Translations under genes and position numbers: made by a program
Virus record (IMG/VR): IMGVR_UViG_3300012667_000768
Length of the DNA: 64,000 nucleotides
Strand: one strand, 5' to 3'
From: a virus
Taxonomy: Duplodnaviria; Heunggongvirae; Uroviricota; Caudoviricetes
In this document: positions 1 through 64,000 of the stretch, one piece after another
Numbering within the stretch: the stretch's first letter is position 1
Layout of the letters: the number at the start of each line of letters is the position of its first letter
Notes under the pieces: model-generated
The model's database searches: none
What the model saw: only the letters and a program-made list of their open reading frames with translations
What the model was told of the DNA's origin: nothing

Positions 1-69
1 TATTGGTACCGACTCCAGAGGAACGCCAAGTTCTTTCTAAGCCGAAAGTAGGCTTCCCCTGTTTAGCCA
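1..69 (-). CDS. 5' end of a minus-strand gene running off the window (partial)
   Basis: ATG at 67-69 (reverse complement) opens an ORF that continues past position 1; lies immediately downstream of the fibre gene stop. Confidence 0.2.
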
Positions 70-3000
70 TTATTTAGCGTCCTTGACAGCTAGTGATACA
101 ACGTATGTGCTGCCTCCATCATATGTGAATAACGACCATACATCAACAGCATTAGCTGTTGTTGTCTGTGGCGGAGCGATACCCCCATTGAACTTAAATG
201 ATGCAGGCCATGTTACCGTACGAGTTCCAGAACCGTCTTGTTTTACTATTAAAGTTAAGGCAGCCGGGAGTTGAGTAGGATTACCACTTATTGCTAGTGT
301 TGTATTACCATTGATCATCATGTAGAGTGTGTCATAAGTAGACACGTCCCATGTCTGTGTTCCAGACACATTAACTAATGAATTTAGATTAGACTTATTA
401 GCTTTTGCATCCACTGTTGTTGTTAGTGAAGATAGTCCAGAAGCAGTTGCATAATAAGAGCCGTGCTGTCCATCAAGAAGATCGGCATCAAGTCCTGATG
501 AAGCTCCATCATTGCCTGCGTGCCATATGGTGTTACCACCGTAAGTAAGAGCTCCAGTACCTGTGCGACCTAGCTGAGTTTGGTCAGCAGTACCAAATAC
601 TATATAAGCAGCCTCTGTATTCTGAACGCCTTTAATGCATACTGTATTACTTACATTAGTATCGCCAATCCAGGCATCATCACCTATTTTAATATTTTCT
701 TGAAGACCATTATTAGTCGTAAAGATCTTAACAAATGTCGGAGAATCGCTAGTTGCTACTGCTTGTCCAATAGACACAGTAGGTGACGCGCCTTCGCTGC
801 CTGATCCCGATACTGTGACACCTGTGCCAGCAGTTATACCTTCAACATAGTTGCCTGTAGTATCTGTGCCAAGCGCTACTGAATTAGCAGCAATTGTAGC
901 TGTTAGAGTTACATCAGCCGATCCATTTAAAGATACAGAACCCGAAAGGTCGCCTCCTAGTGAGATTGTTCTGGCTGTCTGCCATGCAGAAGCTGTACTA
1001 GCATTACCTGTTAGGCTGCCCTCAATATTCGCTACAAGAGTATCTATGGCAAATGTTGCATCAGTAGTAGTAATAGTAGTACTTGGTTCAGTAGTCATAC
1101 CGCTGAATAAATACCATTTATCAGCTGACGCCTTTCTTACTATGCCGGAGTGTTGGTATAGCCCATCGTTAAAGTGTCCGACAATACCTAGATCTGCAGC
1201 ATTACCAGTATTTCCAGTACCAATATAAATTAGAGGATCGGTAATAGATAAATCAGTTGTACTTACTGTAGTAGTTGTACCACTAACAGTTAAGTTTCCG
1301 TTTACTGTGATACTATTGAAAGTAACATCATCTGTAGTACCCACAGGTTGTCCAATCGCTACAGTAGGAGACCAGCCCTCGCCAGCAGTGCCAGATACTG
1401 TAACTCCTGTTCCAGCAGTTAGACCGGCAACGTAGTTGCCTGTTGTGTCAGTACCTAAAGCTACTGAGTTAGCCGCAATAGTTGTTGTAATCGCTGCGTT
1501 TGCACTTCCATTAAAAGATACTGAGCCAGTAACATCTCCTGTTAGAGAAATAGTTCTAGCAGTCTGTAAAGTAGTTGCTGTAGTAGCATTACCACTTAAT
1601 GCAGCAGTGATAATTCCAGCACTAAAATCGCCATCGCCATCTCTAGCTACTACAGTATTACCTGTATTATTTTTGGTAGCATTGACACCAAGAGTTAGTG
1701 CCGCACCTTCTGATCCTACTCCTGATCCGCCAGTAATATAAGAGCCATTAGCAATAGTTGCTACATAGTTTCCAGTTGTATCTGTCCCAAGCGCTACTGA
1801 ATTAGCAGCTACAGTAGCCGTTAATGTAGCATTAGCTGAACCATCAATAGATACAGATCCAGTAAGATCTCCACCTAATGTGATTGTTCTAGGAGTGGTC
1901 CACTTAGCCGCTGATCCTGTTATGTTATCAGAAGCTATAATAAATCCAGCTCCATTAGCTAACTGAGAAGTATTGGTCGGTATAGTTATAGCACCGGTAG
2001 TGGAGTTATAATCGCCACTTCCAGCTGTAAAAGTTAAAGCCGATCTAGCACGAGCATCAGTGAAATAAAGATTTGTTGTACCTTCTGTAATCTCGTCGGT
2101 ATTATCTTTACCCGCTACAGCAGTGTCTACATAACTCTTAGTGGCTATTGTAGAAGTATCTACCGATACCTGTCCTGTTGCAATAGTAATACCGCTTCCT
2201 GCAGTAAAGTGTGCCCTAACTTCCGAAGCACTTGGACCTGTATATGAAAATACACCAGTTCCGCTATCATAAGCTAAGCTACCATCTCCGCCATTGTCAG
2301 TTACACTAACTGCGCCTCTTGCTCTAGTATTAGTATAGTAAAGATTAGTTGTACCTTCTGTAATTTCGTCAGTATTATCTTTCCCAGATACTGCTGTATC
2401 TACATAAGAACGTGTTGCCATTACAGCAGTATCAGCAGCTACTTGTCCATCCGTGATTGTAACGCCAGCTCCAGCAGTAAAGTGTGATCTAACTTCACTC
2501 GCACTAGGGCCTGTGTATACAAGAGCCCCTGTAAGTGTATTATAAGTTAGACTACCGTCACCACTAGCATCTGTTAGTGATATAGCATTTCTGGCTCTCG
2601 AATCTGTATAGTAAAGATTAGTTGAACCTTCTGTAATTTCATCGGTGTTATCTTTTGTAGCAAGAGCAGTAGCTATATTATCTGTTACATAAGTTTTTGT
2701 AGCTACGGTTGAATCTATACTAACAGCACCGTCTGTAATAGAAATACCAGTACTTGCTGTAAAGTGTGCTCTAACATCGGAAGCACTCGGACCTACATAA
2801 GTAATAACGCCATTTGAGTATGATAGAGATCCATCACCACCAGAGTCTGTGACGCTAATCGCATCTCTTGCTCTAGCTGTTGTAAAGTAAAGATTATTTA
2901 CACCTTCTGTGATTTCGTCAGTATTATCTTTTCCAGCAACTGCATTTGTCACAGTAGTAGTAACAAAGCTCTTTGTAGCTAGTACATCTGTATCTGCTCC

Positions 3001-3225
3001 AATCACTCCAGAGTTATAAGTAATACCTGTTGTTGCTGAAAGATCATCTAAGCTAATAAAGCTGGTGATATCAGAAGCTCTAGCTAATGGATATCCTCCA
3101 TTTAAAGATCCGTCGTGTACTACTAAAGTATCCTTTGTAGTATCTACTGTTACTTCGCCTACGGCTCCAGCAAAAGTAGTATGTTCCGCGGTTGTTCCGC
3201 GTCTAAGTTGAATTTGTTTTGACAT
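70..3225 (-). CDS. large tail fibre protein with internal tandem repeat domains
   Basis: 1051 aa; N-terminal QLRRGTTAEH...GEV motif shared with the next 3 genes; 4 copies of a ~95-aa repeat (KDNTDEITEG..NLY(F/Y)T..RAR) and 3 copies of TISLxGD..GTDTTGNYV; DNA-level repeats visible. Confidence 0.75.
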   Translation of the reverse strand: MSKQIQLRRGTTAEHTTFAGAVGEVTVDTTKDTLVVHDGSLNGGYPLARASDITSFISLDDLSATTGITYNSGVIGADTDVLATKSFVTTTVTNAVAGKDNTDEITEGVNNLYFTTARARDAISVTDSGGDGSLSYSNGVITYVGPSASDVRAHFTASTGISITDGAVSIDSTVATKTYVTDNIATALATKDNTDEITEGSTNLYYTDSRARNAISLTDASGDGSLTYNTLTGALVYTGPSASEVRSHFTAGAGVTITDGQVAADTAVMATRSYVDTAVSGKDNTDEITEGTTNLYYTNTRARGAVSVTDNGGDGSLAYDSGTGVFSYTGPSASEVRAHFTAGSGITIATGQVSVDTSTIATKSYVDTAVAGKDNTDEITEGTTNLYFTDARARSALTFTAGSGDYNSTTGAITIPTNTSQLANGAGFIIASDNITGSAAKWTTPRTITLGGDLTGSVSIDGSANATLTATVAANSVALGTDTTGNYVATIANGSYITGGSGVGSEGAALTLGVNATKNNTGNTVVARDGDGDFSAGIITAALSGNATTATTLQTARTISLTGDVTGSVSFNGSANAAITTTIAANSVALGTDTTGNYVAGLTAGTGVTVSGTAGEGWSPTVAIGQPVGTTDDVTFNSITVNGNLTVSGTTTTVSTTDLSITDPLIYIGTGNTGNAADLGIVGHFNDGLYQHSGIVRKASADKWYLFSGMTTEPSTTITTTDATFAIDTLVANIEGSLTGNASTASAWQTARTISLGGDLSGSVSLNGSADVTLTATIAANSVALGTDTTGNYVEGITAGTGVTVSGSGSEGASPTVSIGQAVATSDSPTFVKIFTTNNGLQENIKIGDDAWIGDTNVSNTVCIKGVQNTEAAYIVFGTADQTQLGRTGTGALTYGGNTIWHAGNDGASSGLDADLLDGQHGSYYATASGLSSLTTTVDAKANKSNLNSLVNVSGTQTWDVSTYDTLYMMINGNTTLAISGNPTQLPAALTLIVKQDGSGTRTVTWPASFKFNGGIAPPQTTTANAVDVWSLFTYDGGSTYVVSLAVKDAK

Positions 3226-3241
3226 TTATAAATTCCAATCG

Positions 3242-4834
3242 TCAGGCGACGCTATCTGTAATCAGACCATAGTCCGCAGAAGAAGTAACTGGTCCAGTGA
3301 TAAATCCATAGTCCATAAGATCCATGATTCTTTGTTCGAATACTAACCAAGTTGTACCAGTGTAAATAAAGCTAGCATGTGTACGTATCTGGTCTAACAG
3401 AATATCATCTGCCTCATTAAGAATAGTACTACCATTTCTACCTACTGTTACGTGATTAGTATCGAAATAAGCATAAGCATCCATAATAACTACTTCATCA
3501 CCGACGCTAGGATTAGCAGGTAATGCTACAGATACAGGATTAGATCTAGTATCTACGAATACTCCTTCGTTATTACCAGTCGCGGTATAGTTAACACTAG
3601 TGCTCGTCCATACTTTTCCGCCTAGGCTAGTAGGTAAGTTATCTAAATCATTGTAGTCATTGGAAGTAGCTACTGCAGCGAGTCCTGTTACACCTATCTC
3701 TATAGAGGCATCGCCAAGAGTAATACCTATATTGTCTCCTGCGGTTATTTCAGCATTTTCGTATACGTTTAGAGTTTCGTTGCGAATAAGTATAGATCCA
3801 GCAGTATTTGTTCCACTAATCTTTACATCATGTAACTCATTAGTTTCATACCCATTCTGAATTTTTACGTAAATAACACCTACAGTAGCATGACTACGAA
3901 TACATACACCTACATACACAGCGTGATCAGGTGCCTGAGGTATAGTAGTAGTGTAGGCTCCAGGAGTAGTTGGAGATAGCCACAGCGCAGATCCTACTGG
4001 ATATGCTGATGTGTTCAACCCTGTTAAGTACCCAGTAGTGATACAGAATGAACTAGCACCACCAGTTACAGTCTTTGCTATCACACCGAAAGTTTTGGAG
4101 GACTTACTCTCTAAATTAGCTTGAGCAGGACGTACAGTTTGGTTGGCTCCTGTCGAGCCTACTGTGTATACTACTTCACCCTTAGTTAGTCCAGCATTAT
4201 CAGCGTCCCTAACTAGAATAGCGTTAGTCTGTCCTAGTTCAATAGCTAAACCACTATCATCTAATCCTAGGGATAATCCTTGTCGGTCTGCGTTCCAGTA
4301 TAACTTTCCAGTCTCAGGAACTTCAGCTGCTGTAGTATCGAATTGAATAAAGTCAAAGTGTTCGTCTTCAGTCTGATAGTAGCTTCTCCAAGTAGAGCCG
4401 GTGTATACGTATGTAACAGCTATGCCCTTTACATGGAGTACTTCATCTTCTGATACTCCTTCTACAGTTGAACTATTTCTGCTAACTGTTAGAGGATTGT
4501 CGCTAAAGTCATTGCCATCAATAATTACAACTTGAGTACCCTCAGTAGGAGTAGGTGGTAGCGTTATAGTAAAACTACCTCCAGAAGTATCTGCAATGAT
4601 TCCGTCTTTGTCAGAAGCAGTATAACTTCCCGTTTTTACAGTAAAGTCTATACCTCCTGGTTGTTGCATACCTATCTCAACAATACTTTCAGTACCGTCA
4701 TCTTTCTTAAGGTATAACTTGCCGTCATAAGTATTGATAGCAAGTTCGCCAAGTTCTAGTTGGCTAGTCTGCGGAACCTTTGTCGGTTCCGCAGATCTTC
4801 TTAATTTCAGTAAATTAGCCATATGGCTCCCCAT
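3242..4834 (-). CDS. tail fibre / receptor-binding protein
   Basis: 530 aa; N-terminal GELAINTYDGKLYLKKDDG motif typical of phage fibre proteins; position within the fibre cluster. Confidence 0.65.
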   Translation of the reverse strand: MGSHMANLLKLRRSAEPTKVPQTSQLELGELAINTYDGKLYLKKDDGTESIVEIGMQQPGGIDFTVKTGSYTASDKDGIIADTSGGSFTITLPPTPTEGTQVVIIDGNDFSDNPLTVSRNSSTVEGVSEDEVLHVKGIAVTYVYTGSTWRSYYQTEDEHFDFIQFDTTAAEVPETGKLYWNADRQGLSLGLDDSGLAIELGQTNAILVRDADNAGLTKGEVVYTVGSTGANQTVRPAQANLESKSSKTFGVIAKTVTGGASSFCITTGYLTGLNTSAYPVGSALWLSPTTPGAYTTTIPQAPDHAVYVGVCIRSHATVGVIYVKIQNGYETNELHDVKISGTNTAGSILIRNETLNVYENAEITAGDNIGITLGDASIEIGVTGLAAVATSNDYNDLDNLPTSLGGKVWTSTSVNYTATGNNEGVFVDTRSNPVSVALPANPSVGDEVVIMDAYAYFDTNHVTVGRNGSTILNEADDILLDQIRTHASFIYTGTTWLVFEQRIMDLMDYGFITGPVTSSADYGLITDSVA

Positions 4835-4863
4835 TCACGCTTATATAAGCGGGGCTTTATATA

Positions 4864-6156
4864 TTAAAATGTTCCGCCGTCAATATCACCCCATGCAGGC
4901 ACACCGCCTACTAGTTGGAGTATTTGACCCTCTGCTTGCACAGCTAAAGCAGCTAGTGTATTAGTACCTGAAGCATAGATAATGTCGCCGGCTACATAAG
5001 ATGTTAGACCTGTACCACCTTTAGTAGTAGCAATAGTTGTAGCATTCCATGTACCAGTAGCAACTGTACCTAAGGTAACAATACTAGTCTGACCTACATA
5101 GGCAGAGTCAATATCTACGCTGTCGCCATATACTACGATTCTATTTGTAGTACCTACTACATCTAGCTGATTACCAGACTTAGTAAGACCAGCGCCAGCA
5201 ATAACTTGACCAGCACCACTGAACTGAGATACAGTAACATCAGAAACACCTAGTGTTCCACCTACGTTAACTGTGATTAAATAACCATTATCTCCATTAA
5301 GAGTACCTTGCTCTACGAAGGCGAATGCACTGATAAGTTCATTCCAAGTATTAGCATCAGCGGCTCTATCCCAAGCACTAGCAGAAACTACATATATACC
5401 ATTCTGGTGAGCAGTATCTTGATTCTTTACTAGTACTCTATCTCCAGCGATAACAGCAATGCCGTCAATTGTCTGAGTGCCTGATAGTGTAATATTTGCA
5501 GTTGTAGCTACTCTTACGCTATCCTTAGGTGAGATACCTTGAACAGCGGAGTCTACATAATTCTTTGTTGCAGCATCCTGAGCATTTACAGGGTCGGCAA
5601 GACCTGTAATATTCTGTGAGTTAAAACTTACAGATGCGTTTGGCGCAGTCATCTGATCGAGGCGATTTGTACGTACCTGCGTATCGAAATCGCTGATCTT
5701 TGAAGCCGCTAAAGTAGGAATGTCACTAGCTGATAGTGTTGTTCCTGCGGTAGCACGACCCTTAGAGTCGATAGTTACTTTTGTATAAGTACCCGCAGTA
5801 ATACCAGTGTTTGCTAGTGTAATAGCAATTGAGGTCGCGCCAGTACCTGTCGCGTCACCTGTTAGAGTAATGGTTTCATTACCTGTTAGGTATGTATTAG
5901 TATCTAGTGTCCAGGTATCTGCGCCTGTTCTTTTTAGGAATCCAGTACCTGTAAGGCTAGAAATAGCGGTAAGATCAGCATCTAGTGCTTGTACTTCATC
6001 TAGTCTAGCCATTTTGACGAAGGTATTGTTGGATGTACCAATAGCAATACGACCTTCATCTGTGATTAAGTATGGCTCAGCTTGGTTTAAGGTCTGCGCT
6101 GTTATGGCAGATGCTAACTGGCTTGCAGTACCTCTTTTAATTTTTAAAAGTGTCAT
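4864..6156 (-). CDS. tail fibre protein
   Basis: 430 aa; N-terminal IKRGT...EPYLITDEGRIAIGTS motif (conserved fibre N-terminal box); Gly/Thr-rich. Confidence 0.65.
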   Translation of the reverse strand: MTLLKIKRGTASQLASAITAQTLNQAEPYLITDEGRIAIGTSNNTFVKMARLDEVQALDADLTAISSLTGTGFLKRTGADTWTLDTNTYLTGNETITLTGDATGTGATSIAITLANTGITAGTYTKVTIDSKGRATAGTTLSASDIPTLAASKISDFDTQVRTNRLDQMTAPNASVSFNSQNITGLADPVNAQDAATKNYVDSAVQGISPKDSVRVATTANITLSGTQTIDGIAVIAGDRVLVKNQDTAHQNGIYVVSASAWDRAADANTWNELISAFAFVEQGTLNGDNGYLITVNVGGTLGVSDVTVSQFSGAGQVIAGAGLTKSGNQLDVVGTTNRIVVYGDSVDIDSAYVGQTSIVTLGTVATGTWNATTIATTKGGTGLTSYVAGDIIYASGTNTLAALAVQAEGQILQLVGGVPAWGDIDGGTF

Positions 6157-6165
6157 GTATTATTC

Positions 6166-6501
6166 TCAGAATGTGCCGAAGTCAACATTCCCTACAGCTA
6201 GTTGGATGAAGCTGTTATTTATATCTTTTTGTATATTTAGGCTTTGATCGGTACGAATTATCCCGTCATTACCGCTTTCACCCCATATATATCCAGGAGT
6301 TCCATTAGGAGTAACGGCTACTTTTTCGTCCTCCAATTCTTCTAGTTTTGCAAACGACGAATAGGCGTTGGAACTGGTCCCAACGCCTAATCTATGTTCG
6401 TCAGTTATTAAGTAAGGTTCGCCGTCTCTTAGCTGATCGCTTGCAGCAGCCGCTTCAATCTGAGCTCGCGTACCTCGTTTTATCTGTATAGTATGAGTCA
6501 T
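6166..6501 (-). CDS. small tail-fibre-like protein (N-terminal box paralog)
   Basis: 111 aa; IKRGT..GEPYLITDEHRLGVGTS, the same N-terminal motif as the 4864-6156 product. Confidence 0.55.
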   Translation of the reverse strand: MTHTIQIKRGTRAQIEAAAASDQLRDGEPYLITDEHRLGVGTSSNAYSSFAKLEELEDEKVAVTPNGTPGYIWGESGNDGIIRTDQSLNIQKDINNSFIQLAVGNVDFGTF

Positions 6502-6553
6502 CTAGTATACTATAACGTACCGAAGAGTACGTGCTTGCTGCTAACCGCAGCGA

Positions 6554-6748
6554 TTAGCTACTGGATGTTGTACTAGCTACAACCATATGTAACCAGAGTA
6601 CTGCTAGCCAATTCCAAAACGTGAGTTGAATGGAAGTACCGAACAGTTGGTTTACAGCTAAAATACTTAGCCATGGTCCTAATACGAGGATTCCTACTAC
6701 AAAAAGTAGGACACCCCCTACACCAAGAGCTGGGAATATGTTTCTCAT
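6554..6748 (-). CDS. small membrane protein (2 TM)
   Basis: ATG start MRNIFPALG..; track ORF starts at an upstream TTG; two hydrophobic helices; -10 box 6 nt upstream of the ATG. Confidence 0.5.
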   Translation of the reverse strand: MRNIFPALGVGGVLLFVVGILVLGPWLSILAVNQLFGTSIQLTFWNWLAVLWLHMVVASTTSSS

Positions 6749-6754
6749 GTTTAT

Positions 6755-6783
6755 TTTATACTCCAAAACGGCATAAAAGTCAA
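6755..6783 (-). promoter_or_regulatory. host-type promoter TTGACT-N17-TATAAA
   Basis: minus strand reads cTTGACTtttatgccgttttggagTATAAAataaacATG; -10 is 6 nt before the ATG. Confidence 0.5.
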
Positions 6784-6792
6784 GTTATTTTT

Positions 6793-7158
6793 CTACGAGG
6801 CTAGGATAAAATCGCCTGTACGGTCTAGAAATTTGTAGTCTACTAGAGTAGGTTTAAACTCTTCGATAGCCGCTAAAATCGTATCAATATTGAACTCAGC
6901 ACACGAATATACATCGAGTCTCAATAGACCAGGCTCATCCTCGTCCCAAACGTGTAGAGCTATATGACTAGTCTCAATAATAGTTACGGCGGTGAGACCT
7001 CTATTACCAGGCATATCATGGTATCTAGCGTAAGGCCCATCGAGAATTTTCATCCCAATGTCTTCTACTAACTTCTTTTTCCATTGTACGATATACTCTG
7101 GATTCTTGGGTGGATCTTTTACTCTGGCATTAATAACCAGTAGGTGATGTACTAGCAT
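6793..7158 (-). CDS. speH: S-adenosylmethionine decarboxylase proenzyme (small SpeH type, pyruvoyl-dependent)
   Basis: 121 aa; IIETSHIALHVWDE matches the ESH autocleavage/pyruvoyl motif (cf. ISESHLTIHTWPE); DVYSCA resembles the DLFTCG block. Confidence 0.7.
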   Translation of the reverse strand: MLVHHLLVINARVKDPPKNPEYIVQWKKKLVEDIGMKILDGPYARYHDMPGNRGLTAVTIIETSHIALHVWDEDEPGLLRLDVYSCAEFNIDTILAAIEEFKPTLVDYKFLDRTGDFILAS

Positions 7159-7161
7159 TTC

Positions 7162-7872
7162 TTATTTTCCTTCGAGCCACTTTTTAAAGTGGGGCCGGTA
7201 TGGACGATATACGTCAACTCCATATTCTTTTAAATGATCCAGATTTCCTAGATCATACGCGTAAGCACCATCGTAATACCCGCCATATTCCTGAATATTT
7301 GGGAAATATGGTGAAGGCTCTTCGATTGGCTCAATAACATAAACCTGATAGTAGTTATACTCCTTATCAGTTACGTTACGTTTGTGTTCTAGCACGATGG
7401 CCATACAATGCCTACGAGCATGCCATACAATCTGGCCTGGCTCGAATTCTTCTCGCGCACAAGGTTCTGGAATAATTCCAGGATTGTGGTAGTCTGCTCC
7501 CACGACTTTTTGTGGAACGCCTACCCTCTCGATTACTTCTTTAACAAAAGAAGTAGAACGAAAGAGACGCTTTGAAATATCTATAATGGAATCTCCATCA
7601 AGATACCCTTCAATTACTGCTTGGATTTCAAAGGAGTTAGCTGGCTTACCCCGATTGGCAGCGCGACGACGCTGTAGCTCAGATACTTCTTCCTTATAGG
7701 TTTCAATGATCTTTGCTAGTCGCGTAGTATTATACGAAATATTAAGTATTTCGCACGCGTCCTTTTTAGAGATAGGCTTTTCAGCTTCAAGAAGCTCAAT
7801 AACCTTCTTGATATTAGCTTCGGTTAGATTCTCATGTTCCTTAGCTTTAACCTTGCCACGACCAGTAGCCAT
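7162..7872 (-). CDS. HTH DNA-binding protein, hypothetical
   Basis: 236 aa; N-terminal KKDACEILNISYNTTRLAKIIE helix-turn-helix-like segment; Shine-Dalgarno GGAGAG; own promoter. Confidence 0.5.
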   Translation of the reverse strand: MATGRGKVKAKEHENLTEANIKKVIELLEAEKPISKKDACEILNISYNTTRLAKIIETYKEEVSELQRRRAANRGKPANSFEIQAVIEGYLDGDSIIDISKRLFRSTSFVKEVIERVGVPQKVVGADYHNPGIIPEPCAREEFEPGQIVWHARRHCMAIVLEHKRNVTDKEYNYYQVYVIEPIEEPSPYFPNIQEYGGYYDGAYAYDLGNLDHLKEYGVDVYRPYRPHFKKWLEGK

Positions 7873-7898
7873 TGCTCTCTCCTTTGTAATAAAATCCG

Positions 7899-7927
7899 AT
7901 TATACTAGCCAAAGCTAGCAAAGTCAA
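7899..7927 (-). promoter_or_regulatory. promoter TTGACT-N17-TATAAT
   Basis: perfect -35 and -10 hexamers, 17-bp spacer, upstream of 7162-7872. Confidence 0.6.
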
Positions 7928-7928
7928 G

Positions 7929-8069
7929 TTAAATTTTGAAAATCCTTAGGATCTCATCGTCCAGATCGTAGTCTAGCATGTCTCCCTCTTCCCAATCAAG
8001 GTTACGAACCATGCTTTCGGGTATAATAATTCTGTATTCATCTAGATCTGAATCGTATTCAAGTTCCAT
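7929..8069 (-). CDS. small acidic hypothetical protein
   Basis: start re-assigned to MELEYDSD.. directly after the thyX stop; the track ORF 7929-8150 overlaps thyX. Confidence 0.4.
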   Translation of the reverse strand: MELEYDSDLDEYRIIIPESMVRNLDWEEGDMLDYDLDDEILRIFKI

Positions 8070-8070
8070 A

Positions 8071-8745
8071 TTATTCTCCAGGGCTTTGTGCAGCCTCTGC
8101 AACATTGGGAAAGTGTTGCTTAATGATTGTCCAACATTGTTCAGCAACAATGCGGTGTTCTTTTTGTGTTGCTTTATCCATACGTAGTTGACAGTAGTGA
8201 ATCCAACTACGTAGTGAGCCTGACATAATCATTACTGATTCTGTGCAGCCTTCAGGTAGAACTGCGCGAGCTTGTTCTTTGGCAATACCATTATCAATAG
8301 CCCACTTGTAGGCATACTCAACTTCGTTCAGTACTCGTGCTTGTCTAATATTCCAATTTTCTTCAAGTAGTTTATTATCGCCAACTTCGATTGAGTTCTG
8401 TCTGTTCTTGGCATCTTGAAGTCTGGCTTCTCGCTTAACAAATCCAAGATCTTTCGTTGGATCGGCGTAACGCTGAGAGTACTCTTGGAATGAGAAAGAA
8501 CGATGTCGCAAAATTTGGCGAGCGATATCTCGTGTGGTTTTGATTTCCATTGAGACATGGATCATCTCCAAAGGTGACCAGTGTTGATTACGAATAAGAT
8601 AACTAACTAACTTATTAGCTGTCGCTGTATTATTTTGATTTGAGGGATTAGAGACTCGTGCAGCCCATGCTACTAGTTCTTCAGCCGTAGTGCAATCAGT
8701 ATATGCGCTAGGCTTAGTAACACCAATTAGGTTTACTTCACTCAT
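8071..8745 (-). CDS. thyX: flavin-dependent thymidylate synthase ThyX
   Basis: 224 aa; ThyX signature RHRSFSFQEYSQRY (RHR-x7-S). Confidence 0.8.
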   Translation of the reverse strand: MSEVNLIGVTKPSAYTDCTTAEELVAWAARVSNPSNQNNTATANKLVSYLIRNQHWSPLEMIHVSMEIKTTRDIARQILRHRSFSFQEYSQRYADPTKDLGFVKREARLQDAKNRQNSIEVGDNKLLEENWNIRQARVLNEVEYAYKWAIDNGIAKEQARAVLPEGCTESVMIMSGSLRSWIHYCQLRMDKATQKEHRIVAEQCWTIIKQHFPNVAEAAQSPGE

Positions 8746-8939
8746 TATAGTGATTCCAATGCCTCTAGCTTGTCTTGATATTCTGCGATATGAGCAAGTT
8801 CTTCCTCAATAGCAGACATAAAGTCTGTATGGTCATGAATAGCCATAGGGTTATCTAGCATGATTTCTACGTTCATTTTGTGCTTGTTAATGTGCGCTAA
8901 GAAATGTTCACTTAGCGCGTTAATAATTTTACTTTGCAT
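8745..8939 (-). CDS. hypothetical protein
   Basis: 64-aa ORF, stop overlaps the thyX start. Confidence 0.45.
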   Translation of the reverse strand: MQSKIINALSEHFLAHINKHKMNVEIMLDNPMAIHDHTDFMSAIEEELAHIAEYQDKLEALESL

Positions 8940-9034
8940 ATTTAATTCCTAAAATTACTAGTACTACTAGCCATACTCCGAGCGGAACTTGTGCTAATAA
9001 AGCGACCAATAATATAAAATACATTATAGTAAGA

Positions 9035-9625
9035 CTAACGTCCACTAATTCTTCCCTTCTGTGCGGCTACGGCTTCGTCATCCCACCAGTCTGGCTTACC
9101 TCTACGCTTCCACGTAGCAAAAGGGCCTTTATCCAACATATAGAACTTACGATAGGATGCAACTGCATCATCTGACTTTAGTTGGTCAGGCATTGCAAGA
9201 GTTGGTGTAGACCACCCGACATTCGGAAGTCTAGTAGGTTCTGGCATACGATTGGCCTCTGCGCAGGACGCATGAGATTTATTACCACGCCACATCGTCT
9301 CCTCGTTCAAGGCATTGATGTAGTTGATAATCCAGTAGTGATGCTCTAGGCTACTACGTGCCCAAATAGCGCTTGGATGATTAATGTGAGTTGGCAGATA
9401 TCTAGTGAATAGACGTTGGTCAATAGCCGGTTCATTACGCTTATGTTCATTAATAACTCCTAATTCTTCACTTGTTAGTTTACGTGGGATAAAGCCTAGA
9501 TACTTATCTACCCATAGTGTGGTAGTCATAAGCTGTGCTGCCTCTAGTTGCATCTTACCTACGTGTTTGTCGATATGATACTCGGCACATTTATCTAGGT
9601 CATGATCTAGATAGAATAAATTCAT
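9035..9625 (-). CDS. hypothetical protein
   Basis: start re-assigned to MNLFYLDHD (ATG with GAAAGGA Shine-Dalgarno); the track start at 9673 would overlap the promoter -35. Confidence 0.5.
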   Translation of the reverse strand: MNLFYLDHDLDKCAEYHIDKHVGKMQLEAAQLMTTTLWVDKYLGFIPRKLTSEELGVINEHKRNEPAIDQRLFTRYLPTHINHPSAIWARSSLEHHYWIINYINALNEETMWRGNKSHASCAEANRMPEPTRLPNVGWSTPTLAMPDQLKSDDAVASYRKFYMLDKGPFATWKRRGKPDWWDDEAVAAQKGRISGR

Positions 9626-9644
9626 ACTAATCCTTTCTATATTT

Positions 9645-9673
9645 AATATAGCAAAACTAACAAGCGAAGTCAA
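9645..9673 (-). promoter_or_regulatory. promoter TTGACT-N17-TATATT
   Basis: upstream of 9035-9625. Confidence 0.5.
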
Positions 9674-9680
9674 GACTTAT

Positions 9681-10013
9681 TTAAACAGTTCCACCAATAA
9701 TGCTATGCTCTACAGCAATGTGTGAAAGATCTAGTTGAGTACCGCCACTCTGCGTTCTCTTTACCCAATCTTCCATTAGCTTAGCATATCCACCAATATC
9801 GTGGTAGTTATCATCATAATACTCGTCTCCGTTAAGAGTACGAGCCATCTTATCCGCTAGAGTAGTGAACCCTTGCTTGATAACAGGAGGCAGACGTTCC
9901 CACTTCTCTGGGTAAATCCGGAAAGCATCCTGAATAGCCTGTGCGATAGTAGCGTGTTCTTCGAATGAACCATATCTAGCGCCTCTTTCTTTTAGTGTGT
10001 TTTCTATTGACAT
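9681..10013 (-). CDS. hypothetical protein
   Basis: 110-aa ORF in the operon with the spanins. Confidence 0.5.
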   Translation of the reverse strand: MSIENTLKERGARYGSFEEHATIAQAIQDAFRIYPEKWERLPPVIKQGFTTLADKMARTLNGDEYYDDNYHDIGGYAKLMEDWVKRTQSGGTQLDLSHIAVEHSIIGGTV

Positions 10014-10291
10014 TTGAATTCCTTTTTATTATTGACGGAATCTCTTACACAATTATATAAGTCAATTAACTTATTTAATTGGAAAGATACTGAATTATAC
10101 TGCTTACTAGACTGTACATTAGCTTGTACTAATCCTCCCATAGTGGGATCGGTTACAGGAGGTAAAGGCTCCGCTTTCTGTGCTAGATTCTCCGGAATAG
10201 GAGGGATTTGCACTGCTGGAGCTAGTCCTGTATCTGGCTTACTGGCACAAGCGGAAACTAGTAGAGCAGTTACTATGATTAGCTTTTTCAT
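10004..10291 (-). CDS. o-spanin (outer-membrane lipoprotein, Rz1-like)
   Basis: 95 aa; signal peptide plus lipobox LVSAC; Pro-rich; overlaps the end of the preceding i-spanin gene. Confidence 0.65.
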   Translation of the reverse strand: MKKLIIVTALLVSACASKPDTGLAPAVQIPPIPENLAQKAEPLPPVTDPTMGGLVQANVQSSKQYNSVSFQLNKLIDLYNCVRDSVNNKKEFKCQ

Positions 10292-10689
10292 TGTCCCGCA
10301 CTCCTTATAGCATTTAGCTGACCTAAAACATCCATATCAGCTTTACACTCTTTATATACCGGTTTTTCCTGTATAATAGTGTTAATTTTATTCTCGTAGA
10401 TAGTTTCTTTTTCTACTCTGACTTTATCTTTTTCAGCAGCTAGTTTACCATAATCTAGTGTGCCTTGTGCTATCTGATCTGTTAGCTTTTTATTCTTTTC
10501 AGCTTCGATCTTAATTCGTTGTTCCCATTTAGCTTTTTCATTGGAAACACCTTTATTGTAATAGACATTAGATACTACAAAAAACTCTACTATAATAATT
10601 ACTACTGGAAGAACTATCTTCCAGTGCTTAATACATAGATCTAATATTTTCTTACCAAATCCTAACATTCTTAATGCAAAGAATAGCAT
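10288..10689 (-). CDS. i-spanin (Rz-like, N-terminal TM plus coiled coil)
   Basis: 133 aa; N-terminal TM helix then charged coiled coil; 4-nt overlap with the o-spanin gene. Confidence 0.65.
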   Translation of the reverse strand: MLFFALRMLGFGKKILDLCIKHWKIVLPVVIIIVEFFVVSNVYYNKGVSNEKAKWEQRIKIEAEKNKKLTDQIAQGTLDYGKLAAEKDKVRVEKETIYENKINTIIQEKPVYKECKADMDVLGQLNAIRSAGQ

Positions 10690-10756
10690 TTACTTACTCT
10701 AGGTTTTCACCTCTTGGACAAAAGCAATTAGGGTCAGGACTGTTAAGTCCCAACCC

Positions 10757-11045
10757 TTAATAGCAATTATCACATTTAGGAGACCCAAAGATAACCCTAG
10801 TAGATGGTAAAGCGCATTCCGTGCATATTCCTGCTGACATTTCTCTAGCAAACATAGCAAAAGCATCTGTGATTTTATCACCGCCATTGTATGTAATTCC
10901 TAGTAGTCCTCGCTTTACTCTGAACTCTGTATTATCAATTGGTACGCCTTTGTTAAACTCTACGTCATATTCGACCATAGTTACGAAGGCTGAAATGATA
11001 TGATCCCAAGAAGTTGGGACTTCATCAGACACGTAATAATTCATG
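10757..11045 (-). CDS. Cys-rich hypothetical protein
   Basis: start re-assigned to MNYYVSDE..; C-terminal CTECALPSTRVIFGSPKCDNCY, possible zinc ribbon. Confidence 0.45.
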
Positions 11046-11573
11046 CAGATACTTATCCTTATCTGGCGAAGTGAAGTAGGCTGTTTCTTCCTCACGAGTC
11101 AATTTTCTATGTTGGGGAATACTCTTTTTATCCTTCCAACATACATAAGTGGTCCCGTCGAAAGGTATAGTCCAGGGTTCGATACTCATCTTATCTCCTT
11201 ATTGAAATGGCCCGTTCTGTTTCTAGGTGGAACCATACCCAATGTCTTAGTGCTTACGCAGCAAGAGCAAATGCAACGTCGTTATCGTTTGCAGTTATGT
11301 TTTGTGGCACTTTGCCAGTCAATAGTCTCGGCGTTCCTATTACTCGAAAATCGATCCTAGTTCGCCCCCATCATAGATACACTGGTGTGCTACTACGCTA
11401 AAGGATTGACCGTTACCCGATGGGAACTCGAACATTGTCCAACGGCAGTAATCCACTCCTTAGACGATGGCTGCTTCTAGGCCCACGTCCCAATGTATCT
11501 ATGGTGGAGGCGGCGGGTGCTGCCCCCGCGTCTTTCCGCTTTTATTGTCGGCTGTCAGCGACTATAGTCATCA

Positions 11574-11602
11574 GATATAACAAAAGTTACTCTGAAAGTC
11601 AA
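11574..11602 (-). promoter_or_regulatory. promoter TTGACT-N17-TATATC
   Basis: fires into the 480-bp non-coding stretch 11100-11570. Confidence 0.4.
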
Positions 11603-11605
11603 GAA

Positions 11606-12280
11606 TTATTTCTTTATTGCTATGAAATTTGCTTGGTAGTGTCTAGGCGTCATAATATTTAGTCTATTTCTAGCTTCGATTAAGTTTTCACTGAGCAGTA
11701 GATCGTAGTCCTCTGCTAGTAGAAATGACGCGTTCTTGCCCATACTATACGCTTCTATAAGAAGTTTTATATAGCTATACTTTATTCCCTTATGTAAAAG
11801 AGCTATTATTGATATTAATAACCACCCAGGAGCTTTTGTCTGAGTATAAGAGAACATGGCTAAGCACATTTCGCCAATATAAGAGGTATCGTATCCAGTA
11901 AGAGTATGCCATACGTCATGAACATCAGAATATCTTCTAGCAAGCCAGCTATAAGGATGCCTGGCTTCTATCCATTCTTTTTTGCCTTTGCGATTTAATA
12001 CTGGTAAGTAATCTTCTATATTTGGATACTGAAGGTAAGTTTCCTTTCCTACAGAACCCTCTGGCCTAGAAGATAGGTTTCTGAAATAGGTAGATACTTC
12101 TTCCGAATTGTATACTACCTCTCCGCCCTTTTTACTAGATATTAGCTTATTAAGCATACTCTTCAAAGAGTAACGATTAGTGACATATATAAGATATACA
12201 CTAAACTTAGGGTTCTCTGGATTTTTATAAAGCTTTTTACTTATTTTATACGCCGATTTAAGATCTAGTTTTGGCAGCAT
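11606..12280 (-). CDS. hypothetical protein with COQ4-like HDxxH-x11-E metal-binding motif
   Basis: 224 aa; VHDVWHTLTGYDTSYIGE matches the HDxxH-(x)11-E pattern of the COQ4 family. Confidence 0.45.
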   Translation of the reverse strand: MLPKLDLKSAYKISKKLYKNPENPKFSVYLIYVTNRYSLKSMLNKLISSKKGGEVVYNSEEVSTYFRNLSSRPEGSVGKETYLQYPNIEDYLPVLNRKGKKEWIEARHPYSWLARRYSDVHDVWHTLTGYDTSYIGEMCLAMFSYTQTKAPGWLLISIIALLHKGIKYSYIKLLIEAYSMGKNASFLLAEDYDLLLSENLIEARNRLNIMTPRHYQANFIAIKK

Positions 12281-12848
12281 ATATAGTCTCCACTATCTCT
12301 ACAGCATCATTAGACTTTAGTAATGAGTGTATAGTTCTTTTTATTATGCGACTGTGTTTATGTTCATCTAAGAAATTAGTTCTTGTGCCAGATATATTAA
12401 AGTAATCTTCGTACCATATTATGGGTTTATCATTTACTTCTAGATAAGTAAGCAATCCATAGATACTTTGATATGCTAAATGCAAATACTGTATTATACC
12501 CTCGGCAGTCAAATAAGGCATAGCTTTTATGAAGAAATTGGCTACGCTAAATAAGTTATCTTCTAGACTTTTCCGTAATACGACTACATCACTAGAGTGT
12601 ACTAGTAAATGAGGGGCCTGATTACATAAAACAATATACTTATCTCTATCTGTAAGATAGGATACGAATTGAGCCTTCGTCATGTCAGGCTGGAATAACG
12701 TTTCGTGATGAGCAGCTTTTCTATTTTCTGCACCATAATCACCTATATACATCGGAGTTAGTTCTCCGACAAAAGTTAGTCCAGTACTCTGTTCTAGATC
12801 TAAACAATACTTTGTTGCCCCACATCTAGGTGGAGCACATACTAGCAT
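12258..12848 (-). CDS. hypothetical protein (degenerate P-loop-like N-terminus)
   Basis: 196 aa; CAPPRCGATKY near the N-terminus; translationally coupled to its neighbours. Confidence 0.5.
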   Translation of the reverse strand: MLVCAPPRCGATKYCLDLEQSTGLTFVGELTPMYIGDYGAENRKAAHHETLFQPDMTKAQFVSYLTDRDKYIVLCNQAPHLLVHSSDVVVLRKSLEDNLFSVANFFIKAMPYLTAEGIIQYLHLAYQSIYGLLTYLEVNDKPIIWYEDYFNISGTRTNFLDEHKHSRIIKRTIHSLLKSNDAVEIVETIYAAKTRS

Positions 12849-13012
12849 GCCTGTCTATCTGCCTTAGCACGAAGATGCTCAGCTGGCGACATTCCGTAAT
12901 CCTGATGATTGACGGAAATATTGGCTAGTATTAGTGGCCGAGGAGTGGACTTATACCACATTTCTCTACGCTTAGCCTTTCGTGCCATTTTCTGTTCGTG
13001 TGTCTCTTTCAT
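12842..13012 (-). CDS. small basic hypothetical protein (56 aa)
   Basis: not in the track (under 60 aa); strong Shine-Dalgarno AAAGGAGAAG; stop overlaps the next ATG (ATGCTAG); downstream of promoter 13059-13087. Confidence 0.4.
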   Translation of the reverse strand: MKETHEQKMARKAKRREMWYKSTPRPLILANISVNHQDYGMSPAEHLRAKADRQAC

Positions 13013-13058
13013 ATTCTTCTCCTTTTAATAGGTGGGACGTAGTTAATTTATACTGCCT

Positions 13059-13087
13059 AATATACATAAAGACACCTCAAAAGTCAA
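13059..13087 (-). promoter_or_regulatory. promoter TTGACT-N17-TATATT
   Basis: divergent partner of the plus promoter 13143-13171. Confidence 0.55.
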
Positions 13088-13142
13088 GAAATAAATTAAG
13101 CAACCCAAATAACGTATTTCTAGGCTGTGGTCAAAAAAGATC

Positions 13143-13171
13143 TTGACTTTTGGTCTGGACTACACTATATT
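13143..13171 (+). promoter_or_regulatory. promoter TTGACT-N17-TATATT (plus-strand dut/S21/hydrolase operon)
   Basis: the only plus-strand consensus promoter in the 1-29 kb region. Confidence 0.55.
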
Positions 13172-13305
13172 ACATTCATACAGCGCAAGGAATGCCTAAC
13201 GTTTCGCGAACACTAAATTAAATTGTAGAGTGCTCAAATCCGTGAAATTTAAGAGAGGCCTCTTTCTTTCGCTGTATTTTTCGTTTTAATCTAAAGGAAT
13301 TTAAC

Positions 13306-13518
13306 TTGGGTAAGAAAGTAAAGCGTAAGAAGTATAGTTCCAAGGGCGAACGTCCAAACGTATCTAATGCGAATTCGTTCAATCTATGGTCATTACTTGA
13401 TCGCGCACTATTTAAAGCCAAAGCTCGTGCGGCTGGTAAGCGGGTTTGTGAAACTATTCCAAATCCCGACAAGTCCAAGACCAATGCACGATTTATTAGG
13501 GTATGCAAGAATGGATAA
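13306..13518 (+). CDS. small highly basic protein (TTG start)
   Basis: 70 aa, Lys/Arg-rich; AAAGGA Shine-Dalgarno; first gene after plus promoter 13143-13171; preferred over the antisense ORF 13218-13538. Confidence 0.45.
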   Translation: MGKKVKRKKYSSKGERPNVSNANSFNLWSLLDRALFKAKARAAGKRVCETIPNPDKSKTNARFIRVCKNG

Positions 13519-13699
13519 TATAATTGAGTTTCCCGCAAATCGAACAGAAAGTAAGGGTGATCCAGTTATTGAATTCGTTCTTAATCAATTAATCCCTTGG
13601 GCAATGGAACAGGGATTAGATGTGCAGTCACCCCAATTTCGGCTCAATGGAGCAACTATAATGACTTGCCTACAAGGAATGTTATTGAATGACATTTGA
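13511..13699 (+). CDS. hypothetical protein
   Basis: start MDNIIEF overlaps the upstream stop (ATGGATAA); stop overlaps the dut start. Confidence 0.45.
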   Translation: MDNIIEFPANRTESKGDPVIEFVLNQLIPWAMEQGLDVQSPQFRLNGATIMTCLQGMLLNDI

Positions 13700-14099
13700 A
13701 AAACTACATGAGGATGCTATTATTCCTCATTACCAAACAATCGGATCAGTCGGTCTAGATTTACACAGTATTGAAGCAACCAGCATTGAAGCAGGTAAGC
13801 GCGGTATCGTAGGCACTGGCCTACGTATTCACTTACCACAAGGCATCGAGGGTCAAATTCGTCCTCGGTCTGGCTTGGCAGCAAAGTATGGTATTACCGT
13901 TCTCAATTCCCCTGGCACTATTGATACTGATTATGAAGGAGAACTTAGAGTTATTCTTTATAATACAGGAGATAGTACTTTTAGTATTGAGAAGGGCGAT
14001 AGAATCGCTCAGTTAGTATTGGCTCCCGTGGCTATTGATAGGGATCTTCAGCTAACAAATGTACGTGCAGATCAGGGTTTTGGATCAACAGGTCTATGA
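13689..14099 (+). CDS. dut: dUTP diphosphatase
   Basis: 136 aa; dUTPase motifs RPRSGLAAKYG, GTIDTDYEGEL, GDRIAQLV, QGFGSTG. Confidence 0.85.
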   Translation: MTFEKLHEDAIIPHYQTIGSVGLDLHSIEATSIEAGKRGIVGTGLRIHLPQGIEGQIRPRSGLAAKYGITVLNSPGTIDTDYEGELRVILYNTGDSTFSIEKGDRIAQLVLAPVAIDRDLQLTNVRADQGFGSTGL

Positions 14100-14278
14100 A
14101 AGTCGAAGTAAGAAATAATAATGTTGACCGTGCGATGCAGATTCTAAAGAGAAAGCTCATCGACGAAGGCGTCTTCAGAGAGTTACAAGAACGTCGTTTT
14201 TATGAAAAACCTAGCGATAAAAAGCGTAGGTTGAAGAGAGCGGCAATAGCCAGGGAGAGACGTAGGGAGCGCGGATAA
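14096..14278 (+). CDS. rpsU: ribosomal protein bS21 homolog
   Basis: 60 aa; RRFYEKPSDKKRR matches the conserved bS21 core (E. coli REFYEKPTTERKR); basic C-terminus. Confidence 0.7.
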   Translation: MKVEVRNNNVDRAMQILKRKLIDEGVFRELQERRFYEKPSDKKRRLKRAAIARERRRERG

Positions 14279-14294
14279 ACCGTGAAACTTACGA

Positions 14295-14630
14295 ATGGAT
14301 TGTGTAGCTGATACAGTATATTATGAAGCCAGAGGCGAAGGCACAGAAGGAATGAGGGCAGTAGCCCACGTTATTCTAAACAGAGCCGAAGAAGAGGGCG
14401 TAAGCCCGTGCATTATTGTTAGAAGAAAAGCCCAGTTTGCTACTGGCCCTTCAAGGCCAAAAGACAAGTTGTGGCAAATTGCCAAAAAGATTTCTATAAA
14501 TCCTGGCAAGGACCTAACAAGAGGCGCTACTTATTTTCATAATCGTAGTGTCAGACCATACTGGATAAAACGCCTAGTGGTATCTTTTACCTATGGCGGC
14601 CATATCTTTTATAGAAAGATTATCAAGTAA
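14295..14630 (+). CDS. cell-wall hydrolase, SleB/CwlJ family (Hydrolase_2 domain)
   Basis: 111 aa; VYYEARGEG..AVAHVILNR...QFA pattern of the SleB-type hydrolase domain. Confidence 0.65.
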   Translation: MDCVADTVYYEARGEGTEGMRAVAHVILNRAEEEGVSPCIIVRRKAQFATGPSRPKDKLWQIAKKISINPGKDLTRGATYFHNRSVRPYWIKRLVVSFTYGGHIFYRKIIK

Positions 14631-14637
14631 AAAGAGA

Positions 14638-14670
14638 CCCGTCAGGCGAAAGCTTGGCGGGTTTTTTTAT
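14638..14670 (+). terminator. intrinsic terminator
   Basis: 10-bp stem ACCCGTCAGG/CTTGGCGGGT followed by T7. Confidence 0.65.
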
Positions 14671-14727
14671 GCACGCACGTAACTTTTGAACTCAAAAAAG
14701 TTGTGTACGGCGCATACCTAAAAATAA

Positions 14728-14760
14728 AGCCCGCTTCCATTGCTGGAGGCGGGCTTTTTG
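14728..14760 (-). terminator. bidirectional intrinsic terminator
   Basis: GCCCGCTTCCA-ttgc-TGGAGGCGGGC, A-run before and T-run after. Confidence 0.6.
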
Positions 14761-15561
14761 TTAGACTTCTAAAATTTGATTCATCTTAAAGAACTTGTTC
14801 TCATTACGATATCCACGAGGATTGCAAACAACTCTAGTATCGTTAATCTTATAGTCGAAGCAGTCGTGCATATGTCCATGTGTCCATAGCTTGATTTGTG
14901 GTCGATCAATAATAAAACCATCTAGCATAGAATAGTAGCCATAGTTCATTTGAGTATCATTGTGATACTTATGATGAACACTCATAAATGATGGAGCATG
15001 ATGGCTCATGATAACGACGTTATCTAAGCCTGCGCTAGCTTCATCAAAGTATTTCAGCGTTCTACGATGAAATGCTGCTGCGTCCGAAGGGCGGAACCTT
15101 CCACCATAGCTATCATGCTTCCACTTAACAATTCGGAAGTCATTCATACCACTCATTAGGTACTGTTCAGTAATTGGATTGTTATGATTCATATCAGTCC
15201 AAAGAGTAGCACCTATAAAGGTGACGCCATTCTTTTCCCATGACTGGTTATTCATGAAATGGATGTTTGGAAACACTGAAAGAGTTTCACGAATAATATC
15301 ATCAGTAGTATCAATATACCCACGGTAGTATTCGTGATTTCCAGGAATGTAAAGCACGTCTTCATACTCATTAGAGCAGAACTGGAAAAACTTAAGAAAG
15401 TCCTGTGCCTTTATATGGTAAGGACTTTCTGGACCCTTGTTAAAAAGAGCCCCCATACAAATATCACCATTGAGCATTAGAATATCTGCTTTTTCCTCGT
15501 TCTTAGGGAAAAAGTCAGCATCGAACTCAAGGTGAAGGTCACTCATCTGTTTAATACGCAT
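14761..15561 (-). CDS. calcineurin-like metallophosphoesterase
   Basis: 266 aa; motifs SDLHLE (DxH), GDI, GNHE, GHMH. Confidence 0.75.
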   Translation of the reverse strand: MRIKQMSDLHLEFDADFFPKNEEKADILMLNGDICMGALFNKGPESPYHIKAQDFLKFFQFCSNEYEDVLYIPGNHEYYRGYIDTTDDIIRETLSVFPNIHFMNNQSWEKNGVTFIGATLWTDMNHNNPITEQYLMSGMNDFRIVKWKHDSYGGRFRPSDAAAFHRRTLKYFDEASAGLDNVVIMSHHAPSFMSVHHKYHNDTQMNYGYYSMLDGFIIDRPQIKLWTHGHMHDCFDYKINDTRVVCNPRGYRNENKFFKMNQILEV

Positions 15562-15584
15562 AAAAAATCTCCCTTGAAGCAGCC

Positions 15585-15614
15585 ATTATAGCGCCTCAAG
15601 GGAGACAAGTCAAG
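15585..15614 (-). promoter_or_regulatory. promoter TTGACT-N18-TATAAT
   Basis: upstream of the phosphoesterase gene. Confidence 0.55.
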
Positions 15615-15616
15615 TA

Positions 15617-15892
15617 TTAAATTTTATAATCTAGAACATTGACTGCGTTGAATTTTCGAGAATCCTCCCAACCCTTCAAGTAGTCGTTGTCCAGATTGAA
15701 TAGCCTTAGGTATTCTACATCATCAATTTCACGCGAAGACGTGATAATCTCGTCTAGATGAAGTTGCGAGAACTCACGAAGATTTCCATCGTTATTAAGG
15801 ACAACTTCATCACAAGCGTGAGTTTCCTCATTTGCTTCAATTACATAGCGCATACGAAACATTGAGATAGTTTCTACTAGATACTTCGGCAT
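15617..15892 (-). CDS. hypothetical protein
   Basis: 91-aa ORF. Confidence 0.5.
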   Translation of the reverse strand: MPKYLVETISMFRMRYVIEANEETHACDEVVLNNDGNLREFSQLHLDEIITSSREIDDVEYLRLFNLDNDYLKGWEDSRKFNAVNVLDYKI

Positions 15893-15901
15893 TTCAATTC
15901 C

Positions 15902-16699
15902 TTACTTGACGTTTACGATACCCTTAAAGTCGTAAGGGATAACAATGGTATTTACCTTGCCATCACGAACGGCTTCTGCAATGGTAACGATCGCGGTAGC
16001 TTCCATATAACGGGTAGCTCCAGCATTAGCGTTAAGAGCAGCAATACGCTGAGCTTCTAGCTTAGCAGTACCAACTTCTACTTCCTTACGCTTGTTCTCG
16101 TTCTGTGCCTGAACTAGCAGGTTGGCTGACTGAACGATATTAGCAGCAGGCTTTACCTGACGTACTAAAACCTGCGAAACGTCGATCTGCCCGTCTAGCT
16201 TTTCAGCAACTAGGCTTGCAACGATTTCCTGACGGATAAGCTGTTCCATTTCAGCACGATTATCTGCCATCTTTAGTGACTCGTAACGACGAGCAACCTT
16301 GTAAGCAGCATTGCGACCTAGCTGACGAATGTAGTTATACATAAGTAGAGTATCGCCTTCTTCGGTATCCGCATGGAAACCACGGTTCTTCTCAATATAG
16401 AGTTCTGCAACAGAACCTGGATTAATTGAGTAGATTACTGCCATATCAAAATCAGCTACTGTTGAGTTATCAGAAGCTAGAGGAGTCATGTCAGCAATAT
16501 CGACCTGAACGTCCTTAGTAGGGAAAGTTAGAACATCACCAAAGATAGTCTGATTAACAGTACCTGGAAGAAGTTCACTAGTTTCAATGGTCTTGTCGAA
16601 TGAACGACGAACACCTACTTCACCTGTTTCGATACGAGTACAAGCTGATGCAGTAGCCATAAGAGCAACGAGTACACCAACCTTAGCAATACGATTCAT
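15902..16699 (-). CDS. SPFH/band-7 (prohibitin-like) lipoprotein
   Basis: 265 aa; lipobox LMATASAC; SPFH-like core with a long coiled-coil, Ala-rich C-terminus. Confidence 0.6.
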   Translation of the reverse strand: MNRIAKVGVLVALMATASACTRIETGEVGVRRSFDKTIETSELLPGTVNQTIFGDVLTFPTKDVQVDIADMTPLASDNSTVADFDMAVIYSINPGSVAELYIEKNRGFHADTEEGDTLLMYNYIRQLGRNAAYKVARRYESLKMADNRAEMEQLIRQEIVASLVAEKLDGQIDVSQVLVRQVKPAANIVQSANLLVQAQNENKRKEVEVGTAKLEAQRIAALNANAGATRYMEATAIVTIAEAVRDGKVNTIVIPYDFKGIVNVK

Positions 16700-16709
16700 T
16701 TTTTAATCC

Positions 16710-16898
16710 TTAAAAGAGAAACACAATCAGAGCAATTGACATAACCGCTGCTGATGCACACATAATACTATAAAGAAGTGTCTTTGTCAACACCCATTTT
16801 TCTTTTCCTGTTAGCTGTCTGAAAACATCAATGCCAATATAGAAGAAGAAAAATACAGCTACAAATCCTAAAATAATCTTTACCATTCCGGTCCCCAT
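16710..16898 (-). CDS. small membrane protein
   Basis: 62 aa, two hydrophobic helices. Confidence 0.45.
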   Translation of the reverse strand: MGTGMVKIILGFVAVFFFFYIGIDVFRQLTGKEKWVLTKTLLYSIMCASAAVMSIALIVFLF

Positions 16899-17110
16899 GT
16901 TTTATCTGTTCGTTCATACACTTGAAACCAATCTACACCATATGCAGGGCAGACATGAATCTGCGCTGGTAGATTGTTTCGATCTTTGTCTCCGCCTTCT
17001 CCGCAGATAAAGAAGACATTACCTAGCTTGTCAGCTAGTTGATGTTGTACTATCTTCTTTAGTTTGCGAAGTTCAAAGAGTTCGCCTTCATATCCTTCGG
17101 TTTCTAGATT
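16880..17110 (-). CDS. hypothetical protein
   Basis: start re-assigned to MNLETEGYEG to avoid overlap with the upstream ORF. Confidence 0.35.
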   Translation of the reverse strand, partial: NLETEGYEGELFELRKLKKIVQHQLADKLGNVFFICGEGGDKDRNNLPAQIHVCPAYGVDWFQVYERTDKTWGPEW

Positions 17111-17225
17111 CATTAAGTGCCTCCTCTGCCATACGAGCACAGCTATAGCCTCGTCCATGTCCTTCGCCATATCCAAACTTCTGAATCTTCTCTAGAGCTT
17201 CTTCTAGAGTCTTAATTTTTGCACT
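17088..17225 (-). CDS. small hypothetical protein
   Basis: MSAKIKTLEE.. internal ATG of track ORF 17088-17330. Confidence 0.25.
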   Translation of the reverse strand, partial: SAKIKTLEEALEKIQKFGYGEGHGRGYSCARMAEEALNESRNRRI

Positions 17226-17334
17226 CATAATTTCTTCTGGATACACAATCATGACCAACGCTCCAACGCAATACAACCAACTATAACTGTTACTAATATT
17301 ACAATAAATGTCCAGCCAAAAACATACCATTCAA

Positions 17335-17514
17335 TCATTTCATACTCCTCAAAAACATGGCATCTAGATATCCATCTATCCAATCGGAATCAGCTCCAGA
17401 GCCTCTATCGTAAGGACTAGTGTTCATAGCGAGACCATCCATACAAGCCTTAGCGCCTTGATAGTAAGCGTGAGACTGCTGCTTTTTCTCTATTTCTTTT
17501 TTAAAACTAACCAT
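17335..17514 (-). CDS. small protein with ribosome-modulation-factor (RMF)-like pattern
   Basis: 59 aa, not in the track; HAYYQGAKA...SPYDRGSGADSDWIDGYLDAM parallels RMF RGYQAGIAG...CPY...SQWLGGWREAM; weak, pattern-level only. Confidence 0.3.
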   Translation of the reverse strand: MVSFKKEIEKKQQSHAYYQGAKACMDGLAMNTSPYDRGSGADSDWIDGYLDAMFLRSMK

Positions 17515-17860
17515 CAGTCCACTCCACTTGACTTATACCAGCTTCTTTAATTGCTGACTGACAAACAGGACAAGGCTTGGCATTGCCATACTCACCTTTT
17601 CTAGTAACACGGGTTACTAGGATGCGATAAGCACGACTCAAATCACGACAACGAATAATAGCATCCATTTCAGCATGGAGAAAGATCTTCTCTGGCAAGC
17701 CCACCTTATGAGCGTGTCTAGCCTGCTTTGGATGCGTTTTTACGTATGAGTTCTTGCCAAGACTAAGAACTCGTCCTTTCTTGTCATAAATAACAGCCGT
17801 GATATGCTGAGTCTGTCGCCTACTCATATTAGTCCCATAAACTACGATAATACTTTCCAA
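17507..17860 (-). CDS. cytidine/deoxycytidylate deaminase family protein
   Basis: 117 aa; zinc-binding HAEMDAI and PCPVCQ motifs. Confidence 0.7.
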   Translation of the reverse strand: MESIIVVYGTNMSRRQTQHITAVIYDKKGRVLSLGKNSYVKTHPKQARHAHKVGLPEKIFLHAEMDAIIRCRDLSRAYRILVTRVTRKGEYGNAKPCPVCQSAIKEAGISQVEWTDG

Positions 17861-18470
17861 AGAGATTTAATCCTCTCTGAATACGTTCATCATACTTCTT
17901 TCGGCCTTCAGAGTCAATATGAAAAGTATGATTTGGTCCATTATCCATTCTAGAGAACTTTCCTTCTGGGTCTTCTTCACCATGAATATTTACTGTTGTC
18001 CATACAATATCGGGAATACCGCTATGGAAAGCGTCTTCACCTGGATACTCATTTGCAATCTCGTCGAAAGTCCAGATCATTTCGTCCATAACCCATTCCC
18101 AGCGTTCCTCGCCGGAGGCATCCTTTAGGCAGGCAGTAGGTAGGTCTTCATTGTCTACACCAGCATAGCCATGATTAGTAGCTTTAAGCTGCTTTAGTCC
18201 AGGAAGAATAATAAGTGCTAGAGTGTGATCGAGACTCCAAGTATCATAGTTATCGTACTTTACTTTGACTTTACGCTTACTAAGAAACTTATTGAGGGGC
18301 TTTAGGCAGTAGTCAATACTGTCTAGAAATCCAGCTACAACTCGGTCAATCCAAGTGTACTGGCTTTCCTTAATGTCGTACCATTTATCGCCATACATAA
18401 GTTCAAGATAGTCGCACTTAATACGATGAGTAGTAAGAAGCGTTTTATATGGTCCAATATTAACTTTCAT
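17829..18470 (-). CDS. hypothetical protein
   Basis: 213-aa ORF. Confidence 0.5.
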   Translation of the reverse strand: MKVNIGPYKTLLTTHRIKCDYLELMYGDKWYDIKESQYTWIDRVVAGFLDSIDYCLKPLNKFLSKRKVKVKYDNYDTWSLDHTLALIILPGLKQLKATNHGYAGVDNEDLPTACLKDASGEERWEWVMDEMIWTFDEIANEYPGEDAFHSGIPDIVWTTVNIHGEEDPEGKFSRMDNGPNHTFHIDSEGRKKYDERIQRGLNLFGKYYRSLWD

Positions 18471-18793
18471 CGTCTCATCCTCGCAATTTCTTCCGCATCT
18501 TCCTGTTTGAAGATAGGGACTAGGTTTGATTTATGCATAATGCCAATACCAATAAGTTTATCACCAGTATATTGCATCTCTTTCTTAGCACCTATAAAAC
18601 TATCATAAGTATCACCACTAGGATACTTAGGAGTTTCACGACGATAGGTGGTTGCCTCCATCGCAGGTTTAGGGTGGCCTTTGCCGCGTGAGCGGCGTAG
18701 CTTACCTGAGCGGTAGGCTTCATACTGTGCTAGGGTCTTGGTCTTAGAACCTAGACGCTTCATGAGAGCATTATATTCATTAAACTCACGCAT
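18467..18793 (-). CDS. hypothetical protein
   Basis: ATG start MREFNEY..; the track start at 18829 is a TTG. Confidence 0.45.
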   Translation of the reverse strand: MREFNEYNALMKRLGSKTKTLAQYEAYRSGKLRRSRGKGHPKPAMEATTYRRETPKYPSGDTYDSFIGAKKEMQYTGDKLIGIGIMHKSNLVPIFKQEDAEEIARMRR

Positions 18794-18839
18794 AAACTTA
18801 TCTGTTGGCACGTTCGACTTTCCTTTCAATCATGAAGCC

Positions 18840-18868
18840 ATTATAGATAGAATTGGCACGGAAGTCAA
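18840..18868 (-). promoter_or_regulatory. promoter TTGACT-N17-TATAAT
   Basis: directly downstream of terminator 18876-18900. Confidence 0.55.
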
Positions 18869-18875
18869 CAACAAA

Positions 18876-18900
18876 AAAAGGGAAAGCTCAGCTTTCCCTT
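18876..18900 (-). terminator. intrinsic terminator
   Basis: GGGAAAGC-tca-GCTTTCCC followed by T8 on the minus strand. Confidence 0.65.
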
Positions 18901-19103
18901 CTCTTAAATATGAATCCAATTTTTGATGCTTCTGTCTGGCCAAAGATAGCCATAAGTTCCCAGCCATCTTCCATCATAGCATCTAGTGCTCTTGGTAAGT
19001 GGATTGGACTAATTGTGAGACCTCTGGCATAGGCATAGTGCTCACCTTTAATTAGATCTCCAAATCTATGATCCTGTAGTTTTGGTGGTTCCGCTAGGTC
19101 CAT
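18888..19103 (-). CDS. hypothetical protein
   Basis: start re-assigned to MDLAEPPK. Confidence 0.4.
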   Translation of the reverse strand: MDLAEPPKLQDHRFGDLIKGEHYAYARGLTISPIHLPRALDAMMEDGWELMAIFGQTEASKIGFIFKRRES

Positions 19104-19332
19104 CCTGTTCGCTCCTTTTGAATTGTCCACACCAATCCTCTTCTTCGACTTGAGGCCACTGTCCTGCTATAGGAGGCCAAAATCTACAGATATACATCGA
19201 ATCACTATGCACTCTAGTTATTACTGCACCTACTGGGTTAATGAAAGTATATTCATCACCAGCGCTTACAGCTTCTTCACAGAAGTCGCACTTTTTGCAA
19301 CTAATGGACCGTGTGGGTTTTGATTGCTCCAT
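19066..19332 (-). CDS. Cys-rich hypothetical protein
   Basis: 88 aa; CKKCDFCEE and further Cys residues. Confidence 0.45.
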   Translation of the reverse strand: MEQSKPTRSISCKKCDFCEEAVSAGDEYTFINPVGAVITRVHSDSMYICRFWPPIAGQWPQVEEEDWCGQFKRSEQDGPSGTTKTTGS

Positions 19333-19457
19333 CGAACTCTAACTCCTTAATAGCCTCTACAACATCTTCCTCTTCTATGTCTAAAAGAGTAGCGATTTCA
19401 TCCATACTGCTACAACCATTCATGAGAAGGTATAGAATACGATGCTTAGTGGGAAGA

Positions 19458-19709
19458 TTATCCATTGCCATTTCCTAGTAGGTCTAGAAGTACTGGATCA
19501 AAGTAAATGCGGCCATTGTGCCTTGAGCTTTCCATTTTAGATACTACTGTAATCTTCTTAAGGAACTCTTCTCCACGAAGCTGTGCAATGAGCTTCATAG
19601 TTCCTTTAACCATGTCATTGTTATATACAATCCAAACAATACGCTTTCCTTCTAAAGACTCCGGAAGGCTAAGAATAGCTCGTTTTTGTCGTTCATATAT
19701 ATTAAGCAT
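19458..19709 (-). CDS. hypothetical protein
   Basis: 83-aa ORF. Confidence 0.45.
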   Translation of the reverse strand: MLNIYERQKRAILSLPESLEGKRIVWIVYNNDMVKGTMKLIAQLRGEEFLKKITVVSKMESSRHNGRIYFDPVLLDLLGNGNG

Positions 19710-19998
19710 GTGATATCCTATTTATAGAGAACGTTCCGTCCTCGTTATCGATCCACTCTACAACATCATCTACATTGAATCCTAGCGCTTCTAGAACGCC
19801 TTCGTCAAATACTAGATAGTGCTCTTGAGTTTCCTCATCAAATACTACTACTGCTGCTTGCTGCTGGGTCATTATGAATCATCCACTATATAGAAGTCAG
19901 ACTCAAAAAACCAATCATCGTCTAGATGTTTATTTCGTGCTGCTTCGGCTTGAGGTTTAGAAGCGAACTCGCCTAGAAAGACTGGCTGCTTCTCTTCG

Positions 19999-20136
19999 TC
20001 ATAGATTGGGTGTCTGTACAGATAGAACATTTTCTAACTCCTCTACTCGGCTCTTTAGGTCTTCGATAAGAATAGTGTGACTCTTACAAATTTCTGCTAA
20101 AGAGGACACTAAGCTGATTAATTGTTCGTCGTACAT
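19999..20136 (-). CDS. small hypothetical protein (45 aa)
   Basis: verified by hand translation: MYDEQLISLVSSLAEICKSHTILIEDLKSRVEELENVLSVQTPNL; strong Shine-Dalgarno AAAGGAGA; downstream of promoter 20157-20185. Confidence 0.35.
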   Translation of the reverse strand: MYDEQLISLVSSLAEICKSHTILIEDLKSRVEELENVLSVQTPNL

Positions 20137-20156
20137 GACTTCTCCTTTATGTGAGT

Positions 20157-20185
20157 ATATTATCAAAAAATAGGAAGTATGTCAA
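20157..20185 (-). promoter_or_regulatory. promoter TTGACA-N17-TAATAT
   Basis: directly downstream of the tRNA-locus terminator. Confidence 0.45.
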
Positions 20186-20208
20186 GAACTATTTTTGACA
20201 AAAGAAAA

Positions 20209-20252
20209 GGGGCCGACCATCACGAAGATGATCGACCCCTACAGATGCGTGC
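20209..20252 (-). terminator. intrinsic terminator ending the tRNA locus
   Basis: GC-rich imperfect hairpin GGGGCCGACCATCA..TGATCGACCCC followed by TTTTCTTTTG on the minus strand. Confidence 0.5.
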
Positions 20253-20629
20253 CACGTTAACACGACTGCTCGTACTTTGCGAGCTGTCAACTGGTTTTTG
20301 ATTTAACTACACTTAAAACACAGTAAACAAACGCCTCGTGGTATCGTCAGAGGTTAACGCTAGTTAAAGGTGGCCTAGAACCCGACCAGTAGTCAGCTGG
20401 AACGTTTCATCGGGGCAGGCGACTACTCCTGCTGCCGTGGAAGTTTAACGCTGCTTCATCGCGACGCTTAGCGGCCCCCTTACGGTGAACCTTTCGCATA
20501 TCCCCACAGGCAAAGCCTAATTGGGGGCTAAGTTATCGACCTGTGAGATTCTCACTCACGTACCAGCCAATTAAGGGCCGGATGTTAGTCACGCTAGTAA
20601 TCTACTAGTCCACATCAAGGTCAAATCTC

Positions 20630-20703
20630 TGGAGCGGAATGCGGGAATCGAACCCGCCTCGTCAGCTTGGAAGGCTGTCATAATACCACTATACCAATCC
20701 CGC
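20630..20703 (-). tRNA. tRNA (anticodon probably UCC, Gly), CCA encoded
   Basis: reverse complement GCGGGATTGGTATAGTGGTATTATGACAGCCTTCCAAGCTGACGAGGCGGGTTCGATTCCCGCATTCCGCTCCA; 7-bp acceptor stem (one GU); T-arm GGTTCGATTCC. Confidence 0.65.
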
Positions 20704-20704
20704 G

Positions 20705-20776
20705 TACCAATGGCTAGACTCGAACTAGCGACATAAGGAATATGAGTCCTCTGTTCTACCACTGAACTACACTGGT
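20705..20776 (-). tRNA. tRNA-Met (CAU)
   Basis: reverse complement ACCAGTGTAGTTCAGTGGTAGAACAGAGGACTCATATTCCTTATGTCGCTAGTTCGAGTCTAGCCATTGGTA; anticodon loop CTCATAT; 72 nt. Confidence 0.7.
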
Positions 20777-20855
20777 GTATAAAAAGGGCCGTCCACAGGA
20801 GGTTGCAAGACACCTGCCAAACCTGTGCGTTACTGTGTTTCCAACGGAAGTTAAT

Positions 20856-20932
20856 TGGTTGCGGGGATCGGATTCGAACCGATGACCTTTAGGTTATGAG
20901 CCTAACGAGCTACCTGACTGCTCCACTCCGCG
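20856..20932 (-). tRNA. initiator-like tRNA-fMet (CAU)
   Basis: reverse complement CGCGGAGTGGAGCAGTCAGGTAGCTCGTTAGGCTCATAACCTAAAGGTCATCGGTTCGAATCCGATCCCCGCAACCA; close to E. coli tRNA-fMet, including the C1-A72 mismatch and the three G-C pairs in the anticodon stem. Confidence 0.75.
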
Positions 20933-21399
20933 TCAAATGCTATTAAAAGACACTAGTAAAGTGATAAAGGTCCAAAAAACCACGATCGCTTCTATAAATT
21001 CGGCCTTGAATGTATACTAATGTCATTTAATAGCACTCCTAAGAATGCTACGAGAAGGATGAGATTACTCCTTCTATCGGAAGTCTTTGGTCATTACCCA
21101 ATCCCTTGCGAGGATGGTTCTACCTTTATCCACCAGAACGTCTCACGACTGTTCTAGTAACTTCCAGTGCTGCTTTATTATAGTGATAGCTTTTTCACTG
21201 TCATACCATGCTACTCACTCATTATTAACCCGTCTACCTTGCGAGCAGTTCAGTTCCGCTAAGAACTTACGTTTTCACTTCGAGCGAACAAATCCAGCTT
21301 GCGACCTTCATTGCACCATCTTCTATTACTAGGATGGTATTAAGCACCTTTCACATGGCACCGAAGCGGACTTTGCGTTTTCTATATATCGTTCCATGA

Positions 21400-21472
21400 T
21401 ATACGTTATAGGATTTGAACCTATGACTCTCTAATTAATGGTTAGATGCTCTACCAACTGAGCTAAACGTAA
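21400..21472 (-). tRNA. tRNA-like gene with non-canonical anticodon loop (CCAUUAA)
   Basis: reverse complement TTACGTTTAGCTCAGTTGGTAGAGCATCTAACCATTAATTAGAGAGTCATAGGTTCAAATCCTATAACGTATA; good D- and T-arms; 1-72 mismatch; position 33 is C. Confidence 0.5.
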
Positions 21473-21933
21473 AGTTGCTAACCTACCTCGAAGTGCCACT
21501 TCCGCTGCTTCATATCCTTTTGAGATACAAAATACAACACTCCGACTGTCTTTCTCCTTGCGAGATACTAAACCATGCTTCTGGACTTTCACCCATTGCA
21601 TTGCCACTTAGCCCTTCCACGCGAATGGTCGAACACAGTGACTACCAGTTAATTGTACGCACCTCATGTTTTGGCTTGTTATGGAACAGGACGCCAATCC
21701 CTTTATCCCTCACCGACCGGCTCTGGGCATATATCCTTTCGGACCATAACAACAATCCATGCGATGATTGCCTAGCTAAATAGACAATGACACGCTTTCG
21801 GCTATAAACCGAGTCGTATCCAACGCTGGCTTGCATAGTAGGACTCTTGCGAGCGGAGGTATGTAGGAATTCCTCCGTTGGCCACATTGCTGTGGTTATC
21901 CTTTATAGAGCGCTATGCCGCTCTTGAATATCT

Positions 21934-21962
21934 TTTATAGATGATTTGACCATGAAAGTCAA
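21934..21962 (-). promoter_or_regulatory. promoter TTGACT-N17-TATAAA driving the tRNA/non-coding locus
   Basis: no ORF between it and the tRNAs. Confidence 0.55.
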
Positions 21963-22009
21963 GATCTATTTTTTGAATCCTTGGATAACTACTGAATTTC
22001 AGTATTTAT

Positions 22010-22250
22010 CAAAGGGATGGTTGTTAACGCACAACCATCCAAAGCGGGGCCGATAGGCCGATAACTGGTTTACTACTTACTCGCCTCGGTTGTCTGGCCA
22101 GACCATAGCCGATCTTATCTAGTAAGCAATGTATCCATATTCAAGAATTGTGCACGATGGAAACGAGCCAATTATCTACTAGCACGTCTTATTAGGTTCG
22201 CCTAGCTATTATCAAGAACTTTGAAGGGCATCCCGACAGGCGCTCTTGAT
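22010..22250 (-). ncRNA. candidate small RNA (promoter to hairpin, no ORF)
   Basis: minus promoter 22257-22285, then about 240 nt without an ORF, then a perfect 10-bp hairpin GGATGGTTGT/ACAACCATCC (22024-22049) followed by CTTTGAT on the minus strand. Confidence 0.3.
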
Positions 22251-22256
22251 GTAACC

Positions 22257-22285
22257 ATTATACTCATTTAAGCATTGAAAGTCAA
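22257..22285 (-). promoter_or_regulatory. promoter TTGACT-N17-TATAAT
   Basis: drives the ORF-less 22010-22250 segment. Confidence 0.55.
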
Positions 22286-22300
22286 CACTTATTTTAAGCA

Positions 22301-22462
22301 TTACTTAGCTGCTGGGTCTGTAACTTCGACTTCAGTAGTTACAGCAGCTTCTGGCTCCTGAACTGTTACGTTAGCTTCAGTTGCTTCTGGAGCGGCTTCT
22401 GTTTCTGCCTTTTGGCAAGCAGCTACTAGGACTAGTGCTACAAGTGGTAGGATCTTTTTCAT
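22301..22462 (-). CDS. small acidic lipoprotein
   Basis: MKKILPLVALVLVAAC lipobox; acidic Ala/Glu/Thr-rich tail. Confidence 0.5.
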   Translation of the reverse strand: MKKILPLVALVLVAACQKAETEAAPEATEANVTVQEPEAAVTTEVEVTDPAAK

Positions 22463-22561
22463 TATTGTGTTCCCTCTTTTTGCTTTTGGAATTCGGCTTC
22501 CAACCATGATGAATCCTCAATCCTAGTATATGAATCTAGGATAGGATTATATCTATACCAG

Positions 22562-22600
22562 AAACTGGACTCGAACCTAATAAAAGTCGAGTCCAGCTTA
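22562..22600 (-). terminator. intrinsic terminator
   Basis: 10-bp stem CTGGACTCGA/TCGAGTCCAG followed by TTTCTGGTAT on the minus strand. Confidence 0.5.
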
Positions 22601-22631
22601 ATTTCTAGTATGTCAATTACTTGAGAGTCAA

Positions 22632-22997
22632 TCACTCTGATTCTTCTTCTAGATCAATTAGATGTGCTCGTACAAAGTCTGGATTAGACAATGCCTTGTA
22701 GAGCCTCTGTAGATCTAGCTTTCCAGCCTTAGCTAGACTTGGTACTTCGATACCGAACCAGTCACCAATCTCTTTTACAAGATCTTCCTTGCGAGTAATA
22801 GGTTCACCACTCTTAGAGAGACGTGGTGGAGCCTGGTAGACGCCAGCACTAGATAGCTTTGCAATAATAGAGCGAGTACTCTTATTGTGCTCCTCTGCTA
22901 GACGATCTACAGTCGCACGTGTAGGATCGGCTTCGTACTCATCAATAATAAGTTGAGTAAGTTCTTCTGTATAACTCATTCTTCCACACTCCGGCAA
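22632..22997 (-). CDS. paralogous small-protein family member (SxRS(I/V)IAK motif)
   Basis: LAEEHNKSTRSIIAKLSSAGVY motif shared with 23864-24175, 31695-32099 and 34581-34895. Confidence 0.55.
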   Translation of the reverse strand: MPECGRMSYTEELTQLIIDEYEADPTRATVDRLAEEHNKSTRSIIAKLSSAGVYQAPPRLSKSGEPITRKEDLVKEIGDWFGIEVPSLAKAGKLDLQRLYKALSNPDFVRAHLIDLEEESE

Positions 22998-23389
22998 TAC
23001 ATACGATAAAGACCGACTTGCATACCATACGCTTCTACTTCCCAGGGACTGAAGAAATATTCTTCACTACTGGCTTCATACGCTTCGTATTTTGTACCCT
23101 TCCAGCTACAGTGCTTACCATGATCCGTTAGATCACCAGAAATATACTGTCGTGCATGAACCATCTCATGAGCAAGAATAGATAAAGGATGTTCTTCATC
23201 TTCATCTGGTTCCATCTCTAGTCCGATCATGCAATAAGGGATAATCTCCTCTTCGTGATACTCACAGTATCCAGACACAGGAAGATCAGGGTAAAGACCG
23301 ATAGCAATAATTGCTTCGTCTGGGAGACCCAGCTTCTTGGCATAGAATTCGGCAGCCTCCTTATATTCTTCGTTAATACAGATAATCAT
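22976..23389 (-). CDS. SprT-like zinc metallopeptidase
   Basis: 137 aa; LAHEMVHARQY...DHGKHCSWKG (HExxH plus downstream His). Confidence 0.6.
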   Translation of the reverse strand: MIICINEEYKEAAEFYAKKLGLPDEAIIAIGLYPDLPVSGYCEYHEEEIIPYCMIGLEMEPDEDEEHPLSILAHEMVHARQYISGDLTDHGKHCSWKGTKYEAYEASSEEYFFSPWEVEAYGMQVGLYRMYCRSVEE

Positions 23390-23475
23390 TCAGGAAGCCT
23401 TTCATTTTCAAGATGGTCATAATAGCAGGATAGAGGTCGGGTGTCAACAATTGTTTTTACCCGACCCCTATTTTA

Positions 23476-23859
23476 TTACTTAATGCCAAGCTTTTCAAGG
23501 ATTGAAGCAGCTTCTGTATTCGAAGCCGCTAGAACACGATACTTGTTATTCTCGTATTCCTGTGCGAGGATCTGCTCAAGTCGAGCGAAGAGAGCCTTCT
23601 GTTCCTTGACTACTTCATTAGTAGCATTGTACTCGTCCATAGCCTTCTGATTAAGGATGGCTACTAGAGTCTTGTGAGCCTTGGCACTAGCACCGGCATT
23701 GACTTCGATAACGCGAACGATAGCAAAGTCACTACCATTATGAGCGACCGCATGATCGCCCACAGTTACTTCTACATCGTCATTGACAAGGTAGTCGTAG
23801 GACTTTTCGGAATACGTATTAGCATACCGATTAGTGAACTTAACAGTTACAGTCTTCAT
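23476..23859 (-). CDS. hypothetical protein
   Basis: 127-aa ORF. Confidence 0.5.
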   Translation of the reverse strand: MKTVTVKFTNRYANTYSEKSYDYLVNDDVEVTVGDHAVAHNGSDFAIVRVIEVNAGASAKAHKTLVAILNQKAMDEYNATNEVVKEQKALFARLEQILAQEYENNKYRVLAASNTEAASILEKLGIK

Positions 23860-23863
23860 TTAA

Positions 23864-24175
23864 TTATGCCTTTACGATATTACGGAGCTTAACAAGATCT
23901 TCAAGAACGAGCTTGTCTAGACCCTTGAAAGTTACATTGAGAGTAGACTGAATGTCTGCAACAATGTCAGCCTTGGACTCGCCCTTAGCCTTTACAGGCT
24001 TAGGAGCATCAGCAGGCTTAGGCTGATACGCGAGTTCCATAGCACGAATCTTGGCGATTACGCTACGGATAGAGATACCATGCTTCTCTGCGAACTCATG
24101 TGCATCATCATATTTAATTACTTCAAACGAGCGAAGCTCGTCGAGCATCTTTTCAGTGTAGTTAGGCTTAGTCAT
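23864..24175 (-). CDS. paralogous small-protein family member
   Basis: EFAEKHGISIRSVIAKIRAMELAY motif; Lys-rich linker. Confidence 0.55.
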   Translation of the reverse strand: MTKPNYTEKMLDELRSFEVIKYDDAHEFAEKHGISIRSVIAKIRAMELAYQPKPADAPKPVKAKGESKADIVADIQSTLNVTFKGLDKLVLEDLVKLRNIVKA

Positions 24176-24199
24176 TCCATTTCCCCTTTCGATGTAATC

Positions 24200-24228
24200 A
24201 ATATAATCGAAATAGCATCAAAGGTCAA
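24200..24228 (-). promoter_or_regulatory. promoter TTGACC-N17-TATATT
   Basis: shares a roughly 50-bp promoter and leader module with 25250-25278. Confidence 0.5.
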
Positions 24229-24339
24229 CATCTATTTTGAGTCTTTCCAAAAAGCGATGTATGCCAGAAGTGCTACAATAATCCATTCAGCCATGTTGCC
24301 TCCAAAAAGAAATGCCGCTGAATTAACAGCGGCACTCCA

Positions 24340-24549
24340 TTACGCGCTAGGGTCGCGATACCAGTCAAGAATTAGATCTAGAGCATCAATGTGCTTTTGA
24401 ATCTGCATCTTGTCATAGATTTCATTGTGTGAGAATACCGCAGGGCGGTCACATTCCATGTCTTCTAGAAACTGTTCGCGAGTTTCCTGTAGTTCAGCAA
24501 AAACCATACGGCTGATTTGTGCACAGTCTAGTTGGATTGCTACTTGCAT
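24340..24549 (-). CDS. hypothetical protein
   Basis: start re-assigned to MQVAIQLD, just after the upstream stop. Confidence 0.4.
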   Translation of the reverse strand: MQVAIQLDCAQISRMVFAELQETREQFLEDMECDRPAVFSHNEIYDKMQIQKHIDALDLILDWYRDPSA

Positions 24550-24550
24550 C

Positions 24551-24838
24551 TTAGTTTCCTTCAAATTTGGCTTTAAGCCATTCATATTGTGCGCGGTCTG
24601 CTTCTTCCTGATAGATAGCATACTGGGCCTGTTGAGCCTTCTGTGCTTCAAGTTCAGTTTCGGTCATTGGACGTTGAAAATTCACTTCAACATAGCTGTC
24701 CTCGCCATCATAATTTACAACAAGGTAGTCCTCTACTGCGTCAGGATTCTCGTCCTTCCATGCCTGTAGAGCAATAATGGCATCAGAGACTGTCATACCA
24801 CTAATATCTAGCGTTTCATAGTTATACTTCATACTCAT
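24551..24838 (-). CDS. acidic hypothetical protein
   Basis: 95-aa ORF. Confidence 0.5.
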   Translation of the reverse strand: MSMKYNYETLDISGMTVSDAIIALQAWKDENPDAVEDYLVVNYDGEDSYVEVNFQRPMTETELEAQKAQQAQYAIYQEEADRAQYEWLKAKFEGN

Positions 24839-24843
24839 ATCAA

Positions 24844-25074
24844 TTACTCCTCAATACCATGTTCAATAAGTGCTTCTTCCCAGCCCTGTTGGAACCAAGA
24901 GTCTTTCATAGTTTCTTCAAGTTCAGTTCTAGCTGCGTGATAGCCTTCATCCCAGCCATATTCATAGCCACTGTCGTAAGAACCATCTGTCACATCAGAG
25001 ATTAGTTCAGCAATAGCTTCACGTTGTTCGGCATTGATAAAGCCGTCCTCAACCCAAGTATCTAAAATTCCCAC
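24844..25074 (-). CDS. acidic hypothetical protein
   Basis: 76-aa ORF. Confidence 0.5.
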   Translation of the reverse strand: MGILDTWVEDGFINAEQREAIAELISDVTDGSYDSGYEYGWDEGYHAARTELEETMKDSWFQQGWEEALIEHGIEE

Positions 25075-25249
25075 TTTGATTTTCCCTTCCTACAATAAAG
25101 TTTTTACGAATAACAGTCACTAAAGCTGTCCTTTTTCCGATCTTCTTCAATTTTACGCTTCCAGCGGAGTGCTCTCTGAAGCATAAGATACTTACGATAC
25201 TCATTCATGTCTTTAAATTGCTTCATGGCTTTTCCCCTTTCGATTTAAT

Positions 25250-25278
25250 AAATATAATCGAAAAGGCCACAAAGGTCA
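25250..25278 (-). promoter_or_regulatory. promoter TTGACC-N17/18-TATATT
   Basis: near-duplicate of 24200-24228, including the leader CGAAAGGGGAAA. Confidence 0.5.
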
Positions 25279-25287
25279 ATATATAAA

Positions 25288-25566
25288 TTAACGTTCTCTC
25301 TTTATAGCCTTCAAAGATAGATCGTTCTCAGTTCCTACGAGTTTAATATACTCTATAACTGTTTTCTTCCAGTTATCCAAGTCCATTGCAGTAGTCATAA
25401 CATTCTTAGCAGATACGAGTAGAATAGAGCCTAACGATAGTAGGTCTTCTTCGTCGTCACACCACATTACCATTTCACTGACGAATTCGTCTACTGATTC
25501 CATGATAATTTGTTTATCTACTAGAGAGTCTTCTTTTGACCTTTTATATGGGGGATCATGCTTCAT
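25288..25566 (-). CDS. hypothetical protein
   Basis: 92-aa ORF. Confidence 0.5.
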   Translation of the reverse strand: MKHDPPYKRSKEDSLVDKQIIMESVDEFVSEMVMWCDDEEDLLSLGSILLVSAKNVMTTAMDLDNWKKTVIEYIKLVGTENDLSLKAIKRER

Positions 25567-25765
25567 TAATACGATTTAACCTATGAAGCAGAGACATAAT
25601 CTTTGCTTCATCTTCGCGACTAAGTTCGCTATGCTGTGCATAATGCACTAGTGCTAGTCTGATAAGACTAATATCGGTTGGAGCGAAGACTCCGCCCTTA
25701 GCACGCTTTGGTTCTTTATCCATTATTGGACTCCTCATCATCATAGAAATCGAACTCACAACCAC
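25556..25765 (-). CDS. hypothetical protein
   Basis: 69-aa ORF. Confidence 0.45.
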   Translation of the reverse strand: MVVSSISMMMRSPIMDKEPKRAKGGVFAPTDISLIRLALVHYAQHSELSREDEAKIMSLLHRLNRINEA

Positions 25766-26090
25766 AGGCAGTACCCATGAGCCACTCGACCTTTTCTAGC
25801 AGTGACCATGAATCATAGGTCTCTGGCTTGAACTCAGTAGAAGTGAAGGGATTAATATCTTCTTGTAGATTTTCATCTACAATATACTTACCTTCATGAT
25901 TAATATACTCTAGCTTAGTCATCTTGCAGCTAGAACAGACGCACTGATCTAGTATCCAGAAGATCTGTTCGATATGGTTGGATTTAAACTCCCAACCGGG
26001 CATAGACATTTTATCAAGTACTAGCATTTTTATGTTCCTCACAAAGTACACGAATCCAGCCGCCACTTGTGCTGGTTCCAGGTGCTCCAC
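25716..26090 (-). CDS. Cys-rich hypothetical protein
   Basis: 124 aa with CxxC pairs. Confidence 0.5.
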   Translation of the reverse strand: MEHLEPAQVAAGFVYFVRNIKMLVLDKMSMPGWEFKSNHIEQIFWILDQCVCSSCKMTKLEYINHEGKYIVDENLQEDINPFTSTEFKPETYDSWSLLEKVEWLMGTACGCEFDFYDDEESNNG

Positions 26091-26511
26091 ATTGTTCGCA
26101 AGTGCGACCGCTCATGCTTTCAGCCATTGAAACAATACCATCAATATAAGCGTCGCCGCCTCCGAAATAGAATCGAAGTGTGCCAAACTTTTCTTTGACT
26201 TGAATAGCTACTACTTGTTCGACAGGTTCTGGAATATCTCGTGGTTCACGAGACTTCCAGCTATCCCAGTTCTCAAATCCATTCGCTAGTGCTTCTTCTA
26301 GTTCAGCATTGAACTTATGAGCACTCTTGATTTGCTCAAGACGCCAGTCGATATGACCCTGAATGTTTGAGCACATAGCTTCTAGAATATTGTACCAGCC
26401 GTCACCGACGCACATACCCCAGACCATACAAGTCTTGGACATATCTCCGTTACGATCCCGAAAGATCAGCGGATAGTCTGCACACAACTTTTCATCAAGT
26501 TCTTTACGCAT
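26014..26511 (-). CDS. Cys-rich hypothetical protein
   Basis: 165 aa; CEQCGAP..C..H cluster at the C-terminus. Confidence 0.5.
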   Translation of the reverse strand: MRKELDEKLCADYPLIFRDRNGDMSKTCMVWGMCVGDGWYNILEAMCSNIQGHIDWRLEQIKSAHKFNAELEEALANGFENWDSWKSREPRDIPEPVEQVVAIQVKEKFGTLRFYFGGGDAYIDGIVSMAESMSGRTCEQCGAPGTSTSGGWIRVLCEEHKNAST

Positions 26512-26770
26512 CTAATTTAGTCCACATATGAGAGTTGCGAGGAATGTTAGGAATAATAGTATAGTTATCCCCATCTTTAAATACTAGCCTATCATGTACG
26601 CCAGGCTTGAATGCACTAGCTGGAGCCTGCTCGCCATAATACCTAAAGATAAGATCTGATGGCTGTGGAGAGTTAGCCAGTAGAGTTTCTACTAGTTCTG
26701 CGTTGAAAGAGCGACGAGGCTTATGCTCTCCGCTCTTATTTGTCCACTCAGGAATAGTGATTCTGTACAC
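26504..26770 (-). CDS. hypothetical protein
   Basis: 88-aa ORF. Confidence 0.5.
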   Translation of the reverse strand: MYRITIPEWTNKSGEHKPRRSFNAELVETLLANSPQPSDLIFRYYGEQAPASAFKPGVHDRLVFKDGDNYTIIPNIPRNSHMWTKLDA

Positions 26771-27215
26771 GTTCTTTAATCTCCAAATAAAACTGATGAT
26801 ACTTGGCGATACGCTGAATATCCTTATCAGTTACGCCCTTTAGACGACGAATATCAGAGTTGTGACGAAGATCACACAGCTTGACTCGCATTGCATCTTC
26901 ATTCGCAAACACTTGACGCTTATATTCGTCATAGGTCTGACCACGCTGCTTCGTAAGCGAGTATATACCTGTAATTACTCTTTCACTAAAGCCAAGTTCT
27001 TTTAGCTGGTGATAAGTTACGTCTGTGTCTTCTACTAGGTCGTGACCTAGCGCAATGCACATCAGTTCTTCGTCGTCGCTTTTTAGATAGTGCATGACTT
27101 TAAGGCAGTGCATGATATAAGGCTTTCCAGCCTTATCCGTCTGCCCATCATGAGCATTGGTTGCTAGATGCAACATTTTGCTTAACATCATCAATTTCCT
27201 TTCTAATAGCTTCAT
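26748..27215 (-). CDS. HD-domain (p)ppGpp hydrolase-like protein (small alarmone hydrolase)
   Basis: AHDGQTDKAGKPYIMHCLKV...GHDLVEDT matches the RelA/SpoT-type HD hydrolase motifs; true start may be an internal Met. Confidence 0.6.
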   Translation of the reverse strand: MKLLERKLMMLSKMLHLATNAHDGQTDKAGKPYIMHCLKVMHYLKSDDEELMCIALGHDLVEDTDVTYHQLKELGFSERVITGIYSLTKQRGQTYDEYKRQVFANEDAMRVKLCDLRHNSDIRRLKGVTDKDIQRIAKYHQFYLEIKERVQNHYS

Positions 27216-27661
27216 GGAGCATCTGAAATACGTGCTTGTTAAAGCACTGGTTTAGGTGAAGCATAGCCTCTCCGAAAGTCAGTTCGGTTTTATCCCGCAT
27301 ATCCATTATACCATCTCCTCAACGATTCCTAGAATTTCTGCGAACACAAGTAGAAGACCAGCGGCAACGAAGTTGCCAGCGATAAGTGACCCACCAGCTA
27401 CAATGCGAAGAACGCTCTTAATTAGAGACACATAGAAGTGGCCCTTGCTAGTATCTTTAGGTTGAATGTCCATTAGTTAAACTCCTTGCTAAGATGCTGC
27501 ATTACACCTAACCAGAACTTCTTAAAGTCCGGATTCTTGGCACGACGATAGGCTTGGTAGGCATTATACCAACGATACTCTGGTGATTGAATAAACATTG
27601 TCTTTTCTCCTTATGGCCCATGATACAAAAAATGGGGCCTGTTGTCAAGCCCCATTTTCGA

Positions 27662-27934
27662 TTATGCTAAAGCTTCGATGCGTTCCAGCAGTGAAGTAAT
27701 ATCTTCTGGCGTTAGGAAACCTATTACGTCATCAGTGATTTCTGTAGTATAGCAGAGATCCCAGCTATAATCCTCATTCATCTTTATGACTCCAAGTTCA
27801 TAGAGATCCTCACTACCGCCGTAGCTTCCCTGGCCTTTAATTATAGAAGCACCATAGCCATTGCTAAAGAAGGCAAGTGCTTGAATACCTGGAAGAAACT
27901 TACGTGCCTCAAATTTTAGATCATCAAAAGTCAA
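27662..27934 (-). CDS. hypothetical protein
   Basis: 90-aa ORF. Confidence 0.5.
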   Translation of the reverse strand: MTFDDLKFEARKFLPGIQALAFFSNGYGASIIKGQGSYGGSEDLYELGVIKMNEDYSWDLCYTTEITDDVIGFLTPEDITSLLERIEALA

Positions 27935-28075
27935 TTATAATTCCTTTCACGTGTCACAAAAGGATCAAGCTTGTCGTAAAGCAAGTTCTTAAGCTGATCC
28001 CAGTCATCATTTTCATCTAGTGTGCAGCCTAGGTCTACTAGTAGATCAAACACTGCTAGTGCGAGGCGGTCAATA

Positions 28076-28333
28076 TCATCGGGACTCATAGAAATGCTCC
28101 GCTAAGTCTGAAAGAAAGGTATAACGCTGATGACCCTCTAGTCGAACACTAGAGTTATGTCCATTGAGATTGCACTCTGCATTAGACAGATAGCTTTTAT
28201 CCGCAAATGCGTCAAAGAGTTTCTTGGCTTCCTGTGGCGAAAGACTATCAAAATAAATATTAAGCATTGTTAATTCCCTAAAATAAAAAGTAGTGAAAAG
28301 ATGACTGTAACCATAGTGGCAATCGCAGCCCAA
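28076..28333 (-). CDS. hypothetical protein
   Basis: 85-aa ORF; true start possibly MLNIYFD. Confidence 0.4.
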   Translation of the reverse strand: MGCDCHYGYSHLFTTFYFRELTMLNIYFDSLSPQEAKKLFDAFADKSYLSNAECNLNGHNSSVRLEGHQRYTFLSDLAEHFYESR

Positions 28334-28342
28334 ACTTCTTCT

Positions 28343-28546
28343 TCAGCCACGATATTCAACCCCTATTTCTTGCGCCCACTGACGAGCTTCTGCTTCTGCT
28401 GATTCGCGAGTCTTATAGATACCCCAGCTGTCTTTATGAAACTCGCAAAATGGTCCATCGACACCTTCTTCATCTTCTTCACGCCAAATATGCACTGCGA
28501 AGAAGCCCTTTGTGCCTTCGAGTATAGTAATGAAATCCTTAGTCAT
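28343..28546 (-). CDS. hypothetical protein
   Basis: 67-aa ORF. Confidence 0.5.
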   Translation of the reverse strand: MTKDFITILEGTKGFFAVHIWREEDEEGVDGPFCEFHKDSWGIYKTRESAEAEARQWAQEIGVEYRG

Positions 28547-28737
28547 TTCCTGCCTCTCACAATAAATAGTTCTTTAGCTGGTACGAATGAGGTCTTACCT
28601 TCATACTCTACTTGAGCATACTGAACACCATTCTTTGACCCAGCTATTTTAATAAAGGTGACTGGAATATCGTAGTCTTTATTACGCCATACATACTTAC
28701 GAGGCCCATAAAGAAGATCAAATAAAATGTTAATCAT
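28543..28737 (-). CDS. hypothetical protein
   Basis: start re-assigned to MINILFD; overlaps the upstream stop. Confidence 0.45.
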   Translation of the reverse strand: MINILFDLLYGPRKYVWRNKDYDIPVTFIKIAGSKNGVQYAQVEYEGKTSFVPAKELFIVRGRK

Positions 28738-28885
28738 ATCCATTCTCCTCCAGGACTTGACACAACTTACAGAAGAAGTAACGCTTACACGCCTGGTCAA
28801 AGAAGGTCTTAGCCTCGTCATAATACTCAAACTGCATTTGAGCAATTGGACCACAACTATCTTCTCGCATTAGTACAATATACAT
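28730..28885 (-). CDS. small Cys-rich protein (51 aa)
   Basis: not in the track; Shine-Dalgarno GGTAAGGAGA; CGP...CKRYFFCKLC; follows promoter 28906-28934. Confidence 0.35.
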   Translation of the reverse strand: MYIVLMREDSCGPIAQMQFEYYDEAKTFFDQACKRYFFCKLCQVLEENGYD

Positions 28886-28905
28886 CTCTATCTCCTTACC
28901 CAATC

Positions 28906-28934
28906 ATAATACTTGAATGGACAGTGAAAGTCAA
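28906..28934 (-). promoter_or_regulatory. promoter TTGACT-N17-TATTAT
   Basis: upstream of 28730-28885. Confidence 0.5.
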
Positions 28935-28942
28935 GGCTTTAT

Positions 28943-29497
28943 TTAAACTGACTTTAAGAATGGTACTAGCCAATGCTTGTGTTTACCCCAAAAGCGTCTA
29001 GCCTTCAAGCCCTCTAGCTGAGCCATGTCTCTGCCTTCTGCTGATAGAAACCACTCTTTAGTATTGTAGGAACATCCAAACTGAACGTGACCATCATCAT
29101 AGACGGTGATTGGGTAATCTAGACCATCTAGTTGCACTGGTGGACGATTTATAATTCCTTTAGCCCACTCTACTTGCTGAATGTTTGCATCTTTAAGGTC
29201 AACATTAGAAAGCATACTGTCCTTAAAAGATGTGTGAATAAGCTGCGACTTAGCAAAGCTAGAGCAGAATACATATGCGTTTCTAATAGACGTTTGAATG
29301 AACGAACACTCAATAAACTGAGCACCACATAGGTAGCCCTGATCCATTAAAGCAGCATCAAAGTTGCATCTAGTAAAGATTGCACCTAGATACTCGGCTT
29401 TCTCTAGTGATGCCGACGTGAAGTCACAATCTGTGTACTCTGCGTGAGTGAAGTCAAAGCGATGAAGATCGCGACCATAGAATGATTCATTTTTCAT
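28943..29497 (-). CDS. pentapeptide-repeat protein
   Basis: tandem A(D/N)LxX-type pentapeptide repeats; start MKNESFYG lies 6 nt after a TATAAT box. Confidence 0.6.
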   Translation of the reverse strand: MKNESFYGRDLHRFDFTHAEYTDCDFTSASLEKAEYLGAIFTRCNFDAALMDQGYLCGAQFIECSFIQTSIRNAYVFCSSFAKSQLIHTSFKDSMLSNVDLKDANIQQVEWAKGIINRPPVQLDGLDYPITVYDDGHVQFGCSYNTKEWFLSAEGRDMAQLEGLKARRFWGKHKHWLVPFLKSV

Positions 29498-29503
29498 AAG
29501 CCC

Positions 29504-29532
29504 ATTATATATAAAAACTAACCTATTGTCAA
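29504..29532 (-). promoter_or_regulatory. promoter TTGACA-N17-TATAAT, leaderless (ATG 6 nt after -10)
   Basis: minus strand reads cTTGACAataggttagtttttataTATAATgggcttATG. Confidence 0.55.
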
Positions 29533-29564
29533 GCTTTAAAACAGGACTCCCTCGCAAATAAAAC

Positions 29565-29593
29565 TTGACAATGAGTTATTTTTATAGTATATA
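29565..29593 (+). promoter_or_regulatory. promoter TTGACA-N17-TATATA, leaderless (ATG 7 nt after -10)
   Basis: divergent from 29504-29532. Confidence 0.55.
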
Positions 29594-29600
29594 TTTACTC

Positions 29601-30065
29601 ATGGCAAACAATCTTATAAACAGCACCAAGTGGACTAAAGATGAGGAAGAGCGCCTCATGAATATCTATAGTCAGTATGACTCCCTCAAGGACGTCCCTT
29701 TTCACCTACTGAACTTTCCAGGACGCACAGAAAAAGCACTCAAAGCTAAACTCAATCGACTTATTACTAGTCACAATCTTACTTATTCTTGGACTAAGGA
29801 AGAGTCTAGAGAAGTCTTTCGCCAGTATCTACAAGGTGTCGCACTCAAAGACATTGAGACTGAAGCTTCCCTCAATGAACTCGAATCTGAACTCAAACGT
29901 CAGCGCGATAAAGCAGAGCAGATTGTTAGAGCTTACGCCGAAGAGCGTGGACTACAAGTCAACAAATATCTCTCACTAGAGACACTCAATCTCTTTCGCA
30001 ATAATTACAATACTACTAGTGACTTCACTAGAAAAGCACTACATAACAGGATTCAAAATGGCTAA
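29601..30065 (+). CDS. Myb/SANT-like DNA-binding protein
   Basis: WTKDEEERL and WTKEESREVF repeats; ATG 7 nt after the -10 box (leaderless); the track start is a TTG inside the -35. Confidence 0.5.
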   Translation: MANNLINSTKWTKDEEERLMNIYSQYDSLKDVPFHLLNFPGRTEKALKAKLNRLITSHNLTYSWTKEESREVFRQYLQGVALKDIETEASLNELESELKRQRDKAEQIVRAYAEERGLQVNKYLSLETLNLFRNNYNTTSDFTRKALHNRIQNG

Positions 30066-30381
30066 ACGCTGGACCAAAGAAGAAGATGCACTACTGCTCA
30101 AACTAAGACAAGAGGGTCTAAGCTCTAAAGAACTAGCATTCCATATCAAACGCTCCGCAGGAGCTATTCGTATGAGACTCTCAGCACTAGGAGCCGATCT
30201 AGTGTCTAAGCCTTGGTCCTCACAAGATAAGGCACTAGCTTGGCAACTTAAAGAAGCTGGACACTCTACTAAATACATTGCTAGAAAACTGCAACGCACA
30301 ACCGCTGCCATTACTTCCTTTCTTTCAAGAGATGAAGCTAATCATTACAGTAATAGCATACCTCTAGAAAATAGTTCTTGA
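30058..30381 (+). CDS. Myb/SANT-like DNA-binding protein
   Basis: WTKEEDALLLKLRQEG and WSSQDKALAWQLKEAG; start overlaps the upstream stop (ATGGCTAA). Confidence 0.5.
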   Translation: MAKRWTKEEDALLLKLRQEGLSSKELAFHIKRSAGAIRMRLSALGADLVSKPWSSQDKALAWQLKEAGHSTKYIARKLQRTTAAITSFLSRDEANHYSNSIPLENSS

Positions 30382-30406
30382 TTTTTTACAAAGCTTATGA
30401 TATAAT
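30378..30406 (+). promoter_or_regulatory. promoter TTGATT-N17-TATAAT into the 700-bp non-coding region
   Basis: follows the stop of 30058-30381. Confidence 0.4.
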
Positions 30407-30544
30407 CTACTATAAGCTAAAGCGAAGTAGGAAGATCGTTAGATATTCCGCAGCGCTGGGGCGTCGGTTCCCAAGACCGATACGACCCATGCGCTGCAAG
30501 AATTTATCTTAAACTAAAGCAAGCTTTAATCCAAATTACAACGT

Positions 30545-30843
30545 AGTTGTCAGATTAAGTAACCCAATGAAACGAAGTTTCAAGTCAGAGGACGAAGTCC
30601 TCTTGTTTGTTACATACTAAGATAACTGCGTGTTGTTGCCGAGAGTCGAATTGTATCTACCTCAAAAGTAAGAAAAATTGTTGGATTGGAACACAATTCA
30701 TCATGGTTTGTTGAGTTCCTGGTCAAACTTTACATAAATCGTACTAGTCGCGCCCCGCTCCTTCTAGCTCGTACCAGAGTTATGCGACGTAGTAATACTA
30801 GGAACGAAGTTCCTTAGCTCTAGTTAGACAACGTAGTTGTCTT
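30545..30843 (+). repeat. four short triloop hairpins, including the direct repeat ACAACGTAGTTGT
   Basis: ACAAC-GTA-GTTGT (30545), AGAGGAC-GAA-GTCCTCT (30590), AGGAAC-GAA-GTTCCT (30803), GACAAC-GTA-GTTGTC (30829). Confidence 0.45.
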
Positions 30844-31035
30844 TATTGCCTGCTGCTTAATTGCAGTGGGCTATTTTTGTGTCTAAATTTCACTTAATTA
30901 TATTAGATTGTTGTGGTGGCGATTGAATTTGCACTAGATGCGGCGAAGACCGCAAAGTTGTGCTCCGGTACCGCCACAAGCCAAAAAAATCGGCGCAATT
31001 TGCCTTTCGGTGCAGCAAAAACAACAAAAAACCCG

Positions 31036-31075
31036 CTCAGAGTTGCCTCCAAGCGGGTTTTTCTCTATTTATCTA
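31036..31075. terminator. bidirectional intrinsic terminator
   Basis: ACCCGCT..AGCGGGT with T-runs on both strands. Confidence 0.6.
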
Positions 31076-31087
31076 AGATTAACTCGA

Positions 31088-31339
31088 TTAATCCACGTTT
31101 TCGTCAGAAAAGATCTCAAATGCGACAAAAAGGTCACTTCCGAGCGTCGCTTCACCGATTACTAGCTCACTCTCGTCAGACTCGACGAAAACAATATCCC
31201 AAGAGCCAAGCAGACCATCTTCGTGGTAAGGCACCAGTTCGATAGACTCAACGTCATAGTCTAGAAAGACTTCGGGAATGGCTTTCACCATTTCTAGAAT
31301 TACTACTTCAATATCTTCACGAATAGAAATATTACGCAT
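31088..31339 (-). CDS. acidic hypothetical protein
   Basis: start re-assigned to MRNISIRE with Shine-Dalgarno AGAGGAGG; the track start lies upstream. Confidence 0.45.
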   Translation of the reverse strand: MRNISIREDIEVVILEMVKAIPEVFLDYDVESIELVPYHEDGLLGSWDIVFVESDESELVIGEATLGSDLFVAFEIFSDENVD

Positions 31340-31370
31340 AGAACCTCCTCTTTTTGCTTGTTGAATTGTT

Positions 31371-31399
31371 ACTATACTGCGAATGAGCTCCGAAGTCAA
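31371..31399 (-). promoter_or_regulatory. promoter TTGACT-N17-TATAGT
   Basis: upstream of 31088-31339. Confidence 0.5.
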
Positions 31400-31455
31400 C
31401 ACAAAATTTGGGGAGACTTTGGCACGAAGATGCCCAGGTTTGGTAAAATTTGTAC

Positions 31456-31491
31456 TTGACATTGAGTTGAAACTGTACTAAAATCGGCGCC
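31456..31491 (+). promoter_or_regulatory. class A module: TTGACA-N17-TAAAAT followed directly by CGGCGCC
   Basis: transcript would end at terminator 31505-31548 after about 60 nt. Confidence 0.55.
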
Positions 31492-31504
31492 TTTGGCTTG
31501 GGCG

Positions 31505-31548
31505 CAAAAAAGCCCGCTGCAGATGGGCTGCAGCAGGCTATTTTCGTA
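31505..31548. terminator. bidirectional intrinsic terminator
   Basis: GCCCGCTGCAG-atgg-GCTGCAGCAGGC with flanking A6 and T4. Confidence 0.6.
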
Positions 31549-31694
31549 CTAAGCCGATCCGTGTGGAGACTCTGTTACAAGGGACTAAGCGTCCGCGGGT
31601 GAATAACAGGTACTCGGCGGGAGCCGGTCGTGTACTGATTGCTTCCGGAAGGGGGTGTGGAAGTTATCTACTGCCTCGCCCCTTCCTTTATTGC

Positions 31695-32099
31695 TTATGC
31701 ACTCAACTTAGAGCGGATTGCAATAAGCGACTGCTTCGAAGCCTTTTCGAGGCCTTCGAGGTTCTTGCCAACGATCTGGGCAATGTCAGCAACAATTGCT
31801 TCCTTGCTTTCGATCTTGCCACCAGTCTTGGAAACCTTTTCCTTCGACTTGTAGATGCCCATACGGACAGCCTTAGCGCGGATAGAACGCACGTCCTTAC
31901 CGAACTTAGCGGCGAACTCGATAGCAGCGTCATTGTCGATAACGCCTGCAGCAAGCATTTCGGCTTCCTGTGCTTCCGAGTAGTTCTTTGTTACTTCCTT
32001 AGTCATATCAACGTTCCCTTCCGTGTCTTGATGATTAGTTATACCAATGTCAGAGGAAGAAGTCAAGAACAATTTTCTCAATGCTGAAATAATTTTCAT
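31695..32099 (-). CDS. paralogous small-protein family member
   Basis: EFAAKFGKDVRSIRAKAVRMGIY; start MKIISAL with Shine-Dalgarno GGAAGGGAGAAGGAA. Confidence 0.55.
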   Translation of the reverse strand: MKIISALRKLFLTSSSDIGITNHQDTEGNVDMTKEVTKNYSEAQEAEMLAAGVIDNDAAIEFAAKFGKDVRSIRAKAVRMGIYKSKEKVSKTGGKIESKEAIVADIAQIVGKNLEGLEKASKQSLIAIRSKLSA

Positions 32100-32123
32100 T
32101 TCCTTCTCCCTTCCGACCCATTC

Positions 32124-32152
32124 TTTATAGCGGAATGGGCAGGAGAGATCAA
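32124..32152 (-). promoter_or_regulatory. promoter TTGATC-N17-TATAAA
   Basis: proximal promoter for 31695-32099. Confidence 0.4.
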
Positions 32153-32195
32153 GTGCAATTTTTGCATGTGGCCGGAGCAGTTGCAAAAAAAGCAC

Positions 32196-32224
32196 TTGAC
32201 ACGGCGTTGATTTCTCACTATACT
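32196..32224 (+). promoter_or_regulatory. promoter TTGACA-N17-TATACT, followed by TTGGCGCA
   Basis: first of two tandem plus-strand promoters. Confidence 0.5.
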
Positions 32225-32287
32225 TTTGGCGCAACGCGCTTTAACCAAATGGGTTAAAAATTTTTTCAAATTTAACCAAAAAATCGC

Positions 32288-32316
32288 TTGACACGAGGTC
32301 GTTTTCGCACTATAAT
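32288..32316 (+). promoter_or_regulatory. promoter TTGACA-N17-TATAAT, followed by TGGCGCA
   Basis: upstream of the palindromes at 32373-32436. Confidence 0.55.
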
Positions 32317-32372
32317 TGGCGCACGTAAGTTTTGTACTTGTAACTTTTGCACTCTGGCGCGGTAGCGCTGAT

Positions 32373-32436
32373 ATGATATATCATAACGATATGATATATC
32401 ATATCATTGGCTTATGTGATGATATAACATATCATC
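32373..32436. repeat. three perfect palindromes: ATGATATATCAT twice, and GATGATAT-aac-ATATCATC
   Basis: 32373-32384 and 32391-32402 are identical 12-bp self-complementary sites; 32418-32436 is an 8-bp inverted repeat with a 3-nt spacer sharing the ATGATAT half-site. Confidence 0.7.
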
Positions 32437-32526
32437 CAAATCTGCCTCGGCCAGCCCTCCCTCCCACCCTTATAGGGTAGCAATAAAATTTTACCCTGTC
32501 AAGCGCAAATAAAAATAAATTTTCTC

Positions 32527-32562
32527 TTGACAAACGTGTAGAAACCTGCTAAAATCGGCGCC
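32527..32562 (+). promoter_or_regulatory. class A module: TTGACA-N17-TAAAAT-CGGCGCC
   Basis: GGCGCC-N11-GGCGCC lies between this -10 and the -10 of the facing promoter. Confidence 0.55.
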
Positions 32563-32588
32563 TCCCCGATTTCGGCGCCAGCAGCCCT

Positions 32589-32617
32589 ATTATAGCAGGG
32601 TTCGGCTGGCGTGTCAA
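32589..32617 (-). promoter_or_regulatory. facing promoter TTGACA-N17-TATAAT
   Basis: convergent with 32527-32562; the two -10 boxes are about 33 bp apart. Confidence 0.5.
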
Positions 32618-32640
32618 GCGAAAAAATCGCAAAAACAAAA

Positions 32641-32686
32641 AAAAAATCCGCCCAGTTTTACTTGGGCGGACTCTCGTTTTACTTTG
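32641..32686. terminator. bidirectional intrinsic terminator
   Basis: TCCGCCCA-gttttact-TGGGCGGA; T10 on the minus side. Confidence 0.65.
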
Positions 32687-32689
32687 CCT

Positions 32690-33415
32690 TTACTTAACCT
32701 TGAAATGGTCTCGGACAGCAAAAGCGCGGTAATTGTATGGTGGCGGCGACATATATTCTTTTGGTGAAGTATTCTTAACAAGAGCAGTAAGAATAGGAAC
32801 CTCATAAAATTTGGCATCTTCTAAAGCAGTGTGCGGCTCGTCTGCTAGTCCAATGCCTAGCAAGTATTTCGCCATAACGTCCGCATTAGTTTTAATTCCC
32901 ATGTGGCCCGTTTTATTTGTGCGATTTCCGAAAAAGTGATTCTCTAGTGCAAATTGCTTGAAAGCCTTAGTATTTCCCCATTTGGCAACACTAGCGTGCC
33001 ATAGGCAAAAAGAATCGGGAAACAATTCATTTGCGATAATGCCCGAATTGTCCATGACATTTGCGTCAAAAGCCAAGTTATAGGCGGTCAATGTCGGGTT
33101 ATACTTTGCCTTTACTTTAGACAAAAAACGATTGACAGCGCCAACGCTTGCCAGAACGCGCCTGCCATCCTGCAACATTTGTTCATAGGCAGCGTAACGC
33201 TTAGGCAATGAAGCGGCAGAAAAAATGTCGTTTTTATCGCCGTAAACGTGAAACAGCGGATGCGTTTCGCGGTCGCTGAAAAAATCGCCAATAAGGATTC
33301 CAGCCTCGTGGTGGATATTGCCCTTGCGGTCGGACACAACGATTCCAATGTCGGCAACCTTGCCATCTTGTGTTGTTTCAGTGTCAATCGTGACAAAGTA
33401 TTTCTTAGCAGCCAT
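32690..33415 (-). CDS. DEDDh 3'-5' exonuclease (DnaQ-like)
   Basis: Exo I FVTIDTETT, Exo II YNLAFDANV, Exo III HTALEDA; start MAAKKYF with Shine-Dalgarno AAGGAAAAA. Confidence 0.7.
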   Translation of the reverse strand: MAAKKYFVTIDTETTQDGKVADIGIVVSDRKGNIHHEAGILIGDFFSDRETHPLFHVYGDKNDIFSAASLPKRYAAYEQMLQDGRRVLASVGAVNRFLSKVKAKYNPTLTAYNLAFDANVMDNSGIIANELFPDSFCLWHASVAKWGNTKAFKQFALENHFFGNRTNKTGHMGIKTNADVMAKYLLGIGLADEPHTALEDAKFYEVPILTALVKNTSPKEYMSPPPYNYRAFAVRDHFKVK

Positions 33416-33532
33416 TTTCGGTTTTTCCTTTTTCCGTTTCCGATGATTCGTTCTACCAGATTGCACGATTGATGCAAGAAAAATCGACATAAAAAATGCG
33501 AAACCTGTGGATAACTTTTTTCATTTTTCTTC

Positions 33533-33591
33533 ATTTTCCCTATTGACAGCACCCGCCCGCGCATGGTATAATTAGAGTAGCGTTTAAAAAT
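33533..33591 (+). promoter_or_regulatory. class B module: TTGACA-N18-TATAAT, then GTAGCG..AAATTTTCGGCGCC
   Basis: antisense to the minus-strand genes at 33646-34322. Confidence 0.5.
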
Positions 33592-33645
33592 TTTCGGCGC
33601 CTTTGGCGTGTTACCTGAGTAACACACCTCCGGCCTATTCATCCG

Positions 33646-33805
33646 CTAAGGTGATTTCCAGCGGCTCGCCGCTATATAGTTTATTCAATAGCCGCATGAA
33701 TCCAAACAATTCATCGAATTGTGTTTCCGATAAATCGCAATGGCAGACTATTTCGTCTATTTCGCCATAAAGCAAATTTATTGTTTCTTTTGACATTTGC
33801 ATTGC
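33646..33805 (-). CDS. small hypothetical protein (about 53 aa)
   Basis: not in the track; Shine-Dalgarno AAGGGGAAT; follows 33814-34005. Confidence 0.3.
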
Positions 33806-33813
33806 GATTCCCC

Positions 33814-34005
33814 TTAAATGACAGTCATTTCTTGTATAGAAACAAGGTGTTGTTCCTGTAGTGACTCAAAATTTAATTCCTCTTTATCATCTTCGCTTGC
33901 GTCGACGATAAAGTCCAAAGTATTAAACCAGTCTATTGCATTTTGTCGTGAAGTAAAGATAATGTTATCTTGCCCATAATCCCATTCTAGCCAAAGTCTA
34001 AACAT
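33814..34005 (-). CDS. hypothetical protein
   Basis: 63-aa ORF. Confidence 0.45.
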   Translation of the reverse strand: MFRLWLEWDYGQDNIIFTSRQNAIDWFNTLDFIVDASEDDKEELNFESLQEQHLVSIQEMTVI

Positions 34006-34016
34006 AGTAATTCCCC

Positions 34017-34322
34017 TTAGTATTGTGGATAAACAATTAGAGCCAAAAGAATAGTATTTACGAAAAAACCGAATCCGTTGGATACCATATACAAAACATC
34101 TTTATTCTTGTAAGCGCGGACAAAGTAAAGCGCCAAGCCAGCCCAAACTAGCAGAACCATTGAAAGCGGCGGCAGCTTGTCGCTATAACCTAGCAGAACC
34201 GAAATTGTGGTTGGCAATGTTGCGGATTGCACAAGAATCATTCCAGCCCAGCCGGACAATTCAGCCAATGGCATTGCTTTAATTTTCTTAATCATTTTCT
34301 TGTTTCCTTGCTTCGTTTCCAT
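34017..34322 (-). CDS. membrane protein
   Basis: several hydrophobic helices; Shine-Dalgarno AAGGGGAC. Confidence 0.5.
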   Translation of the reverse strand: METKQGNKKMIKKIKAMPLAELSGWAGMILVQSATLPTTISVLLGYSDKLPPLSMVLLVWAGLALYFVRAYKNKDVLYMVSNGFGFFVNTILLALIVYPQY

Positions 34323-34413
34323 GTCCCCTTATCGGCTATTTTTTGCCCTATTGCAAGAAGTTTATTTATGGAAAAAACCGATTAATAAAATTTGTTTAAT
34401 CGAATTTTTTCGC

Positions 34414-34449
34414 TTGACAGGCTAAAATAAATCTGCTAAAATCGGCGCC
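34414..34449 (+). promoter_or_regulatory. class A module: TTGACA-N17-TAAAAT-CGGCGCC
   Basis: GGCGCC-N16-GGCGCC lies between the facing -10 boxes. Confidence 0.55.
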
Positions 34450-34480
34450 TCTGGCCTCAATTTTCGGCGCCCATCGCCCC

Positions 34481-34510
34481 ATTATAACATGGCGGCGTGG
34501 GCCTTGTCAA
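34481..34510 (-). promoter_or_regulatory. facing promoter TTGACA-N18-TATAAT
   Basis: likely promoter of the 34017-34322 operon. Confidence 0.5.
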
Positions 34511-34529
34511 TAGGAAAAATGCACAAAAA

Positions 34530-34572
34530 ACAAAAAAAAAGCGGGGAACAAGTCCCCGCTTCGTTTCTATCT
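34530..34572. terminator. bidirectional intrinsic terminator
   Basis: GCGGGGA-acaag-TCCCCGC; T9 on the minus side. Confidence 0.65.
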
Positions 34573-34580
34573 TAAAGCCT

Positions 34581-34895
34581 TTAGGCTGCGAGCTTTTCCC
34601 GCAGAACCTGCAAAACCAGCTTGGGAGCCTTTTCGAGACCGTCAAGATTCTTGCCAACAATCGAAGCAATATCTTCTACAATCTTTTCCTTAGATTCGAT
34701 TTTACCGCCAGTCTTGCTGACCTTTTCAGCGGCTTTGTAAATGCCAAGGCGAACCGCCTTAGCGCGAATCGAGCGGACATCTTTACCGAATTTCGCAGCA
34801 AAGTCGAGAGCCTTAGCATTGTCAATAATGCCAGCGGCAAGCAATTCAGCTTCTTGCGATTCAGTGTAGTTTTTAGGTGTTTCAGTCTTAGCCAT
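34581..34895 (-). CDS. paralogous small-protein family member
   Basis: about 75% identical to the 31695-32099 product (DFAAKFGKDVRSIRAKAVRLGIY). Confidence 0.55.
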   Translation of the reverse strand: MAKTETPKNYTESQEAELLAAGIIDNAKALDFAAKFGKDVRSIRAKAVRLGIYKAAEKVSKTGGKIESKEKIVEDIASIVGKNLDGLEKAPKLVLQVLREKLAA

Positions 34896-35038
34896 GATAG
34901 TATTTCCTTTGTTATCGCGAGAGGCCCATCCCCTCTTGATGTCCCCTTATACCGCCGCTTTAGTAATCGTGCAAGAAAAAAATTCACGAAAAGCGAAAAA
35001 TGCGACGAACCGTTCATCGCATTTTTTCATTTAAGGGA

Positions 35039-35096
35039 TTGACAGGCCCCAGCCGCACGTGCTATAATGGTAGTAGCGACCCAAATTTTCGGCGCC
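35039..35096 (+). promoter_or_regulatory. class B module: TTGACA-N18-TATAAT, then GTAGCG..AAATTTTCGGCGCC
   Basis: transcript would end at terminator 35145-35175. Confidence 0.5.
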
Positions 35097-35114
35097 TTTT
35101 GGGCGCATCAGTCC

Positions 35115-35143
35115 ATTTTAACATATCCTGAATTTTGTGTCAA
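35115..35143 (-). promoter_or_regulatory. facing promoter TTGACA-N17-TAAAAT
   Basis: convergent with 35039-35096; leads toward 34581-34895. Confidence 0.5.
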
Positions 35144-35144
35144 A

Positions 35145-35175
35145 TAAAAAAAGAGGCTTTCGCCTCTTTTCTTTA
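35145..35175. terminator. bidirectional intrinsic terminator
   Basis: AGAGGC-tttc-GCCTCT with A7 before and T-run after. Confidence 0.6.
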
Positions 35176-35646
35176 GGCCGCAAGCCTTTCGTTTATCTTG
35201 GTTGCGTCATAGCATTTTATGCCGATTGAAACCATTGCATCAATAACCTTTAGGTTATCGTCAAACATGATTGCCTTAGCATCGGCAGCGCAATTGAAAC
35301 CTTCACCAATGAAATAGGTTTCAAGCAAACGAATCTTAAGGCTTGCATCGGATTCCATATTGCCCATTTCACGATGCAGCAAAGCGTCATAGGGAAGGCG
35401 ATTAACAGCAAGAAAAATCTTATCGGCTGGCTGGACTGCCCGCGCTGTGCAAACAATAACCTTATGCCCGATTGAAACCATAGCGCGCATTGACTCGGCT
35501 AAAGGCAAAAGCGAATCGGACATAATCTTTTCTGCGGTATTGTTAGCGAACCAATGGTCAAGGTCAAGCGAGCCATCGGCTTTAGTCGCTTGGCGATGCG
35601 TCGAATCAATCACAGTGCCATCTAGGTCAAAAATAATGTAAGCCAT
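35173..35646 (-). CDS. HAD-superfamily hydrolase/phosphatase
   Basis: motif I FDLDGTVIDS, motif II VCTAR, motif IV MFDDN. Confidence 0.7.
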   Translation of the reverse strand: MAYIIFDLDGTVIDSTHRQATKADGSLDLDHWFANNTAEKIMSDSLLPLAESMRAMVSIGHKVIVCTARAVQPADKIFLAVNRLPYDALLHREMGNMESDASLKIRLLETYFIGEGFNCAADAKAIMFDDNLKVIDAMVSIGIKCYDATKINERLAA

Positions 35647-35738
35647 TTGTTATTCCCTTTCGTCTTGATAAACAATCCTTAGCCGATATTGCGCCCTAGT
35701 GTCAACGAAAAAAATCGCAAAAATAAAAAATAAATGCT

Positions 35739-35796
35739 ATTGACAGGCCCTAGTCATACGTGATATATTTAAGGTAGCGTGCAAAATTTTTGGCGC
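35739..35796 (+). promoter_or_regulatory. class B module: TTGACA-N18-TATATT, then GTAGCG..AAATTTTTGGCGCC
   Basis: antisense to 35809-36009. Confidence 0.5.
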
Positions 35797-35808
35797 CAAT
35801 TGGCGGCC

Positions 35809-36009
35809 TTAATAGACCGCCAATCCAAAGGCTTCTAAGCCTTCCTCCCCATATTCGTTTTCGATTGCGGTAATGACCGCTTCCGTTGGCGAGTCGCCCG
35901 ATTCAAACATATTCCAATAGTCTTGGTCGGGCCACGTATCGCGGTCTAGGCCAGTGATACGTTGAAAGGCTTTGTCGACAGCGATAAGCCAAGATTCGAA
36001 ATTAATCAT
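35809..36009 (-). CDS. hypothetical protein
   Basis: 66-aa ORF. Confidence 0.45.
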   Translation of the reverse strand: MINFESWLIAVDKAFQRITGLDRDTWPDQDYWNMFESGDSPTEAVITAIENEYGEEGLEAFGLAVY

Positions 36010-36021
36010 ATTCGTTTCCCC

Positions 36022-36204
36022 TTATGGTAGATTCTGAAACATAGTAGCGCCAAGCCACATTGTAACCATGAAAGCAATTGAGGCAACAGTAAAAAACCAA
36101 ACCATCTTACGTTCTTCGCGCATTGCAACCATGCCCCACAGACACGTGAACACGCCAGCGATAGAGGCAAAGTAAATGATAAGAGCAACAACATATTCAA
36201 CCAT
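36022..36204 (-). CDS. small membrane protein
   Basis: two hydrophobic helices; minus promoter 36234-36262 upstream. Confidence 0.45.
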   Translation of the reverse strand: MVEYVVALIIYFASIAGVFTCLWGMVAMREERKMVWFFTVASIAFMVTMWLGATMFQNLP

Positions 36205-36233
36205 AGTCTTATTCCTTTTCGTCTTGATGCACC

Positions 36234-36262
36234 CTTATACCAATGGGCAATCACCTTGTCAA
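36234..36262 (-). promoter_or_regulatory. promoter TTGACA-N17-TATAAG
   Basis: upstream of 36022-36204. Confidence 0.45.
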
Positions 36263-36296
36263 CAATAAAAAATAAAATAAAAATAAAAATTTGCTA

Positions 36297-36325
36297 TTGA
36301 CATTGCGTTGGAGCTATGCTATAGG
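36297..36325 (+). promoter_or_regulatory. TTGACA-N17-TATAGG with an upstream A-tract
   Basis: weak -10; A-tract AATAAAA x4 upstream. Confidence 0.3.
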
Positions 36326-36410
36326 GAGGGCGGTTATTAGACTAGTTGGTTCCACGCACGCTGGGACTACTCCGCACGTACTACTTTGGGTAAAAACGCC
36401 CAACAAGGTG

Positions 36411-36839
36411 CTATTTAGAGTCGGCAGTAGCCTTGTTCACCAAGTCTTTATACCCGCGCCATGAAGGGTGAATATGGTCCGGTTGCAAATAAGTCGTCGA
36501 AATTATTCGGTCGCCATAGCTCACCGCCACGCTTCGAACCATCGCGTTCACGCCCAACTTACAAAATCTCACATTGCAAGGAGGCATAATCCAAACTACT
36601 CTAGACCCCCGAGGAATGCGCTTTCTAATCTTTAGCAACTCCACATCGGTCTTCACACCCACGTGATCATTCGTCCCCAAACTTATGATAATCGTTTTAG
36701 CCGAGACAGGATTCATTCCCCAGCGCTGATTCCACTGCCAAGAGTTTATTCCGCCCTTAGCATATGCCACACACTCCTGAGGTGCAAACATCTTTGTACC
36801 AACAGCGATCGAGTCGCCCATAATCAAACATTCTAGCAT
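36411..36839 (-). CDS. SGNH/GDSL hydrolase
   Basis: block I IMGDSIAVG, block III GTND, block V DHIHP. Confidence 0.65.
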   Translation of the reverse strand: MLECLIMGDSIAVGTKMFAPQECVAYAKGGINSWQWNQRWGMNPVSAKTIIISLGTNDHVGVKTDVELLKIRKRIPRGSRVVWIMPPCNVRFCKLGVNAMVRSVAVSYGDRIISTTYLQPDHIHPSWRGYKDLVNKATADSK

Positions 36840-37111
36840 TCGTCTACCTCATCCCCAAATTCAAAAGCTACCTTAGACACCTTCACATTTAACCAAGGCT
36901 TCGCCGTTTTTAGCCATACTACCTTTTTCGCGTCAATCTTCCTGCGAAGTTGCCGAAGCTCGCTCTCCGAAGTCAAATTGTCTAAGTTTATCAAAACCGT
37001 TCCGCCTTTAATACCTCGTCCACCAGATCCCCGACTTACTTCACAGTGTACTAGTGACACCATTTGTGTTCCCGAGGAGATCAAGCCATCCATCATTAAA
37101 CATTCTATCAT
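36833..37111 (-). CDS. degenerate N-terminal paralog of the SGNH hydrolase
   Basis: MIECLMMDGLISSGT aligns with MLECLIMGDSIAVGT, but the catalytic Ser is replaced. Confidence 0.4.
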   Translation of the reverse strand: MIECLMMDGLISSGTQMVSLVHCEVSRGSGGRGIKGGTVLINLDNLTSESELRQLRRKIDAKKVVWLKTAKPWLNVKVSKVAFEFGDEVDEC

Positions 37112-37420
37112 AAAATCTCCATTTAAAAAATCGCGTTGCGAAACCGAATTAGTCCCTCAAAAGCCAGCTTGCAATCACTCGAACGCATTCGTTGCCACGA
37201 TAGAAGAAGCTGTATCCATTTCTATCCTCCCTACGAAGACCTTCTAGGCTCCAGCCCTCACGATTACCCGCTAGTACGTATTTCACCGATTAACTCCTGA
37301 TAAGCTGCCTCTAGTTCGTACTCGTCATAGACTTCTTCTAGTGAGCATCCCATACGCTGCATCCAGTTTCCTGACTCAAAGCGATAATACTCCTCACCTT
37401 TCCACTCGATAATCTCGAAC

Positions 37421-37687
37421 TTAGCTTCGTGAAGTTTTTGCATATTGTTGTCCTAGCTTGAAGAGACCGATTGCTGGAAGGCTAATTGGCCAGAGAAGTG
37501 CAAAGGGTATTGAAAGTACTATGAACTTAAAAATCTTGTCACCGTCTAGCTCCAGATCTTCCTTTTTCTTCTTACGATATGTAATATCGTATTCGCTTGG
37601 TGGGCTATAAAATAGTTCCCGTTGCTTTGCGCCAGCGTAGGTTACTCTCGCCGCTAGTATTACTAGAAGTCCAGTTGTATAAATCAT
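37421..37687 (-). CDS. membrane protein
   Basis: 88 aa, two TM helices. Confidence 0.45.
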   Translation of the reverse strand: MIYTTGLLVILAARVTYAGAKQRELFYSPPSEYDITYRKKKKEDLELDGDKIFKFIVLSIPFALLWPISLPAIGLFKLGQQYAKTSRS

Positions 37688-37890
37688 TTAATAAAACCTT
37701 TCAATAGTGTACGAAATTCACGTTCGTGTCTGTAAAAGAGGTCGTCGACCTCACGCTTCTGTTCTGGCGTGAGAACTTGCTCAATCTGTACTGTTTGTGA
37801 GATACAGTCTACGATTCCATTATCAATTTGCCCATGCATAATATACTTTTCGTGATTAATGCAGGCAATGTCTAGCCATTCATTTTCCAA
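37684..37890 (-). CDS. hypothetical protein (TTG start)
   Basis: 68-aa ORF. Confidence 0.4.
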   Translation of the reverse strand: MENEWLDIACINHEKYIMHGQIDNGIVDCISQTVQIEQVLTPEQKREVDDLFYRHEREFRTLLKGFIK

Positions 37891-38036
37891 TTATATACTC
37901 CTCTATATGTTTCCAGAATTGCTTAGCATCTTCTGATATGTTTTCTGATAGTCCTGTTACTTCGCCCGTCTCACAGTGAACTTTTACATTACCGAAGGTT
38001 ATGTAAATGGGCTTATTAATAGCTGGTACGATACTA

Positions 38037-38381
38037 TTATTCATAAAACATTCTCTTTTCTATTTCTTCTAGTGCTAGTTTAGCTTCTTCGAAGTTACGA
38101 TCGTAGAGATTGTACTGCGCCTTGGTTAGAAGATGACGAAACTCTCCGAAGATTAACTCGGTGACTGATCGCTTAATGATTCGCATAGCCTGTTCGCGTT
38201 GGTCTGGTACAGAGTCATCGACCTTTACCGTGTGTCCTAGCTTAACGCCGACGAAGTACTCTGTAAGAAATGCTTGGTCGACTGGCTGATGCATTTCCAC
38301 TGTCGTGAATAATAGTGGGGATGTTTGGGCGTACCTGGTGCCAGTCATGCTGGCTTCGATCTTTTTAATAATCTCGCTCAT
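38037..38381 (-). CDS. hypothetical protein
   Basis: 114-aa ORF. Confidence 0.5.
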   Translation of the reverse strand: MSEIIKKIEASMTGTRYAQTSPLLFTTVEMHQPVDQAFLTEYFVGVKLGHTVKVDDSVPDQREQAMRIIKRSVTELIFGEFRHLLTKAQYNLYDRNFEEAKLALEEIEKRMFYE

Positions 38382-38577
38382 ACTTTTCCTTTATTGGAAT
38401 TTGCTTCCATAGTTTTCTTGGGTTGCCACAGATCAGACAACGTGGGTTGCCACAATCGAGTGCGTGTTTCTTTTTAAATTTACCTGCTACTACATTAAGA
38501 ATACCTCGGAGTTTAGCAAGCCTAAGCTGCTTAGCTACGAATTTCTTAGTATTAGCGCGTCTCTCTGCTCTTTTCAT
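38365..38577 (-). CDS. small basic protein, possible zinc finger
   Basis: CGNPRCLICGNPR. Confidence 0.45.
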   Translation of the reverse strand: MKRAERRANTKKFVAKQLRLAKLRGILNVVAGKFKKKHALDCGNPRCLICGNPRKLWKQIPIKEKYERDY

Positions 38578-38660
38578 TTCATCACATTACTATAAATGGG
38601 TAGAGAAGTCAAGAAAAATTTATTGAATGGTGAGGAAGCGGTACCTCCTGTAAAAATAGC

Positions 38661-38689
38661 TTGACCCACGATCCCCTTGCTGGTATAAT
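38661..38689 (+). promoter_or_regulatory. promoter TTGACC-N17-TATAAT opening the plus-strand late region, leaderless (ATG 7 nt after -10)
   Basis: marks the strand-switch point. Confidence 0.55.
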
Positions 38690-38696
38690 TCGACTT

Positions 38697-39119
38697 ATGA
38701 CTCAAATTGCACTAAGACCAGAAGACATAGATATCGCAAATGCTTATTTGACCTATGGTTCTGCCAAGGATACGGCGGACCAATTAGGTGTGCCCGAATA
38801 CCAAGTCGTGCAGATTCTAGAGCGTTCGGATGTAAAAGACTATATAACAGGCGTCTATTTAGACAGAGGCTATAGGAATAGAAATAAACTAGGCCAAGTT
38901 CTCGATAAAATGATAGATGCCAAGCTAGAGGAAGCAGAAGAAAGCGGAATCTATACTTCGAAAGATTTGCTAGAGCTTTTACAGTTCGCTCACAAGATGA
39001 GAATGGACGAGCTAAAGAACGAGCAAGCAAATACAGGTCCGACAGTTAACATTGCCAATTTTGGGCAAGGCAACTACGGACAGTTAATGGAACGCCTGCT
39101 TAATAATGAAGGCAAGTAA
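38697..39119 (+). CDS. terminase small subunit-like HTH protein
   Basis: ANAYLTYGSAKDTADQLGVPEYQVVQILERSDVKDYI resembles the N-terminal HTH of P27-type small terminases; ATG 7 nt after the -10 box. Confidence 0.45.
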   Translation: MTQIALRPEDIDIANAYLTYGSAKDTADQLGVPEYQVVQILERSDVKDYITGVYLDRGYRNRNKLGQVLDKMIDAKLEEAEESGIYTSKDLLELLQFAHKMRMDELKNEQANTGPTVNIANFGQGNYGQLMERLLNNEGK

Positions 39120-39144
39120 GTAATATACTTATCGGAAAAAGATA

Positions 39145-39354
39145 ATGGAAGTATTTAGAAAAAGAGGTTCAGTGAGCTGGACTGATGAAAACGGTGTTTA
39201 TTACCGTGTAAGCGAAGCCGAATATGACGCTATGATGGCGGGTAATAGAGTTACTGTTGTTACTGAGGCGGAGGAAGTAGTTCCTACCGTTGAAGAGCCA
39301 GTAATTCCAGAAGAACCTACTACAGAGGAAGGTATCTCAAGTCTATTCTCATGA
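39145..39354 (+). CDS. hypothetical protein
   Basis: 69-aa acidic ORF. Confidence 0.45.
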   Translation: MEVFRKRGSVSWTDENGVYYRVSEAEYDAMMAGNRVTVVTEAEEVVPTVEEPVIPEEPTTEEGISSLFS

Positions 39355-39668
39355 ATTGGTTGGGCTTAGAGACTAATGAAAGAAAGAATCTAGCCCTTTG
39401 GATGCTGTTTGGCGGAGCAATTATTTTTACTGCTTACGCTACTGCTGGTTTATGGCTCACAGCAAGCGAACCGACTTATGTATTCTGGCTAGCAATAGCC
39501 GCTCATATCCAGATCTTTACAATTATGACTGGATATGTTGCACAATTAGTAAAAAGGAGACTACACGTAGGCCGAGACGGTATCGACATAACTGATGCCG
39601 TGGACACTCAATATGAAGAGTACACTGATAGCAGTGACAGCAATGATGATGTTAGCAGGATGCACTGA
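39351..39668 (+). CDS. membrane protein (3 TM)
   Basis: hydrophobic helices. Confidence 0.5.
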   Translation: MNWLGLETNERKNLALWMLFGGAIIFTAYATAGLWLTASEPTYVFWLAIAAHIQIFTIMTGYVAQLVKRRLHVGRDGIDITDAVDTQYEEYTDSSDSNDDVSRMH

Positions 39669-39882
39669 AGCATACCGCTATCCATGTCAAGATCCAAAGA
39701 ATGTAGCTAACAAAGAATGTATCCCACCACAGTGTGAGATAGAAGGTGGCTGCAGTTGGCAACTATTAGGAAAAGAAGACCCTAAAGTTGTAGAAGAAGA
39801 AACCGCTCCTGTAGCAGAAGAAGAAGCTGTAGAGAGCAATGTAGAAGTTGATACCCAGGAGGATCAAGATGGAAATGAATGA
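39613..39882 (+). CDS. lipoprotein
   Basis: MKSTLIAVTAMMMLAGC lipobox; Cys-rich, acidic tail. Confidence 0.45.
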   Translation: MKSTLIAVTAMMMLAGCTEAYRYPCQDPKNVANKECIPPQCEIEGGCSWQLLGKEDPKVVEEETAPVAEEEAVESNVEVDTQEDQDGNE

Positions 39883-40189
39883 CGAAAAGCTACGATTTAT
39901 CGTAGGAATCACCTTAGCTGTAACACTAGTTTTAATCGTAATGACAGTATTGTACAGCTTAGTATTTGTAGTGCAGCCGATCGGCGTGCAGGCACCTAAT
40001 GATGCCGAGTTCTTTAAGCTAATTAATCCTATTGCAACCTTTATCGTAGGTGCATTAGCCGGTCTTATGGCTAATGGCAATAAGAAGCCAGAAGATACTA
40101 CTACCCCTGAACCAACAGTAACTGCTCCAACAGAGCCAGATCTTCTACCAGCTCCTGCTGAAGATGAAGAAGAGCACGGACCATTCTAA
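39869..40189 (+). CDS. holin-like membrane protein (2 TM)
   Basis: Shine-Dalgarno GGAGGA; two TM helices and a charged C-terminus; upstream of the endolysin. Confidence 0.45.
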   Translation: MEMNDEKLRFIVGITLAVTLVLIVMTVLYSLVFVVQPIGVQAPNDAEFFKLINPIATFIVGALAGLMANGNKKPEDTTTPEPTVTAPTEPDLLPAPAEDEEEHGPF

Positions 40190-40434
40190 TGTTGAGCTTA
40201 TGTATCGCACTAGGACTAATACTCGCATCAGGTATCCTGATAGGAGTGGTAGTAGCCTGTAAAAAATTTGGTGATCTAAATAAAGATGGTAAAGTAGATA
40301 TTGATGATGCTAAGATTGTAGCAGATATTAATAAGGATGGTAAGGTAGATCAGGCAGACTTAGATATTGCTAAGAATGCTATGAAAGAAGCAGCTAAGCA
40401 AGTAACAGCTGTACTAGGTGAGAAAAAGAAATGA
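40189..40434 (+). CDS. holin-like membrane protein (1 TM)
   Basis: 81 aa; one TM helix and a KDGKVD repeat tail; overlaps the endolysin start. Confidence 0.45.
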   Translation: MLSLCIALGLILASGILIGVVVACKKFGDLNKDGKVDIDDAKIVADINKDGKVDQADLDIAKNAMKEAAKQVTAVLGEKKK

Positions 40435-41618
40435 AATTAACAGAGCACTTCACATTAGAAGAGTTAACTGTATCTCCTACTGCGAAGAAGCTTGGTATTC
40501 CTAATACGCCTACTCCAGAACATATTGAAAATATGAGATATGTCTGTGAGAAGATTCTAGAACCTGTTCGTGCACACTTTGGAAAGGCTGTAACGATTAA
40601 TTCGTCTTACAGATCTCCAGCAGTAAACGCAAAAGTTGGTGGATCAAAGACTTCGCAACACTGTAATGGTGAAGCAGTAGACTTTGAGATCCAGGGCATA
40701 TCCAATAAGGCATTAGCCGATTGGGTAGGTGATAACTTAGAGTTCGACCAAGTAATTCTAGAGTTCTGGTCTTCGAAAGAAGGAGCCAATTCAGGTTGGG
40801 TACACGCTTCTATTAAGCGCAACGGAAAGAACAGAAAGCAGAGATTAATCGCTACAAAGAAAGGTGGTAAGACTACTTATACTCCGGTAGCAGATTTCGA
40901 TCCTTCTACTGTTCCGGGCGAAGTAAAGCATATTGCAGCTATTGCTAAGCAAGCTGCCGCTGTACCAACCAAAGAGATTGCAGCTACTACAGTAAAGAGT
41001 ACTAATCCTATAGCAGCACTTCAGGAAAAAGCTGGAGTAGCCGCGGACGGAATCTTTGGTCCAGGCACAATGAAAGCCTCAGCTGATTATTACAAGATGT
41101 CAAAGGCTAGAGCAGCTCACTTCTTTGCACAAACTGCTCATGAGACTGGAAACTACAAAGCTTTTAGCGAAAATCTAAACTACTCAGCAGACGGACTAAA
41201 TAAAATCTTCCCTAAGTATTTCATCAAAGCTGGCAGAAATGCAGCTAACTATGCTAGAAATCCTGAGAAGATCGCAAATGTTGTGTACGCTGGTAGAATG
41301 GGCAATGGCCCAGAAGCTTCTGGAGACGGATGGAAGTATCGCGGACGCGGTGCTCTACAGTTAACAGGCAAGGACAACTACGCAGCTTTCTCAAAGTTCT
41401 GTAATAGACCAGATGTTATGGACAATCCGGATATAGTAGCGGGTGAACTCGCTTTTGAATCAGCATTGTTCTTCTTCGAAAGAAATAAATTATGGTCAGT
41501 ATGTGACTTAGGCGTTAATGACGCAGTAATTCTAGCACTAACCAAAAAGATTAATGGCGGAACACACGGTCTAGAAGATCGTAAAGCCAAAACTAAAAAA
41601 TTCTTCTCTCAATTATAA
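40431..41618 (+). CDS. multidomain endolysin: M15 peptidase, peptidoglycan-binding domain, GH19 lysozyme-like domain
   Basis: FTLEEL..SSYRSP..SQHCNGEAVDF (M15-type peptidase); IAALQEKAGVAADGIFGPGT (peptidoglycan-binding); AHETGNYKAFSE...GDGWKYRGRGALQLTG (GH19). Confidence 0.75.
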   Translation: MKLTEHFTLEELTVSPTAKKLGIPNTPTPEHIENMRYVCEKILEPVRAHFGKAVTINSSYRSPAVNAKVGGSKTSQHCNGEAVDFEIQGISNKALADWVGDNLEFDQVILEFWSSKEGANSGWVHASIKRNGKNRKQRLIATKKGGKTTYTPVADFDPSTVPGEVKHIAAIAKQAAAVPTKEIAATTVKSTNPIAALQEKAGVAADGIFGPGTMKASADYYKMSKARAAHFFAQTAHETGNYKAFSENLNYSADGLNKIFPKYFIKAGRNAANYARNPEKIANVVYAGRMGNGPEASGDGWKYRGRGALQLTGKDNYAAFSKFCNRPDVMDNPDIVAGELAFESALFFFERNKLWSVCDLGVNDAVILALTKKINGGTHGLEDRKAKTKKFFSQL

Positions 41619-41705
41619 AGAGGTTTAAATGATTAACGCAAGTTAAGTCTAGTATGCTCTTGGGTATATTAGGCACAGAGGGTAAATATACCCAAGAGAC
41701 TATGC

Positions 41706-43103
41706 ATGAAAAAAATTGCGATTAGTCTTATGGTAACGGCGGCTCTCCTGCCCACAATGCAGGTAGCCGCCCAAACCTATGACTCTACTACTTTAGTAGA
41801 TAGTAACAATACTTCTACTAGTACTGTTACATCAACAAATACAAATAACAATACTAATGAAAATACCAATGTCAATACTTCCACAAATACAAACTACAAT
41901 GTAAATAGTGGTACTACAACAAGTAATACTAATAACGTAAATACTTCGACAAATTCCAATACAAATACTAGTACAAACACTAATTACAATTATGGTGAGA
42001 CTACTAATAACTCAGTAATGTCTGGAAGTGTGACGTATAATAACAATAATACGACTACTGGTACAAATACTAATTATAACTACGGAGAGACAACTAGTAA
42101 CTCGGTAATGTCAGGAAGTGTTACGTATAACAATAATAACGCTTCAACTTCTTCAAATACAAACAATAACACCAACTATAACTACGGAGAGACAACTAGT
42201 AACTCGGTAATGTCAGGAAGTGTTACGTATAACAATAATAACGCCTCTACCAGTACAAACACAAATAACAATACAAACTATAGTTATGGAGAAGTTACTA
42301 ATAATAACGTATTATCTGGAAGTGTAAATTATAATAACAACAATACTACAAACGCTACAAATTATAATTATGGCGAAACTACTGTAAACAGTAATTTAAG
42401 TGGTACAGTTAATTATAATAATAATAATGTAAACACAAATACAAATAATACTACAAGTAATAATACTAATTATAACTACGGGGAAACGACCACTAATAAC
42501 AAGTTAAGTGGTAATGTAACGTATAATAACAATAATAATGTGAATTCAACCAGTAATAACACAAATACTAATATTAGTACAGGAAGTATGGTAACTAATA
42601 ATACCAATAACTCAACTAGTAATAATACAAACACAAATGTTAATACTGGTGACATGACTAATAGAAATATTAATACTTCTAATAGTACATCAAATGTAGC
42701 CACAGATAATAAAAATACTAATATAAATAAGAACGAGTCAACTATGAAAGTAGTGCAACCACCTCCAACAGCTATCGCACCATCTATGATGAGTGGTGGT
42801 AACGGTGATCTATGTACTACTGGCGTATCAGGAGCAGCTCAAACACAAGTTCTTGGTATTTCAATGGGGGCTACACGTACAGATACTAATTGTGAAAGAC
42901 TAAAGCTTTCTAAGACTTTATTTGATATGGGCATGAAAGTAGCAGCTGTCGCTACGCTATGTCAAGATCGTAGAGTATTTGATGCTATGATGGCCGCAGG
43001 CACACCATGTCCTTACGAAGGTAAGATTGGTGAAGCTGCTAAGACTCTATGGGAAGAAAACCCTGAGAACAAGCCAGGCGAAAAGAAGAAGAAAAAGAAG
43101 TGA
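41706..43103 (+). CDS. secreted Asn/Thr-rich repeat protein
   Basis: signal peptide; about 7 copies of NYNYGETTSNSVMSGSVTYNNNN; Cys-containing C-terminal domain; poly-Lys tail. Confidence 0.55.
   Translation: MKKIAISLMVTAALLPTMQVAAQTYDSTTLVDSNNTSTSTVTSTNTNNNTNENTNVNTSTNTNYNVNSGTTTSNTNNVNTSTNSNTNTSTNTNYNYGETTNNSVMSGSVTYNNNNTTTGTNTNYNYGETTSNSVMSGSVTYNNNNASTSSNTNNNTNYNYGETTSNSVMSGSVTYNNNNASTSTNTNNNTNYSYGEVTNNNVLSGSVNYNNNNTTNATNYNYGETTVNSNLSGTVNYNNNNVNTNTNNTTSNNTNYNYGETTTNNKLSGNVTYNNNNNVNSTSNNTNTNISTGSMVTNNTNNSTSNNTNTNVNTGDMTNRNINTSNSTSNVATDNKNTNINKNESTMKVVQPPPTAIAPSMMSGGNGDLCTTGVSGAAQTQVLGISMGATRTDTNCERLKLSKTLFDMGMKVAAVATLCQDRRVFDAMMAAGTPCPYEGKIGEAAKTLWEENPENKPGEKKKKKK
42076..42244 (+). repeat. 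perfect direct repeat of about 68 bp (period about 101 bp) inside the Asn-rich protein gene
   Basis: ATAACTACGGAGAGACAACTAGTAACTCGGTAATGTCAGGAAGTGTTACGTATAACAATAATAACGC occurs at 42076 and 42177. Confidence 0.7.
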
Positions 43104-45100
43104 AAAGGCTTTTAGCCTTAATTCTAGTTTTACAGTCTAGCACTTCTTTGGCTCAGACAGCTACGGAGCCAGAGGCTACGACTGTTAGGATGGGCGACGA
43201 TGGATATGTCGAAGTCCCTCTAGAGTTTGAGTTCCCTTTATTTCAGGAACTATTCTCCACTTCTTGGATGTATGACAACGGTATAATAAGTTTTATACAA
43301 CCAGGACAACCTGGTAGTATATCTCCTTACCAATGGAGTGCATTGCCGATAGATCAGGTTGGTGCTAATTATTTTATCGCTTCTTTATGGGCAGATATAG
43401 CGCCAAATTCTTCTACTAAGTATACGTATAGCGGGGACGCTACACAAATGAAATATACCTGGACTAATATAGCAGAGTTCTATAGTGCAGGGAGTTCCTC
43501 ACCTAGGTATAGTACTTTTAGTACAACTATAAAGCCAGATGGTTCAATAGGTACTAGTTTCGCTTCTGTCAATCTACAGACTTCTAATGTATCTTCTGGT
43601 GTAGTAGGAAATAAGTCGTCCGGAGAGTTTCAGTCATTTTATTATAGCTCTTATGGCAGCCCTGTTAATATAAGCGACTGGACGTACGTAGGTACTTATG
43701 TGCCTCCTCCGCCTCCACCACCACCACCGCCAGAGCCGCCTCCATTACCACCAGATCCTATACCGGTACAAGAGTTTGTTGAAGAACCAACCGTGTATGA
43801 GCCTGTAGCTCCGCAGGAATCTGCTCCACCAGCACCTGTAGCTGAGCCGCCTCCTACTCAGACAGTAGCAGCAGCAGCAGCAGAAACACCTACTCAGCAA
43901 GTAGTGCAGCAATTAATGGCACCTACGCCAGAAACTAGCATTTCTCAAACTACTCAAGCACTACCCTCAGTTTCCGCACAAGCATCCTCTGATAAGAAAA
44001 TTGTATCAGTAGATGCTCAATCAATCGCTAAAAATAATCAAAGAAACTTAGCGGCATTAACGGATTCTGTAGTGTCGACTTCTATTCAGGGTTCCATGGA
44101 ATCTGGAACAAAGTCAGCCGAGTCTAGTATGTCTTCTAGTTCTACTTCAGTATCAGGTACTAGTATCAAGGTAGGCGAACAAACTATAGCAAACGCTGTA
44201 GATAGTGTAAATCAAACTCAAAATCAGACACAAAGCATCTCTTCAGCTACGTCAGATTCTAGTAAGTCTACTTCAGCTAGCGCGACTACTTCTTCTACTC
44301 AACAAAGTAGAAATCAAACTTCGAAAGTATCTGAGGGAGGCTCAGAGCAGTCGTCTAGTTCTATGACACAGAATAGTGAGAATCAAACTCAGTCAACTTC
44401 AAAAGTATATTCGGAAGTAGCACTTGTTTCTACAAACACTACGGCTACTCAAGATCTTTCGAGTCAAATGCAGTCCACAGGACAACAGGAGACTTATCAA
44501 GCTACAGCTGTAGATCAGTATGCTTCCTTGATACAGCCACCTGTGTTCACACAGGAGCAGCAAGAGGATACTCAAGTAGTTGAACCTACTATTCAAAGTC
44601 TAGAAGATACTTTAGCTATGTTTAAACCTTATGCAGGCGCGTCCGATGTTTCATCGGAGACAGCACAAGATTTTATCAATAGTCAAATAGACGAACAGAC
44701 TTCAATTGCTAATGTAAGCACTGAAGTGGCTAATATATCGGTTACAGATGATATAAATCCTACCAGTATAAGAAGCTTATCAAATGCAGTACTAGCAATG
44801 AGAGCTATCGAGGAAGAGGAACAAAAGAAAGAAGTCGCTGATAAAGTTCCAGATAATGACCCTGCATTAGCAGAATTAGCAGAATCAGGAGCTAAACTAG
44901 AGGCCTTACAAGTAGTTCCAGTTGGATACTTTAACTATCTGAATTTAGCGTATAAAGATGTGGCTTTCTATAAAGATAGAAAAATTTACAGAAAACAAAA
45001 GGTTGTAGACAACCTAAGAATTCTTAGAGCAATCAATGCAAGAGACAATAAGACGTTCTCTAGTATGATAAATTCTCAATATAATTTAGAGGATTTCTAA
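43100..45100 (+). CDS. secreted protein with poly-Pro linker and Ser/Thr-rich region
   Basis: signal peptide; PPPPPPPPPPEPPPLPP; long Ser/Thr/Gln-rich stretch. Confidence 0.55.
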   Translation: MKRLLALILVLQSSTSLAQTATEPEATTVRMGDDGYVEVPLEFEFPLFQELFSTSWMYDNGIISFIQPGQPGSISPYQWSALPIDQVGANYFIASLWADIAPNSSTKYTYSGDATQMKYTWTNIAEFYSAGSSSPRYSTFSTTIKPDGSIGTSFASVNLQTSNVSSGVVGNKSSGEFQSFYYSSYGSPVNISDWTYVGTYVPPPPPPPPPPEPPPLPPDPIPVQEFVEEPTVYEPVAPQESAPPAPVAEPPPTQTVAAAAAETPTQQVVQQLMAPTPETSISQTTQALPSVSAQASSDKKIVSVDAQSIAKNNQRNLAALTDSVVSTSIQGSMESGTKSAESSMSSSSTSVSGTSIKVGEQTIANAVDSVNQTQNQTQSISSATSDSSKSTSASATTSSTQQSRNQTSKVSEGGSEQSSSSMTQNSENQTQSTSKVYSEVALVSTNTTATQDLSSQMQSTGQQETYQATAVDQYASLIQPPVFTQEQQEDTQVVEPTIQSLEDTLAMFKPYAGASDVSSETAQDFINSQIDEQTSIANVSTEVANISVTDDINPTSIRSLSNAVLAMRAIEEEEQKKEVADKVPDNDPALAELAESGAKLEALQVVPVGYFNYLNLAYKDVAFYKDRKIYRKQKVVDNLRILRAINARDNKTFSSMINSQYNLEDF

Positions 45101-45118
45101 GGGTTTGGAGTACTCAGT

Positions 45119-45625
45119 ATGAGTGATGAAGAAGAAAAAGAAGGTACCTCTCTAGAAATTGGTGGTATAAAGTTTACTGGGGGGAAGATGTTTGCAATCC
45201 TTACAGCTTTATCCGCCGCAGTCGGTACTTTGTATGGCGGTTTCGAAGTATATAAAGATTACATGGACATGAAGCAACAGATTCAAGAATATGTTGCTCC
45301 TGATCTAAGTAAGTACGATACTGAGCTTGGTGTCATGAACCAGAGAATGGAAAACACCGAGCGACTAACTAGAAGTAATAGTGAAATGCTAGGTATGATG
45401 AGCGACAGCATGCAAAGAGGCGTATCTAGTGCTATGAGAAGCGTTGACGTTATGGATACTAGAACTCGTGAAAACGATAGAGCCATGTCTGTAGCCAATA
45501 GAGAGCTAATGAACGAGCTGAAATCTTTCGACAGAGAGAATCAAGCTCGCATGAAGCAACTAGAAGCATCAACAGAAGAAAGAATACAAAAAACATTAGC
45601 TAACCCATTAGCTGATGATGAATAA
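45119..45625 (+). CDS. membrane-anchored coiled-coil protein
   Basis: one TM helix followed by coiled coil; directly upstream of the large terminase gene. Confidence 0.5.
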   Translation: MSDEEEKEGTSLEIGGIKFTGGKMFAILTALSAAVGTLYGGFEVYKDYMDMKQQIQEYVAPDLSKYDTELGVMNQRMENTERLTRSNSEMLGMMSDSMQRGVSSAMRSVDVMDTRTRENDRAMSVANRELMNELKSFDRENQARMKQLEASTEERIQKTLANPLADDE

Positions 45626-45641
45626 GGAAGTTTATACCTAA

Positions 45642-46928
45642 ATGTTAGTAAGTAGAGCAGATATTCCCACAGACGTAATCGTCCAGTACCCTCAGGCATT
45701 TATGAAGGTACCTATCGGTAATTATCTAAAAGAATTAGACGTAGACCCATTGCCATCACAGATAGCACTAGTAAATGGTATAAATAATCCAAAGTACCGC
45801 TTTGGATGTGCTGCTCTATCTCGACGTCAAGGTAAAACTTATATAGCAAATATTGTGGGCCAGGTAGTAGCTTTAGTACCTGGCTCACATGTGCTTATCA
45901 TGGCTCCAAACTATTCTCTATCTCAGATTTCTTTTGATCTACAAAGAAACCTAATAAAGAAGTTCGGACTAGAGGTAACTAAAGATAATGCTAAAGACAA
46001 AGTTATTGAGCTATCTAACGGCTCCACTGTCAGAATCGGTTCAGTCAATCAAGTTGACAGTTGCGTTGGTCGTTCATACGATCTTATCATTTTTGACGAA
46101 GCCGCGCTAACAGATGGGATGGAAGCTTTCAATGTAGCACTTCGTCCTACACTTGATAAGCCTAATTCAAAGGCGCTATTTATTTCGACTCCTCGTGGTA
46201 AAAACAATTGGTTCTCAACTCTCTTCGATAGAGGATTTAGAGACGATTTCCCCGAGTGGTTCTCTGTAAAAGCGACTTGGAAAGATAATCCAAGAATGAC
46301 AGAGAGCGACGTTGCCGAAGCTCGTCGCTCCATGAGCGAAGCTGAATTCCGTCAGGAATATGAAGCCGACTTCTCAATCTTCGAAGGTAAGATTTGGCAA
46401 GTACAATCAGAGTGTATACGTCCATTTGAACTTAATTTTAAGAAATGCGATGTGTTCGCAGGGCTCGACCTTGGATTTAGAGATCCTACTGCGATGTGTG
46501 TAGTAGCCTTCTCATGGGAAGATGAAAACTTCTACCTATTAGATGAGTATCTAAATAATGAAGAAGTTACTTCCGGACATGCGCGAGAGATAAAGAAGCT
46601 AATAGATAAGTGGAACATCGACTATATCTATATCGACTCTGCCAACCAGCAGCAGAGATATGACTTCGCACAAGAATACGATATACCTACTACTAATGCT
46701 AAGAAATCAGTATTAGACGGAATAGGCTATATTGCCTCATTGGCAGATAATAACAAAATTATTATCGACCCAGAATTACATCACGTGCTTCACGCATTCG
46801 ACCAATATCAGTGGGATCCGAATGGAGCACTACAAAGGGAAAAGCCCTTACATAATGATGCCTCGCACATGGCCGACGCTCTTAGGTACGCGCTTTATAG
46901 TTATAAAACTAACGTAGGAGGTTTTTAA
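45642..46928 (+). CDS. terL: terminase large subunit
   Basis: Walker A SRRQGKTY, Walker B YDLIIFDEA; C-terminal nuclease-like acidic residues. Confidence 0.75.
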   Translation: MLVSRADIPTDVIVQYPQAFMKVPIGNYLKELDVDPLPSQIALVNGINNPKYRFGCAALSRRQGKTYIANIVGQVVALVPGSHVLIMAPNYSLSQISFDLQRNLIKKFGLEVTKDNAKDKVIELSNGSTVRIGSVNQVDSCVGRSYDLIIFDEAALTDGMEAFNVALRPTLDKPNSKALFISTPRGKNNWFSTLFDRGFRDDFPEWFSVKATWKDNPRMTESDVAEARRSMSEAEFRQEYEADFSIFEGKIWQVQSECIRPFELNFKKCDVFAGLDLGFRDPTAMCVVAFSWEDENFYLLDEYLNNEEVTSGHAREIKKLIDKWNIDYIYIDSANQQQRYDFAQEYDIPTTNAKKSVLDGIGYIASLADNNKIIIDPELHHVLHAFDQYQWDPNGALQREKPLHNDASHMADALRYALYSYKTNVGGF

Positions 46929-47245
46929 TGATCGTTTTGATGCAAGGAGAGAGTCTTCTCCTACCTGCTACTGTTACTGGATCTAAATCGCAAATAGAAA
47001 ATCTAACAGTAGAACTAAAGAGATCTACACGTGGAGAAGTTCCACCAGAATCAGCGGCTACAGTAGCTACACTAGCTATCCAAAATTATACCGCCGATGA
47101 AATAACAAATGGCTACTTATTCAGCCTAGATAACACTACTACTCTAGCATTAGGGATCTACTATGTTAACTATTCATATGAAGTAGGTAATAGGATTTAT
47201 AAAGGTACGCCATTAAGAGTAGTAGTTAAAGAGAGCGTTATATGA
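46928..47245 (+). CDS. hypothetical protein
   Basis: 105-aa ORF. Confidence 0.5.
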   Translation: MIVLMQGESLLLPATVTGSKSQIENLTVELKRSTRGEVPPESAATVATLAIQNYTADEITNGYLFSLDNTTTLALGIYYVNYSYEVGNRIYKGTPLRVVVKESVI

Positions 47246-47401
47246 TTGTACTACAGCCTCAGATAGACGCTAGAGCAGTAAAAGTAGATTGGTACTTTGC
47301 TGACGAGAGACCTAAGGTGGATGACGGATCCCCTAGAGAAGTTCATCCAAGCTTTATTTTAAACGAGAGATACGAAGTTTGGTCTTCTACGGAGTGGTAA
47401 T

Positions 47402-47593
47402 ATGGCATATGTAAGATTTTTTAAAGTAACTAGTTTGCCCGTTACTCCAGAGCCAGATGCATTTTATTATGTGGAAAACGATGAGTACGCAGAAGCTTAT
47501 CTCACCGATACTTCAGGTGTAGCAAAAAAGATTGGTAATACAGATATGATTGAAGAATTAACGCAAGACATTAATGCGGGATTCTTCAGTTAA
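47402..47593 (+). CDS. hypothetical protein
   Basis: 63-aa ORF. Confidence 0.45.
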   Translation: MAYVRFFKVTSLPVTPEPDAFYYVENDEYAEAYLTDTSGVAKKIGNTDMIEELTQDINAGFFS

Positions 47594-47626
47594 CAAAATA
47601 TTACCGTACCATCGGCAATTTGCACC

Positions 47627-47655
47627 TTGACTTTCGATCCTCAAACTAATATAAT
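47627..47655 (+). promoter_or_regulatory. promoter TTGACT-N17-TATAAT upstream of the HNH gene
   Basis: perfect hexamers. Confidence 0.55.
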
Positions 47656-47678
47656 TGCAAATAACAAAAGGAGAAAAA

Positions 47679-48071
47679 ATGTCTGGAACAGCATTATTGC
47701 GCGACCCTATCAAATATGTTAGGGACCGAGCAAAGGCCAGATACAAAAAAGGATCTCATTGTGAAATTTGTGAGACCACAGATAACCTTGACTTTCACCA
47801 CTATTATACGATGACTCCATTGTTTAATAAGTGGTGCAAGATTAAGGGATATACAGTAAAAATTGTTGACGATATCTTAAACATTAGAGATGAATTTATC
47901 AAAGAAGAAGAGGATAAAGTCTACAACAAAACAGTAACTCTGTGCCACGAACATCATATGAAGCTCCACAGTGTATATGGAAAAGACCCAGCTCTGACTA
48001 CCGCTGAAAAGCAGATGAATTGGGTACGGATTCAAAGGGAGAAGTATGAAGCTAGGAAGTTGGCTAGTTGA
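47679..48071 (+). CDS. HNH endonuclease
   Basis: CEICETTDNLDFHHYY...TLCHEHHMKLH; Shine-Dalgarno AAAGGAGAAAAA; own promoter; between the terminase and portal genes. Confidence 0.7.
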   Translation: MSGTALLRDPIKYVRDRAKARYKKGSHCEICETTDNLDFHHYYTMTPLFNKWCKIKGYTVKIVDDILNIRDEFIKEEEDKVYNKTVTLCHEHHMKLHSVYGKDPALTTAEKQMNWVRIQREKYEARKLAS

Positions 48072-49227
48072 AAAGTTAAATCCGGCTCAACGATGGATAG
48101 CTCAAGAAAACCCTGAGAGTTCCACAACAGAGCCAGAACGCACATATATTTTCTACTATGAAGCCTTAGAAATCGTTAACCGAGCAGTTAATATGGTTGT
48201 AGATGATGCAGCAGAAATTAACTACGCAATCGGCACAGAAAAAATCGGGTTTCCAGTAGTAAGCGGGGTTAAGAGAAAAACAGTTGAGACACTGTTAAAT
48301 GTTCAACCTAACCCCTATCAAGATATTCATTCGTTTAGACGAAATCTTATAATGGATTTCCTACTAGACGGAAACATGTTTATGTATTTTGATGGAGTAT
48401 ATCTCTATCACTTACCAGCAAATAAAGTCACAATTCATGCCGATCCAGAAACATACGTGGAAAGATATGAATTTGACGGAAGATTAGACTATTTCCCTAA
48501 TGAAATAATTCATATTAAGGATAATAGTTCACAATCAATATACAGAGGATCATCTAGACTAAGACCAGCTGTCAGAACTATGAAGCTGATGAAGTCTATG
48601 AGAGATTTTCAGGATAACTTCTTTAAGAACGGGGCAGTACCTGGACTTGTAATCAAGCACCCAGATACTCTTAGCCAACGTATTAAAGATCGTATGAAAG
48701 AAGATTGGAAACAAGCCTATAGACCTCAGTCTGGCGGCAGAAACCCAATGATTCTAGACGGCGGCATGGAGGTAGATTCTATCTCGAATGTTAATTTCAA
48801 GGATCTAGACTTCGGTGCATCAATTGATGCCAACGAAAAGATTATTCTAAAGGCTCTTGGAGTTCCTCCTGTTCTCATTGATAGTGGAAATAACGCTAAT
48901 CTAAGACCAAATCACAGATTATATTATCTCGAAACAATTATTCCAGTAATAAAGAAGTTAAACTCTGCATACCAGATGTTCTTTGGATTCGAGATTTTTG
49001 AAGACGTAGCCGGTATTCCAGCTCTTCAACCAGAATTAAGAGATGAAGCAGCTTATTACTCCACACTAGTTAATGGCGGAATTATTACTCCGAATGAGGC
49101 TAGAAAGGGAATGGGCATGGACCCTCTCGCTACAGATGGTGATGAGATCCGCATACCGCAAAATATTGCGGGTAGTGCGGCGAATCCAAGTACAGGCGGA
49201 AGACCCGCAGGGGATAATAATGAGTAG
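48046..49227 (+). CDS. portal protein
   Basis: 393 aa, position between the large terminase and the protease-capsid gene. Confidence 0.6.
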   Translation: MKLGSWLVEKLNPAQRWIAQENPESSTTEPERTYIFYYEALEIVNRAVNMVVDDAAEINYAIGTEKIGFPVVSGVKRKTVETLLNVQPNPYQDIHSFRRNLIMDFLLDGNMFMYFDGVYLYHLPANKVTIHADPETYVERYEFDGRLDYFPNEIIHIKDNSSQSIYRGSSRLRPAVRTMKLMKSMRDFQDNFFKNGAVPGLVIKHPDTLSQRIKDRMKEDWKQAYRPQSGGRNPMILDGGMEVDSISNVNFKDLDFGASIDANEKIILKALGVPPVLIDSGNNANLRPNHRLYYLETIIPVIKKLNSAYQMFFGFEIFEDVAGIPALQPELRDEAAYYSTLVNGGIITPNEARKGMGMDPLATDGDEIRIPQNIAGSAANPSTGGRPAGDNNE

Positions 49228-49501
49228 ACAAATTTTAATCGAAACATTAAAAGATTACTTTACCGCAAAAGGTAAGTTTCTTACAATGGACGAGTACAAA
49301 GAACAAGCAGACGCTCCTTACCGCTTTCAGATTGTTAAAAGAACAGTAGGAAGTTGGAGCCGTCTAAAAGGTTTAATAGGTGATATTTCAGCTCCAGTAG
49401 CTGCAGTAGCTCCAAAGCAACCAGCACCTAAACCAGTAGCTGCTAAACCAGCTCCTGCTGCTCCAGAAGCAGAAGCAGGAGCGACAGAAGCTAATGGCTA
49501 A
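49220..49501 (+). CDS. hypothetical protein (Ala/Pro-rich C-terminus)
   Basis: start MSRQILIE overlaps the portal stop. Confidence 0.4.
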   Translation: MSRQILIETLKDYFTAKGKFLTMDEYKEQADAPYRFQIVKRTVGSWSRLKGLIGDISAPVAAVAPKQPAPKPVAAKPAPAAPEAEAGATEANG

Positions 49502-52280
49502 AGTAGGTGGAGAGGAAATAAGCCTCACCCCTACAGACAGCATGGCTAGTGAAGCACAAAGAGGGCTTGACTGGAGAGAAGATGGATTTGACGGAGGTAC
49601 GCCAATTGGTTTAGCTAGAGCTAGACAATTAGTGAATAGACAAGAGCTATCACCAAGTACCGTACGAAGAATGCACAGCTTCTTCAGCAGACATGAGGTG
49701 GATAAACAAGGCGAAGGATTTAGTCCTGGTGAGCCTGGTTATCCTTCAAATGGCAGAGTAGCCTGGGCTTTATGGGGTGGTGACGCCGGTCAGACATGGG
49801 CAAGAGCAAAATCAGCAACTCTAGATAGACTAGAAGGTAAATCTATAGACTATACTAAAGAGTTTTCAGAAGATTTTGGCTCTTCATGTCCAGCAGTTAC
49901 ACATGACGAATTACTCAACGTACAGAATCATTTAGTAACAATACAAGAAGCAAATTTAGGACCAGCAGATCCTACAGCTCCAGAGAACGAGTTCTGGGCC
50001 AATATGGCCGAGACATGGTCTATGTCAGAGCAGGAAGCAAGAGCTCGTCAGTGTCAAAACTGCGAATACTATAAGAATAGTCCTAAAATAATTGACTGCT
50101 TAAATTCTTCTGAATTTAAAGCATCAATGCTTCCAGTAGAGCCTAAGTGGGCAGATACAGATCCAGTAAGTGGATACTGTACTAAGTTTGACATAACTTG
50201 CTCTGCTAGACGTACTTGCTCAGAATGGGATAAACAAAAGTTTATGCCAGAAGATGAAGATGAGGAAGGTCAAGACGAGTCTTCAATGATGGAGCTAAGT
50301 GCTAGAGGAAAAGCTATGAACAAGATTTTTAAGTTAGATTCTTCTATTAAATCTATTAAAGAAGATGAAGACGAACTAAAAATTACAGGTTACGCAAGTA
50401 CAAATGCTATGGATAGATCATGCGATCGCATACTTCCAACAGCTTGGACTAAAGGCGGACTAAAGAATTTCAAAACAAATCCTATACTATTATTTAATCA
50501 TAACTATGACAAGCCAATAGGCAAAGTAATAGCAATGGGTACGGACAGTAAAGGGCTACAGATTAAAGGAGTCATCAGTAAAAGCGCTGGCGACGTCTAT
50601 AATCTTGTGAAGGAAGGTGTTTTATCAACTTTCTCAGTCGGATTTTTAATCAAAGACGCAGAATACGATAAACAGGTCGATGGGCTAGTTGTTAAAGACG
50701 CCGAACTCTTAGAGGTATCAGTAGTATCTGTACCTTGCAACCAAGATGCTACATTCTCGGTAGCTAAGTCATTCGATAATCAGGATGATTATCTAAAATT
50801 TAAACAACAATTTTTTGACAATGCTCTAGGTGGTCAGCCTCTCGCTGAAGAAACCAGAGGCTCATCAGAGGACGCTGCAAAAGAAAAGGCGTCAAGGAAA
50901 TTAACAATGGACGAACAAAACGATATGATTCAGAAGGCCGTAGCTGCTGCTCTAGAAGCCTCAGATAAGGCTCGCGCCGAAAAGGCTGCTGCTGAGCAAG
51001 CAGAAAAGAAGGCTGCTGAAGAAATGGAAGCTAAGGTTGCTACTGCTACTGCAAAGGTACTAGCTTCTTCAGAAGAAAAACTTTATGCTGAACTAGAAAA
51101 GCGCTTCCAGGATAAGGAAGTAAACCTAGAAAAGGCTCTAGAAGGTCTACGTGGCGAACTAGCTGAAAAGTCAGTTGAACTACAGGCTATCAGCCAGTCA
51201 AAGAGAGTATTCTCAGACCGTAACGATAACGGAAGCTGGAAGAAGACTTTCGCTCCTGATATGGAAAATGCATACCTACTAGGACGCATCACAAAGAAGG
51301 GATATGACACAAACTTTGGTCGCTCACTTCTAGAAAAGGTAAACGCTCACTCATCAGTTCAGGTCTCATCAGCAGACTTCGAACAGGAAGTTTCATCAAA
51401 CATCGAACGCGACATTCAGAACGAACTAATCCTCGCTCCAATGTTCCGTGAAATCGCGATGAACACAGCTTCAATGATCCTACCAATCATGCCAGATAGC
51501 GGCTACGCCGAAATCACAGGTAATGCTGGATCAACAGACGCAACAAATCCAAATGGTACACTAGAATCACGCGGCGGAACAAACCGTGGCGGTATCGCTC
51601 TAAGCGAAGTCGAACTACGTACTGTAAAGATGGTTGCAAAGAGCTATCTAGGCAACGAAACAGAAGAAGATGCAATTCTTCCTATTCTTCCACTACTACG
51701 TGAAGCAATGATCCGCTCACACGCACGTGGCGTAGAAAATATGATCCTACTTGGTGGACACGCAGACGGCGCTTACTCAAGCATCACAGCTGCTTCAGGT
51801 CTTCTAAAGTATGCATCAAGCAGCTCACGTGATGTAGCTGCTGCCGGTACTGCAACAGCTCTAACAGCTGCTGCGCTACTTGGTCTACGTAAGCAGATGG
51901 GCAAGTATGGCCTACGTGCTAATGATGTTGCTTACATCGTTTCACAACAGTGCTACTTTGAACTACTAGAAGATGCTGAGTTCCAGGACTTCAACCTAGT
52001 TAACACCCAAGCAACAAAGCTAACTGGTGAAGTTGGTCAGGTATTCGGTTCAGCAGTAATGGTATGTGACGAGTTCCCAACAGCAGCCGCCGGTAAGTAT
52101 CACGCTCTAGCTGTCAACAAGCGCAACTTCGTAATCCCACGTCAACGTGGTGTTACTGTAGAAAGCGACTACCTAGTTGAAGATCAGCACAGAGTGCTTG
52201 TAACTTCACAGCGTCTTGGCTTCAAGGAAATCATCCCAGGTGCTAAGTCTGTAATCGGTCTAAAGTACGCTGCTTCATAA
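49494..52280 (+). CDS. prohead protease, scaffold-like coiled coil and HK97-fold major capsid fusion protein, with an extra Cys-rich N-terminal domain
   Basis: 928 aa; protease-like block KITGYASTNAMDRSCDRILP...LLFNHNYDKPIG; coiled-coil, Ala/Glu/Lys-rich middle; capsid-like C-terminus; strong terminator follows. Confidence 0.6.
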   Translation: MAKVGGEEISLTPTDSMASEAQRGLDWREDGFDGGTPIGLARARQLVNRQELSPSTVRRMHSFFSRHEVDKQGEGFSPGEPGYPSNGRVAWALWGGDAGQTWARAKSATLDRLEGKSIDYTKEFSEDFGSSCPAVTHDELLNVQNHLVTIQEANLGPADPTAPENEFWANMAETWSMSEQEARARQCQNCEYYKNSPKIIDCLNSSEFKASMLPVEPKWADTDPVSGYCTKFDITCSARRTCSEWDKQKFMPEDEDEEGQDESSMMELSARGKAMNKIFKLDSSIKSIKEDEDELKITGYASTNAMDRSCDRILPTAWTKGGLKNFKTNPILLFNHNYDKPIGKVIAMGTDSKGLQIKGVISKSAGDVYNLVKEGVLSTFSVGFLIKDAEYDKQVDGLVVKDAELLEVSVVSVPCNQDATFSVAKSFDNQDDYLKFKQQFFDNALGGQPLAEETRGSSEDAAKEKASRKLTMDEQNDMIQKAVAAALEASDKARAEKAAAEQAEKKAAEEMEAKVATATAKVLASSEEKLYAELEKRFQDKEVNLEKALEGLRGELAEKSVELQAISQSKRVFSDRNDNGSWKKTFAPDMENAYLLGRITKKGYDTNFGRSLLEKVNAHSSVQVSSADFEQEVSSNIERDIQNELILAPMFREIAMNTASMILPIMPDSGYAEITGNAGSTDATNPNGTLESRGGTNRGGIALSEVELRTVKMVAKSYLGNETEEDAILPILPLLREAMIRSHARGVENMILLGGHADGAYSSITAASGLLKYASSSSRDVAAAGTATALTAAALLGLRKQMGKYGLRANDVAYIVSQQCYFELLEDAEFQDFNLVNTQATKLTGEVGQVFGSAVMVCDEFPTAAAGKYHALAVNKRNFVIPRQRGVTVESDYLVEDQHRVLVTSQRLGFKEIIPGAKSVIGLKYAAS

Positions 52281-52295
52281 TTGAAATAGCTGGGA

Positions 52296-52330
52296 AGGGG
52301 GTTGCTGCTACCAGCAGCCCCCTTTCTTAT
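52296..52330 (+). terminator. intrinsic terminator after the capsid gene
   Basis: GC-rich hairpin GGGGGTTGCTGC..GCAGCCCCC followed by TTTCTTATT. Confidence 0.6.
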
Positions 52331-52343
52331 TGGAGTAAAATAA

Positions 52344-52907
52344 ATGACAGCATTAATTAGTTTAGCAGATTATAAATCCTATAAGAAGATCGTCAAAACG
52401 GATAGTGATGAGGAACTAACAAGTCTTATAGAATCTATAAATGCTCTAGTTAAAACATATTGCGGTCATTCATTTATTGATTACTACTCTACTCCAAAAG
52501 TAGAGACATTCAATATAAAAGAGTCCCAGCACGCTATTTTATTAAATGAGTGGCCCGTAAGACAAGTACAATCAGTACAAGTTAGAACAGCCTATAACGA
52601 ACCTTATGAGACAGTCAATGCCAGTGAGTATTTTGTAGATTCTACTATAGATACTATATTTATGCATAGTGGCTATTGGCAATCAGGATTCGGAGCTGTA
52701 AAAGTTACGTATACAGCAGGGTATGATGATACTCCAGCGGACGTAAGAGTAGCTGCACTAGACCTAGTACACCACTACTTTAAAGAAGAATATAAAGAAA
52801 GAAAGTCAATTGGCACCGCTTCTATTGATACTGGACTTAGTAAAATGGGAACGTCTAAGTGGCCTCCTCATGTAATGAGGGTCCTGGATCTCTATAGAAA
52901 TGGCTAA
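52344..52907 (+). CDS. head-tail connector/adaptor
   Basis: position directly after the capsid gene; size typical of a gp6-like connector. Confidence 0.45.
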   Translation: MTALISLADYKSYKKIVKTDSDEELTSLIESINALVKTYCGHSFIDYYSTPKVETFNIKESQHAILLNEWPVRQVQSVQVRTAYNEPYETVNASEYFVDSTIDTIFMHSGYWQSGFGAVKVTYTAGYDDTPADVRVAALDLVHHYFKEEYKERKSIGTASIDTGLSKMGTSKWPPHVMRVLDLYRNG

Positions 52908-54303
52908 GAAAAATCTAGAAGAACTACTAGGACTTATAACTAAAAAGGTAGAGAAAAAAGATGCAAATCGAGAGTCTCTAAACTTAAAGAGCCATAAGTA
53001 TGTTGTTTCTTTCTCTCAAGTTCTGAATGAAGTGTACGACCAAGTAATTGGAAGCGAAACTTCAAAAAAGATTGATATACCTAGAAGTATATTGATTGAT
53101 CCTGTAAAAACATATTGTGAAGGATTATATAGTACTTTTCAAACTTTTCAGTCAAAAGAAACTAAATTTAATGTAAACGTAGTTGGCGTATCAGATAAGT
53201 TATTCACAGTATTTATTAGTACCAGAGTCGAAGGTTCTGGTGACGTGTTTAAAACTGCTATTAAGAATAGAAGATTACCTCACCTTAAAAAGCTCAGAGA
53301 AGATGTTTACGAGGCTGTTAAACAGCACCTTATATCTACTAATCAATATAAAACTAAACAAAGAAATCTTTATCGAAGAGTGAAGGGCTTCAAAGATACT
53401 AGAGGAGTAGTCCAAGGAGGGCTACTAGATCTAGGTCATATGGAAGGCACTAGCGTAATTGAGAAAGAACTTTTACCTAGCCAAGATAAGTTTATAAACG
53501 TAATAAATTCTCTACCTCCTACAAGATTAAAAGTAGCAAAAGAAGTATTAGCAAAACTAGACTTTAAAATGTCTACTAATAAAGGACCTACTATGAGAGA
53601 TGGTATACTATATGTTACTGTCTTTGACCAAAGTAGAGACAGAAATAGTAGGCAAGCGAAAGAAGAAAGGCAATTAAGATCGAAATTCACTACGGCCATA
53701 ACGGAAGTTTTGAATAGCGTAGACTTTATAGACTTCGAGTCTTCCCCTAGTGTTAGAACTATAACCAAAGGAATACTACACAGATCTTTCGAAAATACTA
53801 AAGTAGGTAAAGTAAAAGGCGTGGACAAACAAGCAGTGCGTGCCTCTAAAAAGAGTTATACTTCATCTGCTACGAAAGAGATTAGTAGTAAAATTACTAC
53901 TTCTCAGCAAAATGAAACACTATCGGATAGTGTAAAAGTAAATAAGTGGAGCGGGCAGACACAAGAAGAAACCCCTCAACGTCAAAACTGGTCAAGTCTT
54001 TTACCAATACTTAACGCTAAACTTCCTCCAAGAGTAATTGCTAATATGAAGTATCCATCTCTAGTAAATAGAACTGGTACTTTCGGTAATTCCGCAAAAA
54101 TAGTTAATGTAGAACAAACAAGGGAAGGATTTCCTACTTTTGTTTTTGACTACGAAAGAGATCCATACGATGTATTCGATCGAACTTTAGGTCGCTCCCC
54201 TTGGAACACTCCTCAAAGAGACCCAAGAGCTTTAGTAGATAAATCAGTCAGAGAGCTTGTCAGGGAGATGGCAATTGGCAGATTCTATACAAGGAGAGCC
54301 TAA
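52900..54303 (+). CDS. structural protein, hypothetical
   Basis: 467 aa, between the connector and the tail genes. Confidence 0.5.
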   Translation: MAKKNLEELLGLITKKVEKKDANRESLNLKSHKYVVSFSQVLNEVYDQVIGSETSKKIDIPRSILIDPVKTYCEGLYSTFQTFQSKETKFNVNVVGVSDKLFTVFISTRVEGSGDVFKTAIKNRRLPHLKKLREDVYEAVKQHLISTNQYKTKQRNLYRRVKGFKDTRGVVQGGLLDLGHMEGTSVIEKELLPSQDKFINVINSLPPTRLKVAKEVLAKLDFKMSTNKGPTMRDGILYVTVFDQSRDRNSRQAKEERQLRSKFTTAITEVLNSVDFIDFESSPSVRTITKGILHRSFENTKVGKVKGVDKQAVRASKKSYTSSATKEISSKITTSQQNETLSDSVKVNKWSGQTQEETPQRQNWSSLLPILNAKLPPRVIANMKYPSLVNRTGTFGNSAKIVNVEQTREGFPTFVFDYERDPYDVFDRTLGRSPWNTPQRDPRALVDKSVRELVREMAIGRFYTRRA

Positions 54304-54743
54304 TGAATAAAACAAGACGAAGCTCTATTATAGAAGCTTTAACAACGAAGCTAAAAGGCATAAGCCTTGTTAATGGCTTCTCAACAGATCTAGGTGAACA
54401 AGCCTTTTCAAGAATGAGATTCTGGGATGAAATATCCGAATTTCCTTGTCTATGTATTGTAGCCGGACCAGAGTCTATCGTTCATCAAGCCGCAGGGCTT
54501 AAGGATAGATATCTAGATGTAACTCTTCGAGCATACGTGAACGAAGAAGACTCTATATTAGCTCTAGAACGACTTCTCGAAGATGTCGAAATAATCTTAG
54601 ATAACAATGGCAGGTTGGCATACGAAGACTCTTCAGGCAATCTGAGCTATACAAGAGACATAATCATAACTTTAATTGATACAGATCAGGGAGCTCTAGC
54701 ACCATTAGGTGTAGGAGAAATGACCCTACAAGTTAAGTACTAA
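54303..54743 (+). CDS. tail/neck assembly protein, hypothetical
   Basis: 146 aa; start overlaps the upstream stop. Confidence 0.45.
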   Translation: MNKTRRSSIIEALTTKLKGISLVNGFSTDLGEQAFSRMRFWDEISEFPCLCIVAGPESIVHQAAGLKDRYLDVTLRAYVNEEDSILALERLLEDVEIILDNNGRLAYEDSSGNLSYTRDIIITLIDTDQGALAPLGVGEMTLQVKY

Positions 54744-54767
54744 AAGTAGTACTTAGGAGAAATAAAA

Positions 54768-55895
54768 ATGGCAGTAGGTGACTCAAACCTTTATTTCAGT
54801 AGAGATACTAAGGTATTCCTATCAAAGAATGGCACTATCTGGGAGATCCCTGTTCTAAACGGATATTCGTTCTCTCAAACTACAAATTCAAGCACAATCA
54901 CACTATCAGAAATGTCTGATGCTACAGGTGCTAGCCGTCGTGGTCAGCGCGTGTTCAACGACTCAGTTTCACCATCAGAGTGGAGCTTCGATGTATACGT
55001 ACGTCCAACACTAAATACAACTGTTAAGGCTGTGGAAGAAGCACTATGGGCTAACTTTGTTGCAGCTAACACATACGCTACAGGCGAATGGACAAAGGCA
55101 GTAACTCGCGATGCAGATGCTCTAGACTTTGACTTTGCTGATTCAAACGTATCTGAACTAGGTACCTTCGATCTATACTTCGTACTTGGTGGAAACCAAG
55201 CAGGTGCAGGTCCACAGAATTACACTGCAAGTGATGTTACAACAATCTACAAGATTCCAGGTTGCGTAGCAAACGAAGCTACAGTTAACTTCGAAGTAGA
55301 CGGTATCTCAATGATCTCATGGTCAGGTATGGGTGGTAGTATTGCGGAACAAGCTTCATTCGACGCTTCAGCAGCTATTACAACTGGTATTACTTCAACA
55401 AGTAACTACATCCGTAACCGTCTAACTGCTCTTAAGGCAGTAAGCTCGGTTTCAGGTAGCTCAAAGACTTACAATATCGTTCTAACAGGCGGTAGCTTAA
55501 CTCTAAGCAACAACATCAGCTTCCTGACACCAGAAAGCATCGGCGTTGTTAACCAGCCAATTGGTCACATTACAGGTACTCGTTCAGTATCAGGTTCATT
55601 CACTTGCTACCTAGACGAAGCTACTAACGGATCAATCGACTTACTATCTGATCTACAAGGCGCTCTAACAACAGTTACAAACTCCTTCGCATTGGACTTC
55701 TATGTCGGTGGTAAGGATGGAGTAAATGATGCTCCTGTAGGTCCTGGCGTACAGTTTAAGATGGGACAGTGCCACCTTGAAATTCCAACCATTAACAATG
55801 ACGATGTTATTGCTCTAGAGGTTAATTTCACGGCGCTACCATCCAATATCAGTGGTACGAACGAAATCCAGAAGATTTCTTACGTAGCTGCCTGA
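54768..55895 (+). CDS. major tail (tube) protein
   Basis: strong Shine-Dalgarno AGGAGAAATAAAA; highly expressed-type codon usage; followed by an 11-bp-stem terminator. Confidence 0.55.
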   Translation: MAVGDSNLYFSRDTKVFLSKNGTIWEIPVLNGYSFSQTTNSSTITLSEMSDATGASRRGQRVFNDSVSPSEWSFDVYVRPTLNTTVKAVEEALWANFVAANTYATGEWTKAVTRDADALDFDFADSNVSELGTFDLYFVLGGNQAGAGPQNYTASDVTTIYKIPGCVANEATVNFEVDGISMISWSGMGGSIAEQASFDASAAITTGITSTSNYIRNRLTALKAVSSVSGSSKTYNIVLTGGSLTLSNNISFLTPESIGVVNQPIGHITGTRSVSGSFTCYLDEATNGSIDLLSDLQGALTTVTNSFALDFYVGGKDGVNDAPVGPGVQFKMGQCHLEIPTINNDDVIALEVNFTALPSNISGTNEIQKISYVAA

Positions 55896-55918
55896 TAAAG
55901 GTCATAGAAAAATAGTTC

Positions 55919-55947
55919 TTGACTTTTAGAACCATACAATTTATAAT
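55919..55947 (+). promoter_or_regulatory. promoter TTGACT-N17-TATAAT immediately upstream of the terminator hairpin
   Basis: perfect hexamers; predicted transcription start is about 5 nt before the hairpin. Confidence 0.45.
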
Positions 55948-55958
55948 TGGATAAATTC

Positions 55959-55992
55959 GGGGAGCAAAAGTTCATTTTGCTCCCCCTTTTTG
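55959..55992 (+). terminator. intrinsic terminator after the major tail gene
   Basis: 11-bp stem GGGGAGCAAAA/TTTTGCTCCCC followed by T5. Confidence 0.65.
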
Positions 55993-55998
55993 TAGGAT

Positions 55999-56859
55999 AT
56001 GTACAACTTTAAACGTAATTCAAAACTGTATTTAGTTTATGAGGGACTAAAATATAGGTTGGAGGTATATCCTGATCTTTCTGTATCACAAACCTTTAGT
56101 GAACAAGGAGTACCTAGAAAGACTTTACATACTCAAACTGACCTGCATGAACATGCAGTTATTACTAGAGCTAATGTAGCAAGTTTTTCTTTTACAGTAC
56201 CTTTTTTCGACCAAAGTACTATACAAAAAGAATTGGAGTTATCAACCTCATATACTAATGGAGTTACTCCATACTTTGACTTATACATTGAGTCAGACAA
56301 CATTATTTATAAATTAGAGAAGGCAGTCTTCGAGACTACTACTTTTAATTTAAGTAGAGACGCACCGATAACAGTAAGCTTATCTGGTAGTGGATCTAGG
56401 ATTTCCAAAGTAACGACAATACCCGGTACTTTACAAACAACACCTACTAGAGAATACACTAGAGTATCTACCTTAGGCACTATAATAGATAGTACTACTT
56501 TAACTTCAGTAATTAATATAAATATAGAAGTAGTCAATAAAATATCGTGGACAAAGAATGATACGATAAATCAAACTTTAAACGGCAATATAATATATCC
56601 GACAAGTTTTGTATTATCAGGCAGAGAAGTAAGAGGTTCTGTTGCGCACTTCGTGACAGACGATAATAAAGAAGAGTTATCCGATCTAAGTACAGAAGGA
56701 GAACTCGAATTACTTATTAACTCTACTCTACTATCTTTCGTATTACCCTCAGTAGTGTTTACTAGAAGAGACGATCTTAACGATCTAATATCAAGAACAT
56801 ATGACTTCCGATTAAATACAAATTCTCAGGAAGTCAAACCTATATATAAAGGAGTTTAA
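55999..56859 (+). CDS. tail protein, hypothetical
   Basis: 286-aa ORF. Confidence 0.5.
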   Translation: MYNFKRNSKLYLVYEGLKYRLEVYPDLSVSQTFSEQGVPRKTLHTQTDLHEHAVITRANVASFSFTVPFFDQSTIQKELELSTSYTNGVTPYFDLYIESDNIIYKLEKAVFETTTFNLSRDAPITVSLSGSGSRISKVTTIPGTLQTTPTREYTRVSTLGTIIDSTTLTSVININIEVVNKISWTKNDTINQTLNGNIIYPTSFVLSGREVRGSVAHFVTDDNKEELSDLSTEGELELLINSTLLSFVLPSVVFTRRDDLNDLISRTYDFRLNTNSQEVKPIYKGV

Positions 56860-56866
56860 TTAAATT

Positions 56867-57313
56867 ATGCAACTAAGCGATCTAATGGTTGATACTAAGT
56901 CAGCATGGGTAGAATACCCAGCATTTAGCGGATTCGAAGTAGAATTAGTAAACCTAGCACGCCCAGAACTCACAGCACTACGTAAGCGCTGTGTAACTAC
57001 AAAGTTCGATAAGAACACACGTAAGCCAGTCGAAGAATTAAATGAAGATAAGTTCATTGAAGAGTTCACTAAGGCTACAATTAAGAACTGGAAGGGCTTC
57101 AAGCTAAAGTTCCTAGAGTCATTCATGCTAGTAGATCTATCGAAGGTTGATCCAGAAGCTGAACTACCCTACTCACAGGAAAATGCAAAGCACTTAATCA
57201 CAAACTCAGCCGAGTTTGATACTTGGGTAAACGAAACGGTGTTCGATCTAGACAATTTTCGTACAGGAACAAAAAGAGCTCCTGTGGAAAAGACTGGAAA
57301 AGTGGCAGAATAA
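56867..57313 (+). CDS. tail assembly chaperone-like protein
   Basis: one of a small-gene pair immediately upstream of the tape measure. Confidence 0.4.
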   Translation: MQLSDLMVDTKSAWVEYPAFSGFEVELVNLARPELTALRKRCVTTKFDKNTRKPVEELNEDKFIEEFTKATIKNWKGFKLKFLESFMLVDLSKVDPEAELPYSQENAKHLITNSAEFDTWVNETVFDLDNFRTGTKRAPVEKTGKVAE

Positions 57314-57326
57314 TTTTGATGTTGGC

Positions 57327-57659
57327 ATGACGAAAGATAAGTATCTTTCGTTGTGCGAACAACTTAAGCAGGAGCCAAAAGAAGAGAAATGCCCTCCTGG
57401 CTATGAAGACTTCCCGGAGCCAGTACAACAAGCTATAGAAGTTTTTAATAAGCTGGGTGATAGAGTTTACCCAGAAATAGGATATATGGGTAAAGACTAT
57501 ACCTCTATAAACCTTCATATGGAGGTCGTAGGTGTCACCCAAAAAGACATATTTTTAGATACTCTGGTAAGGCTAGACGCCTTCATGATTAAAAAATCAG
57601 CAGAGCAGCTAAAGAAAGCACGGGATTCCGTCAAAAAGAAGGGACATGGCAACAAATAA
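57327..57659 (+). CDS. tail assembly chaperone-like protein
   Basis: 110 aa, overlaps the tape measure start. Confidence 0.4.
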   Translation: MTKDKYLSLCEQLKQEPKEEKCPPGYEDFPEPVQQAIEVFNKLGDRVYPEIGYMGKDYTSINLHMEVVGVTQKDIFLDTLVRLDAFMIKKSAEQLKKARDSVKKKGHGNK

Positions 57660-60600
57660 ATTAGTTTTTGAGGTAGTAGTATCAGATGGCGGAACAGCCA
57701 AGATAACTCAAAAAGGACTTGAGAATGTTGGTAACGCCGCCGAGAATGTAACTAGAAAGACTAAACAAGCTGGCAAGGCACAAGACGAACTCAATTATAA
57801 ATTAAACCAAGGTACTACTGGAGTCTCCAGTGCTGCTAAAAGTTTTTCAAAGCTAAATCAGGCTATTGGGAGTGGTCCCAATGGCCTTGTTGGCGCGTAT
57901 GCAACACTCGCAGCTAATGCGTTCGCAGTAAGTGCTGCTTTTAATGTATTAAAAAATGCTTCGCAAGTAGAGCAGCTTTTCGCAGGGCTAGAAGCACAGG
58001 GAGCAAGAACAGGTAGATCACTAACTGGAGTGGCTAAAGATCTGAAAGAAATTACTGGTGCGGCTATATCCTCAGCAGACGCTATGCGAGCAGTAGCTCA
58101 AGCTAGTACTTCTGGCATTAAATCAGATGATATTCGTAGATTAACAGAAGTAGCTACAGCATCTGCAAAAGCTCTCGGTAGAGATGTTCCGGATTCTCTA
58201 AATAGATTAATACTAGGTGTAACTAAAGCGGAACCAGAATTAGTAGACGAACTAGGTCTTACTATTAAACTTACTGAATCCATGGATATGTACGCTAGAC
58301 AAACAGGTAAAACAGCCTCTAGTCTAAGCAGATTAGAAAAGCAACAAGCGCTAGTTAATGCTTGGGCTACTCAAGGTGAAGCAAAGTTTGGTGCTTTATC
58401 AGAATCTGTAGATGCAAATCCATACGCTCAATTAGCTTCTGCTTTCACTGACCTTACTAATACTATTCTCAATTTTGCAAATAATGCAGGACTAGCCTCT
58501 CTGGTTTCTTTCTTAGCTAATGATAAATTTGCTCTTACAGCAGCAATACTATTTTTCGTTAGTACAATTAAAAATCAATTACTACCTGTTTTTACAGAGG
58601 CGTCAAAAGCTGCAAAAGATTTTGCTAAAGCAAGAGTATCAGGTCTTCAAGATGAAAAAAATGCACTAGATAAATCTCAAGCAAGTCTTCTAGCGCATAA
58701 AAAAGCTAATGAGGATCTGTTAAAAGGTCTTGGCGATGTAAAAACCTTACCTAAGTACTATGGTCAATGGGTACAGGCAGAAAGAGAAGGTACAGAAGCT
58801 ACTGTAGAGCATGAGAAAGCCCTTAGAAGCTTAACAGCTTCACAATCACGATTTAAGAGCCTGTCCGAAAAAGCTATTGAAGCTGGTGACACGGAAGCAG
58901 CTGATAAATATAAAGTTCTACAAGAAGAACGTGGTAGGGATATAACTAATTTACAGGGATACGCTACCAAAAAATTAGCTATAGAAACAGGAATAAAAGA
59001 ACAAGAACTAGCAAATGTTGGGCTATTAACACAGATTAAGAGAGAAGAATCACTAATAACTGCTCAGACAGCTAGAGCAGATGCGATAGAAGCTCTAGCT
59101 AAAGGCGAATTAAAAGCTTCAATTAATTCCCTGATGATTAGTACTAAAGCCTATAACCAGCAATTAATACAAGAAATAGTACTGAAAGCAGAAGTAGCTG
59201 GAGTAACAGACCTAGCAGCTGTTGCAAATAATGCACAAGCATCTTCGCTATTAAAATTAAGAGTAGCTGGATTCGCAGCAAGTACTGGTATCAAAGCAGT
59301 AGGGTCAGCTATATTGACTGCACTCCCTTGGATAGGTTTAATAACTCTAGGGTTAGATCTATTATGGGAAGCTCTCCAATTCGTTATTCCAGACTCATGG
59401 AAAAAACAGTGGGAAGCATTCGAAAAACTACAAGAGAATGTTGAGAATACCAGTAAAAAAATCGAAGCGTATAACAAGATAATAAATACTAGTGGTGATA
59501 TAACTCAAAAATCTATAGCTGCATTAACAAATAGAACTAATACTTTATCTGAAGCAATAGAAGCATATGAGGAGTACAACAAAGCCATAGTAGAGTCAGA
59601 AGCAGCTCAATTATCTGGAGAACAGCAACAACAAAGAGCTAATAAGTATCTAATAGCCAGCGTAATACCTGGATTAGATCTAGCTATGAGAGGTTGGGAT
59701 GCATGGGCTGACTCTACGAATCAAGAATTAGGGATTCCATTAAGTTCTCTTACCTATCAATTAATGCAAATTACTCCCGCATCTTCTGATGCATCAAAAA
59801 GTGCAGCTTCTATGCTAGCTGTGTTTGAAAAAACATTACCAGGAACTGTTAAGGAATTTGCGAAATTAAATAATAATTTCGAAGAGATGGATGAAAATAC
59901 TAGAAACTCTGCTATACAAGAGTTTGCTGAGAGAATTTCTCCAGTAATAGAAAGAGCAAGAGATAGTGTCGACGAATTATCTGGATCTTTAACAGAGTTA
60001 AGCAATAATTGGGCTGACTTTATAAGATCTATAACTCCCACAACTCCGTATGATAAATTAACTGGTTCTATTGATACTACTTTGAGAGCTATACAGAATT
60101 TCAAATCTAATGTAGCTAATGGAGTCATTAATCAAGAGGATGTTAATACACTACTACAGCAAGTTAATGAAGCCTCATCAGCTTTACCAGGAGCTATTCT
60201 GGGAGAGCAAGGTATAGCAATTAGAGATACAATACAAGAAACAGATAATGCTATAGTTAAATTAAGACAACAGCAAGGTGGCTTATCTTCTGATTCCGAA
60301 GCATACTTAACCATACAAAGACAAATTAGTAATCTAGAAACAGATAGACTAAGTCTAGGTAACAAATTAGGTGCCATTACTTCAGAGAATTTAACTACAT
60401 TACAGGCTCAGGTTAGTACCTCTCAGTTAGATAATATAACACTTCAAAGTAGTATAGCTCTGGCTCAAGCTAGGTTAGGGGTAATACAAAGACAAGGTAA
60501 AATATCTGTACAAGATGTTAGAAACGAAATAGCAGCAAAAAATCGAGTTGTGGACTTACAAGTACAGCAGATCCGCGCAAATAGAGTATACCTAGAAATA

Positions 60601-63600
60601 GAACACAACAAGAAAGTTCTAGAACTAGAGTCAGCTACTAGAAGAGCTGAAGAATTACGTGATTTAGCCGATAGAAACCAAAAAGAGCTAGAAGGTTACG
60701 AAATACTACTTAAAGGCGTTAAAATTCGACTTCAGATGGAAAAGCAATCAAGTGCTATAGTGTCACGAATTGCTGAAATAGATAGACAGCTTACGACTAT
60801 TGGCGATTCTGGTGCTCAAAAAGAAAATCTACAAGCAGCAGCAGATGAAGCGGATAGAAGAGTTGAAGCAGCAGAAAGAGCCGAGCAGTTAGCAGCAGCA
60901 GCTCTAAAAGCTAACGATGCAGCAGCAACAGCAGCTGGCATGGGAAGAGTTACTACTGCTGAAGAAACTTACCAAGTTAATCAACAGTTACTACAAATAG
61001 AGCAGGAAAGCTGGAACCTACAAAAACGAATAAACGATGCAAGTCTAGAAAGATATGTATTAAGTAGGAATCTACTAGATATTCAACAAGAAGGTCTCGG
61101 TGCAGAAACTAGACAGTTTGAGATTATAAAAGAACAAGCTAGAGTTAAGCGACTAGACGAAGAAAAAAGATTCAACTTTGAAAGAAGATCTCTACAAATA
61201 GAGAGAGATAAAGCTTCCGCAGAAGGCAGATCCGACGCAGTAGCAATACTGCAGCGTAGAATAGCACTATTAGATCAAGCAAGAGTAATAGAAATAAGTA
61301 ATTCAAAAACTCAAGAAGAAGTATCAATCTTATCTAAGATGGATCTAGATACTCAACAGAAAAAAATTGAATTAGTACAAAAATCATTAGAAGTACTACT
61401 AAAAGAAGCCGATCTAAGACAAACTCTATTAGAAAAAGAGCAAGAGTTAGTAACTCTGAGACAGAGAAATGCTGTAGGTGGAAGAGAGCTTAGTGAAACC
61501 GCCCAAAGAGCAGTAGCATATAGAGTCGCTCAAGAACAACTAAAGCTAGCTAAGGAGCAGGCAGATCTTAGAAGACAAAGTATAATAGCTGAGTATACTT
61601 TATTAGAAGCTCAAAGAGCTTTATTACAAGATCAATTAGGTGCTCGTAAAACCGAAGCCGATTTACTAGCTACTACTGCCCAAGATCCTGCAACAAGAGC
61701 TGCAGCTCAAGGAATATCTAATGTTCTTGCAGAATCTATTAATAATTTAAATGCCGTATCTTATAGTACGCTTAAACAAAATGCACTAAGAATAGCAGAC
61801 CTTGATATTAATATATTAGAGGAAAGAGCTAGGTTAGCCTATAATGAAATTATAGGAGGATTCTTAGAAGAAGTACTAGGAAGAAATAATCCAGCATGGA
61901 AAATGAACAAAGCTATAGAAGATACTGCGATTATAATTAATCAACTAAAAGCAGGAAAAAGCATAGAACAAGCCTCTACTAATCTAGACCCAAGTACTAG
62001 GGCTACTATTGATTCTATAGATGCTACTACAGCCGCGTCTAATAGTACGACAGCTGCAGTAAATAGACTACATGATACTGTGCGAAATCAATCACAGGCT
62101 CCTCAGACACAACAGGCTGGCAATGCCGTAGAAGAAGCTGCTGCTTTATCATCAGCGTTAATTAGGCTGCCAGCATTTAGAAGTGCATTCGAGATGAGCT
62201 CAGGGTTTGGTACCAGATCGAGACCTACCAGAGGAGCTTCAAGAAATCATCAAGGAGTAGACTATAAGTATCCAGAAGGAACTTCACTAACAGCTCAACT
62301 GCCTGGAGTAGTAAAATTCTCTGGTGCCATGGGCGGCTTCGGAAATGTAGTTGATGTATATGTAGGCGAATTAGAAGATGGAACAAAGATCTTTCGTAGA
62401 TTTGCTCACATGCTTGATACAGCAGTTAAAGCTGGAGACAGAGTAAATGCGAATACTGTTATAGGTAGAACCGGAAACACTGGAACTAGTACCGGGGCAC
62501 ACTTACACCAAGGTACCTATATGGAAGATCAAAGAGGCAGAACAACCGCAATGTCTCCAAACTGGCAGCCTATGGTACGTCAGTATGGTGCAGAAGCATC
62601 TGAAGAAGCCTCTGATCAGATAATAGTCACCGCACGAGCGTCGAAGGCAGCTATGGATGCTATAGCAGCAGGATGGTCTGATAGTATAAAGATGGCTAGG
62701 ACGGAAGTAGCAGCTGGCGGGGAAGAAATAAAACTTAGTTTTATTGAAAGTCTAGCTGCGGTGTCTCCTATCATAAACCAGATGACTGAACAGCTACGTA
62801 CACTAGGACCTCAGGGTGAGCTGGTAGCAAGTATTAATGAAGGTATGATGACTATTTCTACTTCAATTGCTACTATAGTGCAATCCTTAAGTACTGGATT
62901 CAGCGAAGGATACACTAAATATATAGAAGAGGCCCAGAAAAAGCTTCAAGAAACCGGAGATCTAAATGTAGAGTCAATGGCTAAACTACAGACTCAGGGA
63001 GAATATACAGCGGGTAAGTTAGCTGTCGCATTTAGTGCTGCTTCTGCAGCAATAGGGGCTATAGCCCAAATGTTAAATGCCTCTTCAGAAAGTAGGATGG
63101 CTAATATTGATAAGGAAATAGCCGCCGAACAAAAGCGTGATGGTAAGTCTAAAGAAAGTGTTGCCAAGATAGATGCTATGGAGAAAAAGAAAGACTCCAT
63201 AGCTAGAAAATCTTTTAATACTAACAAAAAACTTATGATGGCACAAGCTGTTATGTCTACGGCAGCGGGTATAGCTGGTGTATTAGCACATAGTGCTGAA
63301 TATGGTCCAATTCTAACTCCTATTTTAGCTGGCATGATTGGTGCTATGGGTCTTGCTCAAATCGCAATTATCTCTGGTACACAGTATGAGAGTAGTTACG
63401 CACCAAAATCTGTAGAAACTCCATCAGCGATATCTGTAGGTAAAAGATCGGATACAATAAACTTAGCTATGGGTCCAAATGCTAACGCAGGCGGAGAAGT
63501 AGGCTACTTAAGAGGTGCAGCTGGTACAGGAAGCTCAGCTTCCAACTATAACTCTATCGGTTCTGCCTATGGTGGTGATCTTTCAAGAGGTTATGGAAAT

Positions 63601-63876
63601 AGAGGATTCATCGTCGGAGAGAAAGGCCCAGAGCTAATCACTCCAGAGACTCCAATTAACGTAACTCCTGCGAATGAGAATGCAGCATCTAACCCTGTAA
63701 ATGCTACAATCAACATCCAAGCAATCGACTCACAAGGTGTCCAAGACGTACTAGTCGCGCAGAAGGGTAACATCATTCAGATGCTACGTCAAGCCGCTAA
63801 TGCTAATGGACAACGTTTCCTAGAAGATGTAAACGTTAATGTTTACACAAGACCAAGTGTAGGTAAATTACTATGA
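57646..63876 (+). CDS. tape measure protein with embedded M23 (LytM) peptidase domain
   Basis: 2076 aa; extended coiled coils; HQGVDY...GAHLHQG M23 motifs near 62.2-62.5 kb; hydrophobic segments near the C-terminus. Confidence 0.8.
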   Translation: MATNKLVFEVVVSDGGTAKITQKGLENVGNAAENVTRKTKQAGKAQDELNYKLNQGTTGVSSAAKSFSKLNQAIGSGPNGLVGAYATLAANAFAVSAAFNVLKNASQVEQLFAGLEAQGARTGRSLTGVAKDLKEITGAAISSADAMRAVAQASTSGIKSDDIRRLTEVATASAKALGRDVPDSLNRLILGVTKAEPELVDELGLTIKLTESMDMYARQTGKTASSLSRLEKQQALVNAWATQGEAKFGALSESVDANPYAQLASAFTDLTNTILNFANNAGLASLVSFLANDKFALTAAILFFVSTIKNQLLPVFTEASKAAKDFAKARVSGLQDEKNALDKSQASLLAHKKANEDLLKGLGDVKTLPKYYGQWVQAEREGTEATVEHEKALRSLTASQSRFKSLSEKAIEAGDTEAADKYKVLQEERGRDITNLQGYATKKLAIETGIKEQELANVGLLTQIKREESLITAQTARADAIEALAKGELKASINSLMISTKAYNQQLIQEIVLKAEVAGVTDLAAVANNAQASSLLKLRVAGFAASTGIKAVGSAILTALPWIGLITLGLDLLWEALQFVIPDSWKKQWEAFEKLQENVENTSKKIEAYNKIINTSGDITQKSIAALTNRTNTLSEAIEAYEEYNKAIVESEAAQLSGEQQQQRANKYLIASVIPGLDLAMRGWDAWADSTNQELGIPLSSLTYQLMQITPASSDASKSAASMLAVFEKTLPGTVKEFAKLNNNFEEMDENTRNSAIQEFAERISPVIERARDSVDELSGSLTELSNNWADFIRSITPTTPYDKLTGSIDTTLRAIQNFKSNVANGVINQEDVNTLLQQVNEASSALPGAILGEQGIAIRDTIQETDNAIVKLRQQQGGLSSDSEAYLTIQRQISNLETDRLSLGNKLGAITSENLTTLQAQVSTSQLDNITLQSSIALAQARLGVIQRQGKISVQDVRNEIAAKNRVVDLQVQQIRANRVYLEIEHNKKVLELESATRRAEELRDLADRNQKELEGYEILLKGVKIRLQMEKQSSAIVSRIAEIDRQLTTIGDSGAQKENLQAAADEADRRVEAAERAEQLAAAALKANDAAATAAGMGRVTTAEETYQVNQQLLQIEQESWNLQKRINDASLERYVLSRNLLDIQQEGLGAETRQFEIIKEQARVKRLDEEKRFNFERRSLQIERDKASAEGRSDAVAILQRRIALLDQARVIEISNSKTQEEVSILSKMDLDTQQKKIELVQKSLEVLLKEADLRQTLLEKEQELVTLRQRNAVGGRELSETAQRAVAYRVAQEQLKLAKEQADLRRQSIIAEYTLLEAQRALLQDQLGARKTEADLLATTAQDPATRAAAQGISNVLAESINNLNAVSYSTLKQNALRIADLDINILEERARLAYNEIIGGFLEEVLGRNNPAWKMNKAIEDTAIIINQLKAGKSIEQASTNLDPSTRATIDSIDATTAASNSTTAAVNRLHDTVRNQSQAPQTQQAGNAVEEAAALSSALIRLPAFRSAFEMSSGFGTRSRPTRGASRNHQGVDYKYPEGTSLTAQLPGVVKFSGAMGGFGNVVDVYVGELEDGTKIFRRFAHMLDTAVKAGDRVNANTVIGRTGNTGTSTGAHLHQGTYMEDQRGRTTAMSPNWQPMVRQYGAEASEEASDQIIVTARASKAAMDAIAAGWSDSIKMARTEVAAGGEEIKLSFIESLAAVSPIINQMTEQLRTLGPQGELVASINEGMMTISTSIATIVQSLSTGFSEGYTKYIEEAQKKLQETGDLNVESMAKLQTQGEYTAGKLAVAFSAASAAIGAIAQMLNASSESRMANIDKEIAAEQKRDGKSKESVAKIDAMEKKKDSIARKSFNTNKKLMMAQAVMSTAAGIAGVLAHSAEYGPILTPILAGMIGAMGLAQIAIISGTQYESSYAPKSVETPSAISVGKRSDTINLAMGPNANAGGEVGYLRGAAGTGSSASNYNSIGSAYGGDLSRGYGNRGFIVGEKGPELITPETPINVTPANENAASNPVNATINIQAIDSQGVQDVLVAQKGNIIQMLRQAANANGQRFLEDVNVNVYTRPSVGKLL

Positions 63877-64000
63877 CAACATTTAGTACATTCTCGGATC
63901 TTTTACCAGATCCAAACAATAAAATAAATGCTGCTGGGGCTACCGACGCTAGTGGCTCTGCCGGTCCAGGATTCGCCAAAGTGAAGTTTAGTTCTCAGAA
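63873..64000 (+). CDS. distal tail protein, partial (runs off the window)
   Basis: ATG overlaps the tape measure stop (ATGACAACA). Confidence 0.4.
   Translation, partial: MTTFSTFSDLLPDPNNKINAAGATDASGSAGPGFAKVKFSSQ

Follow-up and report, generated by a model that had tools for sequence, protein, structure and literature searches.

A GOLLD RNA, tRNA genes and a separate candidate structured RNA in a predicted non-coding operon of a tailed phage

The window analysed here is a 64,000-nucleotide stretch of DNA from a tailed phage, in which terminase, portal and tail-fibre genes are present and for which neither the DNA nor one structural-region protein led to a close phage relative in GenBank. 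On its minus strand, a promoter and an intrinsic terminator flank about 1.76 kb that contain four tRNA genes and no conserved open reading frame (ORF), which raises the question of what the long spacers around these tRNAs encode. The original prediction was that a large structured RNA is co-transcribed with the tRNAs, and processed sRNAs, an intron-like element or degenerate tRNAs were put forward as its possible nature. The core of this idea appears to be correct, as indicated by a match to the GOLLD family and by base-pair covariation, and the RNA in question is a GOLLD instead of a set of small processed sRNAs. Few natural RNAs are known to assemble, free of protein, into cages that exceed the ribosome in size, and GOLLD is one of them. 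The locus is read as a predicted minus-strand non-coding RNA operon comprising a GOLLD, tRNAs and a separate structured RNA, and the GOLLD identification taken together with the operon anatomy is given a probability of roughly 0.9. All RNA features of the locus described below, as well as its promoter and terminator, lie on the minus strand.

The GOLLD RNA and its embedded tRNA

A covariance-model search had been proposed to check the prediction, and the Rfam scan of the minus strand identified GOLLD (RF02032) along with the four tRNAs. The GOLLD match reached 201.7 bits for a gathering score of 150 (E=1.9e-55) and extended over positions 1-416 of the 416-position model, untruncated; GOLLD relatives scored 160-218 bits against the same model. 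The two larger spacers and the tRNA between them are one GOLLD molecule, complete and about 872 nt long including the embedded tRNA (21056..21927), which is made up of the RF02032 match over 21056-21545 and of a contiguous 5' domain. In the cmscan alignment, the Rfam-modelled 3' region starts with a first hairpin at 21487..21545 (model 1-61), placed just before a variable linker at 21382..21486 that appears as an insert between model positions ~61 and 118. It ends with the conserved 3' core at 21056..21381, which aligns with GOLLDs of roseophages and of IMG/VR.

The 5' domain, delineated by nhmmer and covariation, spans 378 nt (21546..21923) and contains 19 helices, several of them GNRA-capped, the first hairpin (GAGCG-GCAUAG-CGCUC) beginning at 21923. 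It was found to adjoin the Rfam 3' domain directly in 18 related viral loci searched out with nhmmer. An alignment with relatives, the other comparison that had been called for, revealed covarying helices in this domain as well as in the element at the 3' end of the locus. For the 5' domain, 72 of the 92 predicted pairs show compensatory changes in a 15-sequence alignment, 95.9% of cells are paired versus 36-42% in slid controls, the covariation score is 0.65 versus 0.09 in slid controls, and none of 500 shuffles reached the observed pairing.

The molecule shares several traits with the GOLLD RNAs described by Weinberg et al. (2009) and with the env-38 GOLLD solved by cryo-EM (Kretsch et al. 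2025, PMC12286853), namely a 3'-domain match that is full-length and exceeds the gathering score, a 5' domain, large and structured, upstream of the 3' domain, a total length above ~800 nt and a variable linker placed behind the initial hairpin of the 3' region. In the same way, it is of phage origin, contains many GNRA-capped hairpins and has adjacent tRNA genes, three of which lie directly downstream. It differs from env-38 in its 5' domain: an nhmmer profile built from 18 sequences of the clade gave no match to the env-38 5' region at E<=10 (env-38 transcription of 816 nt versus 833 published). According to the literature the GOLLD 5' region is variable, so this mismatch is expected, and because no sequence similarity to env-38 was detected, the label of GOLLD 5' domain rests on position, contiguity and structure as seen by covariation. 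The GOLLD part of the locus is a new example of an already described RNA, of which the embedded tRNA, the phage context and the tRNA-array neighbourhood have all been published. Its clade is known from viral and metagenomic contigs and two roseophages only, and a host or prophage search for it in a bacterial and archaeal genome collection returned 0 matches.

Repeats of the motif CUCGCAAG and its variant GUCGCAAG had been noticed from the start; they are indeed present on the minus strand, at coordinates shifted by 2-7 nt from those first given. CUCGCAAG is expected about twice in 128 kb (both strands) and occurs five times in the window, with four copies inside the locus. These repeats are C-GCAA-G tetraloop hairpins of the GOLLD, and the stems that had been proposed to close GCAA tetraloops either agree with the GOLLD consensus of Rfam or show covariation among the aligned clade members. 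In the 5' domain, CUCGCAAG hairpins are found in helix 4 (21846..21853), which covaries, and in helix 19 at the end of the domain (21557..21564). Further downstream, the GUCGCAAG tetraloop hairpin at 21298..21305 is conserved in the GOLLD consensus according to the cmscan alignment, a CUCGCAAG hairpin loop of the 3' core at 21238..21245 is invariant across the clade, and another CUCGCAAG tetraloop at 21105..21112 sits on a clade-specific hairpin that is an insertion relative to the Rfam model.

The linker, J13/15 in the published numbering, houses a tRNA-Asn(AUU) at 21398..21473 (ARAGORN; Rfam tRNA 62.3 bits). Its anticodon loop, CCAUUAA, has a C33 in place of U33; a U1-U72 mismatch is present and the CCA end is not encoded. 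A linker tRNA was called in 15 of the 19 distinct GOLLDs of the clade, and its identity differs from one to another (Arg, Lys, Glu, Met, Leu, Ile). Among the four linkers that lack a tRNA, three (those of L003, L087 and the L116/L117/L119 type) still contain the 5' strand of the acceptor stem together with a hairpin resembling a T-arm, and in strain-level relatives with an identical neighbouring protein the linker tRNA has decayed to a relic. The variable J13/15 linker can hold tRNAs that point into the GOLLD cage (PMC12286853, PMC12990946), and a tRNA-Phe is embedded in it in the Mycolicibacterium GOLLD (PMC12990946). The tRNA of the window occupies the same single-stranded linker, which faces the inside of the cage in Mycolicibacterium, but it is distinguished by its unusual Asn(AUU) identity with C33 and by the fact that this identity varies, or the tRNA is lost, within the clade.

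By homology with the solved structures, the window GOLLD probably self-assembles into an RNA-only multimeric cage, whose caps would consist of 5' domains and whose ring would consist of 3' domains, the tRNA-bearing linker pointing to the interior. Published GOLLDs are 10-mers to 14-mers, depending on the helices present (PMC12990946).

Anatomy of the predicted operon

The sigma-70-like promoter, as read from the sequence, lies at 21934..21962 (-35 TTGACT at 21962-21957, 17-nt spacer, -10 TATAAA at 21939-21934), with a predicted transcription start at about 21927 +/- 3. A consensus promoter had been announced at this place; a promoter is present there, and with a score of 10/12 against the sigma-70 consensus it falls short of a full consensus. 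It was missed by a promoter scanner because the final base of its -10 hexamer is A. The promoter is conserved in relatives, being identical in L003 and kept in L116, which has an inserted cassette immediately behind this promoter. It is also a member of a cTTGACTTTcA...TATAAT-like family that occurs at least eight times in the window, one copy directly preceding the tmRNA. This tmRNA is a two-piece one of the alpha type, which points to alphaproteobacteria as candidate hosts.

At the other end, the strong intrinsic terminator (20198..20240) consists of a 14-bp stem at 20240-20208 with 8 G-C pairs, followed by the TTTCTTTTGT U-tract at 20207-20198, and its stem covaries among homologues. The terminator initially placed at 20209-20252 was therefore real, although that range leaves out the U-tract.

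Between these signals, four tRNAs had been predicted, on which ARAGORN and the Rfam tRNA models agree (58-68 bits). Apart from the linker tRNA, these are, in the direction of transcription, a tRNA-Met(CAU) at 20856..20932 that is missing in the strain variants L116 and L117, a second tRNA-Met(CAU) at 20704..20776 and a tRNA-Gly(UCC) with an encoded CCA end at 20630..20703. The first tRNA-Met is separated from the GOLLD 3' end by a 123-nt spacer conserved in the closest relatives only, as seen with nhmmer (20933..21055), and the two tRNA-Met genes by a 79-nt spacer found only in the window and L118 (20777..20855). The long spacers had also been described as GC-richer than their surroundings. 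This is the case for two of them, with a GC fraction of 0.496 (0.514 in the 293-nt core discussed below) and 0.474, but the remaining one (0.409) equals the window (0.409).

Most likely, a single transcript gives rise to all these RNAs. The host-type promoter would drive the GOLLD (~872 nt), followed by tRNA-Met, tRNA-Met, tRNA-Gly(UCC), the 3' element and the terminator, and RNase P together with 3'-end processing enzymes would probably excise the free-standing tRNAs. Such cuts would set the 3' end of the GOLLD and would at the same time free the 3' element as a trailer RNA shielded by the terminator hairpin.

A candidate structured RNA after the last tRNA

The third spacer, which follows tRNA-Gly(UCC), is a separate element unrelated to GOLLD. 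Its core of 293 nt (20244..20536), defined by covariation and homologues, contains 13 predicted helices, and in the model a 7-bp stem closes a multi-hairpin junction. It belongs to no Rfam family: the Rfam scan gave no match at E<=1 in the window locus and no specific match at E<=10 in three homologous loci. A candidate hit to Atu_C4 in other copies of the element (22-26 bits for a gathering score of 80) covered the last hairpin and the terminator and was judged non-specific. Between tRNA-Gly and the core lies an accessory segment of 93 nt with three predicted hairpins (20537..20629), which is common to the window, L087 and L116-L118 and is absent from L003, L103, L105 and L106.

Homologues of the 3' element were found in L003, L087, L103, L105, L106 and L116-L118, which are viral and metagenomic contigs, and amount to six distinct versions in roughly three lineages. 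Every copy sits after a tRNA-Gly(UCC) and before a terminator, and this position between the last tRNA and the terminator is that of a 3'ETS-type trailer. The core begins at most 4 nt from tRNA-Gly in four versions, and after the 93-nt module in the window-type copies and L087. The additional copies came only from a metagenome scan and an exact-protein look-up. Nothing beyond the contigs already known came out of two IMG/VR pattern scans, a looser form of one of these patterns gave the same two contigs again, and a fourth pattern yielded nine extra loci that matched a 22-nt hairpin only. At the corresponding place after tRNA-Gly(UCC) in distant GOLLD contigs, mostly ORFs of 140-227 aa were found, L083 and L086 being exceptions. 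Indels disrupt the reading frame of the element itself, so that no ORF is conserved in it.

Comparison of about six distinct sequences, whose alignment also served to derive the structure under test, gave 81 pairs with 94.2% of cells paired versus 34-44% in slid controls, and none of 500 shuffles reached the observed value. The G-U pairs fit the minus strand only, and none of the four substitutions seen at strain level touches a paired position. From this comparative evidence, the 3' element is probably a functional structured RNA. A further proposal, that the core with its optional module founds an undescribed phage RNA family, derived from the trailer of tRNA-Gly(UCC) and endowed with its own function, is made tentatively and at somewhat less than even odds.

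The most serious alternative is that the element is non-functional, either a plain tRNA-operon trailer or a decayed relic whose conservation would only reflect the close kinship of the few contigs that carry it. The narrow distribution points in this direction, since beyond the six versions neither an nhmmer profile nor the covariance model R1 picked up a further copy across 1.4 Mb of other loci, and 0 matches were obtained in a collection of 185,579 genomes. Likewise, the minimum-free-energy z-score of about -1 is not significant and, according to the tool documentation, sequences that are related but devoid of structure can also score above shuffle controls. The slid controls, however, preserve relatedness, and they contain 3-7 pairs changed on both sides against 23 in the element. 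Helix 6 has a wholly different sequence in each of the three lineages and its pairing is nevertheless kept. In addition, the 3' half of the element is 94-98% identical where the adjacent tRNA-Gly is only 73-76% and the 5' half 60-84% identical, which argues for selection and not for recency. Finally, in L106, a contig of 3.7 kb, the element occupies the same place beside tRNA-Gly(UCC) despite otherwise different neighbours. Taken with these observations, the absence of function is regarded as rather unlikely. There is no GOLLD on the L106 contig, so that a functional link between both RNAs is not established.

A cis-regulatory leader, in the manner of a riboswitch or an attenuator governing read-through of the terminator into downstream genes, would fit with an element that has an intrinsic terminator at its end and genes on the same strand behind it. 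This view is very improbable, as a second, conserved promoter (TTGACA-17-TAATAT, 20185-20157) intervenes between the terminator and the next ORF and thus gives the downstream genes their own start. Moreover, no T-box or riboswitch family matched at E<=10, no alternative anti-terminator pairing was evident, and the 14-bp terminator stem is not overlapped by predicted helices.

Even less credit can be given to the degenerate tRNAs or intron-like element of the original prediction. It is true that the locus is a tRNA array, that tRNA relics do occur in the tRNA-less linkers of relatives and that the loop of helix 7 in the 3' element, 7 nt long, is reminiscent of an anticodon arm. Nevertheless, no match to Rfam tRNA models was found at E<=1 in 20253-20629, 20933-21397 or 21474-21930, ARAGORN called the four tRNAs only, and no intron family, group I and group II included, matched the spacers at E<=1 (in three homologous loci, the tRNA and intron models gave no match even at E<=10); GOLLD leaves nothing to be explained in the two larger spacers.

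The idea that the region encodes small proteins is the least plausible of all: ORFs of 74-102 aa can be called mechanically, none exceeding 102 aa, and metagenome gene callers annotated a gene in L117 and L119 at the site of an 81-aa ORF (21642-21887), but only the window and L003 have this ORF intact, the aligned region of the other 13 homologues contains 3-9 in-frame stops as well as changes in length that break the frame and has lost start codons, and the substitutions across it follow base-pair covariation, in line with the initial view that the locus has no credible ORF.

Relation to known RNAs and significance

The functional structured RNA proposed for the 3' element can be set beside other RNAs associated with tRNA genes. 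In phage T4, species 1 and 2 of the tRNA cluster (rnaC and rnaD) are stable non-tRNA RNAs of about 120-140 nt that are matured by the tRNA-processing machinery. Compared by description only, and with no relationship expected in sequence, they and the 3' element are all non-tRNA RNAs of phage tRNA operons, the 3' element being larger (~290-390 nt). In E. coli, 3'ETS-leuZ is an sRNA sponge of about 50 nt released by tRNA 3' processing; the 3' element likewise comes directly after the last tRNA of the operon and before the terminator, and differs in being large and multi-helical. ROOL (RF03087) is likewise a large, ornate RNA of phages that occurs close to tRNA arrays and, as GOLLD does, forms RNA-only cages. 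Its model gave no match anywhere in the window, and the 3' element is about half the size of ROOL and unrelated to it.

The locus offers a compact and cleanly bounded example of a GOLLD, with its own promoter, three tRNAs and a terminator. Within the clade, the set of linker variants provides comparative evidence for the inward-facing linker as a preferred yet dispensable tRNA docking site, and it bears directly on the published hypotheses of tRNA storage or cargo. These natural variants could also be used as controls for assembly and RNase P protection assays. As for the 3' element, it is a small candidate for a new kind of structured RNA in phages, open to testing and of narrow distribution. 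It might work in connection with the translation-related cargo of the phage, which includes the GOLLD, the tRNAs and the tmRNA, for instance as a partner or a cargo of the GOLLD cage.

A promoter-to-terminator unit for structured RNAs

A single promoter-to-terminator unit on the minus strand encodes GOLLD, a giant non-coding phage RNA (Rfam RF02032), with an internal tRNA, followed by three free-standing tRNAs and one more structured RNA. The promoter at 21962-21934 (-), read from the sequence, consists of TTGACT, 17 nt and TATAAA. The original prediction was right about its presence but not in calling it consensus, as it scores 10/12, and an automated scanner passed over it solely because the -10 hexamer ends in A. 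The same sequence is found in the closest relative, the viral contig L003. It is one of a cTTGACTTTcA...TATAAT-like family with at least 8 occurrences before genes within the window, among them one directly before the tmRNA (at ~11602), an alpha-type two-piece (permuted) molecule at 11163-11606 (-) with the tag peptide ANDNDVAFALAA. This family, with an extended -35 cTTGACTTT(c/t)A and a TATAAT-like -10 at 17 nt, occurs on both strands genome-wide, for instance at 47627, 55919, 28934, 22285, 21962, 13087, 11602 and 6783.

At the other end, the predicted intrinsic terminator is present at 20240-20208 (-), where a 14-bp stem with 8 G-C pairs is followed by TTTCTTTTGT. The four tRNAs were all found again on the minus strand by both ARAGORN and the Rfam tRNA model (58-68 bits): tRNA-Asn-AUU (21398-21473), two tRNA-Met-CAU (20856-20932 and 20704-20776) and tRNA-Gly-UCC (20630-20703). 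The view that the locus holds no credible ORF was borne out as well, since the longest mechanical ORFs reach 102 aa and none is conserved, and an 81-aa ORF annotated by metagenome gene callers is intact in the window and L003 only, each of the remaining 13 homologues having 3-9 stops in frame. The spacers had been described as GC-richer than the flanks; compared with the window (0.409), this holds for two of the three (0.496 and 0.474) but not for the middle one (0.409). The window itself belongs to a tailed phage and includes genes for terminase, portal and tail fibre; no close GenBank relative was found.

Just upstream of the GOLLD promoter lies a second ORF-free unit, 22005-22285 (-), which starts with a strong promoter (TTGACT-17-TATAAT, 22285-22257), continues for ~240 nt and ends in two hairpins at ~22060-22010. 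Near-identical copies occur in L003 and the related contigs L116-L121, a diverged one in the contig L087, and no Rfam match was obtained at gathering scores across the whole window, nor at E<=1 in a search reaching up to 22200. This unit is a small-RNA candidate. In the strain L116, a ~490-nt cassette (L116 7455-7832; L116 7278-7900 compared with window 21880-22010) has been inserted exactly between the GOLLD body and the retained GOLLD promoter or predicted transcription start. The product of its gene gives Pfam matches to T5orf172 and MUG113, and GOLLD would there be co-transcribed behind an mRNA.

The two domains of GOLLD

RF02032 matches 21056-21545 (-) over all 416 model positions with 201.7 bits (gathering score 150, E=2e-55), and tRNA-Asn sits within a variable insert of the model alignment. 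Cryo-EM has shown that GOLLD comprises a less conserved 5' region of ~420 nt and a universally conserved 3' region (PMC12286853). The Rfam model is limited to the 3' region, so the 5' domain should lie in the upstream spacer, 21546-21930. A search with a pattern shared unchanged by the GOLLD cores of the window and two roseophages gave 19 viral loci, and a homologue of the upstream spacer adjoins the Rfam-defined 3' domain in 18 of them (nhmmer), the 19th being cut off at its own 5' end. No bacterial or archaeal genome searched contained the pattern. Of the phages in GenBank, the roseophages MD18 and DSS3_MAL1 come closest in their GOLLD core; their hosts are Roseobacter-group bacteria, and in both a tmRNA directly follows GOLLD.

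In a 15-sequence alignment, the 5' domain has 92 predicted pairs in 19 helices, with compensatory changes in 72 pairs. Paired cells amount to 95.9% against 36-42% in slid controls, where pairing partners are shifted, and covariation is scored at 0.65 compared with 0.09; the observed value was reached by 0/500 shuffles. The first hairpin begins at 21923, a few bases past the predicted transcription start. This contiguous, covarying domain, taken with the Rfam match, means that ~21927-21056 (-) is a GOLLD RNA of ~872 nt made of two domains and an embedded tRNA. A profile of the clade's 5' domain did not detect that of env-38, the GOLLD reference solved by cryo-EM, in keeping with the published variability of this region. 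Homology of the 5' half therefore rests on position and structure. This part of the locus belongs to a known kind of RNA, which an RF02032 scan identifies in one step.

The repeated tetraloop motif also belongs to GOLLD. CUCGCAAG has five copies in 64 kb, four of them inside 750 nt of the minus strand at the locus, and the variant GUCGCAAG lies at 21298-21305 (-); copies and variant had been correctly recognized, at coordinates 2-7 nt off. All five (C/G)UCGCAAG motifs map onto GOLLD hairpins, each in the Rfam consensus or covarying in the clade, which confirms their reading as stems closing GCAA tetraloops. An 11/12 promoter-like match inside the 3' core (ATGACA-16-TATAAT, 21177-21204, -) overlaps conserved GOLLD structure, has TTTAAT as its -10 in L003 and is probably fortuitous.

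A structured element in the third spacer

The third spacer is separate from GOLLD. No Rfam family matched it, either at E<=1 in the window or, for three further copies, at E<=10, apart from weak Atu_C4 hits confined to the end that holds the terminator and regarded as noise. Its 293-nt core (20244-20536, -), hereafter the 3' element, recurs in the contigs L003, L087, L103, L105, L106, L116, L117 and L118, giving six distinct versions including the window's (window and L118 share one version, L116 and L117 another). tRNA-Gly(UCC) precedes each copy, and a terminator ends it. The core starts at most 4 nt from tRNA-Gly in L003, L103, L105 and L106, and an extra 93-nt three-hairpin module intervenes in window-type copies and L087. 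On L106, a 3.7-kb contig, the element is found without GOLLD, and protein-coding sequence lies upstream of its tRNAs.

RNAalifold predicted 13 helices in addition to the terminator. Paired cells reach 94.2% versus 34-44% in slid controls, 23 pairs show both-side changes versus 3-7, and the observed value was reached by 0/500 shuffles, figures that come from a structure derived from the same alignment and from few independent sequences. The sequences that form helix 6 are unrelated among three lineages, and all four strain-level substitutions fall at unpaired positions. Conservation of the element is mosaic, its 3' half being 94-98% identical among contigs with only 60-84% identity in the 5' half and 73-76% in the adjacent tRNA-Gly. 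An MFE z-score of about -1 speaks against a strong claim. The downstream genes have a conserved promoter of their own after the terminator, and the element is therefore not their leader. No further copies turned up when a covariance model and profiles were run on 1.4 Mb of retrieved loci, in added viral scans or across 185,579 genomes. The 3' element is a candidate for a new, narrowly distributed RNA motif.

Other features accompany tRNA-Gly in related arrays. A tRNA with anticodon CUA (L087 1834-1908, L105 1203-1277; called "Pyl" by ARAGORN), possibly an amber suppressor, is separated from tRNA-Gly by a 122-aa ORF. In more distant GOLLD contigs, tRNA-Gly(UCC) is followed by a ~340-nt GC-rich gap (0.48-0.49; L086 12142-12481, L083 1-329) that has neither a convincing ORF nor any resemblance to the 3' element of the window and could be another non-coding element.

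The linker as a tRNA site

The GOLLD linker is disordered, faces the cage interior and in some cases holds tRNAs (PMC12286853); it corresponds to J13/15, where a Mycolicibacterium GOLLD has an embedded tRNA-Phe (PMC12990946, a 2026 review). By analogy with the family, the RNA would fold into two domains and self-assemble into a cage that encloses the linker tRNA, the products of the transcript would be separated by tRNA processing enzymes, and the 3' element would come free as a trailer RNA capped by the terminator. Proposed roles of GOLLD include encapsulation, tRNA storage and ribosome association (PMC12286853, PMC12990946).

In the clade, a linker tRNA was called in 15 of the 19 distinct GOLLDs, with Arg, Lys, Glu, Met, Leu, Ile and Asn identities and two aberrant anticodon loops. 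That of the window (21398-21473, -) scores 62.3 bits as a tRNA and has a U1-U72 mismatch, no encoded CCA and the anticodon loop CCAUUAA, with anticodon AUU and C33; position 33 of tRNAs is near-universally U. The anticodon places A34 in a split codon box, and the Asn codon preferred by the phage is AAT (380 versus 172 AAC in 12 long ORFs).

Contigs sharing an identical neighbouring 137-aa protein fall into two types. L118 has a locus identical to the window's, and L116, L117 and L119 are without the linker tRNA. In L116 and L117, the first tRNA-Met is missing too, along with its 79-nt spacer (window 20777-20932); L119 ends before there. The linkers of L116, L117, L119, L003 and L087 still have the 5' strand of the tRNA acceptor stem and a hairpin resembling a T-arm, and are tRNA relics. 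In the contig L088, no tRNA was called in the linker (~7610-7700), which by eye in the alignment resembles the two halves of a tRNA in permuted order, with a T-arm and acceptor 3' strand ending in CCACCA before an acceptor 5' strand and D-arm. The series of tRNA swaps and relics is a modest new observation, and it indicates that the GOLLD linker is a preferred but dispensable tRNA site.

Follow-up and report, generated by a model that had tools for sequence, protein, structure and literature searches.

Background

The initiator tRNAs of bacteria are set apart from elongator tRNA-Met and from tRNA-Ile(CAU) by the pairs A11-U24 and G12-C23, which have been described as complete discriminators between these classes (Silva et al. 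2006, PMC1635315). Beside the canonical initiator with three consecutive G-C pairs in its anticodon stem (3GC), there is an au/GC/GC form, also called 1st-AU, which alpha-proteobacteria and some mycoplasmas use as their natural initiator (Shetty et al. 2017, PMC5389676). E. coli can be kept alive by '1st AU' mutants, though initiation is then less efficient, and G30 is the crucial, essential base of the initiator anticodon stem in this organism (PMC5389676). A second line of work concerns the GOLLD RNAs. GOLLD genes sit in tRNA islands, and one of them, GOLLD env-38, adjoins a Met-tRNA (PMC12286853); both the association with tRNA islands and the presence of tRNAs in the GOLLD linker have already been described (PMC12286853, PMC6582537). 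Three elements of what follows are therefore known in themselves: initiator-like tRNAs borne by phages are widespread, au/GC/GC initiators exist in nature, and GOLLD is found beside tRNA islands.

Here we describe a locus in which these elements come together. The window, by which we mean the whole 64,000-nucleotide stretch of virus DNA that was analysed (IMG/VR record IMGVR_UViG_3300012667_000768), carries an initiator-type tRNA gene joined to GOLLD through a long conserved hairpin. An initial annotation, made from the letters alone, had singled out this tRNA, and we compared the gene and its surroundings with bacterial, phage and metagenomic sequences.

Results and discussion

A tailed phage with a cluster of RNA genes

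The window derives from a tailed phage, with PHROGs matches for a terminase (45642-46928), a protease-capsid fusion (49494-52280), a major tail protein (54768-55895), an endolysin (40431-41618) and tail fibres (70-6156). Compared with the terminases of the T5-like Demerecviridae, that of the phage shows 47-49% identity. Megablast of 24 kb revealed no close relative among GenBank phages, the sole match being a 72-nt tRNA of the crAss-like phage cr60_1, and judging from these comparisons the phage is a novel, T5-like one. Pfam scans of 47 ORFs found genes of nucleotide metabolism (ThyX, dUTPase, dCMP deaminase) and others, and no formyltransferase, deformylase or initiation factor; a match to IF2_N (E 0.007) lay below the cut-off and was dismissed. 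An ORF resembling the PNKP phosphatase is located at 35173-35646. The initial annotation had spoken of other translation-related genes in the surroundings, and what the window holds of this kind is limited to RNA genes, namely a two-piece tmRNA, tRNAs and GOLLD, with no translation proteins among the 47 ORFs. The two-piece (permuted) tmRNA, on the minus strand at 11206..11606 (ARAGORN tmRNA*), is of the alphaproteobacterial type (Rfam alpha_tmRNA 108 bits, tmRNA_permuted 93.2 bits) and encodes the tag ANDNDVAFALAA. Its type suggests an alphaproteobacterial host. When the tmRNA was compared with phage sequences by BLAST, the matches spanned only 35 nt.

The remaining RNA genes are clustered on the minus strand in the order GOLLD, a 123-nt hairpin spacer, the initiator-type tRNA, a 79-nt spacer, a second CAU tRNA, 1 nt, and tRNA-Gly(UCC). 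GOLLD (RF02032; 21056..21545) covers the full model, 1-416, with 201.7 bits, where the gathering score is 150 (cmscan, E 1.9e-55), and lies directly upstream of the tRNA island on the same strand. Within its variable linker is a tRNA-like insert (21398..21473, minus strand) that was called 'Asn AUU' by ARAGORN, scores 62.3 bits with the Rfam tRNA model and has a cloverleaf as its MFE structure; its anticodon loop reads CCAUUAA, with C33 and A34. The 123 nt between the end of the GOLLD model and the initiator-type tRNA (20933..21055, minus strand) fold into a long hairpin with an MFE of -36.1 kcal/mol (z -4.9), and none of 200 shuffled sequences was as stable. Its stem closes 2 nt ahead of the tRNA's C1. 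As a side observation, this conserved long hairpin falls outside the Rfam GOLLD model. A consensus scan of the spacer found no promoter-like site between GOLLD and the tRNA, so that the initiator-type tRNA is probably made together with GOLLD and the other tRNAs. The sole strong promoter-consensus match was inside GOLLD, and the number of sites was no higher than in shuffled sequences.

The tRNA at 20856-20932 belongs to the initiator class

ARAGORN identified a 77-nt tRNA with anticodon CAU and a templated CCA at 20856..20932 on the minus strand, and the generic tRNA model of Rfam, RF00005, recovered the same gene (59.4 bits, E 2.6e-10). Read from 5' to 3', its first half consists of CGCGGAG, U, G, GAGC, AGUCAGGUA, GCUC, G, UUAGG and CUCAUAA, and its second half of CCUAA, AGGUC, AUCGG, UUCGAAU, CCGAU, CCCCGCA, A and CCA. 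All residues involved in tertiary interactions are in place (U8, A14, G15, G18, G19, A21, C48, T54, C56 and A58). Identity to E. coli K-12 metZ is 66/77, or 85.7%, in agreement with the figure of about 85% first given for E. coli tRNA-fMet. The top E. coli matches, at 87.0%, came from strains with a variant allele, a copy carrying G29A. The acceptor strands, CGCGGAG and CCCCGCA, leave C1 opposite A72 without a pair, as had been noted at the outset, and the Rfam alignment marks 1:72 as non-canonical. The formyltransferase determinants G2-C71 and C3-G70 are present together with G4-C69, as is the MetRS identity set of C34, A35, U36 and A73, and the D stem GAGC/GCUC gives the pairs A11-U24 and G12-C23.

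With these two D-stem pairs, C1xA72, G2-C71, C3-G70, A73, the CAU anticodon and metZ as by far the closest of the reference tRNAs, the sequence places this phage-encoded tRNA in the bacterial initiator (fMet) class, and the original proposal of an initiator-like tRNA stands. The opposing view, of an elongator tRNA-Met or a tRNA-Ile2 in place of an initiator, can draw on the CAU anticodon alone and on the fact that homologues in GenBank phages are annotated as plain 'tRNA-Met'. It is contradicted by A11-U24 and G12-C23 at positions where Y11-R24 would be expected, by the lack of a pair at 1:72, and by an identity of only 59.2% to the E. coli elongator metT and 53.3% to ileX, against 85.7% to metZ; we regard it as virtually untenable.

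One claim about the gene did not hold. The initial annotation credited it with three consecutive G-C pairs in the anticodon stem, but the stem (27-31/39-43) is UUAGG/CCUAA, made up of U27-A43, U28-A42, A29-U41, G30-C40 and G31-C39. A G-C pair was looked for at 29:41 and an A-U pair was found, which leaves two G-C pairs, 30:40 and 31:39. This composition fits the natural au/GC/GC (1st-AU) subclass and not the canonical 3GC form, and since au/GC/GC is a documented natural form of the initiator (PMC5389676), the absence of the first G-C pair is no argument against the initiator class. G30 was invariant in an alignment of the E. coli initiator, 12 phage initiator-like tRNAs and the tRNA of the window. 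The acceptor stem is irregular as well: Rfam flags the mismatch A6xC67. The MFE structure of the tRNA drops pairs 6-7, and its folding is no better than that of shuffled sequences (z -0.6), a value also obtained for the neighbouring tRNA-Gly.

The neighbouring tRNAs

The second CAU tRNA (20705..20776, or 20704/5-20776, minus strand; ARAGORN) has no encoded CCA and scores 68.4 bits in Rfam. It had been described as an elongator-type tRNA-Met(CAU) 79 nt away; the distance is exact (bases 20777-20855) and the anticodon is CAU, but the body of the tRNA is more Ile-like and the elongator label is unsupported. Its identity is 71.1% to E. coli ileX, 60.8% to metT and 56.8% to metZ, and its Ile/Met difference ratio of 0.76 lies in the Ile range of 0.6-0.9 (Silva 2006, PMC1635315). 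The only phage matches with 99% coverage come from the Vibrio phage phi 3 group, which is T5-like, and the corresponding phi 3 locus is annotated as tRNA-Ile(GAU). The pairs C4-G69 and C5-G68, which are frequent in tRNA-Ile(CAU) and are TilS determinants in E. coli (PMC1635315), were sought in this tRNA, where A4-U69 and G5-U68 were found instead; C3-G70 is present, as in Met tRNAs and in ileX. Weighing these features, we lean slightly towards a lysidine-dependent tRNA-Ile2 that would read AUA over an elongator tRNA-Met. AUA makes up 32% of the Ile codons of the phage and, at 19 per 1000, is as frequent as AUG. The next gene, tRNA-Gly(UCC), begins 1 nt further on (20630..20703, minus strand, ARAGORN; Rfam 58.5 bits) and has an encoded CCA; its codon, GGA, accounts for 31% of the Gly codons. 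The two tRNAs would fit a pair supplying A-ending codons.

Conservation of the GOLLD-hairpin-tRNA block

An IMG/VR contig of 18 kb, L031, carries a GOLLD orthologue (217.6 bits), the same hairpin, a tRNA identical to the initiator-type tRNA at 77/77 positions, an orthologue of the second CAU tRNA and, in the third tRNA slot, a tRNA(CUA) as opposed to the tRNA-Gly of the window. The GOLLD of L031 lacks the tRNA-like linker insert. Between the window and L031, the GOLLD 3' domain is 95.5% identical, the hairpin spacer 96.7% and the initiator-type tRNA 100%, compared with 80.6% for the second CAU tRNA (14/72 positions differ), 51% for the third slot and 68-79% for the coding flanks; the flanks of the conserved block are 50-83% identical. 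No other element of the locus is as well conserved in this comparison as the initiator-type tRNA. The second CAU tRNA of L031 has compensatory changes at 7:66 and 28:42. We take the 77/77 identity as an indication of purifying selection on the initiator-type tRNA, and it could in part also reflect a recent exchange of the GOLLD-tRNA block and not selection on the tRNA alone. A search of IMG/VR and JGI metagenomes with the T-arm/acceptor pattern yielded L031 as the only true relative of this tRNA lineage; the other 30 loci recovered are unrelated initiator-like tRNAs with the same T arm.

Those unrelated tRNAs have G6-C67 or A6-U67, and the A6xC67 mismatch is rare altogether: it occurs in 1/114 of the IMG/VR sample tRNAs described below, and among the tRNAs sharing the exact anticodon arm in L031 alone. 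Its presence in both the window and L031 means that it is not an assembly error. The mismatch could be read, together with the loss of G29-C41, as the mark of a decaying initiator tRNA gene derived from a host and no longer used, the more so as the folding is no better than that of shuffles and the 1st-AU change cuts initiation efficiency in E. coli (PMC5389676). Such decay is hard to reconcile with complete identity to L031 while the neighbouring tRNA has changed at 14/72 positions, with tertiary and identity nucleotides that are all intact, or with the fact that au/GC/GC is a working natural form (PMC5389676); and genuine tRNAs typically have low folding z-scores, as the value for tRNA-Gly illustrates. 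A dead gene is accordingly a very unlikely explanation.

The conservation of the block invites another explanation, in which the tRNA serves mainly as punctuation for RNA processing: the RNase P cut at its 5' end would determine where the GOLLD-hairpin transcript has its 3' end, and decoding would be secondary. GOLLD, hairpin and tRNA form a contiguous block that is 95.5-100% conserved amid diverging surroundings, the hairpin stem ends just short of C1, and GOLLD is known in tRNA islands, with env-38 beside a Met-tRNA (PMC12286853). The phage contig L202 offers a parallel, in which GOLLD is followed by an analogous 129-nt hairpin of different sequence (z -5.6) and then directly by a tRNA. That tRNA is a tRNA-Ala, which implies that for punctuation any tRNA would serve, and the full set of initiator determinants and the encoded CCA retained here would be left unexplained. 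Punctuation and decoding are, moreover, not mutually exclusive, and processing as the chief role seems to us improbable.

Phage initiator-like tRNAs and the 29:41 pair

The initial annotation called a phage with its own initiator tRNA unusual. In relative terms this is correct, as BLAST found similar tRNAs in 159 of 50,697 GenBank phage records; in absolute terms such tRNAs are not rare, with more than 200 IMG/VR contigs. The GenBank phages concerned include Caulobacter CcrColossus, Sinorhizobium phiM12, Pectobacterium CBB, Cronobacter GAP32 and Aeromonas AP1, phages of Vibrio, Streptomyces and Gordonia, LoVEphage and crAss-like phages, and the annotated matches listed are all labelled plain tRNA-Met, the exceptions being a small number of Vibrio records that give no tRNA product label. 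In IMG/VR, the exact 28-nt anticodon arm of the window tRNA was found in 92 contigs, where the acceptor and T arms are very different, and the general initiator-arm pattern in at least 120 further contigs. Among the at least 120 pattern matches listed were 114 usable tRNAs, which form our IMG/VR sample; A11-U24 is present in 102 of them, G2-C71 in 103 and A73 in 102, and 1:72 is mostly mismatched (CA 32, CU 18, UU 12, AA 12). Position 29:41 is A-U in 43%, G-C in 32% and U-A in 24%, so that 68% are without G29-C41, and U-A is not listed among the natural bacterial variants (PMC5389676). A29-U41 also occurs in the Enterobacterales phages CBB and GAP32 and in the Vibrio phages D484 and phi-Grn1, even though E. 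coli, a relative of their hosts, has the canonical 3GC stem. As far as these sequences go, phage-borne initiator-like tRNAs therefore seem typically to have lost the first G-C pair, and the one in the window is no special case. No association was seen between the 29:41 type and membership of a tRNA island as opposed to a solitary position, the latter possibly representing host or att-site copies.

The change is not confined to viruses. Metagenome contigs picked without selection for viruses often have A29-U41 as well, and so do MAGs of several phyla. The exact 28-nt D-stem-3'/anticodon arm occurs in Rickettsiales, Rhodospirillaceae, Azospirillum and Micavibrio genomes, and a single scan of genome contigs placed it in Alphaproteobacteria as well as in Bacteroidaceae MAGs, Patescibacteria, Omnitrophota and Mycoplasmatota; with the arm spread over so many phyla, it names no host by itself. 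As the sole explanation of A29-U41, we do not adopt simple mimicry of an alphaproteobacterial host, because Enterobacterales and Vibrio phages share the same change.

These distributions bear on a possible role in evading defence, in which the phage copy would survive, or replace losses to, VapC-type PIN nucleases, host toxins that cut tRNA-fMet at 38/39 in the anticodon stem-loop, the altered pairs at 28-29:41-42 making it a poor substrate. VapC of Shigella, Salmonella, Leptospira and Rickettsia targets the initiator tRNA, and phage tRNAs that resist anticodon nucleases are a published idea (PMC10264068). That only 32% of the 114 sample tRNAs keep G29-C41, and that CBB, GAP32, D484 and phi-Grn1 have A29-U41 despite the 3GC stem of E. 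coli, would agree with such a role, and the PNKP-like ORF hints at RNA repair. On the other hand, many Alphaproteobacteria, the host group to which the tmRNA points, normally have exactly this arm in their chromosomal copy, and if the host is alphaproteobacterial the arm is host-like and not divergent. E. coli has the same loop, CUCAUAA, and the same 38/39 cleavage site, phages are reported to avoid, as a rule, encoding tRNA-fMet where VapC targets it (PMC10264068), and A29-U41 is common, too, in metagenome contigs chosen without regard to viruses. Evasion of defence, which would be compatible with a working initiator, is on balance unlikely to be what maintains the gene.

Proposed function

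The best-supported interpretation is that the gene encodes a functional fMet-type initiator tRNA of the au/GC/GC subclass that is used during infection, to which, from sequence comparisons, we assign a probability of roughly 0.7. The occurrence of similar tRNAs in many cultured tRNA-rich phages offers a precedent by analogy. Counted against it are the A6xC67 mismatch, which weakens the acceptor stem, and the lower initiation efficiency of the 1st-AU variant in E. coli (PMC5389676). According to this interpretation, GOLLD, the initiator tRNA and the two tRNAs downstream would be transcribed from the minus strand as one unit, RNase P would release the initiator tRNA at C1, and its 3' CCA would already be supplied by the template. 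Host MetRS would charge it, recognising the CAU anticodon and A73, and the host methionyl-tRNA formyltransferase would formylate it through C1xA72, G2-C71, C3-G70 and A11-U24. IF2 would then deliver it to the 30S P site, where G30-C40 and G31-C39 would satisfy the IF3/16S checkpoint. The presumed benefit is that the pool of initiator tRNA would be kept up or raised during infection, and the neighbouring tRNAs would serve the frequent AUA and GGA codons of the phage.

A broader proposal would join several of the threads above: a phage class of initiator tRNAs that relaxes the 3GC rule, gains an advantage towards nucleases or IF3, and forms a unit with GOLLD and the hairpin. In such a class, as the survey hints, only the indispensable G30-C40 would be kept, while 29:41 (and 31:39) would be systematically relaxed whatever the host. 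The benefit would be either escape from nucleases directed at the initiator or a different passage through the IF3 checkpoint that would favour phage messages. In this lineage, the GOLLD nanocage could then act on the initiator tRNA, tether it or protect it. Taken as a whole, this combination is unlikely, and we prefer the plainer view of a functional initiator.

The locus is of interest as a clean, strictly conserved case of an initiator tRNA physically coupled to GOLLD, an RNA linked to tRNA islands. Judging from the side survey, the majority of initiator-like tRNAs in viruses lack the first pair of the 'universally conserved' 3GC set. If a host-paired census confirms this relaxation of 3GC, it would bear on how phages sustain translation initiation under attack by the host.

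Comparison with known systems

The E. coli initiators metZ/W/V and metY share with the phage tRNA the length of 77 nt, C1xA72, G2-C71, C3-G70, G4-C69, A73 and a templated CCA, and in the arms A11-U24, G12-C23, the loop CUCAUAA, G30-C40 and G31-C39. Compared with metZ, G29-C41 and C28-G42 are replaced by A29-U41 and U28-A42 in the phage tRNA, and G6-C67 by A6xC67; there are also 2 differences in the D loop and 4 in the T arm (stem 49, 64 and 65; loop 57). The 1st-AU initiators of Alphaproteobacteria and mycoplasmas have the same A-U as first pair, with G30-C40 and G31-C39 kept (PMC5389676); in these bacterial tRNAs acceptor stem 2-7 is fully paired, unlike in the phage tRNA, and the best bacterial match found is 69/74.

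The cultured tRNA-rich phages CcrColossus, phiM12, CBB, GAP32, AP1, phi-Grn1 and cr60_1 have tRNAs that are 79-87.5% identical to that of the window. These share A11-U24, G2-C71, C3-G70 and the invariant G30, and most of them deviate from 3GC at 29:41 or 31:39; in the crAss-like cr60_1 the whole anticodon arm is identical. They differ in the first base, which is U1, mostly paired with A72, in 9/12, as opposed to the C1xA72 found here, four of them have U73, and A6xC67 occurs in 0/12. Among the cultured-phage tRNAs inspected, none is known to adjoin GOLLD. In the GOLLD loci known from phages and prophages (Weinberg 2009; Kretsch et al. 2025, PMC12286853), the RNA likewise lies within a tRNA island and carries in its linker an insert resembling a tRNA. 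Compared with these loci, what distinguishes the present one is that the tRNA adjoining GOLLD is specifically of the initiator type and is joined to it via a conserved long hairpin.

GOLLD RNA and the tRNA island

The tRNA island of the window lies directly downstream of a full-length GOLLD RNA (21056-21545, minus strand; Rfam RF02032, 201.7 bits), with orthologues in two other phage contigs, L031 (1099-1546) and L202 (455-917). This RNA went unmentioned in the initial annotation, which was made from the sequence alone. Between the point where the Rfam model of GOLLD stops and the next tRNA, the gap is spanned by a long hairpin (20933-21055, minus strand; -36.1 kcal/mol, z -4.9), and L202 has an equivalent one on its minus strand (326-454; -45.5 kcal/mol, z -5.6), which differs from the window hairpin in sequence and precedes a tRNA-Ala. 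The hairpin following GOLLD may be a conserved 3' extension of the RNA, or a processing element, lying beyond the coverage of the Rfam model. Within the conserved GOLLD 3' domain, upstream of the tRNAs, we also observed a near-consensus sigma-70-like site (21177-21204, minus strand; ATGACA, 16 nt, TATAAT; 11 of 12 positions), and sites of this kind were no more numerous in the region than in shuffled sequences.

The GOLLD linker in the window holds a tRNA-like insert (21398-21473, minus strand; Rfam tRNA, 62.3 bits), which is absent from the GOLLD of L031 and replaced by a tRNA-Lys(CUU) in that of L202. Its anticodon loop, CCAUUAA, is unusual in having C33 in place of U33 together with A34, giving the anticodon AUU; the commonest Asn codon of the window phage is AAU (43 per 1000).

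The two CAU tRNAs and their neighbors

The neighbor of the initiator-type tRNA (20705-20776, minus strand) had been described as an elongator tRNA-Met, a reading that comparison does not support: it is closer to Ile tRNAs, with 71% identity to ileX vs 61% to metT. It is probably a tRNA-Ile2 despite lacking the C4-G69 and C5-G68 pairs, and AUA codons are used heavily by the window phage. In the window the two CAU tRNAs are set 79 nt apart (20777-20855, minus strand), whereas their spacer in L031 measures 5 nt, so that the longer one represents an insertion by comparison. Within this 79-nt spacer a hairpin precedes CCCUUUUUAU, a combination that the scan did not call as a terminator. In the slot occupied by tRNA-Gly(UCC) in the window, L031 carries a tRNA with the anticodon CUA (1834-1908, plus strand), an amber suppressor to which ARAGORN gives the label 'Pyl', and stop-codon suppression or recoding is possible in the L031 phage. 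In the window, TAG is the stop of only 2 of 28 long ORFs.

Among E. coli initiator tRNAs, at least one copy in strain 510016 (L342 61-137; NZ_CP025851.1 1529397-1529473) reads UCAGG...CCCGA, so that an A29xC41 mismatch takes the place of the first pair in the G-C triplet. It is presumably because of this copy that the top BLAST matches of the window initiator-type tRNA stand at 87.0% and not 85.7% identity. The initiator-like tRNAs of five metagenome contigs (L352, L358, L364, L366 and L373) share the anticodon loop CCCAUAA, in which C33 replaces U33. L373 has an additional, truncated tRNA 3' half 355 nt downstream, a duplicate resembling the att-site remnant of an integrated element.

Other features of the window

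The phage also encodes a permuted tmRNA, in two pieces and alphaproteobacterial in type (11206-11606, minus strand; alpha_tmRNA, 108 bits), with the tag peptide ANDNDVAFALAA; its type hints at an alphaproteobacterial host. Two small minus-strand ORFs carry notable domains. In the ORF at 26748-27215 the domain is HD_4, a RelA/SpoT-like hydrolase domain (E 2e-6); in the ORF at 35173-35646 it is a phosphatase domain of the PNKP type (E 3e-9), resembling the T4 RNA-repair enzyme used against anticodon nucleases.

Follow-up and report, generated by a model that had tools for sequence, protein, structure and literature searches.

Does the small RelA/SpoT-type hydrolase encoded by this phage degrade (p)ppGpp and so blunt the host stringent response during infection, as the earlier note proposed, or does it act on other nucleotides and serve the phage in another way? 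The gene lies on the minus strand of the window (the whole stretch of 64,000 nucleotides that was analyzed), and its longest open reading frame, at 26748..27215, encodes 155 amino acids (aa), as had been read before. This frame includes a possible N-terminal extension, MKLLERKL. No Shine-Dalgarno sequence was found ahead of its annotated start, ATG 27215, and the ATG-ATG pair at 27191/27188 is preceded, 5 nt upstream of ATG 27191, by the putative Shine-Dalgarno-like motif GAAAGGAAA (27195..27203, minus strand). In the homologue alignment, the stretch MLSKML, which begins with Met10, forms the first residues of most homologues. The true start is probably Met9 (27191) or Met10 (27188), and the probable coding sequence (26748..27191, minus strand) would specify a protein of about 146–147 aa. 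A frameshifted N-terminal extension via an overlapping 52-aa ORF (27148-27306) was considered and rejected on the grounds that the frames differ; the lack of a counterpart of this ORF in the syntenic relative likewise argues against its being the N-terminus of the hydrolase. The gene has been under strong purifying selection, since its comparison with the homologue carried by a 102-kb metagenome contig of syntenic gene order gave a dN of 0.12 and a dS of about 2, hence a dN/dS ratio of about 0.06.

The match to the hydrolase family is far above chance. The protein was matched by PHROG 990 ('metal-dependent phosphohydrolase') at 2.1e-58 and by the spoT_relA hydrolase region of NCBIfam at 1.5e-14, and 3404 homologues were found at E ≤ 1e-5 in a collection of 5.8 billion proteins. 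The search with the Pfam HD_4 model (PF13328), which had been suggested as a check, passed the Pfam threshold narrowly (27.9 bits vs. a gathering score of 27.2) and covered only residues 16-80. The model of the long RelA/SpoT homologues (RSH), TIGR00691, scored 53.3 bits against a cut-off of 499.2 and was covered at positions 2-124 of 687; the 155-aa protein has no synthetase, TGS or ACT domain and thus does not possess the long-RSH architecture (hydrolase, synthetase, TGS, ACT). The fold and superfamily had therefore been called correctly: the protein is a small alarmone hydrolase (SAH), an RSH hydrolase with a single domain, and its clade is related to the one first named, not an unrelated HD phosphohydrolase clade.

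The RelA/SpoT motifs pointed out in the earlier note are all present, as AHDGQ (residues 21-25), PYIMH (32-36) and GHDLVEDT (57-64). The 'HD' in AHDGQ was rejected as the catalytic dyad, position 23 not being conserved and H58-D59 being invariant; judging by the alignments, the metal-binding HD is H58-D59 in GHD. The first metal-binding histidine, H36 of PYIMH (27108..27110, minus strand), and the catalytic HD (H58 D59) with the ED diad (E62 D63) of GHDLVEDT (27024..27047, minus strand), together with D115 and N119, varied little or not at all among the homologues, both the 54 close and the 139 distant ones, H36 being invariant. The metal and catalytic roles of these residues we take to be those of their counterparts in RelSeq-type HD domains. 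At the level of the alignment, the catalytic and metal set (H36, H58-D59, E62-D63, D115, N119) is complete.

The AF2 monomer model of the hydrolase reached a pLDDT of 90 and a pTM of 0.86. In the Foldseek comparison its best PDB match was 7SMG, the adenosine 3'-pyrophosphohydrolase 1, Aph1, of Bacteroides caccae (TM 0.84/0.92, the latter normalized to Aph1; rmsd 1.3 Å; 138 columns), followed by MESH1, PaSAH and Rel with TM values of about 0.73-0.77 and rmsd of 2.6-4 Å, and the top 47 PDB matches were all RSH hydrolase domains or SAHs. The predicted HD fold and the catalytic residues are shared with Aph1. The model ends in a long helix (130-154), with no helix beyond it. The Aph protomer consists of eight helices and lacks two helices of the (p)ppGpp hydrolases, alpha-0 and alpha-9, and the Aph family has been described as homotetrameric (Ahmad et al. 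2023, PMC10083569). According to the model, the phage protein is built on the same compact eight-helix Aph1 architecture, without alpha-0 and alpha-9.

Sequence comparison pointed to the same relative. In the PDB sequence search 7SMG ('(p)ppApp hydrolase') was the best match, full length, with an E-value of 1.2e-28 (about 38% identity without long gaps), and the next matches, the hydrolase domains of Rel and SpoT, were at 7e-10 or weaker. The Aph family was defined with the C-terminal Aph1 segment Y90-E143, from which the HD motif is absent, as the query (PMC10083569). When residues 95-155 of the phage protein (61 aa, also without the HD motif) were searched against the PDB, they matched only 7SMG (E 2.2e-6, ungapped), and no (p)ppGpp hydrolase matched at E ≤ 10.

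Six residues make up the Aph signature (D24, R96, D116, R119, K133 and Y134 in the Aph1 numbering; PMC10083569), and five of them are identical in the phage protein, namely D27, D121, R124, K138 and Y139. The first lies in D27-K28-A29-G30 (27126..27137, minus strand), which corresponds to D24-K25-A26-G27 of Aph1. D121 and R124 fall in DLRHNSDIRR (26844..26873, minus strand), which also carries the metal-binding D115 and the ribose-contacting N119, and in which the two residues 'SD', after the HN motif, form an insertion that the Rel enzymes lack. The pair K138-Y139 (26799..26804, minus strand) corresponds to K133-Y134. The single mismatch is Q101 (26913..26915, minus strand) at the position of Aph1 R96, the sole signature residue located away from the active site (PMC10083569). 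Among 139 domains taken from the best 150 50%-identity cluster representatives, D27 was found in 136, R124 in 137, D121 in 118 and Y139 in 135, the K138 position was occupied by K in 98 and by R in 19, and the R96 position was variable (R in 62, K in 23, Q in 11). Both the sequence and the predicted fold place the hydrolase in the Aph1-like clade of (p)ppApp hydrolases.

This placement bears directly on a SpoT-like role, in which the enzyme would lower host (p)ppGpp, blunt the stringent response and keep transcription and translation high. Such a role would accord with an RSH hydrolase domain bearing the full catalytic set, with the name 'guanosine-3',5'-bis(diphosphate) 3'-pyrophosphohydrolase' given to many homologues, and with a 2026 preprint according to which the stringent response stands in the way of phage infection. 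The database names, however, are automatic transfers and not tests, and both the sequence and the fold are much nearer to Aph1 than to any (p)ppGpp hydrolase. Moreover, guanine is contacted by R43 and T153 in TtRel (PMC10083569), and in the alignment the phage protein has D27 and R124 in place of these residues; the same two positions align to Arg and Thr, respectively, of Rel from S. aureus and B. subtilis. Aph1 is a monofunctional (p)ppApp hydrolase, the wild type showing essentially no hydrolysis of ppGpp, and it needed the change of both D24 and R119, as only the D24R/R119A double mutant gained this activity (PMC10083569). All 12 purified Aph homologues hydrolyzed ppApp, and two of the 12 had modest activity on ppGpp (PMC10083569). 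ATfaRel, classed in PbcSpo, the subfamily to which the phage enzyme is linked below, has been reported as not (p)ppApp-specific, so some ppGpp activity is possible. With D27 and R124 being Aph residues in an Aph1-like clade, the (p)ppGpp substrate of the earlier note is probably wrong, and a SpoT-like role is in our judgment unlikely.

Aph1 and the phage enzyme share five of the six specificity residues, among them the D/R pair by which ppGpp is excluded, and differ in R96 vs. Q101. They differ also in their setting: Aph1 is a prophage-encoded immunity enzyme, its gene standing in a MuF-toxin/Tis1 immunity cluster beside those for a (p)ppApp synthetase fused to MuF and for a Tis1-like protein (PMC10083569), whereas the window hydrolase is a stand-alone gene in a lytic-looking T5-like phage. 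A closer match was found in gp220 of the Salmonella phage PVP-SE1, which aligns ungapped over 143 aa at 54% identity, shares the D, N, D, R, K and Y signature residues and is likewise a stand-alone gene in a large lytic phage. PVP-SE1 is a Vequintavirinae myovirus, whereas the window phage is a T5-like siphovirus; gp220 has different neighbors, with thymidylate kinase beside it, and is longer than the window hydrolase by 17 residues at the N-terminus and by a short stretch at the C-terminus. As a whole-genome scan revealed gp220 to be the only homologue in PVP-SE1, we infer that it is the PVP-SE1 SAH tested by Jimmy et al. That enzyme, of the PbcSpo class, neutralized five out of five toxic small alarmone synthetases (toxSAS) in E. 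coli, namely CapRel, PhRel2, FaRel2, PhRel and FaRel (PMC7229694), a rescue in vivo by which its de-pyrophosphorylation of tRNA is implied. The window hydrolase would belong to the PbcSpo subfamily (Atkinson 2011; Jimmy 2020) by proxy, through its 54% identity to gp220. Taken with the Aph clade and the D27/R124 residues, the neutralization of toxSAS by the PVP-SE1 SAH means that blunting of the stringent response is not the best-supported role.

Other hydrolases of the superfamily were compared as well. ATfaRel (C. marina, PbcSpo), the type IV antitoxin of the FaRel toxSAS, is by its description a single-domain RSH hydrolase like the phage enzyme, and it neutralizes toxSAS (PMC7229694) in that it breaks down what they produce, the tRNA 3'-pyrophosphate included; its gene adjoins that of its toxin, whereas the window hydrolase has no toxin gene nearby. 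The PaSpo/PaSAH and MESH1 types (PaSpo of Salmonella phage SSU5, the P. aeruginosa SAH 6YVC, and human and Drosophila MESH1) share the superfamily and the metal site with the phage enzyme and have been shown to counter both toxSAS and (p)ppApp. They are, however, far less similar to the window hydrolase (E 6e-4 to 8e-3, TM 0.73-0.77), possess an additional C-terminal helix, form dimers and hydrolyze both ppGpp and ppApp. The 3'-pyrophosphate installed on tRNA by toxSAS is removed by MESH1, ATfaRel and PaSpo of phage SSU5. The long RSH enzymes (SpoT, Rel) have the HD_4 domain with the H...HD...ED...D...N set in common with the phage protein but carry the guanine-contacting Arg/Thr, where the window hydrolase has Asp/Arg and the two-residue insertion after HN.

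From the sequence, the predicted model and the analogy with these systems, we consider it probable that the hydrolase is an Aph1/PbcSpo-type enzyme that detoxifies (p)ppApp and counters toxSAS, and that (p)ppGpp is not its main substrate. The H...HD...D residues would hold a divalent metal (Mg2+ or Mn2+) that activates a water molecule, which would cleave the 3'-pyrophosphate off the adenosine nucleotide, and D27, D121, R124, K138 and Y139 would shape a pocket in which adenine is accepted and guanine rejected. With such a pocket the preferred substrates would be ppApp and pppApp, converted to ADP and ATP. By analogy, the 3'-pyrophosphorylated A76 of tRNA is very likely also a substrate, because the group is chemically identical. 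Made early in infection, the protein would work catalytically as a 'universal antitoxin', undoing what toxSAS produce; these synthetases include the CapRel-, FaRel- and PhRel-type abortive-infection systems of hosts, as well as (p)ppApp toxins of competitors or resident prophages, for example Tas1 or Apk. Translation and ATP pools would thereby be kept for phage production. A counter-defense role for a phage SAH was proposed by Jimmy et al. (PMC7229694).

If this assignment is true, the phage is equipped against toxic-alarmone-synthetase immunity and (p)ppApp toxins and is not a manipulator of the stringent response, and the carriers of Aph-type hydrolases gain a lineage of uncultured, distantly T5-like phages. 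It would also amount to a correction of function, as hundreds of phage genes of the family are labelled 'metal-dependent phosphohydrolase' or ppGpp pyrophosphohydrolase and the window gene instead bears the signature residues that mark the (p)ppApp-specific Aph enzymes. No new mechanism is revealed.

A possible, though doubtful, variant is that the enzyme, with its adenine-specific pocket, serves mainly RNA repair in counter-defense, stripping the A76 3'-pyrophosphate from tRNAs modified by CapRel, FaRel2 or PhRel, with (p)ppApp hydrolysis as a secondary activity. The RNAs so repaired could include the phage's own tRNAs and tmRNA, and Aph-type hydrolases would, if the variant is true, be a widespread anti-defense enzyme among lytic phages.

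The surroundings of the gene were inspected for a partner, since the hydrolase might instead provide self-immunity, protecting the producing cell from a (p)ppApp synthetase toxin of the MuF-Apk kind that the phage itself carries or injects. Aph1, whose gene lies beside that of the MuF-fused (p)ppApp synthetase, does protect against Apk2, and homologues of the phage enzyme occur in temperate Streptococcus phages. However, a RelA_SpoT synthetase domain (Pfam, E ≤ 1e-3) was absent from all 47 scanned ORFs of 120 aa or more in the 64-kb window, among them every large unannotated protein and every virion protein, which lowers this explanation. An adjacent toxin gene of the RSH synthetase type, as expected in a type IV antitoxin or MuF-Apk context, was not found in the 64-kb window. 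The flanking genes on both sides encode small proteins without an informative family match, kept in the same order in relatives; a PHROG scan of ten neighboring small ORFs returned families of unknown function or nothing, with no functional partner, and PADLOC gave no match for the hydrolase, its neighbors and two large unannotated proteins. As MuF-domain genes lie near just 0.4% of the Aph homologues (PMC10083569), and as the phage appears lytic and T5-like, we regard self-immunity as highly improbable. Similarly improbable is another main substrate, be it NADPH for a 2'-phosphatase like MESH1, or pGpp, PAPS or a defense signaling nucleotide: RSH hydrolases are indeed promiscuous (MESH1 hydrolyzes NADPH and binds PAPS, according to PDB titles, and XccSAH hydrolyzes pppApp, (pp)pGpp and NADPH), but the nearest relatives by far are the Aph enzymes and not MESH1, the Aph signature is kept throughout the clade, and positive evidence for another substrate is absent.

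The gene belongs to a block of small genes that share its orientation and lie downstream of a T5-dNMPase-like gene, in an order syntenic with the 102-kb relative. Upstream of this block lies a sigma-70 promoter-like site (TTGACA-17-TATCAT, 11/12; 27620..27648, minus strand), a consensus match of a kind no commoner in the region than in shuffled sequences. A strong intrinsic-terminator-like hairpin of 12 pairs followed by a T run (24309..24338, minus strand), also a consensus match, may end the transcription unit of the hydrolase. The gene position and the consensus promoter matches suggest early expression, with which the synteny is consistent.

When 2 kb around the hydrolase was compared by megablast with 50,697 phage records, no match was found. 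The large terminase subunit, TerL, is about 49% identical to those of Vibrio and Pectobacterium T5-like phages, and, because there is no close sequenced relative, the phage was identified from TerL as a probable distant T5-like siphovirus. It looks lytic, and the hosts of this uncultured T5-like lineage are probably alphaproteobacterial. Homologues of the hydrolase are present in 354 phage records, and temperate Streptococcus phages are also among the carriers.

The hydrolase ORF, called with an ATG start and 155 aa at 26748..27215 on the minus strand, was found exactly where an earlier note had placed a ppGpp-hydrolase-type HD protein blunting the host stringent response, and the motifs quoted there (AHDGQ, PYIMH and GHDLVEDT) are present in the translation. 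Measured against its counterpart on a syntenic metagenome contig, the gene has a dN of 0.12 and a dS of about 2; the ratio of about 0.06 indicates that it is real and under purifying selection. No ribosome-binding site precedes the first ATG in the sequence, the ribosome-binding-site-like GAAAGGAAA (27203-27195, minus strand) lies 5 nt upstream of a double ATG (27191/27188), and MLSKML is the start of most homologues; the real protein therefore probably begins at 27191/27188 and comprises 146-147 aa. The 5' end of the hydrolase gene shares 44-68 nt with a 52-aa ORF in another frame (27148-27306, minus strand). This ORF has a strong GAGGAG ribosome-binding site and an ATG that overlaps the stop codon of the ORF before it, and no homologue of it was found in L003, a syntenic 102 kb metagenome relative that carries a hydrolase homologue.

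At the sequence level, the similarity of the window protein to known families greatly exceeds what chance would give: it matched PHROG 990 'metal-dependent phosphohydrolase' (2.1e-58) and NCBIfam spoT_relA in its N-terminal hydrolase region (1.5e-14), and 3404 homologues at E<=1e-5 were retrieved from a large protein collection. The Pfam HD_4 model, suggested in the earlier note, passed narrowly (27.9 bits vs the gathering score of 27.2) and covered residues 16-80 only. The protein falls outside the long RelA/SpoT homologues (53 bits vs a 499-bit cut-off), and its gene lies in neither a toxin-antitoxin nor a MuF-toxin context. The best match among solved structures was Aph1 of Bacteroides caccae, a (p)ppApp hydrolase (7SMG; E 1.2e-28, full length, one two-residue gap); Rel/SpoT hydrolase domains matched at 7e-10 or weaker, and the small alarmone hydrolases (SAHs) PaSAH and MESH1 at 6e-4 to 8e-3. 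An AlphaFold2 model made from 54 sequences (mean pLDDT 90, pTM 0.86) was searched against the PDB with Foldseek, which put the four 7SMG chains on top (TM 0.83-0.85 by query and 0.89-0.92 by target, rmsd 1.3-1.6 Å), followed by MESH1, PaSAH and Rel (TM 0.73-0.77, rmsd 2.6-4 Å). The (p)ppGpp-hydrolysing SAHs possess an extra C-terminal helix (Ahmad et al.), whereas the predicted model ends in a single long helix (130-154) and lacks such an element. The catalytic set H36, H58-D59, E62-D63, D115 and N119 is intact and conserved. The 'HD' of AHDGQ was rejected as the catalytic HD, which is H58-D59 in GHD.

Two features define the Aph family according to Ahmad et al. (PMC10083569): homology of the C-terminal part without the HD motif, and the residues D24, R96, D116, R119, K133 and Y134, which Aph enzymes keep and (p)ppGpp hydrolases do not. 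Searched alone, the last 61 residues of the window protein matched only Aph1 in the PDB (E 2.2e-6). At five of the six signature positions the protein has the Aph1 residue (D27, D121, R124, K138, Y139), Q101 standing at the R96 position. Of 139 domains from the 150 best representatives at 50% identity, 136 keep D27, 137 R124, 118 D121 and 135 Y139, and the R96 position varied (62 R, 23 K, 11 Q), so that the mismatch coincides with the signature position under least constraint; R96 is also the only signature residue away from the active site (PMC10083569). By every sequence and structure criterion testable, the hydrolase belongs to the Aph family.

The same residues bear on substrate. When aligned with Rel of S. 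aureus and B. subtilis, D27 is opposite Arg and R124 opposite Thr, and S120-D121 is an insertion. The positions equivalent to D27 and R124 contact guanine in T. thermophilus Rel, Aph1 gained ppGpp hydrolysis only as a D24R/R119A double mutant, and each of the 12 Aph homologues that were purified hydrolysed ppApp, two of them showing modest activity on ppGpp (PMC10083569). Reading the protein as a (p)ppGpp hydrolase that dampens the stringent response is thus contradicted by the specificity residues and is improbable, ppGpp being possible as a side activity given its hydrolysis by those two homologues and by ATfaRel. The earlier interpretation is partly supported: its RelA/SpoT HD fold was right, and its substrate and physiological reading is probably wrong.

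Translated searches revealed homologues in 354 phage records, including Vequintavirinae, Aeromonas T4-like and temperate Streptococcus phages, usually annotated as 'metal-dependent phosphohydrolase' or ppGpp pyrophosphohydrolase. Salmonella phage PVP-SE1 encodes a single homologue, gp220, which shares 54% identity over 143 ungapped residues and the same signature residues with the window protein. The PVP-SE1 SAH was classed in the PbcSpo subfamily, to which the window protein may by proxy be assigned, and neutralised each of the five toxic small alarmone synthetases (toxSAS) tested, CapRel, PhRel2, FaRel2, PhRel and FaRel; hydrolases of this sort were proposed to let phages get round abortive infection based on alarmones (Jimmy et al. 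2020, PMC7229694). The tRNA 3'-pyrophosphorylation by toxSAS is reversed by the SAHs MESH1, ATfaRel and PaSpo of phage SSU5. Since the nucleotide modified on tRNA is the terminal adenosine, it is reasonable to suppose that an adenosine-specific 3'-pyrophosphohydrolase may handle (p)ppApp and tRNA-A76-3'-PP alike. Some metagenome family members carry two to four tandem Aph-like domains per polypeptide (272-441 aa; P0125, P0137, P0143, P0148, P0172, P0186), an architecture without mention in the literature examined.

The hydrolase gene is part of a long run of small genes that share one direction, with a near-consensus sigma-70-like site upstream (27648-27620, minus strand) and a strong terminator-like hairpin downstream (24338-24309, minus strand), and from this position early expression may be supposed. 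We consider it likely that this gene encodes an Aph1/PbcSpo-type adenosine-3'-pyrophosphohydrolase which would be made early in infection and act in counter-defence, detoxifying the (p)ppApp, and probably the 3'-pyrophosphorylated tRNA, that host toxSAS defences or Tas1/Apk-type toxins generate. Self-immunity against a phage-borne (p)ppApp synthetase is very unlikely, as no RelA_SpoT synthetase domain was detected in the 47 scanned ORFs of 120 aa or more in the window, beyond which about 40 kb of the genome lies, and a PADLOC scan of the hydrolase, its neighbours and two large unannotated proteins gave zero matches. Another substrate, e.g. NADPH, is likewise very unlikely, no positive evidence favouring it. 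The finding mends an annotation and extends a known kind of protein to a phage lineage in which no gene of this sort was previously described; it reveals no new mechanism.

The TerL protein (45642-46928) is about 49% identical to those of T5-like Vibrio, Pectobacterium and Serratia phages (genomes of 112-122 kb), and no near-identical DNA was found among 50,697 phage records. Close hydrolase homologues occur on metagenome contigs of about 100-102 kb. The window and L003 share the order T5-dNMPase-like gene, pentapeptide-repeat protein, small ORFs, hydrolase and 165-aa protein. The 204-aa pentapeptide-repeat protein (28943-29557, minus strand; Pentapeptide_4, 6.9e-14), about 1.7 kb upstream of the hydrolase, keeps its position in related contigs despite only 36% identity. 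The 165-aa protein (26014-26511, minus strand), two genes downstream of the hydrolase and separated from it by an 88-aa ORF (26504-26770), has a Cys-rich C-terminal segment and is 91% identical to its L003 counterpart, the hydrolase being less conserved (80-84%); PHROG and PADLOC scans of it gave zero matches.

Other window genes encode a portal protein, tail tube protein, endolysin, tRNAs and nucleotide-metabolism functions. A 928-aa ORF (49494-52280, plus strand) has both a Peptidase_S78 prohead serine protease domain (289-429) and PHROG matches to major head proteins. The tape-measure-like protein (2076 aa; 57646-63876, plus strand) has an internal M23 peptidase domain. The 666-aa protein directly upstream of the terminase genes (43100-45100, plus strand) had zero PHROG, Pfam and PADLOC matches. 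Scanning of the ORFs between 4864 and 35042 with a minimum length of 120 aa gave ThyX, dUTPase, a dCTP-deaminase-like domain and metallophosphoesterase, together with Pfam matches unusual for a phage: S-adenosylmethionine decarboxylase (2.8e-12), Coq4 (4.8e-17), SPFH/Band_7 (6.9e-13) and Peptidase_M91 'effector protein' (7.1e-5).

A cluster at 20630-20932, on the minus strand like the hydrolase and about 6 kb downstream of it, comprises tRNA-Gly(TCC) and two tRNA-Met(CAT); the toxSAS FaRel2 picks tRNA-Gly and tRNA-Thr (PMC11559606), and any link between this choice and the phage tRNA-Gly is pure speculation. Two RNAs were found by the Rfam scan at gathering threshold. The two-piece (permuted) tmRNA (11206-11606, minus strand; tag peptide by ARAGORN ANDNDVAFALAA) is of alphaproteobacterial type (alpha_tmRNA 108 bits vs gathering score 50; tmRNA_permuted 93 bits), which suggests an alphaproteobacterial host. 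The full-length GOLLD RNA (RF02032; 21056-21545, minus strand; 201.7 bits vs gathering score 150, model positions 1-416) encloses a tRNA (21400-21473) that ARAGORN reads as tRNA-Asn with the odd anticodon ATT.
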